This document shows positions 1 to 39,225 of a stretch of DNA of 39,225 bases, in pieces; position 1 is the stretch's first letter, and every line of letters begins with the position of its first letter. The translations under genes were made by a program, and so were the position numbers. This stretch comes from Gammaproteobacteria bacterium (GTDB lineage Bacteria > Pseudomonadota > Gammaproteobacteria > Steroidobacterales > BM003), in contig JAPHSC010000032.1 in NCBI GenBank assembly GCA_026193125.1, positions 1 to 39,225 of the forward strand, written 5' to 3'. The notes under the pieces were generated by a model. It searched no databases, was not told the DNA's origin, and saw only the letters and a list, made by a program, of their open reading frames with translations.

Positions 1-207
1 ACTCTCGCTGATCAAGTATCCGGCAAACGTAAACAAGGGAATCGCCAGCAAAATCGGTACTTCGGCAAGACCGAAAATCTCAATTCCCATGACGGACAGA
101 TCAATATCCGTGCTGATGAAACCCCACATCGCACTGGCGGCAATCACGGCAAACAGGGGGGCACCCAGCAAGGCCAGCAGCACCAGCAGAATACTGACAA
201 TGATCAT
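1..207 (-). CDS. TRAP transporter large permease (DctM family), N-terminal 69 codons only; continues past the left edge
   Basis: Own translation of the minus strand from the ATG at 207-205: MIIVSILLVLLALLGAPLFAVIAASAMWGFISTDIDLSVMGIEIFGLAEVPILLAIPLFTFAGYLISES. This is a hydrophobic DctM-like N-terminus. Its start overlaps the upstream DctQ-like ORF stop in an ATGA (204-207). It is absent from the ORF track because it runs off the window. Confidence 0.75.
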   Translation of the reverse strand, partial: MIIVSILLVLLALLGAPLFAVIAASAMWGFISTDIDLSVMGIEIFGLAEVPILLAIPLFTFAGYLISES

Positions 208-716
208 GCCTCTGGCCCGGCTTTGCGCAGCAGCTTCCAGGCACTGCCAAGTCCGAATACCAGGTAGCGATAGGCGATAAGGCCAAACGCTAAGGGCAGG
301 ATTGCCTGAAATCCCCAGGCCGGCCAATCGCCAAGCAAAGTATCCTGAAACTCACGGGAATCGGCGACAAAGCGAAACGAGTGCCAGGCAATCAGCCCGG
401 CCACGGTTGCGGTAAACAATTGCACCACAAGCATTGCGCCACTGTGCCAACGACCGCTCATAAAACGTGACAGGACATCTATGGCGATCTGGCGATTCTC
501 CCGACTGGCCGCCACTGCCCCGAACATCGCAGTCCACAACAGGCAAATGCGCAGCAACTCGTCCGCCCAGACGAATCCTGAGTCGAAAAAGATCCGCAGA
601 ATAATCTGGGCCGATGCCAGCAAAATCATGCTGCCGAGCAACAACACCAGCATGCTGTTCTCAAATAACCGTCCCAGTCGGTCCAGTCGTGCAAGGATGC
701 CGCGCTCTTCGGACAC
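204..716 (-). CDS. TRAP transporter small permease (DctQ family)
   Basis: 170-aa hydrophobic ORF with about four predicted TM segments. It lies between a DctP-like binding protein and a DctM-like permease. It is 3 nt from dctP and has a 4-nt overlap with dctM. Confidence 0.85.
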   Translation of the reverse strand: MSEERGILARLDRLGRLFENSMLVLLLGSMILLASAQIILRIFFDSGFVWADELLRICLLWTAMFGAVAASRENRQIAIDVLSRFMSGRWHSGAMLVVQLFTATVAGLIAWHSFRFVADSREFQDTLLGDWPAWGFQAILPLAFGLIAYRYLVFGLGSAWKLLRKAGPEA

Positions 717-719
717 TGC

Positions 720-1751
720 CTACTTTGTTCCCTGGTGCTGGCTGCGATATTCAGCGATATAGGCGAGCATCTGATCCAGCATTTTCTTCGAGATGACCCC
801 TCGCTCCGCCAAATCGCGGTTACTTGCCTCTACCGGCTTGCGCCAACTTTCAACCTCGCTCTCGTCTGGATGCACTATTTGCATTCCCGAGCTGATGAGC
901 GCCTTGAATGCCTCGCTGTCGTCCAGCTTGTTCTGCCGATCGAAGTCCTGATACACCTTGCTGAAAACTTCGCGAACCACTTGCTGGTCGGGTTCCGAGA
1001 GCTTGTCGAAGTACTTCTTGTCCACGACCATGAATCCCATCAGGTAAATCAACGGAATATCGGTTATGTACTTGACCTTGGTGTGCCACTGCATCACCAC
1101 CGCGCCCACAGGCGACGAACCCACAATGTCGATCAGCCCGGTCTGCAAACCCGTCATCACGTCGGTGATGGGAAGTGTGACCGGAGACAGGCCCAATGCC
1201 GCCATGGCGCTATAGGTAATCAGGTCGCCCTCCGGAACCCAGACCTTGCGCCCCTGCAGCGAATCAACACCGGTGACTGGAATGTTTGACATGATCATGG
1301 CAAACCCGCCGTCCGCCCAACCAAAGCTTACAAAGCCGGCGTCCTCAAGGCCCTGCTTGAGAATGCCGTCCATGCGTTGCCTGACGTATTCGACCTCAGC
1401 AAGCGAATTGAACACCAGAGGCATGCCGTACAATTGCATGTCCGGGTAGACGTCGGCCATGGAACTGGGGGTAAACATTCCACCATGCAGCTGGCCGATA
1501 CGAATCTTGCGCAAGACCTTTTTGTCGTTGCCCATAACTCCGCCGCCATAAAACTTGAAGTTCACACGGCCATCGGTTCGGGTCTTTATTTCCTTGGAGC
1601 CGTCACGCATCTGCTTCATCCAGGCAGTGCCTTCTGGCGCAATCGTGGCGATCTTGAAGTCGGTCGCAAATGCTGCCGGCGCGCCCAATACAAGTAGAAC
1701 CAGAGTCGTTACCAGTGCAGACGATAAATGACGGGCGCTAGAAATAATCAT
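720..1751 (-). CDS. TRAP transporter substrate-binding protein (DctP family)
   Basis: 343 aa with a signal peptide ending AAFA. The sequence is DctP-like (FKIATIAPEGTAWMKQM, GLQTGLIDIVGSSP). Operon context with dctQ/dctM. Confidence 0.88.
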   Translation of the reverse strand: MIISSARHLSSALVTTLVLLVLGAPAAFATDFKIATIAPEGTAWMKQMRDGSKEIKTRTDGRVNFKFYGGGVMGNDKKVLRKIRIGQLHGGMFTPSSMADVYPDMQLYGMPLVFNSLAEVEYVRQRMDGILKQGLEDAGFVSFGWADGGFAMIMSNIPVTGVDSLQGRKVWVPEGDLITYSAMAALGLSPVTLPITDVMTGLQTGLIDIVGSSPVGAVVMQWHTKVKYITDIPLIYLMGFMVVDKKYFDKLSEPDQQVVREVFSKVYQDFDRQNKLDDSEAFKALISSGMQIVHPDESEVESWRKPVEASNRDLAERGVISKKMLDQMLAYIAEYRSQHQGTK

Positions 1752-2604
1752 CGGCGGTCTCCATTAATTTTTCCGCCTGCCTTTGGGCCAGAGTGTTAAA
1801 CAGCGTCAGACCGGGTTGCACCGGATCGGCTGCCAGCACCTCGTTTAGCAGGCGGTCATGTAATTCGCGGTCGTACATCAGGCGCGCGTAGCTGCGAGCG
1901 AACTCAACCTTGACTGACAGGTCTTTGCCGTCGGATAACGCAATCGCTTTTTCGAAATGACTTCGCCCGACCTCGGGCTGCCCACCCAGTGAAGGTGGAC
2001 GAATGGTGTTGAGGATTCCCAGGTACAGGTTCACAGCCCCGCCTTCATAATCAGGATCAAGTTGGTAAAGGCGATTCAGTGCGGCCTCCACCTTGGGCAA
2101 TTCCACGAGTACCGCCCATTCGTCGCTGTGCGCGCGCGTATAGGCAAGACTGCTTACCGTGAAGCTATAAAGGGTCGGCAGTTCGTCAACGGTCACCGTT
2201 GCGAGGTCGGCACTGAAGTTGTCAAAGTCCATCGTGCCCCAGGCACAGGCTGACTCGTGAACCACGCACATGGCCCGGCTCCCATACTCATGGGCACGTT
2301 TAGTCAAGCGCTTGGCACGCTTGTCGTCTTCGACGAAAACCGCACCGTAGGCGGCGTAAAGATTTGCTGCCGAACGCAAGGCTGACGCACTTTCAGGATC
2401 ACCTGCTATCAGACTATCCATCAACAGCAAGTATGCAGGAGCACCGTCGCGCACGGTCTCTGGGTCGTCCTGATTGAGTATGGCGCTGGACAGGTTGCCA
2501 GCCATCTTGCCGGTGACACGATCCATAACGATGGAACATGCCGATAGAGACAGAAGGGAACCCAGCATCAACAGGCGGAGAAATGATGGCTCACGTTTTT
2601 CCAT
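1738..2604 (-). CDS. TRAP transporter TatT component family lipoprotein (TPR-like T-component)
   Basis: 288 aa with lipobox LSAC (Cys23). The stretch AILNQDDPETVRDGAPAYLLLMDSLI matches my recollection of TatT-family proteins (Treponema pallidum Tp0956 type). It overlaps the dctP start by 14 nt. Confidence 0.7.
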   Translation of the reverse strand: MEKREPSFLRLLMLGSLLSLSACSIVMDRVTGKMAGNLSSAILNQDDPETVRDGAPAYLLLMDSLIAGDPESASALRSAANLYAAYGAVFVEDDKRAKRLTKRAHEYGSRAMCVVHESACAWGTMDFDNFSADLATVTVDELPTLYSFTVSSLAYTRAHSDEWAVLVELPKVEAALNRLYQLDPDYEGGAVNLYLGILNTIRPPSLGGQPEVGRSHFEKAIALSDGKDLSVKVEFARSYARLMYDRELHDRLLNEVLAADPVQPGLTLFNTLAQRQAEKLMETADDYF

Positions 2605-2707
2605 GGATACCTGATCTTACCTCTAACCAAGAATTCAAGCTTGCGAAAGAATTGGATCGTGCCCAGACCAGAAGGTTCACTGGAATCGAGAAAAACGGGG
2701 AGCGCTA

Positions 2708-2758
2708 CCGAAAACCGAAAAGGCAAGTGCGCATGGATAATCCACCCGCACTTGCCTT
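2708..2758 (-). terminator. Rho-independent terminator downstream of rplS
   Basis: Perfect 12-bp stem (2720-2731 aaggcaagtgcg pairs with 2747-2758 cgcacttgcctt) and a 15-nt loop. On the minus strand it is followed by TTTCGGTTTTCGG. It lies 28 nt after the rplS stop. Confidence 0.6.
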
Positions 2759-2785
2759 AATCCAGAAACCCGGGCACTACCCTGG

Positions 2786-3130
2786 CTAGATCTTTTCCTT
2801 GATCCTGGCGGCCTTGCCTGTGCGGTCACGCAGATAGTACAGCTTGGCGCGACGCACATCCCCGCGGCGCTTCACGGTAATCGACTCGATTACCTTGCTG
2901 TAAGTCTGGAACACCCGCTCCACACCTTCGCCATGGGAAATCTTGCGCACGGTGAAGGCACTGTTCAGCCCGCGGTTACGCTTGGCGATTACCACGCCCT
3001 CGTAAGCCTGCAGACGTTCACGGGTACCCTCAACCACCTTCACCTGCACCACGACCGTGTCGCCGGGTCCAAATTCGGGGATCTCACGACCCATCTGTTC
3101 TTTTTCAAGTTGCTCGATTATGTTGCTCAT
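2786..3130 (-). CDS. rplS: 50S ribosomal protein L19
   Basis: [12 protein letters not shown]...[13 protein letters not shown]...RRAKLYYLR is canonical L19. The ORF-track start at 3163 adds 11 non-conserved residues, so the ATG at 3130 is preferred. Confidence 0.95.
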
Positions 3131-3165
3131 GTCGACATCCCGCTCACGCCGGTCTCTAACCAAAA

Positions 3166-3912
3166 CTAAAGTTCCCCGCCTCTCTCGGCGATAAACTCAC
3201 TCAATAATTCCTGCTGCTCAACATCCAGGGTCATGGCCTCGAGCAGCTCTGGCCGTCTCAGCCAGGTCCGCCCAAGCGCCTGCTTGAGCCTCCACTGCCT
3301 GATTTGCTCGTGGTTGCCACCAAGTAGCACCTCGGGCACCCGCAATCCATCGACCTCCTCGGGCCGCGTGTAATGCGGACAATCCAGTAACCCGGCGGCA
3401 AAGGAATCCTGTTCCGCGGAATCCTCGTCGCCCAGCACTCCCGGCAACAGCCGTAGCACCGCATCAATCACCACCAGCGCCGGTAATTCACCGCCACTGA
3501 GGACATAATCACCGATGGACAATTCCTCGTCCACCTCGCGCTCCACCAGCCGCTCATCCACGCCTTCGTAGCGCCCCGCCACCAGGATCAATCCCGGCAG
3601 GCTGGCCAACTCCTGCGCCCTGGCCTGGTCAAAGACCCCGCCCTGGGCACTCAGGTAGATCACCGGCGAGCCCTTCGGCGCCCTTTCGCGCGCCTTGTAA
3701 ATGGCGCTGCGCAACGGCTCAACCTTCATCACCATCCCGGGGCCGCCGCCATATGGCCTGTCGTCCACCGTTCTGTGCCGATCATCGGCAAATTCTCTTG
3801 GGTTTACCGTCCCCATCGACGCCAGGCCGCGCTGCATTGCCCGACCTATCACCCCGAAACTTACGCCGGCTTCGACCAGCTCGGGGAAAAGTGACACAAC
3901 TTCTATATGCAT
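3166..3912 (-). CDS. trmD: tRNA (guanine37-N1)-methyltransferase
   Basis: 248 aa ([13 protein letters not shown]..., [27 protein letters not shown]). Conserved rpsP-rimM-trmD-rplS order. Confidence 0.95.
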
Positions 3913-3922
3913 GGTTCCCGCG

Positions 3923-4429
3923 TCAAAACTCGGGGTCCCAGTCCACCTCTATCACCGCGGCATCCAGGTCCACCCGCTTAACGTACTGGCCCATTACAAA
4001 CGGAACCAGTCTCTCCCGGTCCCCCTGCACCACCAACACATCATTGGCGCCGGTTTCCATGAGGCCGGACACCTGACCCAGCACCACGCCCCCGGTGGTA
4101 ACCACCTGCAAGCCGATCAGGTCCATCCAGTACCAGCGACCATCCTCACTGGCCGGCATATCCGAGCGCGGTACTTCAATTTCCGCACCCAGCCATTGCG
4201 CAGCCGATTCCCGGTCTTCAACACCCTGGATCCGCACGACTATGCCCTTTCCGTGGATGCGCCCCGAATCCAGTTCCACTTCGCTGCGCTTCCCGTTCAA
4301 ATCCAGGAACCAGCGCCGGTACTGAAGAATGTTGTCTCTGGGGTCAGTGTAGGAATAGACCTTCACCCAACCCTTGACTCCGTACAGCCCGCTAATCCTG
4401 CCGAGCTGAACCCAGTCCGAAGTTTCCAC
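3923..4429 (-). CDS. rimM: 16S rRNA processing protein RimM
   Basis: 168 aa ([21 protein letters not shown]) with a PRC-barrel-like C-terminus. Operon position between rpsP and trmD. Confidence 0.92.
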
Positions 4430-4434
4430 AGATA

Positions 4435-4689
4435 TCAGGCAGCTGCCTGCTTGCGGAATTCCTTGATCAAGTCAGTCACACGATCGCTGGGCTGGGCGCC
4501 CTGGCCGACCCAATGCTCAATACGATCCAGTTCCATGTGCAGGCGAATTTCTTTGCCCTTGGCTACCGGATTGAAATACCCAACTTTCTCGATGTAGCGG
4601 CCATCACGGCGGTTACGCCCATCGGTCACCACCAAGTGATAGAAAGGCCTCTTTTTCGCGCCACCGCGCGAAAGACGAATAGTTACCAT
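4435..4689 (-). CDS. rpsP: 30S ribosomal protein S16
   Basis: [21 protein letters not shown] is canonical S16. The ATG at 4689 is preferred over the ORF-track start at 4698. Confidence 0.95.
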
Positions 4690-4892
4690 CTGCTTCAATA
4701 CCCGCTATCTAGCTTGTCAATGCTTCTGCTGAAATAAACCGGCCCTCCGCCTTCCAGCGGGGGGCCGCAGTAAACCGGGTATTTTATAGGTTTTAGAGAA
4801 AATTGGAAGGCTTTTCCGATACCTGCGCATAATAATCGGATCACGGCGGGCCTCTGGACCACCCCTCGCGTCTCCAAAATCACCACAACATC

Positions 4893-4978
4893 CAGTAAAA
4901 CAGGGGCTTGCCGGCTTACCTATCCGCTACGAGTACTCGGTCTGCAAGCTTCGTTTGATACTCGTCACCTAGCCCCTG
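4893..4978 (-). terminator. Candidate compound hairpin terminator at the ffh 3' end
   Basis: Outer 8-bp stem: 4901-4908 caggggct pairs with 4971-4978 agcccctg. Inner 7-bp stem: 4929-4935 pairs with 4959-4965. A TTTT run follows on the minus strand (4897-4900). The outer stem overlaps the ffh stop codon (4969-4971). Confidence 0.3.
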
Positions 4979-6309
4979 AACCCGCCCTTGTTCATTGAGG
5001 CAAGCTGTTTAAATAACTTTTTGTTTTTCATCATTTTTTGCATTTGCTTGTGTTGCTTCAGCAAGCGATTCACATCCTGGATCTGGACCCCTGAGCCCAG
5101 GGCTATACGGCGTTTCCTGGATCCGTTGATGACCGCCGGAATTTTTCGCTCCTGGGGCGTCATCGAATTGATAATGGCAATTTGTCGGCGTATCTGCTTG
5201 TCACCCGCCTGGTCAGCCATGCCTGCCGGCAGCTTCCCTCCCATGGGTAGCTTGTCCAACAAGGCGGACAATCCGCCCATATTGAGCATTTGCTGCAATT
5301 GCTCCCGCAGATCCAGCAGATCAAGTCCCTTGCCCTTCTGCACCTTGCGTGCAAGTTTTTCCGCCTGGTCCTTGTCAACCTTGCGCTCTACTTCCTCGAC
5401 CAGGCCAAGCACGTCGCCCATGCCCAGGATGCGTGAGGCCAGGCGTTCGGGATGAAAACGCTCCAGGGCGTCTATCTTCTCGCCTACGCCCAGGAACTTG
5501 ATCGGGCAACCGGTGATATGGCGCACCGATAAGGCGGCTCCACCCCGGGCATCGCCATCTGCCTTGGTCAGGATCACGCCGGAAAGCGGCAGGGCTTCAC
5601 TGAACGCCCTGGCGGCATTGACCGCGTCCTGACCGGCCATACTGTCCACGACAAACAACGTTTCAATGGGTGACACGGTCGCATGCAGGAGCTTGATCTC
5701 CTCCATCATGTCCTCGTCCACGTGCTGCCGCCCGGCGGTGTCCAGAATAAGCACGTCGGCCAGGCTGCGGCGCGCCTCCTCAAGGGCTCGCATGGCAATC
5801 AGTCGTGGCGCCTCGCTGGCCTCGCTGGGCACAAAACCCGCGCCCACCTGCTCTGCAAGCCGCTGGAGCTGCAAAATGGCTGCCGGCCGATATACGTCGG
5901 CGCTGGCTAATAACACCTTTTTCTTTTGTCGTTCGATGAGAAAGCGCGCCAGCTTGGCGGCGCTGGTGGTTTTGCCCGCACCCTGGAGCCCAGCCAGCAA
6001 AATCACCGCTGGCGGCTGGGTACGCAGGTTCAGGTCGCTGTCACCCTCGCCCATGATAGCTACCAGCTCGCCATGCACAATCTTGATCAGGGCCTGGCCG
6101 GGCGTAAGACTGCGCAAGACCTTCTCGCCCAGGGCTTTCTCTCTGACCTGCTCGATGAAGACTTTCACAACAGGCAGCGCCACATCGGCCTCAAGCAGGG
6201 CCATTCGGACCTGGCGCAAGGCATCCTTGATGTTGTCCTCGGAAATGCGACCCTTGCCACGCAGGGCAGCGACCGCCGAGGAAAGTCTTTCAGTTAATTG
6301 ATCAAACAT
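4969..6309 (-). CDS. ffh: Signal recognition particle protein Ffh
   Basis: MFDQLTERLS..., GLQGAGKTT (G1), DTAGR, TKADGD, and a Met-rich M domain. The ORF-track start at 6318 is a TTG, so the ATG at 6309 (MFDQL) is preferred. Confidence 0.95.
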   Translation of the reverse strand: MFDQLTERLSSAVAALRGKGRISEDNIKDALRQVRMALLEADVALPVVKVFIEQVREKALGEKVLRSLTPGQALIKIVHGELVAIMGEGDSDLNLRTQPPAVILLAGLQGAGKTTSAAKLARFLIERQKKKVLLASADVYRPAAILQLQRLAEQVGAGFVPSEASEAPRLIAMRALEEARRSLADVLILDTAGRQHVDEDMMEEIKLLHATVSPIETLFVVDSMAGQDAVNAARAFSEALPLSGVILTKADGDARGGAALSVRHITGCPIKFLGVGEKIDALERFHPERLASRILGMGDVLGLVEEVERKVDKDQAEKLARKVQKGKGLDLLDLREQLQQMLNMGGLSALLDKLPMGGKLPAGMADQAGDKQIRRQIAIINSMTPQERKIPAVINGSRKRRIALGSGVQIQDVNRLLKQHKQMQKMMKNKKLFKQLASMNKGGFRG

Positions 6310-6421
6310 ATCCGCCAATTACTTGCCGGCGACAGCTACGCCTCGAGGGGGAGCATCTTAAAGGAGGAAGGGCGGGCTGGGCAAAAATACCCGTTTGTGC
6401 GGGGCTGAAGGGGTCGCCGGA

Positions 6422-7189
6422 CTACAAGTAGAATACCACCCCGGATTCGAGACGCCGCACCGTCCGATCAGGCAATTCCGCACGGACTTCATCCATGATC
6501 AGCTCTTCTTCCCCGGGCTTCATGGCCGTCAGCCAGATGGCCGGATAGTGCTTGAGCTTGGCCAGATCCTGGGCAAAGGTCCGCGGGCAATAATGCCCCG
6601 ACTTCTCGGCCAGTTCGGCCTGGCGGTTTGGAAACGACACCTCGATAACCAGCACATCCACATTCTCATAGGCATTGAGAGCAGGCCAGAGAGTCTGGTT
6701 ATTGGTGGTATCGCCGCTGAAAGCGAGTACCTTGCCACCGGCCTGCACGCAGTAACCCAGGGTAGGTACTGCATGCTTGACCGCCACCGCCCTGATTTGC
6801 CTTGAATTAATTTCGAGGACGTCGCCATCGGCCAGCGGTTCGAAGTGCATAACCGCATCGGCAGCACTGGGTAAGATGGAGAAGTCAGGCCATATCACAT
6901 CGTTGAACAAGTGCGCACGCAGGGCGTCAATAGTTGCCTGGCTGGCATGTACTTGCAGGGGGTTTTCGAGATAAGCCTCAAAGGCCGCATCGATGAACAG
7001 GGGCAATCCAACTACGTGATCAAGGTGGGAATGGGTAAGAAACACGTGCCGCAGGCCGCGCAATTCCTCGAGCGACAGGTCTCCGACACCTGTGCCGGCA
7101 TCAATCAACAAGTCATCGTCAAGCAGAATAGAGGTGGTTTTCAGTCCCGCGCCAATTCCTCCACTGCATCCTAGGATTCTTACCTGCAT
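6422..7189 (-). CDS. Class-II 3',5'-cyclic-nucleotide phosphodiesterase-like MBL-fold hydrolase
   Basis: 255 aa. HSHLDHVVG matches the core of the class-II cAMP phosphodiesterase signature (H-x-H-L-D-H). The overall layout (RILGCSGG..., SGDT) resembles the CpdP/PDE1 family. Confidence 0.7.
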   Translation of the reverse strand: MQVRILGCSGGIGAGLKTTSILLDDDLLIDAGTGVGDLSLEELRGLRHVFLTHSHLDHVVGLPLFIDAAFEAYLENPLQVHASQATIDALRAHLFNDVIWPDFSILPSAADAVMHFEPLADGDVLEINSRQIRAVAVKHAVPTLGYCVQAGGKVLAFSGDTTNNQTLWPALNAYENVDVLVIEVSFPNRQAELAEKSGHYCPRTFAQDLAKLKHYPAIWLTAMKPGEEELIMDEVRAELPDRTVRRLESGVVFYL

Positions 7190-7322
7190 CTGCGTCGTGT
7201 TCCCCCCGGAGCCCTGCCCGCTCCGGACTCCATCGGTGTTAGTGTTTTCGCGGACTTCTCTTATGCATCGCCATGTGCGAAGATTTCAACACCCAAGCTA
7301 AGTTATAGCGGATACTATTTCT

Positions 7323-8147
7323 GTGTTACGAATCACAGTTCTTTTGCTCTATGTAGGGGCGATGTTCCTGCTGGGAAATTCGGCTCTAAAGCGAACTACC
7401 GGAACACCCAAACATCGCCTTGGAACCGCGTTTGTCGGACTTGGCGTGCTGCTGCATGGTTACTGGTTGTACCGGGCGATACATGTGGACGGAGGCTTGG
7501 CCCTGGGCGCTACCAATATGTCCTCGATGCTTGGCTGGCTGACCGCGTGGATTGCGCTGTTCTTGAGCCGAAATGAGCGCATGGTGGGGTTATCCAGCCT
7601 GCTACTTAGCATAGCGCTTGTTGGAATAGCGACCAGCTACCTGCCCCTGGGCGAACCGGTCCTGGCCGATGTGACCTGGCAACTGGCCAGCCACATACTG
7701 ATATCCATCACCGCCTATTCCTTGCTGGGCATCGGTGCCCTGATGGCGGTGGCAATCGCATTACAGGACGCCCGTCTGCGCAACCGCAAACCCAGCGGCT
7801 GGCTGCTGATGCTGCCTTCGCTGGAAGAAATGGAACAGATTCTGTTTTCCATTCTCAGCATGGGCTTTGTTTTGCTCACCCTGAGTCTGTTCAGCGGTCT
7901 GATTTTTGTCGACAACCTGCTGGCCCAGCACCTTGCCCACAAGACCGTGCTCTCTGTCATGGCCTGGCTGGTTTTCGCCACATTGCTGGTAGGAAGATGG
8001 CGCCGTGGATGGCGTGGTAAGAAAGCTGTGTATATGGCCCTGGTGGGATTCGTGTTCCTGGCGCTGGCCTATTTCGGCAGCAAATTAGTCCTGGAGACCA
8101 TACTCAGCAGCCACTGGTCTTTGCCCGGCGCCTTGACAGGCTCGTAG
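7323..8147 (+). CDS. Cytochrome c assembly (CcsA-like) family inner membrane protein, YpjD-like
   Basis: 274-aa polytopic membrane ORF with a GTG start. It is followed by a CorC/YfjD-like gene and lies near ffh, as for ypjD-yfjD next to ffh in E. coli. Confidence 0.75.
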   Translation: MLRITVLLLYVGAMFLLGNSALKRTTGTPKHRLGTAFVGLGVLLHGYWLYRAIHVDGGLALGATNMSSMLGWLTAWIALFLSRNERMVGLSSLLLSIALVGIATSYLPLGEPVLADVTWQLASHILISITAYSLLGIGALMAVAIALQDARLRNRKPSGWLLMLPSLEEMEQILFSILSMGFVLLTLSLFSGLIFVDNLLAQHLAHKTVLSVMAWLVFATLLVGRWRRGWRGKKAVYMALVGFVFLALAYFGSKLVLETILSSHWSLPGALTGS

Positions 8148-8198
8148 TGCACCTTCAGTATTTTCAACAACTTCTGCCGCGAAATCACGTGAACTCTC

Positions 8199-9464
8199 TT
8201 GGACGATAGCACTCCGACCTCCCTGCTTTTCGGCATTCTTGTCCTGCTATTGCTGCTTTCCGCCTTCTTTTCGAGCTCGGAAACTGCACTGATGACCTTG
8301 AACCGCTACCGCCTTCGTCACAAGGCGAGAGCGGGGCACCGGGGAGCGAGAATCGCCGATACCCTGCTGCGCAGACCAGACAAGCTGATCGGCCTGATCT
8401 TGCTGGGAAACAACCTGGTAAACATTCTTGCAGCCTCATTGACCACCGTCATCAGCATGCGCATTGCCGGCGAATCGGGTATCGCTGCAGGTGCGCTCAT
8501 ATTGACCGTGGTATTGCTGATATTCGCAGAGGTGACACCAAAAACCTTCGCTGCGTTGCACCCGGAGCGCATTGCCTTCCCCTCGGCATACATCTATTAC
8601 CCGTTACTGAAAGTACTGGGCCCTCTGATATGGCTGCTAAATGGAGTCACGCACCTGATCCTGTACATGTTCGGTCTGTCAGCCCGCAAAGCTGCAAACG
8701 ACGCGCTTAGCCGCGAAGAGTTGCGCACGGTGGTTGCTGAGGCAGGCTCGCTGATTCCACGCAAGCACCAGCGTATGTTGCTGAGCATCCTGGATCTGGA
8801 AAACATTACCGTGGACGACGTCATGGTGCCCCGTTCCGACATACAGGGACTCGACTTGAATGATGACTGGGACGAGATACTCAGGCAGGTGCAGACCAGC
8901 CAGCACACTCGGGTGCCCCTTTACCGCGACAGTCTGGACAACATTATCGGCATTCTGCACCTGCGCAAAGTTATCGGCGACCTCGCGCATCAACGCCTGA
9001 CACCCGAGGCTTTGGAACAAGCTGCCCGGGACCCCTATTTTGTTCCCGAGGGGACTCCACTAAATACCCAACTGCTGAATTTCCAGCGCCAGAACCGGCG
9101 CTTTGGGGTGGTGGTGGACGAATACGGTGACATCCAGGGACTGGTTACGCTGGCTGACATCCTGCAGGAAATTGTGGGTGAATTCACCTCGGCCCCCGGC
9201 AACGTAAATCCGGACGTGCATACCGAAGCGGACGGCACCTTCGTGGTATCCGGCTCTGCCAACCTGCGGGACCTGAATCGCACCATGAACTGGGACCTGC
9301 CTACGGACGGACCGAAAACCCTGAACGGACTCGTGGTGGAAACCCTGGGCGATATACCCGAACCCGGCATCACCCTGAATATCCGCCAATACGGCATGAC
9401 CATACTGCAGACTGCGGAAAACACGGTCAGGACCGTGCGCATTCGGTTGCTGGTACCCGACTAG
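8199..9464 (+). CDS. HlyC/CorC family transporter (DUF21-CBS pair-CorC_HlyC domains), YfjD-like
   Basis: 421 aa, TTG start. N-terminal LLLLSAFFSSSETAL is the DUF21 motif. It is followed by a CBS pair region (ITVDDVMVPRSDI) and a CorC C-terminal domain. Confidence 0.88.
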   Translation: MDDSTPTSLLFGILVLLLLLSAFFSSSETALMTLNRYRLRHKARAGHRGARIADTLLRRPDKLIGLILLGNNLVNILAASLTTVISMRIAGESGIAAGALILTVVLLIFAEVTPKTFAALHPERIAFPSAYIYYPLLKVLGPLIWLLNGVTHLILYMFGLSARKAANDALSREELRTVVAEAGSLIPRKHQRMLLSILDLENITVDDVMVPRSDIQGLDLNDDWDEILRQVQTSQHTRVPLYRDSLDNIIGILHLRKVIGDLAHQRLTPEALEQAARDPYFVPEGTPLNTQLLNFQRQNRRFGVVVDEYGDIQGLVTLADILQEIVGEFTSAPGNVNPDVHTEADGTFVVSGSANLRDLNRTMNWDLPTDGPKTLNGLVVETLGDIPEPGITLNIRQYGMTILQTAENTVRTVRIRLLVPD

Positions 9465-9577
9465 GTCTGCCATAGGGCAATATATTGCCAATACCTTATG
9501 CGACCGCCCCGAGTCCATGCGCCTGGCCGGTCTACCTTCCGAGGATGCACGCAGAAACAATCAACCCATAGGCAATC

Positions 9578-10975
9578 ATGGCTGGCAGTAGTAAAAAACC
9601 CAAGACCGTATTTCGCTGCAAGGATTGCGGTACCGATCACAGCAAGTGGTCAGGTCAGTGTTCCGGCTGCGGAGAGTGGAATACGCTGGTGCAACATCTC
9701 AGTGTGGCGCCATCGCGCAATACTCCGGCAGGCAGTGGCGACAGCCAGGTAACGACCCTGGACCAGGTCGCCAGGCACAGCATTCCGCGGCTCTCCACCG
9801 GCCTGGTGGAGTTTGACCGTGTGCTGGGCGGAGGAATGGTGCCAGGTAGCACCCTGGTGCTGGGCGGTTTCCCCGGGGCAGGAAAATCCACTCTGTTGTT
9901 ACAGAGCGCATGCCATGTGGCCGATAGTGAGGTGGTGTTGTATGTGGCTGGCGAGGAGTCACTGGAGCAGATTGCCGATCGCGCACACCGCCTGCAATTG
10001 CGCACCGACATGCTCAGGGTCGTGGCGGAAACCGACATCACGGTGATTACCTCGATCATGGAGCGGGAGCGGCCGGCAGTTGTCATCGTGGATTCCATCC
10101 AGGTCATGCATCACCCGGATATCGACTCTTTGGCCGGCAATACCACCCAGGTGCGCGAATGCGCAAACGTGCTGAGCCGCTTTGCCAAGCGTCTCAAATC
10201 CACGGTCATCCTGGTCGGTCATATCACCAAGAGCGAGAACCTGGCAGGCCCAATGACGCTCAACCACCTGGTTGACGCTACCCTGATGCTGTCCAGCACA
10301 GATGACGCTCGCTACCGGATTGTGCGCTCTGACAAGAACCGTTTCGGATCGGTGGCAGAGATAGGCGTGTTCGCGATGACGGGCACAGGTATGAAGGAAG
10401 TGCGAAATCCGTCGGCGATATTCCTGAGTAAGTCCAACAAAGAATTGCCCGGCAGCATTGTGACGGTGCTATGGGAAGGCAGCCGACCGCTACTGGTTGA
10501 GTTGCAGGCCCTGGTTGATCAAAGCGCGCTGGGGAATCCGCGCCGCGTGACGGTGGGCATTGACAACACGCGGGTCGCAATGCTGCTCGCGGTTCTTAAT
10601 CGTCATGGTGGCATCGCCGTGCATGACCAGGATGTCTATGTAAACGTGGTGGGTGGAATACGCGTCAGCGAGCCCAGCGCAGACCTGGCCATCTTGCTCA
10701 GTGTACTCAGCAGCCTGCGCGACCGCGCCATTCCTCCCGACGTGTTTGCGTTCGGCGAGGTAGGCTTGTCCGGTGAAGTACGACCCTGCGCCAACGGACA
10801 GGAGCGCATCCGTGAAGCGGCCAAACATGGATTCAAGACAGCGATAGTGCCTGCGGCGAATGCGCCCAGGGAACCGGTGCAGGGATTAAAAATCGTCCCG
10901 GTGAATACCTTACAGGAAGCGCTGGATTGGGCGCTGGAGTCCCTGACACCTTGCAGACACCCAACGCGGGACTAA
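9578..10975 (+). CDS. radA: DNA repair protein RadA/Sms
   Basis: Zinc finger CKDCGTDHSKWSGQCSGCGEWNT, Walker A GFPGAGKST, KNRFG motif (DKNRFGSV), and a Lon-protease-like C-terminal domain. Confidence 0.95.
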   Translation: MAGSSKKPKTVFRCKDCGTDHSKWSGQCSGCGEWNTLVQHLSVAPSRNTPAGSGDSQVTTLDQVARHSIPRLSTGLVEFDRVLGGGMVPGSTLVLGGFPGAGKSTLLLQSACHVADSEVVLYVAGEESLEQIADRAHRLQLRTDMLRVVAETDITVITSIMERERPAVVIVDSIQVMHHPDIDSLAGNTTQVRECANVLSRFAKRLKSTVILVGHITKSENLAGPMTLNHLVDATLMLSSTDDARYRIVRSDKNRFGSVAEIGVFAMTGTGMKEVRNPSAIFLSKSNKELPGSIVTVLWEGSRPLLVELQALVDQSALGNPRRVTVGIDNTRVAMLLAVLNRHGGIAVHDQDVYVNVVGGIRVSEPSADLAILLSVLSSLRDRAIPPDVFAFGEVGLSGEVRPCANGQERIREAAKHGFKTAIVPAANAPREPVQGLKIVPVNTLQEALDWALESLTPCRHPTRD

Positions 10976-11093
10976 AAGCTCGCGTCGCGGAGCCGGTGCC
11001 GGTAGCCGGCCATTCATAAGAAAGCAGAAAAATCCTAGAACTAACAACGCATTATCGAATAGACTTCATATCTGGTTTACTCTCGGGGTCAGA

Positions 11094-13625
11094 ATGGGTC
11101 TGGGCACAACTGCTTTTTGGCGTTCGAACTGGCTGGTTGCGCTGGTTTACAGTGGCGTTTTCACGCTGCTGGCAGTATTTCCCTTCGCTAGCGCCCTGCA
11201 AAATGCTGAATCAGGCGTGCTGACGCATGCGATGAAGTGGTCAGTGCAGACGCCATCGAACGACATCGCGATCATCGCAATTGATCGCAAGAGCCTGGAG
11301 AATGTCGGTGATTGGCCCTGGCAACGAAATGTTTTCGCCCAGCTTATCGACCAATTGGCCACCAGCGGTGCCCGCAGTATAGCCACCACGATCAGGCTGG
11401 ACTCGCCACAGAACGAATTGGGCCTGTTTTACCTGACAGGTTTGCGCGAGCGCCTCGCATCAGGGGGCGCCAACAGCAAAATTCTGGTGGAACCCATGGC
11501 CTACCTGGACCAGGCCCTGGCCGACCTGGGTACCGACTCAAATCTTGCTGAAAGCATGGCCAGAGCCGGCAATGTCTACCTGCCTATGGATTTTCCACGT
11601 AACGGTCGGCCTGGCGACATGGCTCCGTACAGCCCGATCCAATGGCTGGCAGACAGCCCCGCAATTCAGGCCCCGCGGGCAGGGTACGCGCAGCAAGCGC
11701 TGCCCCTGTTCACAACGGCAGCCGCCGGAAGCGGACACCTGTATATGCCGACTGACTCCGACGGGATCAGGCGCCGGTTCAACCTCCTGGTGTCCTCGCA
11801 GGGCAAACTCTACCCCTCGCTGGCCCTGCTGCTTACCACTGGAGCGCGTGGCAATAACCCCATCAATGCGAGCGTTGACGAAGAAAATAGGCTGCATATA
11901 GGAAGCCTGCTGGTACCCGCAGATAGCACACTGGCTACGATCGTTCACTGGTACCCGCCGCGTGCCGGGGCCCAGCCCTTCACGGTAGACTCTTTTTGGG
12001 ATGTTTTTGCTGGCAATACGCCGGCTGACAAGTTCCGCAACAAGATCGTGTTACTGGGTCCAACGGAAAAATCGCTAGCCCGAATGCTGAAAACGCCAGT
12101 CGGGGCCAGCACTCCGGAAATAATCGCCCTCGCACATGAAATCTCAACCCTGATTAATCAGCACTTCACGGCCAGACCTGCCTGGGTTCCGGGGGCCGAA
12201 TGGGCTGTTTGGTTATTAGTCGCAATCTACCTGGCCTTTGTTCTTCCGCGCCTGCGGCCACGCTTCGCCATTCTTACCAGCCTGGGTATCACCGCCATCA
12301 TGCTGGTAGCCAGCATGGCGATTTATGTTTCCGAAAATATCTGGCTCAAACCCCTGGGCCCGATACTTATGTTGCTGTTGGGTCACATGGTGCTCGCCGT
12401 AAAGAGCCTGGACTGGGAACGGCTGCTGGAAAAGAGGCAACCCAACGAACAGATTGAGAGCAACCGGATGCTGGGACTGGCGTTCCAGGCACAAGGCGAG
12501 CTGGAGCTGGCCTGGGATAAATTCCGCGGCCTGCCACTGGATGACAGCATGATGGCTATACTGTACCAGCTGGCGTTGGGGTTCGAGGCCAAGCGTAAAC
12601 TGAACCGTGCCGCTGATATATATGACCACATGGCTGCCTTCGACGCCGACTATCGCGACCTGCAAAAACGTATGCGGCTGGCTCAACAATTGGAAGACAC
12701 GGTCACCCTGGGATTGCCCGGGGCCTCCGGCAGGGCACCGGTTCGCTTGTCTGAGGACGGCCCGGGCCAGCCACAACTGGGGCGCTACCAGGTACAGGAG
12801 GAAATCGGCAAGGGCGCCATGGGCGTGGTCTACCTGGCCTACGATCCCCGTCTAAACCGCCAGGTCGCTTTGAAGGCCATCCCGCTGGCGGAGGAGTTTT
12901 CGGAAAACGAGCTGGAGGAGGTCAAGCTGCGATTCTTTCGTGAGGCAGAGGCTGCCGGACGCCTGGATCACCCCGATATAGTCGGTGTCTATGACGTTGG
13001 CGAGGACAACGACTTGGCCTATATAGCCATGGAATACGTGGATGGACATCGCTTGAGCGAGTTTACCTCTCCGGCTCACCTGCTCGCCGAGGAAACCGTT
13101 CTGGAACTCACCGCCCGGACGGCTGAAGCCCTGCACTACGCGCACTCGCGCGGTGTTGTCCACCGCGACATCAAACCCTCAAACTTGCTCTACAACGAGA
13201 GCATTGATCAACTCAAAGTCGCTGACTTCGGTGTGGCCAGGTTTGATGACAGCAATCGCACCCGGACCGGCCTGGTCATGGGAACGCCTTCGTACATGTC
13301 GCCAGAGCAAATCGAGGGTGAAAATGTGACGGGAGCCTCGGACTTGTTTTCCTTAGGTGTTACGCTATACCAGCTACTTACGGGATATTTGCCATTCCGG
13401 GCAGATTCCTTGGCCAAGTTGATGTACAAAATTGCCAATGAACCCCATTTGGCTGTTAACTTAGTGAGGAGTGATTTACCGGACTGTATCGAAAAGTTGA
13501 TGAGTAAAGCTCTGGCGAAAAAGCCTTTGGATAGATTCAATAGCGGCGCCGAGATGGCCAAGTCCATCAGGGACTGCCTCAGCAGACTTAGAGAAGAAAA
13601 AGCCCACGGATCCAATAGCTTATGA
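11094..13625 (+). CDS. CHASE2 sensor domain-containing Hanks-type serine/threonine protein kinase
   Basis: 843 aa. It has an N-terminal TM helix and an extracytoplasmic CHASE2-like region (IAIIAIDRKSLENVGDWPWQRNVFAQLIDQL). Three TM helices fall at about aa 370-440, followed by a TPR-like linker. The kinase domain starts at about nt 12780 (IGKGAMGVVY, VALK, HRDIKPSNLL, DFGVA, GTPSYMSPEQ). Confidence 0.85.
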   Translation: MGLGTTAFWRSNWLVALVYSGVFTLLAVFPFASALQNAESGVLTHAMKWSVQTPSNDIAIIAIDRKSLENVGDWPWQRNVFAQLIDQLATSGARSIATTIRLDSPQNELGLFYLTGLRERLASGGANSKILVEPMAYLDQALADLGTDSNLAESMARAGNVYLPMDFPRNGRPGDMAPYSPIQWLADSPAIQAPRAGYAQQALPLFTTAAAGSGHLYMPTDSDGIRRRFNLLVSSQGKLYPSLALLLTTGARGNNPINASVDEENRLHIGSLLVPADSTLATIVHWYPPRAGAQPFTVDSFWDVFAGNTPADKFRNKIVLLGPTEKSLARMLKTPVGASTPEIIALAHEISTLINQHFTARPAWVPGAEWAVWLLVAIYLAFVLPRLRPRFAILTSLGITAIMLVASMAIYVSENIWLKPLGPILMLLLGHMVLAVKSLDWERLLEKRQPNEQIESNRMLGLAFQAQGELELAWDKFRGLPLDDSMMAILYQLALGFEAKRKLNRAADIYDHMAAFDADYRDLQKRMRLAQQLEDTVTLGLPGASGRAPVRLSEDGPGQPQLGRYQVQEEIGKGAMGVVYLAYDPRLNRQVALKAIPLAEEFSENELEEVKLRFFREAEAAGRLDHPDIVGVYDVGEDNDLAYIAMEYVDGHRLSEFTSPAHLLAEETVLELTARTAEALHYAHSRGVVHRDIKPSNLLYNESIDQLKVADFGVARFDDSNRTRTGLVMGTPSYMSPEQIEGENVTGASDLFSLGVTLYQLLTGYLPFRADSLAKLMYKIANEPHLAVNLVRSDLPDCIEKLMSKALAKKPLDRFNSGAEMAKSIRDCLSRLREEKAHGSNSL

Positions 13626-14452
13626 GCCTCCGCAACAAAATCAAGATCGTTGAACTCACGGATACCGGGAAAATCCGGGAGCATAACGAGGACGCGATAG
13701 GGACCGACAAGGACTTGGGCTTGCTCGTATTGGCCGATGGAATGGGCGGTTACAATGCGGGCGAAGTCGCCTCTGGAATTGCCGTAAAAACAGTATTGAA
13801 GCAGGTCGCAAAATCACTCCAGAGCCTGGCCGAGGACCGTGACGACGTGGAACCACAGACCGGCCTGTGGCGCCAGAGCGTGATACTGAGGGACGCGGTG
13901 GCCCGCGGTAACAAACTGATTCACAACCAGGCCCAGATACGTCCGGAGTGCGAAGGCATGGGCACTACCCTGGTCGCCTGTCTGTTTTATAACAATCATG
14001 TGTCGGTCGCCCATGTGGGAGACTCGAGAATGTACCGTCTGCGTGACGGGCGGTTCGAACAAATCACGCTCGACCATTCCCTGCTTCAGGAGTTGGTGGA
14101 CCGCGGCTTTTATTCACAGGAAGAAGCCCAGCGCTCAACCAATCGGAACTATGTGACCCGCGCGCTTGGCGTGGAGAAAGCGGTCGAAGTCGAGATCAAT
14201 GAGTACGAGGTTAAGCCAGGGGATTATTATTTGCTGTGCTCAGACGGTTTGACGGATATGGTGGAAGACGAGGATATTCATTTAACGATCAGTACGTTTC
14301 ATGATAGTCTTGATACCGCTGGTCAACAATTGGTCAAGCTAGCGAATGACCATGGCGGCAAGGATAATATCTCCGTTGTGATAGGTTACGTTGCCCAGTC
14401 GTTTGGGGTGCGTAAGGGATTGTTGAAGACACTGGCAAGAAAGCTCAGATAA
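13622..14452 (+). CDS. PP2C-family Ser/Thr protein phosphatase (Stp1-like)
   Basis: 276 aa (LADGMGGYNAGEVAS, GDSRMY, CSDGLTD, GGKDNISVV). The start overlaps the kinase stop in an ATGA (13622-13625). Confidence 0.9.
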   Translation: MSLRNKIKIVELTDTGKIREHNEDAIGTDKDLGLLVLADGMGGYNAGEVASGIAVKTVLKQVAKSLQSLAEDRDDVEPQTGLWRQSVILRDAVARGNKLIHNQAQIRPECEGMGTTLVACLFYNNHVSVAHVGDSRMYRLRDGRFEQITLDHSLLQELVDRGFYSQEEAQRSTNRNYVTRALGVEKAVEVEINEYEVKPGDYYLLCSDGLTDMVEDEDIHLTISTFHDSLDTAGQQLVKLANDHGGKDNISVVIGYVAQSFGVRKGLLKTLARKLR

Positions 14453-14470
14453 ACCAGTAGAGGGCTTGGC

Positions 14471-15181
14471 ATGGCGCGTTTAATTCTCAGCCTCGACGGT
14501 CAGTTGATGGCTGAATACAACATGACCAAAGAGCGGTACACCATCGGCCGGCTTCCCGACAATGACGTGCGTATTGATAACGCAGCTGTCAGTGGTCATC
14601 ACTCACTGATCATCAACATTTTAAACGACTCCTTCCTTGAAGACTTGAATAGCACTAACGGTACTTACGTTAATGGGAAGTTGATCAAGAAGCATGCCTT
14701 GCAAAACAGCGACGTGATCACTATTGGTCATCACCAACTTCGCTTCGTAGATGGTGAGGACGACGGGGATGAGGCCGATGAGTTTGAAAAGACCATGGTC
14801 ATCAACCCAAGTAGTCAGAGTCAGGACAAGATCGAACGGGTTCGCCAGCAAGTAGCCGAGGCGGTCGCCTCGCCTGGCGGCCTGGTCCAGACCGGACGTG
14901 CCGGCATGGTGCCAATGGCCAAGTTACAGGTCCTTAGCGGTACCTTCGCGGGTCGCGAACTGGAACTGAAAAAAGCGCTCACAACACTGGGCCGGCCTGG
15001 TCTGCAAGTGGCTGCAATCACTCGGCGAGCCGAGGGCTACTATGTGGTGCACGTAGACGGCGGGAAAGACGATCGTCATCCATTGCTGAATGGTGAATCC
15101 ATAGGCTCCAAGGCGGCGCGTCTGGAAGACAACGACGTGATTGAAATCGCAGGCGTCAAGATGGGCTTTTTCCTTACCTGA
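14471..15181 (+). CDS. FHA domain-containing protein (canonical N-terminal FHA, acidic linker, FHA-like C-terminal domain)
   Basis: 236 aa. The N-terminal FHA has IGR...VSGHH...STNGTYVNG...GDxITIG. The linker is DGEDDGDEADEFE. The C-terminal 90 aa keep the GR and NG positions but not the Ser-x-x-His pair. Confidence 0.85.
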   Translation: MARLILSLDGQLMAEYNMTKERYTIGRLPDNDVRIDNAAVSGHHSLIINILNDSFLEDLNSTNGTYVNGKLIKKHALQNSDVITIGHHQLRFVDGEDDGDEADEFEKTMVINPSSQSQDKIERVRQQVAEAVASPGGLVQTGRAGMVPMAKLQVLSGTFAGRELELKKALTTLGRPGLQVAAITRRAEGYYVVHVDGGKDDRHPLLNGESIGSKAARLEDNDVIEIAGVKMGFFLT

Positions 15182-16253
15182 GATATTCCACGGACACTCT
15201 TTGGGTGACGCCGCAAAGCATCTCGTAAGGGATGGTGCCCGCAAGCTGTGCTATCTCCTCAACCGGTAGCCCTTTGCCCCAAAGGGTCAGGCTGTCGCCA
15301 ACCCTGGCTTGGGGATGGTCAGTGAGGTCCACGGTAATCATGTCCATGGATACCCTGCCTACCAGGGGGACTCTTTTTCCATGCAGTAAAACCGGCGTGC
15401 CATTTCCCAAATGCCTGGAATACCCGTCGCCATAACCAATCGCGGCAACCCCTATGCTGGAGTCACGGTTTGCTCTCCAGGCGGACCCATAGCCCACCGC
15501 CTCGCCCGCTGCGACTTTTCGAATCGCAATCAACTCAGTGCCCAGGTGCATCACCGGTTTCAAGCCCAGCTCCTCGCCCGTTTTGCCCGGCAGTGGTGAT
15601 ACGCCAAACAGAGCCAACCCGGGCCTGACCCACTGGGCCCGGCTTTCTGGCCAGGCCAGCAAGCCGGCCGAATTCGCTATACTTCGCTCTGCCTGTACGC
15701 CGCGGGTAGTGTGCTCGAACAGCTCGAGCTGGGCCCGGGTGCCCTGGCCGGTAAGCTCATCGGCACCCGCCAGGTGTGTCATCAGCACCAGATCCTTACG
15801 TACCGCGTGCAAGCTGCGCAATCTGGCCAGCACTCCGGCAAACTCTTCCGGTCTGAAACCCAGTCGGTTCATACCGGTATCGAGTTTCAGCCAGACTGTA
15901 AAACTGCTTTGACGGTCAAATGCTTCCAGCAACTGCAGCTGCTCGTGAGAATGCACCACCAGGTCACAGGCGTTGGCGGCAGCCAACTCCAGCTGGCTCC
16001 TGTTAAATACCCCTTCCAACAGCACCAGGCGTTGCCCTACTCCAGCCGCACGCAGGGCCACCGCCTCCTCCATACGGGCCACCGCCAATGCATCGGCGTC
16101 AACCAGGGACTTGGCTACAGGCACCAGGCCATGCCCATAGGCATTGGCCTTGATCACCGCCAGCACCTTGGCGCCGCCGCTGAGTTCTCTTATGCGTCGA
16201 AGATTGTAATGCAGAGCCACCGTATCGACCGTGGCCCGACACAATGCCGTCAC
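15174..16253 (-). CDS. alr: Alanine racemase
   Basis: 359 aa with the PLP-lysine motif AVIKANAYGHG. GTG start overlapping the dnaB stop (GTGA). dnaB-alr adjacency as in Pseudomonas. Confidence 0.93.
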   Translation of the reverse strand: MTALCRATVDTVALHYNLRRIRELSGGAKVLAVIKANAYGHGLVPVAKSLVDADALAVARMEEAVALRAAGVGQRLVLLEGVFNRSQLELAAANACDLVVHSHEQLQLLEAFDRQSSFTVWLKLDTGMNRLGFRPEEFAGVLARLRSLHAVRKDLVLMTHLAGADELTGQGTRAQLELFEHTTRGVQAERSIANSAGLLAWPESRAQWVRPGLALFGVSPLPGKTGEELGLKPVMHLGTELIAIRKVAAGEAVGYGSAWRANRDSSIGVAAIGYGDGYSRHLGNGTPVLLHGKRVPLVGRVSMDMITVDLTDHPQARVGDSLTLWGKGLPVEEIAQLAGTIPYEMLCGVTQRVSVEYLR

Positions 16254-17653
16254 TGGAAGCCCTCGTCCACATAGCTTTCAGCCACCAGGTTCTCAAACTT
16301 GGTGTATTGACCGAGGAATGTCAGATGGACTTCGCCCACGGGACCGTTACGCTGCTTGGCAATAATGATATCCGCAATGCCCTTGCGCGTGGTGTCCTTG
16401 TCATAGACCTCTTCGCGGTAAATGAAGCAAATCACATCCGCGTCTTGCTCGATGGCACCTGATTCACGCAGGTCCGACATTACCGGTCGCTTGTCTGTGC
16501 GGCTTTCGACACTGCGATTGAGCTGTGACAAGGCGATTACCGGGCAATCCAGTTCCTTGGCCAGGGCTTTTAGCGACCGCGATATCTCGGATATCTCGGT
16601 CGCCCTGTTTTCCTTGTTTCCCTGCACCTGCATCAACTGCAGGTAATCCAGTACAATCAGGCCAAGACCGCCGTGCTCACGCGCCAGACGTCGGGAACGA
16701 GCTCGCACCTCGGTGGGACTCAGGGACGGCGTATCATCGATATAGATCGGCGCCTCGGACATGATGGCCACCGCCGAATTGATGCGGTTCCAATCCTCGT
16801 CGTTAAAATTGCCTCGGCGCAGGTTTGATTGATCTACCCGTCCGATTGATCCAATCATACGGAAGCTTAGCTGCTCGGCAGACATTTCCATGCTGAATAT
16901 GGCTACCGCCTTGCCCGATCCAATCGCCGCATTCTCGGCTATATTCATGGCCAGGGTGGTCTTACCCATGGATGGCCGTCCGGCAATAATTACCAGTTCA
17001 CCGCGCTGCAGACCTGCGGTCATATCATCTAGACTATTGAAGCCTGTCGACAAGCCCGAAATATCACCGTCAGAATGACTCAGGATATCCAGCCGGTCTA
17101 TGGTACCGGGAAGTATTTTCCGCAAGGCCACAAAACCGGAACCCCTGCGCTTGCCACGCTCGGCAATCTGGAATACCGCGCGCTCTGCATCGTCCACCAG
17201 TTCCGAGGCCCCACGACCATCACTGGTATAGGCGCTGTCTGTAATGCCGACACCAACCTCGATCAGCTTTCTCAGCAGCGCCCGCTCACGCACAATGTCC
17301 GCATAGGCACGAATATTTGCTGCGCTGGGGGTGTCCTTGGCCAGCTGTCCGAGGAAGGAAAGACCGCCCATCTGCTCCAGCTGCTGATTGCGGTCCAGGT
17401 ACTCGGAAACGGTTACCGCGTCCAAAGGCTGGCTTTTCTCAGCCAGTTCGCCAATGGCGTTGAATATCAGGCGGTGATCATGACGATAGAAATCGTCGGC
17501 GGTTACCAGGTCTGCAATACGTTCCCAGGCCAGGTTATCAAGCATCAGGCCGCCGAGCACGGCTCGCTCGGCATCAACAGAGTGCGGCGGTACACGGAGT
17601 CTTTCCGTACCCGCCATCGCATCAATGCGATCGTCACTCATTGGAGTCGCCAT
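16250..17653 (-). CDS. dnaB: Replicative DNA helicase DnaB
   Basis: 467 aa (PPHSVDAERAVLGGLML, Walker A GRPSMGKTT, LIVLDYLQLM, IALSQLNR). Confidence 0.96.
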   Translation of the reverse strand: MATPMSDDRIDAMAGTERLRVPPHSVDAERAVLGGLMLDNLAWERIADLVTADDFYRHDHRLIFNAIGELAEKSQPLDAVTVSEYLDRNQQLEQMGGLSFLGQLAKDTPSAANIRAYADIVRERALLRKLIEVGVGITDSAYTSDGRGASELVDDAERAVFQIAERGKRRGSGFVALRKILPGTIDRLDILSHSDGDISGLSTGFNSLDDMTAGLQRGELVIIAGRPSMGKTTLAMNIAENAAIGSGKAVAIFSMEMSAEQLSFRMIGSIGRVDQSNLRRGNFNDEDWNRINSAVAIMSEAPIYIDDTPSLSPTEVRARSRRLAREHGGLGLIVLDYLQLMQVQGNKENRATEISEISRSLKALAKELDCPVIALSQLNRSVESRTDKRPVMSDLRESGAIEQDADVICFIYREEVYDKDTTRKGIADIIIAKQRNGPVGEVHLTFLGQYTKFENLVAESYVDEGFQ

Positions 17654-17738
17654 CGCCCAGTACCGCCAGGTTAATCAAGGGCCGATCAAGATAGCACAAC
17701 CGGTACCCGGAGGTAGCCCCCCGGGTTGCGGTGCAGCC

Positions 17739-18188
17739 TTACTCTTCGCCAGAAATCTCAACCGGTACGGTGACCGAAACATCACTATGCAGATGTACTT
17801 CAATCTCGTGGCTGCCCACCTGCCGGATCGGGCCATCGGCCATGCGCACTTCACGCCGCTCTACCTCAAAACCCAGCGCGGCCAGCGCTTCGGCGATGTC
17901 TACGGGACCTATCGAGCCGAATAATTTGCCCTCTGCACCCGCCTTTGCACTGAGCTTCACGATTTTGCCGTCCAGCAACTTGGCACGACCCTGGGCACGC
18001 GTCAGCTCCTCGGCAGACTTGGCCTCGAGCTCCGCACGGATCGCTTCAAACTTCTCAATGTTCGAAGCCGTGGCCAGCGTTGCCTTACCCTGTGGCAGCA
18101 GGAAATTGCGACCATAGCCCGAGCGGACCTTCACACGCTCGCCAATAGTCCCCAGATTCTCAACTTTTTCCAGAAGTATGACTTCCAT
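17739..18188 (-). CDS. rplI: 50S ribosomal protein L9
   Basis: MEVILLEKVENLG is a canonical L9 N-terminus. Two adjacent ATGs (18191, 18188) leave a one-codon ambiguity in the start. Confidence 0.94.
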   Translation of the reverse strand: MEVILLEKVENLGTIGERVKVRSGYGRNFLLPQGKATLATASNIEKFEAIRAELEAKSAEELTRAQGRAKLLDGKIVKLSAKAGAEGKLFGSIGPVDIAEALAALGFEVERREVRMADGPIRQVGSHEIEVHLHSDVSVTVPVEISGEE

Positions 18189-18234
18189 CATTTCACCCGT
18201 TCAGTAAAACCAGATTTGGCTTTCTAACCCAAAA

Positions 18235-19113
18235 TTATCGATTTCGCGCCAGGATACGCCGCAAATCGAACCAATTATCCAAAAATCCCAGCGCTGTAAG
18301 AATCGGCATTACCAGCTGCAACACCAATACCAGCATCACATACAGCACGATCAACAACGGCTTCGGCCAACCACCGGGGCCAACCAGGAAATGGGCCAGT
18401 GACAATCCCTGCAAAATCAGCAAGGCCACGAGCACCCACACCATATTCTCAAACCACAGTCCGCCGCCCAACATCGCCGCAACTATTACTAGCGTCGCGA
18501 CAGCCGTCAAAACCTTGCCCAGCTTCAGTTGCCTGAATTCTGCTCCAAACCGGCCCTGCGTGTCTTCAAGTCCATCTTGCCAGACCCGTCCCAGGAAAAC
18601 CCCGGCCAGGCAGGCCAGTATCCCCAGTCCGGTCATGACGCCAGGCATCACCTGGAAAATCATGTTCCAGCCGGCCTCGGTTAACTCTTGCCCCGAGGCG
18701 CTAAACTGCTGTTTCAGCGGTTCCATCAAACCCGCCAACTGGTTTACCGGGTCAGGCAACCGCAGCAGTACCAGACCTACCACCACCAATCCGACGATAG
18801 CCGAGGCCTGGAACACCAGATTCATGGAGCGATAGGCACCCAATAATCCGGCCAGCAACAGCACCGGGCCCCACATCGCACCGGTCACTTCGAGCAGTGG
18901 CAAGGGGTCTCCCCCGGTTGCCACTGCAACGCCGGCTAGCAACGCCATCGCCAGCATCGCGGTGATCAGCGACTGCTTGATTCCTCGCTGCAACGTCACT
19001 AACACAAGCAACCCGCTACTGAGCAATCCCAGGAACGGTAGCAGTGACAAGCCAGCCACCAGGGTCACCTGGCGATGCTGCCTCTGCATGATCCAGTGCA
19101 GGATATTTTTCAC
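18235..19113 (-). CDS. Polytopic inner membrane protein, possibly DUF2232-like
   Basis: 292 aa with about 7-8 hydrophobic helices. It sits between rpsR and rplI, the position a hypothetical membrane protein occupies in Pseudomonas. The family call is from recollection only. Confidence 0.55.
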   Translation of the reverse strand: MKNILHWIMQRQHRQVTLVAGLSLLPFLGLLSSGLLVLVTLQRGIKQSLITAMLAMALLAGVAVATGGDPLPLLEVTGAMWGPVLLLAGLLGAYRSMNLVFQASAIVGLVVVGLVLLRLPDPVNQLAGLMEPLKQQFSASGQELTEAGWNMIFQVMPGVMTGLGILACLAGVFLGRVWQDGLEDTQGRFGAEFRQLKLGKVLTAVATLVIVAAMLGGGLWFENMVWVLVALLILQGLSLAHFLVGPGGWPKPLLIVLYVMLVLVLQLVMPILTALGFLDNWFDLRRILARNR

Positions 19114-19170
19114 AAGTCTTAAAACTCATCCCTGACCGAGGCTTTTGCCAGCGGACAGGGACCCGCCATC

Positions 19171-19398
19171 CTAGTGGTGGCTATCGGTGTAGGGCAGTAG
19201 AGCCAGGAAGCGAGCACGCTTGACAGCGGTGGCTAGCTGACGCTGGTATTTAGCCTTGGTACCGGTAATGCGACTGGGGACAATCTTCCCCGTCTCGGTG
19301 ATGTAATTTTTCAGCGTAACCAGATCCTTGTAGTCGATCTCTTTTACGCCATCGGCGGTGAAGCGGCAAAACCTGCGGCGACGAAAATAACGTGACAT
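19171..19398 (-). CDS. rpsR: 30S ribosomal protein S18
   Basis: 75 aa (RRRKFCRFT-type motif [33 protein letters not shown]). Confidence 0.95.
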
Positions 19399-19447
19399 GG
19401 CTTAGTCCTCTATCGAATTCGAATTAGCTCAACAACAAAACGCTGAC

Positions 19448-19930
19448 TTACTTTTCCACAGACTCTTCGTCATCGGACTCTTCGTCGTCTGACTCGTCGT
19501 CATCAGCATCGTCACTGTCGTCCGTCATATCCTCATCGTCCCTGTCGTAGGTACGCGTAGCACGAGACGCATCACGCTCGGCGCGTTCGGAATCCCGACG
19601 ACGATCTTCTTCCACCGCTTTGGCCATGTGGGAGGCCTCGGTAACGGCCTCTTCGCGGCCGATCACCAGGTGGCGGATGACCGCATCGTTGAACTTGAAC
19701 AGGCTCATCAGTTCGTCCAGGCTTTCCTGGCCACACTCGATGTTCAGCATCAGGTAATGGGCCTTGTGGATCTTGTTGATCGGATAGGCTAACTGACGGC
19801 GACCCCAGTCTTCTTCGCGATGAATCGCTCCACCCGCTGACTGGATCATGCCTTTGTAACGTTCGAGCATGGCCGGAACCTGCTCACTCTGATCCGGGTG
19901 GACCAGAAAGACCACTTCGTAATGTCTCAT
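19448..19930 (-). CDS. rpsF: 30S ribosomal protein S6 with a long encoded acidic C-terminal tail
   Basis: [18 protein letters not shown] is the canonical S6 start (ATG at 19930). The ORF-track start at 20083 adds 51 non-conserved residues. The tail is [30 protein letters not shown]. Confidence 0.93.
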
Positions 19931-20255
19931 TGTAGTTCCCTGTGGACATAAGGCCTCCCGACTAACGGTGAGGCAGAGAGAAATGTAACCCGGGGCAGGC
20001 AAATACCTACCCAAGGGCCGGCAATGGTACCCAAGGACCGAGCCAAAGACAAGCCAAAGCAAGGGAGCCTCTGATCTACTCATGCACTCAATCTTGCAGC
20101 CAAAATCCAGCTTCTGTATTGCCAGACTTCGCCATGGCTGGGCATTCCATGCGCTTGACGCCTTGAATCCGAACCTTTTCGCTCACAATCTACTTCGTCC
20201 AGAGCAAATCAGAGGCTTCCAGGGCCTTTCAAGCGCTTGAGGGAGCCGGGAATTC

Positions 20256-20999
20256 TTAGGACTGGCGTTGCCTGAGCGCCTCATAGGCCAGTATGCCCAG
20301 GGCCACCGAAACGTTCAGGCTCTCGACGATGCCCGCCATGGGCAGGCGCACCAGCAGGTCACAGCGCTCCAGGGTCAGACGTCGCAGGCCCTTGCCCTCG
20401 GCCCCCATAACCAGGCCCAGGGGGCCTCTCAGGTCTGCCTGGTGGTACAGAGAGGGGCCGTTTTCATCCGCGCCCACCAGTACCAGGCCCATGTCCTTCA
20501 GCAACAGCAGGGTGCGGCTTAGGTTGGTCACTCTTATCAGGGGCACGGTCTCGGCAGCGCCCGAGGCCACTTTGCGGGCAACCGGCGTCAGGCTTGCGGC
20601 ACGGTCCTTGGGGACCACCACCGCACAGGCGCCAACCGCGTCGGCTGTGCGCATACAGGCGCCCAGGTTGCGCGGATCCTGGACCCCGTCGAGAACCAGT
20701 ACCAGTGGATCAGCGCCGGCCGCCGATACCAGGTCCGGCAAGTCCGGCTCATTCCACTGGCGCGGCGCCCGTAGCCGCGCGGCCACACCCTGGTGGGCTG
20801 TTTCAGGAAGCAAGTGATTCAGGTCCTTGCGAGCGAGGTTTCGCACCGGCAGGCCCGCCTGCACCACGAGACGCCGTGTCTCGTTCATGCGTTTGTCCTG
20901 GCGCTCATCCACCAACAACACTTCTTGCACCCTGGACGCAGATCGCGCCAACATCGCACGCACAGCGTGGTGCCCAAAAATCAGGTTTCCCTCACTCAC
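20256..20999 (-). CDS. rlmB: 23S rRNA (guanosine2251-2'-O)-methyltransferase RlmB (SpoU/TrmH family)
   Basis: 247 aa (LVLDGVQDPRNLGACMRTA, GAEGKGLRRL, ESLNVSVA). GTGA overlap with the rnr stop. The rnr-rlmB order is conserved. Confidence 0.9.
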   Translation of the reverse strand: MSEGNLIFGHHAVRAMLARSASRVQEVLLVDERQDKRMNETRRLVVQAGLPVRNLARKDLNHLLPETAHQGVAARLRAPRQWNEPDLPDLVSAAGADPLVLVLDGVQDPRNLGACMRTADAVGACAVVVPKDRAASLTPVARKVASGAAETVPLIRVTNLSRTLLLLKDMGLVLVGADENGPSLYHQADLRGPLGLVMGAEGKGLRRLTLERCDLLVRLPMAGIVESLNVSVALGILAYEALRQRQS

Positions 21000-23398
21000 G
21001 GCGCGGTCTTGCTCGCACGCCTGCGGCCTTTATTCCCGGCCTTGCCCTTGACCCCCTCCCCGGAGCCCTTCTTTTTCGCACCGGTGTGGCCCTTGCCCGG
21101 GCTTTTACCCTGGTCCTTGCGACCGCCCCGGCCGCTACGTTCCGGAGCGCCGCCCTTCTTCGGACGCAGTTCGTCACGGTCCTTGTCTACCAGCTCAAAA
21201 TCGATCTTGCGGTCCTCAAGACTGGCCCGCACTACCTTGACCTGCAGCCTGTCACCTAACTGGAACACACGTCCGCTCTGACTACCGACCAGGCGATACC
21301 TGGGTCTGTCCAGGTCAAAATATTCACTACCGAGGGCACTCACATGCACCAGCCCATCTATTTGCAAGGTATCCAATTGTACGAACACGCCGAACTGGGT
21401 GACGCCGCTAACCGTGCCTGGAAATTCCTGTCCCAGCTTGTCTTGCATGAACTCTGTCTTCAACCAGCCCATAGCCTCGCGAGTCGCGTCGTCGGCCCGG
21501 CGTTCGCAACGGGAACAATGGGCACCAAGCCCTTCCATGTCGCTCAGGGAATAGACATAAGTACCTGGCTTGCCACCATCGAGTAAATGCCCGATCGCCC
21601 GGTGCACCAAGAGGTCCGGGTAACGCCTGATTGGAGACGTGAAATGCGCGTATTCCCCAAGCGCCAACCCAAAGTGTCCGCCGGTGCCTGGCTCATAGAC
21701 TGCCTGGGCCAGGGAACGCAACATTACTGTCTCGATCAGCGCCGCATCGGGACGGTCCTTTACCAGCTTGATGACCTCGCTGAGCATGGCCGGCTTCATC
21801 GTGGAGCCCGGGTTGAAGGGGATACTCAGGGCCGCCAGAAACAACTTCAACTCTTCGATACGATCCTCATCGGGTCCGGCATGCACACGGTACAGGGCCG
21901 GAATACGCGCCTTGCGCAAGAATCGCGCGGCCTCCACGTTGGCCGCAATCATGCACTCCTCGATCAGCTTGTGGGCATCGCTGCGCACTCGTTCATGGAT
22001 CGCCGCCACCCTGCCCCGGGCATCGAACTCGAGAGTATTCTCGGGGATTTCAAAATCTATAGCCCCGCGTCGCTTGCGTGCGGCCAGAAACGCCTTATAC
22101 AAGCCATACAGCGCTTCCAGGCTCCCCAGCAGGGGTTCGAAACGCTCACGCAGTCGCTCATCTTCATGCTGGAGAATACCCGCCACCTGTTCGTAGGTGA
22201 AACGCTGGGCCGAGCGCATCACCGCTCGGAAGAAACGTGATTTGCTGACCTTGCCGGCCTTGTCTACGTGCATTTCGCACACCATGCACAATCGGTCCAC
22301 CTCGGGCTTGAGCGAACACAGCCCATTGGACAGAGCCTCCGGCAGCATGGGTATGACCCGGTTGGGGAAATATACCGAGGTGCCGCGATTACGGGCCTCC
22401 GCATCCAGGGCGGTGCCCTTGACTACGTAATGGGACACATCGGCAATGGCTACCAGCAATTTCCAGCCAGAGCCACTCGGCTCGCAATACACCGCATCGT
22501 CGAAATCCCGGGCATCGGCGCCATCTATGGTCACCAGTGGCACGGAACGCAGATCTACCCGACCCTCGCTGGCCCTGGCAGACACCTTGCTGCCAAACGC
22601 CTTGGTCTCAGCCGTGACTTCATCGGGCCACAGGTAAGGCAGGTTGTGGGCATGCACGGCGATCTCGGTCTCCATGCCCGGAGCGTCTTCGTCCCCCAGT
22701 ACTCGACTGATGCGGCCCGCCGGATAGGTATTCGGACCCGGTGGCTCGGTAATCTCAACGATAACGATCTGGCCAGGCTGGGCGCCGCCACGATTGCGTG
22801 GCCCAACCAGGATTTCCTGGGTGATACGGGGATTATCGGGGACTACAAATCCCACGCCGCCCTGGGCCACATAGCGCCCCACGACCTGGGTGTTCACCCT
22901 CTCCAGTACCTCTGCCACGGCCCCCTCAGGCCGCCCCCGGCGGTCATAGCCCTTGATACGTACTGCGACCCGGTCACCGTGCATGACTTCGCGCATTTGG
23001 CGGGCAGACAAGAAAACGTCATCCGAACTGTCATCGGGAATGACGAACCCGAACCCGTCACGGTGGCCCTGCACGGTGCCGGCAACCAGGTGTATGCGTG
23101 CGGTCAGGCAATACTCACCCTTGCGATTGGCCAGCAGCTGGCCGTCCCGACACATGGCTGCCAGCCGCTTGCGCATAGCCTGCCGCTTCGGCTCGCCCTT
23201 GAGCTTGAGGCTGGCATAAATCTCGGTCGGCGCCAGCGGTCTTCCCTCGGCTTCCAGAAAAGCCAGTACCTCGTCTCTGCTGGGAATCTCGAAAGCGTAT
23301 TCCGGCTGATCCCGACTAGCTGAACGGGGCCTCGGTGTCTTGGTATTTGTCTTGGTCAAAGGATTGTCCCCATGCCGGGTGTGATAGTTGACAAGCAT
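20996..23398 (-). CDS. rnr: Ribonuclease R
   Basis: 800 aa with cold-shock-like N-terminal domains, an RNB catalytic domain (IDGADARDFDDAV, HFGL...YAHFTSPIRRYPDL), an S1 domain (GVFVQL) and a Lys/Gly/Arg-rich basic tail. Confidence 0.93.
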   Translation of the reverse strand: MLVNYHTRHGDNPLTKTNTKTPRPRSASRDQPEYAFEIPSRDEVLAFLEAEGRPLAPTEIYASLKLKGEPKRQAMRKRLAAMCRDGQLLANRKGEYCLTARIHLVAGTVQGHRDGFGFVIPDDSSDDVFLSARQMREVMHGDRVAVRIKGYDRRGRPEGAVAEVLERVNTQVVGRYVAQGGVGFVVPDNPRITQEILVGPRNRGGAQPGQIVIVEITEPPGPNTYPAGRISRVLGDEDAPGMETEIAVHAHNLPYLWPDEVTAETKAFGSKVSARASEGRVDLRSVPLVTIDGADARDFDDAVYCEPSGSGWKLLVAIADVSHYVVKGTALDAEARNRGTSVYFPNRVIPMLPEALSNGLCSLKPEVDRLCMVCEMHVDKAGKVSKSRFFRAVMRSAQRFTYEQVAGILQHEDERLRERFEPLLGSLEALYGLYKAFLAARKRRGAIDFEIPENTLEFDARGRVAAIHERVRSDAHKLIEECMIAANVEAARFLRKARIPALYRVHAGPDEDRIEELKLFLAALSIPFNPGSTMKPAMLSEVIKLVKDRPDAALIETVMLRSLAQAVYEPGTGGHFGLALGEYAHFTSPIRRYPDLLVHRAIGHLLDGGKPGTYVYSLSDMEGLGAHCSRCERRADDATREAMGWLKTEFMQDKLGQEFPGTVSGVTQFGVFVQLDTLQIDGLVHVSALGSEYFDLDRPRYRLVGSQSGRVFQLGDRLQVKVVRASLEDRKIDFELVDKDRDELRPKKGGAPERSGRGGRKDQGKSPGKGHTGAKKKGSGEGVKGKAGNKGRRRASKTAP

Positions 23399-23456
23399 AC
23401 AACGTCTACGTAAAGTTCGCCCTCCAGCCAGGGTCCGGTTTCCGGATCCGTCCTAT

Positions 23457-23543
23457 GCCCAGGTGGCGGAATTGGTAGACGCGCTAGCTTCAGGTGCTAG
23501 TTATCGTAAGGTAGTGGAGGTTCAAGTCCTCTCCTGGGCACCA
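23457..23543 (+). tRNA. tRNA-Leu (anticodon CAG), type II with long variable arm, encoded CCA
   Basis: GCCCAGG acceptor 5' half pairs with CCTGGGC, followed by A and CCA. Anticodon stem CTAGC/GCTAG with loop TTCAGGT. T-arm GGAGGTTCAAGTCCTCT. Very similar in layout to E. coli Leu tRNAs. Confidence 0.93.
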
Positions 23544-23789
23544 TCCCTTCGCTGGACCTGTTGCCTCTTTGTAGAAGTCTGACACGCAAATATTCCGTGC
23601 GGTGGGTCGGCAGCTTCTCACGTCTCGCACAACGTTCAAGATCGAAACACCACCGACCAAGTCAGCTTACCCGGCCAGCAAAAACAAGCGGCTGAGAGCT
23701 TGGTTTGAAACAGTCGGACATCGACATAACCGCGACATGCAGAATGTCGCGATGGGAAGCCTGGACAACGGTTTCTTTGTAGCCTCGGA

Positions 23790-24857
23790 TTATCCCTGCT
23801 CGGAACGCAATTCCTGTCGTGGTCGCCGGGCAAGGGCAAGGCCAACTGTTTTCGGACTCTGGTAGTCAATGCAGCGAACACCCTCCTCGAATTCCCGCAA
23901 GGAAAGCAGCCAGGTATGACCTGGCCAATGCAGCTCCAGCGTACCCTGGATTGAGCGGTAGGCCGCCGTATACAGGGTGCCAAAGCCCCGATCAAAGGCG
24001 AGCGAATATAGCGGCGGCCGCTGGAATGCTGCAATAAATTGCCGGGCCGTGCCAGGATGCCGCTTGAGCCGGCGCAGTAACAATTCCTCCCGCTCCACCG
24101 AGGCCGTGGCCCGTGCGTGATCCACCCATTCCACTTCATGTTGATGGTTGGTGGCGATGGGTGAACGGGTCACAACAGTCGGCCGGTCCGGACTCAGAAA
24201 GACAGTGCGGTGATTCCTTGCCCTGTCCATCACCGTTACGTTGTAGGCCATATGACACGGGATCCGTTTTAACGCGCGTACCGCATCCTTAACATTCGTG
24301 CAGGTCTCAAGCACGTAACGCAAGACTATTGGTACACCAAATCCCTTGCCAACCACTCGACGGCCACCGAAGGTCAGAGAAATAACCAGACCATCCTCGT
24401 TTATCCCGTCCAACAGACCGATGAGGCAGTCAGACACTCCCAATACCTTGCGCCCCAGCCACTGCGTCCGCAGCACGACCGCGTCAAACGCTTGCGGCGC
24501 ATAATCGTAATTTCTGACCAGCATCGGTTCAGGTCCGTGCCACACTGCCTGCGAACATCCGCTCATATATGCGGGCGGACCGTAGCCGGATAAAAAACGG
24601 GAGGCATGATCGCCCCCGCCAGCCAACTCCACCAGCCGCTCATACACGGGCACCAACTCTGGCATGTGGTCAGCCACGGCCGTGAAACACTCACGGTAAG
24701 TTGGCCGCGCAAGCTCCCCTTCCGACAACCAGAATCGGCTGTAGGCCGGCCAAAGCCGTGCAAACAATGCAGTCCACTTCTGGCCTGGGACCGCCTCGTC
24801 AATGGCAGTAAAATTCAGTTGCATGACACTGGTGTGCACAGTCTGCGCGAGTAACAC
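23790..24857 (-). CDS. C45-family (acyl-CoA:6-aminopenicillanic acid acyltransferase-like) Ntn hydrolase/acyltransferase
   Basis: 355 aa. The Gly100-Cys101 pair (YMSGCSQAVW, Cys codon 24555-24557) sits where C45 proenzymes self-cleave. The downstream VRNYDY motif is typical of the family. The start could be M12 (MQLNF). Confidence 0.65.
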   Translation of the reverse strand: MLLAQTVHTSVMQLNFTAIDEAVPGQKWTALFARLWPAYSRFWLSEGELARPTYRECFTAVADHMPELVPVYERLVELAGGGDHASRFLSGYGPPAYMSGCSQAVWHGPEPMLVRNYDYAPQAFDAVVLRTQWLGRKVLGVSDCLIGLLDGINEDGLVISLTFGGRRVVGKGFGVPIVLRYVLETCTNVKDAVRALKRIPCHMAYNVTVMDRARNHRTVFLSPDRPTVVTRSPIATNHQHEVEWVDHARATASVEREELLLRRLKRHPGTARQFIAAFQRPPLYSLAFDRGFGTLYTAAYRSIQGTLELHWPGHTWLLSLREFEEGVRCIDYQSPKTVGLALARRPRQELRSEQG

Positions 24858-24891
24858 GCGCCCATCAATTCAGACCTAAGTGCTAGAGCAC

Positions 24892-26358
24892 TCAAAGCAA
24901 TTTAAACCCCGGCTCTGAAATAACCGGCTTGGCTTCTGCCGAAGTCAGTGGCACCGAGGCGTAATGAGCCCGAATCCCGTGTATCCACTTTTTCGCCTGC
25001 TCGGTCAATTTGAACTTGTCGTCCATCAGTCGGCCTCGCGTCACCAGGATACCCAGGTCCGCCCCTTCGTAGCGGTAGTCACCAGGCTTGAGGATGCGAA
25101 GGAAAAACGCCTCGCTTTCACTCTCGACCGCGCGCCGATGGTAATCAAAACGATTGAAACTGACTGTGCCATCCTCAGCCATTTTCCATATACCGCTCTC
25201 GGGCGCTGCGGTCAGGATGTCCAGGCTATCTTCAGTATGCTTAATCACCAGCTGCGACCAGCTATCGATGTTTTGCGGATCCGACCAGCGCTCATTTAAT
25301 TCATCTATGTCCAGGGCGAATGGCACACCGGAAAACTCAAGCAGGTGGAACAAAAACAAGGGAGCATCAGCATGTGCGAACGCCGCATGATTGGTCATTG
25401 AGCTCGCACCGGTGATGCGGGGATTCAACTCGCCCAAATAAATGTCCTTGGTTTTCTGGTCAATCAGGAAATCCAGTTCAAAATATCCGCGATAACCTTC
25501 CTTCACCAATTGCTTGCCGAATTTGGCCGTATAGTCTCTCGCCTTATCTCGCACTTTGCGAGAAAATGCTCCGGCAAATATCTCGTTTCCGCACCAGCCG
25601 CCACGGTACGGTGTGAGCTCAGGAAATCCGACCAATTCCGTCATCATCGGCCCCACGATGGTTCCGTGCTTGGTAGCGCAGGCCTCGATTGCCGCTCCAC
25701 GACAATTGATGCGCTTCATGACCTTGATCTCGCCCTGCCCGATTATTTCATGCTGGTGGCGCTCAAAATCTTTCCGGCTCTTGATGAAAAAGGTCGTGTG
25801 CCCTGAGTCACCGAATGCAGACTGCAAAACCAGGTCCTTGCCCAGACCAGCTTCGCTGGCGGCCGCGGCCAAGTCCTCGTAACTATTGATCACCGCCAGG
25901 GTGTTGGGAACACTGGGTACACCGGCCTTGTTGCCTATTCGAACGGTCTCTATCTTGTTATCGACGCGATTGCGCAGCTGCGCCTTGGGAAACCAGACTT
26001 CGCCTCCAATTTCCTCTACAAGTTTCTCGGTCTCCTCATCGAACATGAGGAAGACAAATTTTGCCTCTGAGTCCCTGGCCCGAATCCGGTCCATGACCTC
26101 CTTGTGCTGAAGAAGATAGTTATTGATGTCCTCAATCGACTGAAACTCTTCATGCGGCTGGTTGGACGGTACAAATACATTGGGATGACGGCCATCAAAG
26201 CAGTCGATGTAATTTATATACTTGAAATTGCGCACCCACTCGTCCAGACCCAAAAGGTTGAAATTTGTTGCGCTCACAAAATAGATCGGCGTCTCGTTCC
26301 TGTGGAAGAAGCGACGAATTTCGGACATGTTCTTCAGTTTTTTTCGTTTGCTAGACAT
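24892..26358 (-). CDS. ATP-grasp domain carboxylate-amine ligase (often auto-annotated as biotin carboxylase-like)
   Basis: 488 aa. The central ATP-grasp region has VLQSAFGDSGHTTFFI, YFELDFLID and GELNPRITGAS (an E-x-N-P-R type motif). It lies 23 nt downstream of the decarboxylase. Confidence 0.78.
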   Translation of the reverse strand: MSSKRKKLKNMSEIRRFFHRNETPIYFVSATNFNLLGLDEWVRNFKYINYIDCFDGRHPNVFVPSNQPHEEFQSIEDINNYLLQHKEVMDRIRARDSEAKFVFLMFDEETEKLVEEIGGEVWFPKAQLRNRVDNKIETVRIGNKAGVPSVPNTLAVINSYEDLAAAASEAGLGKDLVLQSAFGDSGHTTFFIKSRKDFERHQHEIIGQGEIKVMKRINCRGAAIEACATKHGTIVGPMMTELVGFPELTPYRGGWCGNEIFAGAFSRKVRDKARDYTAKFGKQLVKEGYRGYFELDFLIDQKTKDIYLGELNPRITGASSMTNHAAFAHADAPLFLFHLLEFSGVPFALDIDELNERWSDPQNIDSWSQLVIKHTEDSLDILTAAPESGIWKMAEDGTVSFNRFDYHRRAVESESEAFFLRILKPGDYRYEGADLGILVTRGRLMDDKFKLTEQAKKWIHGIRAHYASVPLTSAEAKPVISEPGFKLL

Positions 26359-26381
26359 TGAGCAATTCCTTAATTCTGTTG

Positions 26382-29141
26382 TCAGTTAGCTGCCAGCGCC
26401 GCCAGGGCTTCCTCGGTAAACACTCGCAGACCCAGCTCCGCCCTGTAACCATGGATTTCGGTCACATCAAGCTTGCGCATAAAATCCAGGATCTCCGAGG
26501 AGATTACCTGCCCGGGAACCAGGATCGGGAATCCCGGAGGATAGGGAATGATGAACCCGGAGGACACCACATCGCGTCCCGTGGCCATGGCCTCATCAAG
26601 TTCGTCGCCATCCAGCGGAAAATATTCGCATTTGCTCTCATCATAAGCCATGAAGAAAGGTCGGCGCATGTCACCGGCCGGGGTCCTGTCGCCATGCGAG
26701 CGAAACGCGTCATGGAAACGCGAGAAGTCGGGCAACGCCGGCAAGTCCTGGGTCAGTGACTTCACGCGTTTCTCGAACGCCCTGCGTTCCATCTTGCTGG
26801 CGTCCTCGTTGCCGGAATCCAGCTCCCGCGCAATTTTCACCAGCACCTCGATAAGGTAGGCCACCGAGGATCGGGTCGTACCAATGTTGGTCATAAACAG
26901 AACGGTGTTCCTCGACGTTTTGTTCACCTGTATGCCGTACTTGTCCATCAGGTATTCGTTCTTGAATGTGTTGCCATCGATTCCCGCTGCACTGGTCACC
27001 AGGGTCACCCTGGTGGGATCCAGGACGAATTCGTCGCTTACCCAGGCGTCCCAGAGCTGACTCCAGCCACGTTGCTCGTCCCAATACACGCCAATACCGC
27101 TGGTACGGAATTCTCCCGGAACCATGTCTTCAGCTGCCAGCACCTGAAAATATTTTTTCAACAAAGGATGCGACGAAATTGCCCGACGCATAATCATCGC
27201 CGCCTCGATCTGCTTTTGCACAAACTCGAAGCCCTCCAGTTCTACCTGCCGACGCCCCACATCCAGGGAAGCGATAATCTGGTAGTTTGGCGAGGTAGAA
27301 GTATGGGTCATATAGGCCTCACGAAAGGCCTGTTCAACTTCCCCCTTGAAGTCTTGGTCATGCACGTGGATCATCGAGCCCTGGCGCAGGGCAGTCAGTG
27401 TCTTGTGCGTTGACTGTGTAGCATAGGTACGCACTCGAACCAGGTCCGGATCAGGCATCAGTCTGGTCGCAAGCATCCCCTCGTCGTCACTGGGCGCCTG
27501 GCGCTTCCAGTCTTCATAGACCTTGCGGTACTCGTCAGAGCGATAACGCTTTCGCAGCAAGTCCGCGCTATGCATGGCCGTACGCTGACGGTAGGTGGGA
27601 GAGAATCTTGCGAAAGCAAACCACGCCTCGTCCCACAAGAAAATCAAGTCGGGCTTGATTGCCAGACACTCCTCCATCACCCGCTGGACGTTATAAACAA
27701 TGCCGTCGAAAGTGCAGTTGGTCAGCAGCAGCATGCGTACTCGATCAAGTTGTCCGGCATGCTTCAGATCCAGCAACTGCCGTTTTATGTCGCGCAATGG
27801 AACAGCGCCGTACATGGACCACGCGTGCAAGGGATAGCTATCCAGATAGACTATCTGTGCGCCGCAAAGCACCAGGCCATAGTGATGGGATTTATGACAA
27901 TCGCGGTCAACCAGGACGATATCACCGGGCTGCACCAACGCCTGCACTACTATCTTGTTACAGGTAGAGGTGCCGTTGGTGGCAAAATAAGTCTGCTTTG
28001 CGCCAAACGCCCGTGCCGCCAGTTCCTGGGCACGCTTGATCGGTCCGTGGGGCTCGAGCAAGGAGTCCAGTCCCCCGGATGTTGCAGAGGTTTCCGCCAG
28101 GAAGATATTGGGGCCATAGAACTCGCCCATATCCTGTATCCAGTGCGACTTCGCAATGGATTTCCCGCGACTTATCGGCAAGGCATGAAACACGCCGGTA
28201 GGTTGCTTGGAAAAGTTCTTCAGGGCGCTGAAGAACGGCGTCTCGTAACGCAGCGACACGCCGCGCAGGATGTTCAAATGAAGCTCGGTGAAATCCTCCA
28301 GGTTATAAAAAACCCGACGACAATTACCCAGGTCGCGTCCAGCAATATCCTCGGCCCCCCTGTCGGTGACCAGGTAGACGTCCAGTTCGGGACGTACCTT
28401 GCGAATAAGCCGACACAACTCGGGACCGTAGTCCTGGGGATCAAGTTCATCCAGGTCCTCATCTCCGATGCGGGAAAGATACTGGGTCAGGATTTTTAAC
28501 CGGTTTGTGCTGCGCAAGCCAAAACCGAAACGTACGACAACCGCCTGGATATTGTGGTTGATCATGACTGCAATCAGCGCATCTTCCAGGGTCGGCGTGA
28601 ATACGGGCTCATAGGTGAACGGATCTTCACGGCGTCGCATGGCGGTCAGGCCTGAGCGCAAGGTGCGCTCCTGTGGTGCAGTCAGTTCATCGACAAACAA
28701 GGTCTCGAAATACGGCCGTGCATACACGCGCGCCTCGGGACTTTCTTCCTCATCGATGCCACCGTCCAAATCCCCGGTTTCGCCAAGCAAGGGAACAGTT
28801 CTTCTGCGATAGTAGCCGCTGGAAGTTGCTCTAACGATGCGCTTCACGACTTGCGCCAGCTCCTCGTAGCTGCCGCGGCTCAACAGTTGCCCCAACCTGT
28901 CAAAGGCTGATCGTCCGGGGAATGCCCAGAACGTCTCTATGGGCTCGAGAGCATCCGCCAACTCCGCCGCCTGCTCGTGTAATCTCTGGGTTCCGCGGCC
29001 TTCGCGCGCGGCGTCAGCAACCCGCTGAGTAATATCCTGCAGCGCGCTCCAACGATCCGCCCTCAATTGGGTGGCGCTGTAGTGATCATCTGCCAGAGCT
29101 GGCACTTTTGCCGATGATTTGGACTTTTGCGAAGGGTTCAT
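26382..29141 (-). CDS. Orn/Lys/Arg decarboxylase-family (fold-I PLP) enzyme, long form (919 aa)
   Basis: Major domain motifs SATSGGLDSLLEPHG, FATNGTSTCNK, DRDCHKSHH and QSTHKTL (PLP-lysine codon at 27402-27404). A wing/receiver-like region falls at about aa 143-280. An additional roughly 140-aa N-terminal segment precedes it. Confidence 0.85.
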   Translation of the reverse strand: MNPSQKSKSSAKVPALADDHYSATQLRADRWSALQDITQRVADAAREGRGTQRLHEQAAELADALEPIETFWAFPGRSAFDRLGQLLSRGSYEELAQVVKRIVRATSSGYYRRRTVPLLGETGDLDGGIDEEESPEARVYARPYFETLFVDELTAPQERTLRSGLTAMRRREDPFTYEPVFTPTLEDALIAVMINHNIQAVVVRFGFGLRSTNRLKILTQYLSRIGDEDLDELDPQDYGPELCRLIRKVRPELDVYLVTDRGAEDIAGRDLGNCRRVFYNLEDFTELHLNILRGVSLRYETPFFSALKNFSKQPTGVFHALPISRGKSIAKSHWIQDMGEFYGPNIFLAETSATSGGLDSLLEPHGPIKRAQELAARAFGAKQTYFATNGTSTCNKIVVQALVQPGDIVLVDRDCHKSHHYGLVLCGAQIVYLDSYPLHAWSMYGAVPLRDIKRQLLDLKHAGQLDRVRMLLLTNCTFDGIVYNVQRVMEECLAIKPDLIFLWDEAWFAFARFSPTYRQRTAMHSADLLRKRYRSDEYRKVYEDWKRQAPSDDEGMLATRLMPDPDLVRVRTYATQSTHKTLTALRQGSMIHVHDQDFKGEVEQAFREAYMTHTSTSPNYQIIASLDVGRRQVELEGFEFVQKQIEAAMIMRRAISSHPLLKKYFQVLAAEDMVPGEFRTSGIGVYWDEQRGWSQLWDAWVSDEFVLDPTRVTLVTSAAGIDGNTFKNEYLMDKYGIQVNKTSRNTVLFMTNIGTTRSSVAYLIEVLVKIARELDSGNEDASKMERRAFEKRVKSLTQDLPALPDFSRFHDAFRSHGDRTPAGDMRRPFFMAYDESKCEYFPLDGDELDEAMATGRDVVSSGFIIPYPPGFPILVPGQVISSEILDFMRKLDVTEIHGYRAELGLRVFTEEALAALAAN

Positions 29142-29235
29142 TGACTACTCCACTGCGTCAGCGGTGATTTTCACGGGCCAGGCAGCATCCCCGACCCAAT
29201 CCGGTCAAGACGCTTTGAATTTTCTGGCTCGACTA

Positions 29236-30264
29236 TCATTCCTTCTGCGTAGGCCAGACCGATGCGGGCGCCGGGACTCCGGTGCCTGCCATTGATCCCC
29301 TTTCTGGCAGTTCCAGCGGCCCCAGCGACGCCAGGAAGGACTCGGCTTTCTGGCCGGGCTCATAGATTGGAAATCGTATCTCGCTATCCCTGAAACTTTT
29401 CAGCGGCTGCCCAAGTCCACGTAGACCACATTCACGCTGCCGCCTGACTTGCTCCATATTGATCTCGATGGGAATTATCTCCTCGCCACCGCCCGCCTGA
29501 TAAAGCAGAACTCCCGAGGGATCCACCACTGCCGAGCGGCCCACGCCGCCGGCACCCAAGCCGTTAATATCGAACACGTAGCACTGGAACTGGGCCGCTG
29601 TCGCACGCGCGATGGCCAGTTCGACGTCTCGGTCCACGGTTCCAGTTAACACCGGGTGGAGCAACACTTCCGCGCCCATGGCAGTCAATGCCCGGGTCGT
29701 TTCCGGGAACCAGATGTCGTAACAGATCGACACGCCGAAACGCCCAACCTGCGGTATGTCAAAGACACAAAATTCGCTGCCGCCGGTTACGCGCTTTTCA
29801 TAGGGCCGGAATGGAAATATCTTGCGGCATCGTGCAACCACCTCGCCCGCAGGATTGATGACCGGAGCCATATTGTAAATCCTGCCGTCTTCGGCTTTTT
29901 CATACATGGAGCCTGGCAGCAACCAGATGCCATGCCGGGCTGCCACCTCACGATAAATGGTTTCCGTCGCCCCTCCAGGCGCCTGGCCAAATTCAGTCAG
30001 GGGACCATGGGAGGCCAACTCGCTAATCATTACCATCTGCACCCAGGGGTACTGGAGAACTGTCAGGTCTATTTTTCGCACCAGTGCTTCAACGTTACTG
30101 TGCAGGGCGGCGACGTGGGTTTGAATACCGGCAATTGAAAAAGGTACCAAGTAAGTTGCTCCAATCAAAGAGTAATGGAATAGCGCGAAGGCGCTGTGGC
30201 CCGGACGTTTTAGGTTCTCGTGCCTGCTTTGTTCAGTCTGGCCGCTACGGCAGTCTACGAACAA
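29236..30264 (-). CDS. Carbon-nitrogen hydrolase (nitrilase superfamily) amidase
   Basis: Glu-Lys-Cys triad context: MVMISEL (E82), CRKIFPF (K148), SICYDIWFPE (C181, codon 29722-29724). The ORF-track start at 30264 is a TTG. A better candidate is the TTG at 30150, preceded by GGAG at 8-nt spacing, which gives 304 aa starting LVPFSIAGIQ. Confidence 0.8.
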   Translation of the reverse strand: MFVDCRSGQTEQSRHENLKRPGHSAFALFHYSLIGATYLVPFSIAGIQTHVAALHSNVEALVRKIDLTVLQYPWVQMVMISELASHGPLTEFGQAPGGATETIYREVAARHGIWLLPGSMYEKAEDGRIYNMAPVINPAGEVVARCRKIFPFRPYEKRVTGGSEFCVFDIPQVGRFGVSICYDIWFPETTRALTAMGAEVLLHPVLTGTVDRDVELAIARATAAQFQCYVFDINGLGAGGVGRSAVVDPSGVLLYQAGGGEEIIPIEINMEQVRRQRECGLRGLGQPLKSFRDSEIRFPIYEPGQKAESFLASLGPLELPERGSMAGTGVPAPASVWPTQKE

Positions 30265-30719
30265 GGAATTGTCGTAGACGGATTACACAAACCCCGATAG
30301 TCTAACAGATCATTGAATTTTACGATATTCACGCAAGCTCGCCCGCGTGTCGTCCCAGGGATCTTGCCACCTTCATAATTGCAGATGCATGGGCGAGAAA
30401 CTTGGGCTGATTTCTCGACATGCCAATGCCGGCTGGCGATAAAACGGGACGCGCGATTGCCGGAAAGACCGCTATGGCCACTCACTGGGTAGATCTACCA
30501 TTCCGGCACTTCCTGCCTGCGGTGACACTCGGCTCGAATTCGCTGCCTTATGCGAGACACCACGCCTTCAAAGGCAGGCGCTTTCGGCAGGTCACTACAA
30601 AAGCGCAGCGATTACGTCTAGCTCTTCCGGTGACTGGAATCCACGCCCGCATAATGTAAGACGGCCAACCCGGACTACCTTGAGCTGGCAGGGCTTGCAC
30701 TGGAAAATGCCTTGCAGGG

Positions 30720-30935
30720 TCAGTCGTCGGGATCCGCCGGCCCACCGCCCCACTGATCTCGATGGGCTTGCTCGGCCTGCTGGCGGACGGCTGAATGACG
30801 GTTACTGAGTAGCAATGATGAGGGATCGCAGACCACTGCCCGAATCATGCCGAGGTCACGGGCAGCCTCGAACACACTGGGATACCAGCGTTCCCAGTTG
30901 GGCAGGCGACGTTCAACCTCGTTCTTCAAACTCAT
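30720..30935 (-). CDS. Hypothetical 71-aa protein (unrecognised)
   Basis: The only ATG-started ORF with protein-like composition in a 0.9-kb coding-poor gap. No motif recognised and no clear RBS checked. Confidence 0.25.
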   Translation of the reverse strand: MSLKNEVERRLPNWERWYPSVFEAARDLGMIRAVVCDPSSLLLSNRHSAVRQQAEQAHRDQWGGGPADPDD

Positions 30936-31178
30936 GTGTCGATTTCCGGCATTTTAGCGATTCCGTCTGCGTCAGAATCCTGTGGTCTGCAAGGCCTATT
31001 CTCCCCGAGGCAAGCCCCAATGTATATCGCCAAACTGCGAACCGCTTGGTAGTTTGCATACCGCACAGGTCAGCAGTCAGCCCCGACAGCACCTGCCCAA
31101 CGCCAGCGACCGACCCCGTTGTCCGATGGCGGGCCCATTTGCCAACGATCCATTTTTGCCAACATAAATTGGTTGATG

Positions 31179-32078
31179 TTACTCAGGCAGCGCCTGCAAA
31201 CGGAATACGGATATCAACAGGCTTGAGGGCCGGCTACCCACCAATCCGAACCATTTGCGATAGAGGACTCCAATCTGCTCACTACCGTAAATCTGCGCCA
31301 GGGCCCGATTGGCGACCAGACGAAAGTCTGCATCTTCCCTGGGGACCATCAACGCATAAGGTTCGAACGAAATCATGTCCTCGGATATCTGCAAGCGGTC
31401 ACGCACCGGGGACTGCATAATCTGTCCTATCAGCAAGGCACGATCTGAAAAAAAGCCATCTACGGAACCCTCGGCCAGCATGCCCATGCCCGTGGTCAGA
31501 CTACCGACCGAAACGATCTGCGCGGATAATTTTGTATCTGTCAAATACTGATTGAGCACATCCTCAGTAGTGGTTCCGGCGATCACCGCCACTTTCTTGC
31601 CCTCGATTTGTGATGGCTCACGAAAGCCGGAGTCACGCAGGGATAACATGGAAACCCCGGTAACAAATGTCATCAGGGTGAAGTCCACTCTTTCCATTCG
31701 GCCAAGGGTTTGTGTGGTGGTACTGCAATCCATGTCGACGCGACCATTCGCCAGGGCATTGATGCGATCAGCGCTCTCGACCGCAACAAATACGATGTTC
31801 AACTTGGGCAGTTTCAATTCACGCCGCACCTGCTCGGCGACCGCACGGCAAAGGTCCAGCGAGTAGCCAGCCGGCTTTCCGGCCTTGTCAATGAAGGAAA
31901 AAGGCGGCGCATCCTCACTGTAGCCGAATACAATACGGCCACTCTCCCGCACCGTATCAAGCACCGGCCCCCTCGCCAACAAGGACTGTGGCAACATTGC
32001 CGCCCAGACCGCCAGCACAATTCCAGCCACCGTACTGCGCATACTGGAGTTTCCCTGTGACTTGCCGACCTGATTCAT
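31179..32078 (-). CDS. Periplasmic amino-acid-type solute-binding protein (family 3 SBP), orphan
   Basis: 299 aa with a signal peptide (alternative start M13 at 32042) and SBP_bac_3-like blocks (IVFGYSEDAPPFSF, GYSLDLCRAV, DMDCSTTT, DGFFSDRALL). No ABC permease or ATPase is adjacent. Confidence 0.78.
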   Translation of the reverse strand: MNQVGKSQGNSSMRSTVAGIVLAVWAAMLPQSLLARGPVLDTVRESGRIVFGYSEDAPPFSFIDKAGKPAGYSLDLCRAVAEQVRRELKLPKLNIVFVAVESADRINALANGRVDMDCSTTTQTLGRMERVDFTLMTFVTGVSMLSLRDSGFREPSQIEGKKVAVIAGTTTEDVLNQYLTDTKLSAQIVSVGSLTTGMGMLAEGSVDGFFSDRALLIGQIMQSPVRDRLQISEDMISFEPYALMVPREDADFRLVANRALAQIYGSEQIGVLYRKWFGLVGSRPSSLLISVFRLQALPE

Positions 32079-32225
32079 GTCGATGCGCCCCGTTTACTTT
32101 CGATACCCAAACCAAGCATAGCCAAAGTATTCGTCGAAAGGAAAAATATGATTGTAGTGAAGATGAATATGAGGCGATTTGCCTGGACAATCCAGGCGGC
32201 GTCAGGTACCGAAGCAGACGCGGCC

Positions 32226-33647
32226 TCAGATCACCTTGCCAGGATTCATAATCCCGGATGGATCCAGCGCCGCCTTGATCTTTCGCATGAGGCCGATCTC
32301 GGATGCGCTTTTATACACCGCCAATTCCTCGCGCTTTAGTCTGCCTATACCGTGCTCGGCAGAAATACTGCCACCGTACTGGTCGATCAACTCATGTACT
32401 GCATGGTTGACCCGCCCGGCTTGTTCCAGAAACACCGGGTCCCTGTCACCTTCCGCGGGGCTGAGATTAAAGTGCACGTTACCGTCGCCCAGGTGACCGT
32501 AGGAGACTACCCTGCAACCGGGTACCAGCGTTTTCACCAGGCTGGTTGCCTCGCTAACAAAGGCCGGCATTTTTCTGACCTGCACCGAAACATCATGCTT
32601 GATACTCGGCCCCTCGTGTGACTGGGCCTCCGGAATACTCTCACGCATGCGCCACATCGCCTCGCGCTGAGCTCCGCTACTTGCCAGTGCAGCATCCAGC
32701 ACGATCTCCCGTTCAAACCCCTCGCCCAGCAGCAACTCCAACAATGCCTGGGTCTGGCTTTCCTCAGTCGCGCAGGATAACTCCAGCAAGACGTACCAGT
32801 CGTAAACCTTGCCCAAGGGGTCTGTCACACCGTCAATGTGCCGAGTGGTAAGTTCCAGCGCCAGCCGTGGTATTAACTCAAAGGTGGTTACCGAATCACC
32901 ACTTTGTTCTCGCAGCAGGGACAACAACTCGACCGAGGCATCCAGATCGCGCAGGGCCACCAACGCCGTTCCATAAGAACGCGGCATGGGATACAGTTTC
33001 AGAACCGCCGCAGTGACCACACCCAGCGTACCCTCGGCACCAATGAACAAGTTCTTCCAGTCGTAGCCGGTATTGTCCTTGCGCAAGCCCTTAAGGTTCT
33101 CGATGACGCTGCCGTCAGGTAACACAGCCTCTATCCCCAGTACCAGGTCGCGAGTATTGCCGTAACGCAGTACCGCCGTACCCCCCGCATTGGTCGACAA
33201 GTTACCACCAATCTGGCATGAGCCTTCCGATCCCATGCTCAGGGGAAACAGGCGTTGCACTTTCTCGGCTGCTTCCTGTACCTGCGCCAGGGTGCAACCG
33301 GCATCCGCCGTCAGGGTGTAATTCAGGGGATCCAGACCGCGAATCTTGTTCAACCGGGCCAGGCTCAGCACGACCTGCTCACCGGATTCATCCGGCGTGG
33401 CGCCCCCGCAGTAGCCGGTATTGCCGCCCACTGGAACCACCGGCGTCCCGGTTTCGAAACAAAACTTCATTATGCGGGAGACACGCTCTGTGCTGTCCGG
33501 GCGCAACACCAAAGGCGTTGATCCCTTGTACAGCCTGCGAAAATCGTTCTCGTACGGTTCGATGTCTATGCGTTCATCCAGATACCCGCCGGGCCCGGCG
33601 AGCTCCTTCAACTGTTGCAGGATCTCCTGGCGCGTCGACGTTGCCAT
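32226..33647 (-). CDS. FAD-binding oxidoreductase (GlcD / D-2-hydroxyacid dehydrogenase family)
   Basis: 473 aa. FAD_binding_4-type N-terminus (VLRPDSTERVSRIMKFCFETGTPVVPVGGNTGYCGGATP) and an FAD-oxidase C-terminal domain (GSISAEHGIGRLK). The start is 13 nt after the purA stop. Confidence 0.85.
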   Translation of the reverse strand: MATSTRQEILQQLKELAGPGGYLDERIDIEPYENDFRRLYKGSTPLVLRPDSTERVSRIMKFCFETGTPVVPVGGNTGYCGGATPDESGEQVVLSLARLNKIRGLDPLNYTLTADAGCTLAQVQEAAEKVQRLFPLSMGSEGSCQIGGNLSTNAGGTAVLRYGNTRDLVLGIEAVLPDGSVIENLKGLRKDNTGYDWKNLFIGAEGTLGVVTAAVLKLYPMPRSYGTALVALRDLDASVELLSLLREQSGDSVTTFELIPRLALELTTRHIDGVTDPLGKVYDWYVLLELSCATEESQTQALLELLLGEGFEREIVLDAALASSGAQREAMWRMRESIPEAQSHEGPSIKHDVSVQVRKMPAFVSEATSLVKTLVPGCRVVSYGHLGDGNVHFNLSPAEGDRDPVFLEQAGRVNHAVHELIDQYGGSISAEHGIGRLKREELAVYKSASEIGLMRKIKAALDPSGIMNPGKVI

Positions 33648-33660
33648 ACAGCCTTCCCGC

Positions 33661-34989
<1,329 letters not shown>

Positions 34990-35181
34990 TCAGCCCCTAA
35001 CAAAATACAAAATCACCAGCCCCAGCAGCATGCTGGACAATCCCATCAGGCGTAGCGCTCCGTCTCCGAGCGCCAGCATCCCCGCCAGCGTCTTCTTTAG
35101 CGATCCAGGCGCCGCGAAAGGCAGCAGTCCCTCGATCACCAATACCAGCGCCATTGCCGAAAACAAATCTTCCCAGTTCAT
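34990..35181 (-). CDS. Small membrane protein, DUF2065-like
   Basis: 63 aa from MNWEDLF (ATG at 35181), with two hydrophobic helices. It sits immediately downstream of hflC, as DUF2065 genes do in many gammaproteobacteria (recollection). Confidence 0.6.
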   Translation of the reverse strand: MNWEDLFSAMALVLVIEGLLPFAAPGSLKKTLAGMLALGDGALRLMGLSSMLLGLVILYFVRG

Positions 35182-35241
35182 GGTTCCATACGCACGCGCA
35201 ATCAGCCCGGGCATTACGCTCGGGCTTTCTTTTTCCGCGCC

Positions 35242-36114
35242 CTAATTTCCGTCTGCGGATTTCAAGTAGCGGAAAAACTCACTGTCAGGCTTGAGCACGA
35301 GCAGATCTTGCTCAAGACCAAGTGACTGACGATACGCCTGGAGACTCCGGTAGAAGGAATAGAATTCAGGATTCTTCAGATAAGCCTTGGAATAGATTCC
35401 CGCCGCAATGGCATCACCTTCACCGCGTGTACTCTGGGCATCACGAAAGGCTTCAGCCAGCATTATCGTGCGCTGACGATCAGCTTCGGCGCGAATCTTT
35501 ACGCTCATTTCAGCACCCTCCGCCCTGAACTGCTTGGCGATACGGACGCGTTCCTGGCGCATGCGCTCAAACACCGAGCCGCTGACCTCGTCGGGCAAAT
35601 CTATGCGCTTGACCCGAATATCCACGATCGTAATTCCCAGCTCCGCCGCCACCTTGCGTGCCCGAGCCATCATCTCGTCCATCAGTTCCGCACGCTCACC
35701 GGCCACGACTTCCTGGATAGTCCGCTTGGCGAATTCCTTGCGCAGACTGTCGGTAATAATCGCGAACAGTCTCTGCGACGCCATCAGTTCGTCGCCGGCC
35801 GTAGCGATATAGAAGCCGGTTACGTCACTGATACGCCATTTGACGAAGAAATCCACAAGCACGAATTTCCGCTCACCGGTCAGGAATCTCTCCGGGCGAT
35901 TATCCAGAGTCAGAATCTGGTCCGAGAACTTGATAACGTTATTGATGAAGGGAACCTTGAAGTGTAGTCCGGGTTCAAAGTCCGCTTTTATAATCTCGCC
36001 GAAGCGGAACTTGATCGCTTGCTCGCGTTCGTGGACCACGAAGACCGACATACTCAGGCTCAGCAACACCACCGCCACCAGGGTGAGCAATCCATATAAT
36101 CTTGTTTGCATCAC
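35242..36114 (-). CDS. hflC: Protease modulator HflC (SPFH/band-7)
   Basis: 290 aa with an N-terminal TM and an SPFH domain. ATGA overlap with hflK. hflX-hflK-hflC order. Confidence 0.93.
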   Translation of the reverse strand: MMQTRLYGLLTLVAVVLLSLSMSVFVVHEREQAIKFRFGEIIKADFEPGLHFKVPFINNVIKFSDQILTLDNRPERFLTGERKFVLVDFFVKWRISDVTGFYIATAGDELMASQRLFAIITDSLRKEFAKRTIQEVVAGERAELMDEMMARARKVAAELGITIVDIRVKRIDLPDEVSGSVFERMRQERVRIAKQFRAEGAEMSVKIRAEADRQRTIMLAEAFRDAQSTRGEGDAIAAGIYSKAYLKNPEFYSFYRSLQAYRQSLGLEQDLLVLKPDSEFFRYLKSADGN

Positions 36115-37238
36115 TGGTTCCCCCTGCTGCGTCGATCAGATTCACTACGCGTCGTAGGAACCTCCAGATCCAGGGCTGGAATTTCCATGCTTCCAGCCCC
36201 ATTTGCGCCCGTATTGCGACCTCGTGATTCCAACAACTTGTCCACCGGCAGATAAATCAGGTTGCCACTACCGTCGGTATCGACGATAACCTTGGAAGCG
36301 CTGCCCAGGACTTTTTCAATGGTCTCGATGTATAGCCGTTCACGCGTGACCTTGGGTGCCTTTTCATACTCTCCCAACATGGCCAGGAAGCGATTGGCGT
36401 TACCTTCTGCCTCGGCAATCACCTCTTGCTTGTAGGCCTGGGCCTCTTCCAGTTGGCGCTGGGCCGCACCTCGAGCCCTGGGCAGCACGTCATTCGAGTA
36501 ACCTTCCGCCTCAAGACGCAGCCGATCTCTGTCCTCACGTGCCTTGGTGGCATCGTCCACCGCGGCCTGAACCTGCGAAGGAGGTGTGGCGTCAATCAAG
36601 TTCAACGAGGTGATCTCGATACCCGAACCGTAATCATCCAGGGTTTCCTGTAGCAGATCCTTGGCTCGCACCACCAGTTCCTCGCGCCCGTCGCCCAGCA
36701 CCAATTCGGCCTTGGCCTTGCCGACCACTTCCCTGATAGCGCTTTCGCTGACATCTTGCAGAGTCTGGTTAGGATCACGAATGTTAAACAGGATTTTCTC
36801 GATATCCGCGTAGCGGAACTGCACGCTCATGGCGATCGCCACGATGTTCTCATCCGCGGTAAGCATCTGGGTCTTGTAGTCAAACCGCTGGATGCTTGAA
36901 ACATTGACCTTCTCAACCATTTCAAAGGGCCAGGGCCGCCAATGCAGGCCGGGCATGCTGGTCCGAATGGCCTCACCGAAGCGCAACACGACTCCGCGCT
37001 CGGAAGCATCGAGTTTATAGAAACCTCCCATCACCCAGGCCGCCAGCAACAGGGCCAGGACGAACAGCAGGCTCTTGCCTCCACCCGCTTTGCCAGGTCC
37101 AGAACCACCATCTCCGCCAAATATCGCACTCACCCGCTTTTGCAGGTTGCGCACGATTTCGTCCAGGTCAGGCGGACCTTGCTGACCTTTGGGCTTGCCC
37201 CAGGGATTTTCGTCTTTTCCAGGCTCGTTCCATGACAT
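36111..37238 (-). CDS. hflK: Protease modulator HflK (SPFH/band-7)
   Basis: 375 aa (MSWNEPGKDENPWG...GPPDLDEIVRNLQKR), a canonical HflK N-terminus plus an SPFH domain. Confidence 0.93.
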   Translation of the reverse strand: MSWNEPGKDENPWGKPKGQQGPPDLDEIVRNLQKRVSAIFGGDGGSGPGKAGGGKSLLFVLALLLAAWVMGGFYKLDASERGVVLRFGEAIRTSMPGLHWRPWPFEMVEKVNVSSIQRFDYKTQMLTADENIVAIAMSVQFRYADIEKILFNIRDPNQTLQDVSESAIREVVGKAKAELVLGDGREELVVRAKDLLQETLDDYGSGIEITSLNLIDATPPSQVQAAVDDATKAREDRDRLRLEAEGYSNDVLPRARGAAQRQLEEAQAYKQEVIAEAEGNANRFLAMLGEYEKAPKVTRERLYIETIEKVLGSASKVIVDTDGSGNLIYLPVDKLLESRGRNTGANGAGSMEIPALDLEVPTTRSESDRRSRGNQ

Positions 37239-37276
37239 ATGCGATCTACTTCTTGCTGAGTAAGATTGAGGATGAT

Positions 37277-38614
37277 TCAGGCACTGCTGGCCGGAACCTC
37301 CGATTGTATGAAGCTGGCGTCAAGGGAACAAGGCAGAAGGTCAAATCGCGCCGGATCCAGCCCTTCCTTGCTGACAAGACGGGCCAATTTGCGCCTGGGG
37401 ATGACCAATTCCAGGGACCATCCGCCTTCTTCCAGCTCGGTCTCAGCGATTACGGCGGCAAGCTCGTACAGTCTCGCGCGAATGCGCCCCTCGCCCGAGC
37501 CAAGCGTCAACTGACCCCTGAGCAGCTCACCACCCAGGCGCTCATGCAGTGCCTGCAGCAGCAGGTCAATTCCTGCCCCGGTCACGGACGAGATGAAAAC
37601 CCTCCGCGCACGTCCCTGGCTGTCTCGCTCCAGGCGCGCCTCATCGCCAGACAGGTCGATCTTGTTGTAGACCAGTAACTGCTCTACGTCCTCGGCCCCG
37701 ATTTCTTTCAACACTTCGTCAACCTGCTCGATGCGCGCCCGCCGCTCCGGGTCGTGTGCATCCACCACATGCAGCAACAAAGTTGCATCCCGCGTCTCAA
37801 TCAGGGTGGACTTGAATGCCGCCACCAGTTCATGCGGGAGGTCACGGATGAATCCCACGGTATCTGCCAGCACGGTCTCCAGCCCCGGGGCCAATTCCAG
37901 CTTGCGCAGCGTAGGATCAAGGGTCGCAAAAAGTTTATCTGCGGCATAGACCTCGGAGTTCGTCAGGTAATTGAACAGCGTGGACTTTCCCGCATTGGTA
38001 TATCCAACCAGCGAAATAGTCGGCACCTCGGCCTTTTGCCGAGTACGACGCCCCTGCTCCCTCTGTTTATCGACCTGTTCAAGGCGTTGTCCGAGGGTGC
38101 GAATCCGATTATTTAGCAGGCGTCTGTCTGTTTCCAGCTGGGTCTCGCCAGGTCCGCGCAGACCGATACCGCCTTTTTGCCGTTCCAGGTGAGTCCATCC
38201 TCTCACCAGGCGCGTGGCCAAGTGTCGCAGCTGGGCGAGTTCCACCTGCAGCTTGCCTTCATGAGAGCGTGCGCGCTGAGCAAAAATATCCAGGATCAAG
38301 CCCGATCTATCCAGCACCCGGCATTCCAGATGCCGCTCCAGGTTGCGTTCCTGACTGGGGGAAAGAGCATGATTGAGCAGCACAAGCTCAGCGTCCAGAT
38401 CCTTCACCGCGGCCCGTAATTCATCCGCCTTGCCCGTGCCTATAAAAAAACGCGGGTCGGGACGTTGCCGAATGCAGGAAAAGGTTGCCAATGGCTCGGC
38501 GCCGGCCGATCGGGCCAACTCCTCAAACTCTTCCTGGACATCCTCGGCAACACCTTGACCGATTCCCATGTGCACAAGAAGAGCACGCTCACCGCTTCGC
38601 GGGCGCTCAAACAA
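37277..38614 (-). CDS. hflX: Ribosome-associated GTPase HflX
   Basis: 445 aa (ERALLVH, LVGYTNAGKSTLFN G1 motif, DTVGF, NKID). Confidence 0.93.
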   Translation of the reverse strand: MFERPRSGERALLVHMGIGQGVAEDVQEEFEELARSAGAEPLATFSCIRQRPDPRFFIGTGKADELRAAVKDLDAELVLLNHALSPSQERNLERHLECRVLDRSGLILDIFAQRARSHEGKLQVELAQLRHLATRLVRGWTHLERQKGGIGLRGPGETQLETDRRLLNNRIRTLGQRLEQVDKQREQGRRTRQKAEVPTISLVGYTNAGKSTLFNYLTNSEVYAADKLFATLDPTLRKLELAPGLETVLADTVGFIRDLPHELVAAFKSTLIETRDATLLLHVVDAHDPERRARIEQVDEVLKEIGAEDVEQLLVYNKIDLSGDEARLERDSQGRARRVFISSVTGAGIDLLLQALHERLGGELLRGQLTLGSGEGRIRARLYELAAVIAETELEEGGWSLELVIPRRKLARLVSKEGLDPARFDLLPCSLDASFIQSEVPASSA

Positions 38615-38637
38615 TGCGGCTCTCCGGGATGGTGACC

Positions 38638-38883
38638 CTAGTCAGCCTCACCGATTTCCTCGTCCCCCATGGGAACACGGACATTCCTGGAAGGAACGAC
38701 GGTAGAGATGGCATGCTTGTACACCATCTGGCTGACGGAATTGCGTAACAAAACCACAAACTGGTCAAAGGATTCAATTTGCCCCTGGAGCTTTATTCCA
38801 TTGACCAGGTAAATGGACACTGGCACTTTTTCTTTACGCAGGGCATTTAGAAACGGATCTTGCAGCGATTGACCCTTGGCCAT
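38638..38883 (-). CDS. hfq: RNA chaperone Hfq
   Basis: [46 protein letters not shown] is canonical Hfq. The ATG at 38883 is preferred over the ORF-track start at 38916. Confidence 0.96.
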
Positions 38884-39020
38884 CGTTGTCTCCTTGGTTA
38901 TTAACATACTCAGCATCCCCGGGCAGCTACCAGAACCTTCGCCCGCCTGCCTGGCGGCGCGCGAACGCTACTCGTGGACACGGCTGGCAGTGTACCACAG
39001 GCCCAGCCACCTACTTGGAC

Positions 39021-39175
39021 TTATGCGCCAGTTTCAGCCCTTGCAATGGCTTCGTATATCAGGGAATGTGCTGACTGATCCAGCGCATCAAGTTTGATCA
39101 GGTCCCGCTGGGACCGCATCCAGGTGTATTGACGCTTGGCCAACTGGCGTGTGGCGATCACGGCACTGGAGCAGG
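39021..39175 (-). CDS. miaA: tRNA dimethylallyltransferase MiaA, C-terminal fragment (upstream part not recoverable because of the terminal palindrome)
   Basis: The minus-strand translation ends ...ATRQLAKRQYTWMRSQRDLIKLDALDQSAHSLIYEAIARAETGA*. TRQ-AKRQ-TW is the conserved MiaA C-terminal motif, and miaA-hfq adjacency is conserved. Sequence beyond 39175 is the reverse complement of 39126-39175, not real coding continuation. Confidence 0.7.
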
Positions 39176-39225
39176 CCTGCTCCAGTGCCGTGATCGCCAC
39201 ACGCCAGTTGGCCAAGCGTCAATAC
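39126..39225. repeat. Perfect 100-nt palindrome (50-nt arms, no spacer) at the right end of the window
   Basis: 39176-39225 is the exact reverse complement of 39126-39175 (gtattgacgcttggccaactggcgtgtggcgatcacggcactggagcagg / cctgctcc...gtcaatac). The symmetry runs to the last base of the window. Confidence 0.97.

Follow-up and report, generated by a model that had tools for sequence, protein, structure and literature searches.

A conserved four-gene bacterial operon joining a long-form PLP decarboxylase, an ATP-grasp enzyme and two amidases, possibly centred on GABA

What metabolic task brings a PLP decarboxylase, an ATP-grasp enzyme and two amidases together in one compact operon? We addressed this question for a gammaproteobacterial locus within a window (the whole stretch of DNA analysed) of 39,225 nt. 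The initial annotation had read the four genes as a self-contained module that decarboxylates a basic amino acid, ligates the resulting amine and trims or recycles the product. The features discussed here are as follows.

29236..30150, minus strand: nitrilase-superfamily (CN-hydrolase) amidase, probably 304 aa with a TTG start; the frame is open on to 30264
26382..29141, minus strand: long-form (four-domain) PLP decarboxylase of the Rv2531c type, 919 aa; predicted L-glutamate decarboxylase yielding GABA
24892..26358, minus strand: ATP-grasp enzyme of family NF005096/PRK06524, 488 aa; annotated 'biotin carboxylase'
23790..24857, minus strand: C45-family Ntn (N-terminal cysteine) autoproteolytic amidohydrolase/acyltransferase, 355 aa, GTG start
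23685..23702, minus strand: terminator-like hairpin with a T-run (pattern scan), 88 nt past the C45 stop
31179..32078, minus strand: orphan family-3 solute-binding protein, Glu/Asp-binding-like (PF00497)
30720..30935, minus strand: 71-aa ORF (from the ORF list) in the interval between the binding-protein gene and the operon

The four genes share one strand and, in ORF coordinates, are separated by 94, 23 and 34 nt, confirming the arrangement first described. Their starts deserve comment. The full CN-hydrolase ORF (29236-30264, TTG) corresponds to 342 aa; a GGAG located 8 nt upstream of the TTG at 30150 and a matching gene call on the source contig (304 aa) make this later start more likely, and the residue numbers E82, K148 and C181 are therefore ORF numbering. 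The source-contig call for C45 begins at the ATG at 24824 (344 aa), which would widen the last gap to 67 nt. Ribosome-binding sites (GGAG/AAGGA) precede the decarboxylase and ATP-grasp genes. A pattern scan gave no convincing terminator inside the quartet; the hairpin at 23702-23685 possibly ends the operon, a weak candidate because the number of hairpins in the scan equals the shuffled expectation. Domain and profile annotation of the window revealed no gabT, gabD, regulator or antiporter, and we agree with the initial annotation that the operon itself encodes neither regulator nor exporter. Upstream, the solute-binding protein has as its top NCBIfam match a glutamate/aspartate ABC substrate-binding protein (1.4e-38, under the cut-off). 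It is 31-34% identical to SBP_bac_3 proteins that Betaproteobacteria and other genomes encode 3' of C45 together with an SDF symporter, and its gene also adjoins the quartet in a 94% relative; it is possibly an accessory of the system. The 71-aa ORF found no match in a Pfam search, and a relative (L084) carries a 71-aa gene at the equivalent position; it is at most a candidate member.

The four genes form a genuine operon with wide conservation among bacteria. Alpha-, Beta- and Gammaproteobacteria and one Bacteroidota plasmid carry them in the same order (CN-hydrolase, decarboxylase, ATP-grasp, C45), which therefore marks a functional unit; at least 589 tblastn-confirmed matches occur in species-representative genomes, and the quartet is found at 65-66 of the 66 genome loci with full flanks. 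The co-occurrence predicted for the quartet thus holds in other genomes, where its homologues are co-localised. The quartet is not, however, the basic unit as first supposed: the invariant core is ATP-grasp plus C45, usually with the CN-hydrolase, and this core is also found without the decarboxylase. The C45 gene comes immediately after that for ATP-grasp at 79 of 80 loci in one set and 64 of 65 in another (143/145). In one genome (L004), a gene for an AstE/AspA-family deacylase, a family that releases Glu or Asp from N-acyl forms, occupies the usual CN-hydrolase position. We found no paper describing the ATP-grasp/C45/CN-hydrolase trio, and the literature yielded no characterised pathway matching the operon, as the initial annotation had surmised.

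Profile searches upheld the family assignments, and the catalytic motifs quoted earlier are present, with little or no variation among 53-76 homologues. The CN-hydrolase matches PF00795 (5e-30) and keeps E82/K148/C181/E188 in 52-53 of 53 homologues; it falls far under every NCBIfam equivalog cut-off, including those for formamidase, AguB and Nit1-like proteins. The C45 protein matches PF03417 (AAT/C45, 7e-34) and NF040521 (161 bits, cut-off 85), and a profile search links it weakly to the choloylglycine hydrolases, themselves Ntn Cys hydrolases. Its self-processing site, G100-C101, is present; the cysteine is invariant (63/63) and the preceding residue is G, A or S.

The decarboxylase determines which amine could be at stake. 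Pfam assigns it to OKR_DC_1 (3.5e-75), which favours the earlier proposal of a diamine or agmatine produced by an Orn/Lys/Arg decarboxylase and acylated by the ATP-grasp enzyme to an N-acyl polyamine for the amidases to trim or recycle. All Lys/Orn/Arg equivalog cut-offs, however, exceed its scores 4-8 fold (219 versus 968 bits and similar). Residues 8-917 instead align end to end (E 1.5e-256) with the four-domain structures of Rv2531c (PDB 9N0N/9N0O/9N0P), the Mycobacterium tuberculosis 'long-form' decarboxylase reported in 2026, on the evidence of knockout metabolomics, 13C labelling and NMR assays, to convert L-glutamate to GABA while being inactive on Lys, Orn and Arg (PMC13506015). The motif S-T-H-K580, with the PLP lysine, is invariant or nearly so among 76 homologues, and H416, K417, K580, R586, T616 and N740 correspond to Rv2531c H405, K406, K570, R576, T606 and N731, the residues proposed to recognize glutamate being kept in 75-76 of the 76. 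One position differs: Lys727 takes the place of R718 of Rv2531c in all 76 aligned homologues, nearly all of them proteobacterial. The conserved Arg586 and Lys727 would fit an acidic side chain. From sequence, the 919-aa enzyme would most likely decarboxylate glutamate to GABA and not make a polyamine. Arginine-catabolic genes do accompany the trio in some genomes, yet the neighbours are otherwise gabT, gabD and Glu/Asp-type transporters rather than polyamine genes, and we consider the polyamine proposal very improbable. The K0.5 of Rv2531c for glutamate is 509 mM (PMC13506015), a point against our reading, since enzymes that have these partners may act on something other than free glutamate. 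Operon or partner genes of Rv2531c go unmentioned in PMC13506015 and PMC12329521, whereas the decarboxylase here is locked to ATP-grasp, C45 and CN-hydrolase genes.

Genomic neighbourhoods place the decarboxylase beside the GABA shunt. In many genomes its gene sits with gabT and gabD. The L107 locus has a MocR-like regulator divergent from gabT (TIGR00700, 622 bits against a cut-off of 507), gabD (TIGR01780, 731 against 646), the quartet, SDF and SBP3, and the Chondrinema locus reads SSADH, gabT, CN-hydrolase, decarboxylase, APC permease, ATP-grasp, C45. Class-III aminotransferases lie inside the +/-10 kb flanks at 31 of 66 genome loci, and an aminotransferase or aldehyde dehydrogenase accompanies 14 of 22 metagenome loci with full flanks. 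MocR- or PuuR-like regulators are frequent, and the linked transporters, of Glu/Asp or uptake type (TAXI-TRAP, SDF with SBP3, APC, Dpp-type ABC), are all importers, with no exporter among them. The module is thus not self-contained, since gabT, gabD, regulators and uptake transporters are co-operonic elsewhere. Classical decarboxylase/antiporter acid resistance, with the remaining genes as incidental neighbours, might be suggested by the USP genes and APC permeases at some quartet loci and by the AspT-type antiporters, aspD and HdeA paired with other long-form decarboxylases. Those antiporter-type loci, however, lack ATP-grasp and C45 genes, the window has no antiporter, linkage of the trio is too nearly perfect to be incidental, and GABA would be consumed rather than exported because gabT and gabD are co-operonic. 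We regard this explanation as highly unlikely.

The ATP-grasp enzyme is the best conserved of the four proteins (median identity 75%). It scores 787 bits against NF005096. In 63-64 of 64 homologues K135, K212, E241, E294, D296, E310, N312 and R314 are retained, the last three within the equally well kept motif E310-L-N-P-R314-I-T-G. The nearest folds to its AF2 model (pLDDT 84.6) are the three-domain ATP-grasp enzymes PurK and biotin carboxylase (TM 0.56-0.70, PurK highest), which have the same E-x-N-P-R Mg/phosphate motif; its PDB sequence matches are biotin-carboxylase domains only, and RefSeq names it accordingly. It could use ATP and bicarbonate (or formate, like PurT) to carboxylate or formylate a nitrogen, whether that of an amine such as GABA or one in a ureido/lactam group, with the two amidases processing the N-acyl product. 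Formamidase and N-carbamoyl amidases are among the nearest named relatives of the CN-hydrolase, and both routes that feed the trio release CO2. Yet identity to PurK and biotin carboxylase is only 12-15% in a fold common to many ligases, biotin carboxylase Lys238 and Glu296 are replaced by Asn258 and Ala318, themselves invariant or nearly so, about 150 C-terminal residues are extra, and no BCCP, carboxyltransferase or PurE-like partner appears in any context examined. This alternative seems improbable, and the enzyme is probably a ligase rather than the biotin carboxylase of its name.

We favour, at a probability of about one half, a GABA-centred metabolic module in which the trio would both form and cleave an amide of GABA or of its glutamyl precursor. 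By analogy with the characterised homologue, the 919-aa enzyme would convert L-glutamate to 4-aminobutyrate (GABA). Judging from genomic context, the ATP-grasp enzyme would then use ATP to form an amide of GABA or of a gamma-glutamyl precursor, the C45 N-terminal-cysteine enzyme would cleave or transfer the acyl group, and the nitrilase-family enzyme would take off a further amide or carbamoyl nitrogen, so that the trio might buffer, tag or route GABA. GabT and GabD, encoded elsewhere in this organism and co-operonic in many others, would carry GABA to succinate. As in the original amine-conjugate proposal, the most economical logic is still that an ATP-grasp ligase and two Cys-amidases work on what a decarboxylase produces; a polyamine-type amine is not supported. 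The nearest folds of the model, PurK and biotin carboxylase, carboxylate nitrogens rather than ligate carboxylates, which counts against the GABA-centred module, as does the lack of gabT, gabD, regulator and antiporter genes in the window.

Known systems offer precedents for this combination. In methanofuran (MfnA/MfnD), butirosin (BtrK/BtrJ, through a gamma-Glu-GABA thioester) and carnosine (GADL1/carnosine synthase) biosynthesis, a PLP decarboxylase is paired with an ATP-grasp ligase that joins GABA, beta-alanine or tyramine to glutamate or histidine. C45 enzymes cleave omega-linked aminoacyl amides, as Drosophila Tan does with beta-alanyl amines, and the C45-type IAT acts on delta-(alpha-aminoadipoyl). 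The proteins of the quartet, however, have no detectable sequence relationship to the biosynthetic pairs past superfamily level, and whereas those pairs have known products, the quartet comes without a carrier protein gene or an evident acceptor. The Escherichia coli Puu (putrescine utilisation) pathway is another parallel. There the gamma-glutamyl amide comes from an ATP-dependent ligase, and the Cys-hydrolase PuuD frees GABA from gamma-Glu-GABA; the other components are an APC permease, a PuuR-type HTH-cupin regulator, an aldehyde dehydrogenase and a GABA transaminase. At many loci the quartet likewise has PuuR-like, aminotransferase, ALDH and APC genes beside it. In contrast to Puu, the quartet has an ATP-grasp ligase (PuuA is glutamine-synthetase-like), C45 and nitrilase-type hydrolases (class-I amidotransferase-like in Puu), no PuuB oxidase, and a decarboxylase in place of an imported diamine. 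Glutathionylspermidine synthetase/amidase, a single bifunctional protein acting on glutathione and spermidine, couples an ATP-dependent amide synthetase to a cysteine amidase that splits the amide again, and so offers a model for a conjugate pool tuned by stress, although its folds and families differ from those of the quartet.

A synthetase and two hydrolases in one operon could equally be catabolic, which counts against the GABA-centred module. The trio might supply the decarboxylase by acting on an imported compound, whether an amide, an N-acyl form or a gamma-glutamyl/peptide-like molecule, from which glutamate or GABA would be freed. The CN-hydrolase would be a glutaminase or an N-acyl-/N-carbamoyl-glutamate amidase, C45 would hydrolyse gamma-glutamyl compounds or dipeptides, and the ATP-grasp enzyme would carry out ATP-dependent activation or ring-opening; the decarboxylase, then GabT and GabD, would burn the product. 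The importers without an exporter, the catabolic type of the PuuR-like and MocR-like regulators and the L004 deacylase are consistent with such a role. So are some trio-only loci lying directly 3' of a Dpp-type (peptide-type) ABC importer with no evident GABA source, an arrangement that also counts against the GABA-centred module. ATP-grasp enzymes have no known role in hydrolytic catabolism, however, the variety of transporters suits import of the feeder amino acids rather than of one special compound, and a glutamate-releasing trio would have no role in the arginine-type operon described below. We consider substrate supply unlikely.

In Shinella, Sinorhizobium RAC02 and several metagenome loci, ATP-grasp and C45 genes sit, with the decarboxylase absent, inside an arginine-type operon (permease-USP-ureohydrolase-AruI-ALDH-D-amino-acid dehydrogenase-racemase). 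This operon encodes a route from arginine through 2-ketoarginine to 4-guanidinobutyrate, and we infer GABA and urea as its products, with the ureohydrolase acting as a putative guanidinobutyrase; that this gene is missing from some such loci counts against the GABA-centred module. The ATP-grasp and C45 proteins encoded there share 80-83% identity with their decarboxylase-linked counterparts in S. meliloti, and because of this identity the two sets probably have the same function. The ATP-grasp/C45(/CN-hydrolase) trio may thus be separable, joining any pathway that provides GABA, and, because gabT, gabD, MocR/PuuR-type regulators and uptake transporters share its operons elsewhere, the system looks like one of GABA catabolism or homeostasis rather than of stand-alone biosynthesis.

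Four minus-strand open reading frames make up the operon, with intergenic gaps of 94, 23 and 34 nt; this layout, the four family assignments and every motif quoted in the initial annotation are present in the sequence.

29236-30264, minus strand: CN-hydrolase ORF, 342 amino acids; family CN_hydrolase
26382-29141, minus strand: decarboxylase ORF, 919 amino acids; family OKR_DC_1
24892-26358, minus strand: ATP-grasp ORF, 488 amino acids; matches NCBIfam NF005096 (787 bits), named 'biotin carboxylase'
23790-24857, minus strand: C45 ORF, 355 amino acids; family C45/AAT

The CN-hydrolase most likely starts at a TTG codon at 30150, giving a protein of 304 amino acids that is shorter than the longest ORF, because a GGAG precedes this codon by 8 nt and the source contig carries the same gene call. 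The C45 protein may likewise start inside its longest ORF, at 24824. Good ribosome-binding sites lie upstream of the decarboxylase and ATP-grasp genes, and the sole plausible terminator candidate lies 3′ of the C45 gene; scans for promoters and terminators gave little information otherwise.

The quartet recurs as a unit across distant bacteria. Homologues of the ATP-grasp protein number in the thousands across Alpha- and Gammaproteobacteria, at 75–94% identity, with at least 589 confirmed matches in a scan of species-representative genomes, and the quartet is also found in Betaproteobacteria (Cupriavidus and Burkholderia) and on a Bacteroidota plasmid (Chondrinema) at 45–67% identity. The neighbourhood survey bears out the expectation that the genes would be co-localized in other genomes: the arrangement CN-hydrolase, decarboxylase, ATP-grasp, C45 hardly varies across the 80 loci retrieved. 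Among 66 genome loci with full flanks, the decarboxylase is present in all, and the CN-hydrolase and C45 genes in 65 each; the ATP-grasp gene adjoins the C45 gene in 79 of 80 and 64 of 65 loci. Catalytic residues are invariant or nearly so in all four proteins. The four genes are real, active and functionally linked. At one Rhizobium leguminosarum locus (L093, plasmid pRL9b2), the decarboxylase and ATP-grasp genes flank a 'hypothetical protein' (9771-10565) that is a chimera of an N-terminal ATP-grasp fragment and a C-terminal decarboxylase fragment, and that appears to be left over from a duplication or rearrangement at this site.

The decarboxylase aligns end to end with structures 9N0N, 9N0O and 9N0P of Mycobacterium tuberculosis Rv2531c, its closest characterized homologue (E = 1.5e-256; residues 8–917 against residues 8–905 of the 9N0N chain), and has the four-domain architecture, with an extra N-terminal domain, of the roughly 920–950-amino acid class. 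It reaches none of the cut-offs of the NCBIfam equivalog and subfamily models for lysine, ornithine and arginine decarboxylases (LdcC/CadA, AdiA and SpeC/SpeF), scoring 219 against 968, 192 against 1056, 180 against 1167 and 168 against 794 bits. Rv2531c is a 'long form' enzyme, with the extra N-terminal domain, that does not act on lysine, ornithine or arginine; instead it decarboxylates L-glutamate, cooperatively and in dependence on Mg2+, and so feeds the GABA shunt, with a very high K0.5 for free glutamate (509 mM) and with K406, T606, R576, R718 and N731 named as substrate-binding residues (PMC13506015, 2026). Residues H416, K417, R586, T616 and N740 of the window protein correspond to H405, K406, R576, T606 and N731 of Rv2531c, the PLP lysine K580 is kept, and R718 is conservatively replaced by K727; the PLP lysine and the glutamate-recognition positions, K727 included, are retained in 75–76 of 76 homologues. 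From the Rv2531c match and these retained residues, it follows that the initial premise of a basic amino acid converted to a primary amine is probably wrong. The window protein is most likely an L-glutamate decarboxylase, as predicted by homology, with GABA as its amine product; conversion of glutamate to GABA and inactivity on lysine, ornithine and arginine are demonstrated for Rv2531c only. The long-form family has been known since 2025–2026, and the published accounts of Rv2531c mention neither an operon nor neighbouring genes.

This assignment bears directly on the polyamine conjugate proposed as the product in the initial annotation. Its view of the quartet as a conserved unit was right and its amide logic is plausible, but the substrate class was probably wrong, and we consider a polyamine product very improbable. 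The γ-glutamyl-putrescine (Puu) pathway differs in its parts, as its GS-like ligase PuuA, already noted as missing, the oxidase PuuB and the hydrolase PuuD are all absent from the window; a GS-like gene adjoins the quartet in one related locus only (L072).

Genomic context supports a link between the quartet and GABA. The Chondrinema operon reads SSADH, gabT, CN-hydrolase, decarboxylase, APC permease, ATP-grasp, C45, and another homologous locus (L107) has a MocR-like regulator gene that points away from a run of gabT, gabD, the quartet, an SDF symporter and SBP_bac_3, with gabT and gabD passing the NCBI equivalog or subfamily cut-offs for GABA transaminase and succinate-semialdehyde dehydrogenase. 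Such co-operonic gabT and gabD genes lend indirect support to the reading of glutamate to GABA. A class-III aminotransferase lies within the ±10-kb flanks in 31 of the 66 genome loci, often directly 5′ of the CN-hydrolase and facing a divergent PuuR-like HTH-cupin regulator (15 genome loci); a TAXI-TRAP transporter lies directly upstream in 31 genome loci and a universal stress protein gene in 19. A second set of 80 metagenome loci, more diverse than the genome set, repeats these themes with GabR-like regulators, aminotransferases, aldehyde dehydrogenases, SDF symporters with SBP_bac_3 proteins, and TAXI-TRAP transporters. In Bradyrhizobium, decarboxylase, ATP-grasp and C45 genes adjoin, in divergent orientation, those for histidine utilization, a pathway that ends in glutamate.

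The window derives from a metagenome contig of an uncultured organism, and core gammaproteobacterial genes surround the quartet: hflX-hflK-hflC and purA, and then tRNA-Leu, rnr, rlmB, rpsF...rplI, dnaB and alr. Of the companion genes listed above, the window has only an orphan Glu/Asp-type binding protein (31179-32078, minus strand) upstream of the quartet, distantly related to the SBP_bac_3 genes of other loci. The spacer between the two (30151-31178, minus) is unusually long, at about 1 kb; it holds a 71-amino acid ORF (30720-30935, minus) that lacks any family match and has a 71-amino acid counterpart at the matching position in a 94% relative (L084), and some 570 nt directly ahead of the CN-hydrolase start are non-coding. 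An Rfam scan of the operon and this spacer found nothing significant besides tRNA and one match resembling the HDV ribozyme (31129-31241, minus; 23.9 bits, gathering score 50, E = 0.63), which is almost certainly due to chance. Between purA and tRNA-Leu(CAG)/rnr (23457-34953) lie the quartet, the binding-protein gene and a GlcD-like FAD oxidase gene; the close relative carries other genes after C45 (T_hemolysin, AMP-binding, haem-oxygenase-like and SDR), and GC content is 0.52–0.55 over 25–28 kb against 0.60–0.62 for rnr and rlmB. The interval looks like a variable spot, possibly horizontally acquired. We rejected the GlcD-like oxidase as a general component of the system because it is kept only in the 94% relative. 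Elsewhere in the window, consecutive genes for a CHASE2-domain Ser/Thr protein kinase, a PP2C phosphatase and an FHA-domain protein (11094-15181) form a eukaryote-like signalling cassette unrelated to the operon, and the TAtT-type TRAP genes at the left edge (204-2604; T-component, DctP and DctQ) are unrelated to the quartet-linked TAXI-TRAP of other loci.

The long-form decarboxylase and the other three enzymes, ATP-grasp, C45 and CN-hydrolase (the trio), are separable. The decarboxylase is found in three settings: alone (Sinorhizobium meliloti pSymB and Roseateles), with the trio, or in an acid-resistance style with AspT-type antiporters, aspD and HdeA and no trio. Two loci of this last kind, in Rhizobium sp. 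T1473 and Rhodobacter sp. CZR27, encode long-form decarboxylases of about 50% identity followed by one or two AspT-family antiporters and an aspartate 4-decarboxylase, with HdeA and carbonic anhydrase nearby; neither has ATP-grasp or C45. That the quartet itself is a plain acid-resistance module, as these loci might suggest, is hardly credible: an antiporter beside the decarboxylase is absent from the window and present only in loci without ATP-grasp and C45.

Conversely, some loci carry the trio, or its ATP-grasp/C45 pair, and lack the decarboxylase. Cupriavidus necator N-1 and Polaromonas have the order ALDH, MFS, RraA-like, Dpp-type ABC importer, CN-hydrolase, ATP-grasp, C45, MocR-like regulator, placing the trio between importer and regulator, with no evident GABA source; in one further decarboxylase-free locus the trio lies beside astA/astB. 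A trio that frees glutamate from an imported amide or peptide, and so supplies the decarboxylase, would suit the importer; we regard this supply model as unlikely. In Shinella, Sinorhizobium RAC02 and several metagenome loci, ATP-grasp and C45 genes instead lie inside an arginine-type operon: amino-acid permease, USP, ureohydrolase, 5-guanidino-2-oxopentanoate decarboxylase (737 bits against a cut-off of 500) and aldehyde dehydrogenase, then ATP-grasp, C45, D-amino-acid dehydrogenase, racemase and RidA, with an orthologous CN-hydrolase gene in divergent orientation. This gene set takes arginine through 2-ketoarginine to 4-guanidinobutyrate, from which the final step would yield GABA and urea. 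The Shinella ATP-grasp and C45 proteins probably do the same job as their decarboxylase-linked S. meliloti counterparts because they share 80–83% identity with them, and the simplest common denominator of the two settings is GABA or a 4-substituted butyrate. The texts consulted on S. meliloti SMa0680/SMa0682 draw no connection between these genes and either the trio or the long-form decarboxylase. Contrary to the first supposition, the system is not self-contained: elsewhere it comes with gabT/gabD, regulators and transporters.

The ATP-grasp protein modelled poorly from a shallow alignment (AF2 pLDDT 64.6) and well from one of 70 sequences (pLDDT 84.6, pTM 0.87). Its ATP-grasp fold retains the ATP-binding lysine and Mg-binding Glu/Asn, with K135, K212, E294, E310, N312 and R314 invariant or nearly so, and in structure it comes closest to PurK and biotin carboxylases (TM 0.56–0.70, 12–15% identity, Foldseek probability 1.00); by sequence, the PDB offers marginal matches, all of them to biotin-carboxylase domains. 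The bicarbonate-activating Lys238 and Glu296 of biotin carboxylase (E. coli numbering) are absent, replaced by Asn258 and Ala318 as read from an alignment to Rhizobium etli pyruvate carboxylase that is anchored on E-x-N-P-R and low-scoring outside this motif; position 318 is Ala in 58 of 64 homologues and Cys in 6. Neither the recurrent neighbour families of about 180 loci nor the annotated regions include a biotin carrier or carboxyltransferase. Because of these replacements and the missing partners, the database name 'biotin carboxylase' is unsupported. The chemistry could be either carboxylate–amine ligation or addition of a one-carbon acid to nitrogen; an N-carboxylation of the PurK kind, to which the structural neighbours point, seems improbable to us. 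Median identity is 75% for this protein against 57–68% for its operon partners. Four cysteines (C53, C219, C227 and C256, the last within TPYRGGWCGNE) are invariant or nearly so.

The C45 protein exceeds the cut-offs of its family models (NF040521, 161.5 bits against 85; PF03417, 117.8 against 23.2) and is a predicted autoproteolytic Ntn acyltransferase or hydrolase, its nucleophile Cys101 being kept in 63 of 63 homologues after Gly (45), Ala (13) or Ser (4). A single-sequence search of solved structures gave no match, and a profile search gave weak choloylglycine-hydrolase matches only. The CN-hydrolase has the nitrilase Glu-Lys-Cys triad and second Glu (E82, K148, C181 and E188, in 52–53 of 53 homologues), and reaches no equivalog cut-off for the named branches (formamidase, N-carbamoylputrescine amidase, Nit1/Nit2 and aliphatic amidase), scoring 52–65 bits against cut-offs of 355–500. 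A Geminicoccaceae MAG locus (L004) lacks the CN-hydrolase and has an AstE/AspA-family deacylase just 5′ of the decarboxylase (5558-6511); this may be a non-orthologous replacement, a hint that the CN-hydrolase substrate is of the N-acyl-Glu/Asp type.

Together, these data are best read as a GABA-shunt/GAD operon that carries an undescribed, invariant ligase–hydrolase module; our literature search found no published account of quartet or trio. Judging by homology to Rv2531c, the decarboxylase would convert glutamate to GABA. Context and precedents suggest that the ATP-grasp enzyme would form an amide of GABA or of its γ-glutamyl precursor, that the C45 enzyme would cleave or transfer this product, and that the nitrilase-type enzyme would remove a further amide or carbamoyl nitrogen, with GabT and GabD finally taking GABA to succinate. 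We give this composite scheme a probability of about one half. Decarboxylases and ligases are paired in BtrK/BtrJ, MfnA/MfnD and GADL1/carnosine synthase, glutathionylspermidine synthetase/amidase pairs a ligase with a hydrolase, and the C45 enzymes Tan and IAT cleave ω-linked aminoacyl amides. Three other roles considered for the trio, namely glutaminase subunits serving an amidoligase, a system that opens 5-oxoproline or lactams, and metabolite repair, find no support in the data. More tentatively, the trio could be an unrecognized and very widespread module that turns GABA, whether glutamate- or arginine-derived, into a new GABA or γ-glutamyl amide, or that processes GABA in an ATP-dependent manner distinct from GabT/GabD. 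If so, the substrate of the long-form decarboxylase in these bacteria may be conjugated rather than free glutamate, a possibility that the K0.5 of Rv2531c also raises wherever partner enzymes exist.

In 2026, long-form decarboxylases labelled 'lysine/ornithine/arginine' were re-assigned to glutamate decarboxylation on the strength of one mycobacterial enzyme. The present analysis carries this re-assignment further, with gabT/gabD operons from hundreds of bacteria, environmental and plant-associated, as independent genomic evidence in its favour. The analysis also exposes a large, highly conserved ATP-grasp family as mis-named, with more than 6,500 database proteins annotated 'biotin carboxylase', and defines a three-enzyme module tightly tied to GABA-producing routes, for which Cupriavidus, Shinella, Sulfitobacter and Paracoccus offer culturable hosts. 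In rhizobia, Burkholderiales and marine bacteria of the Roseobacter group, GABA metabolism carries weight in carbon and nitrogen balance, stress tolerance and host interaction; a new step that conjugates or processes GABA, if true, would alter pathway maps and annotation.
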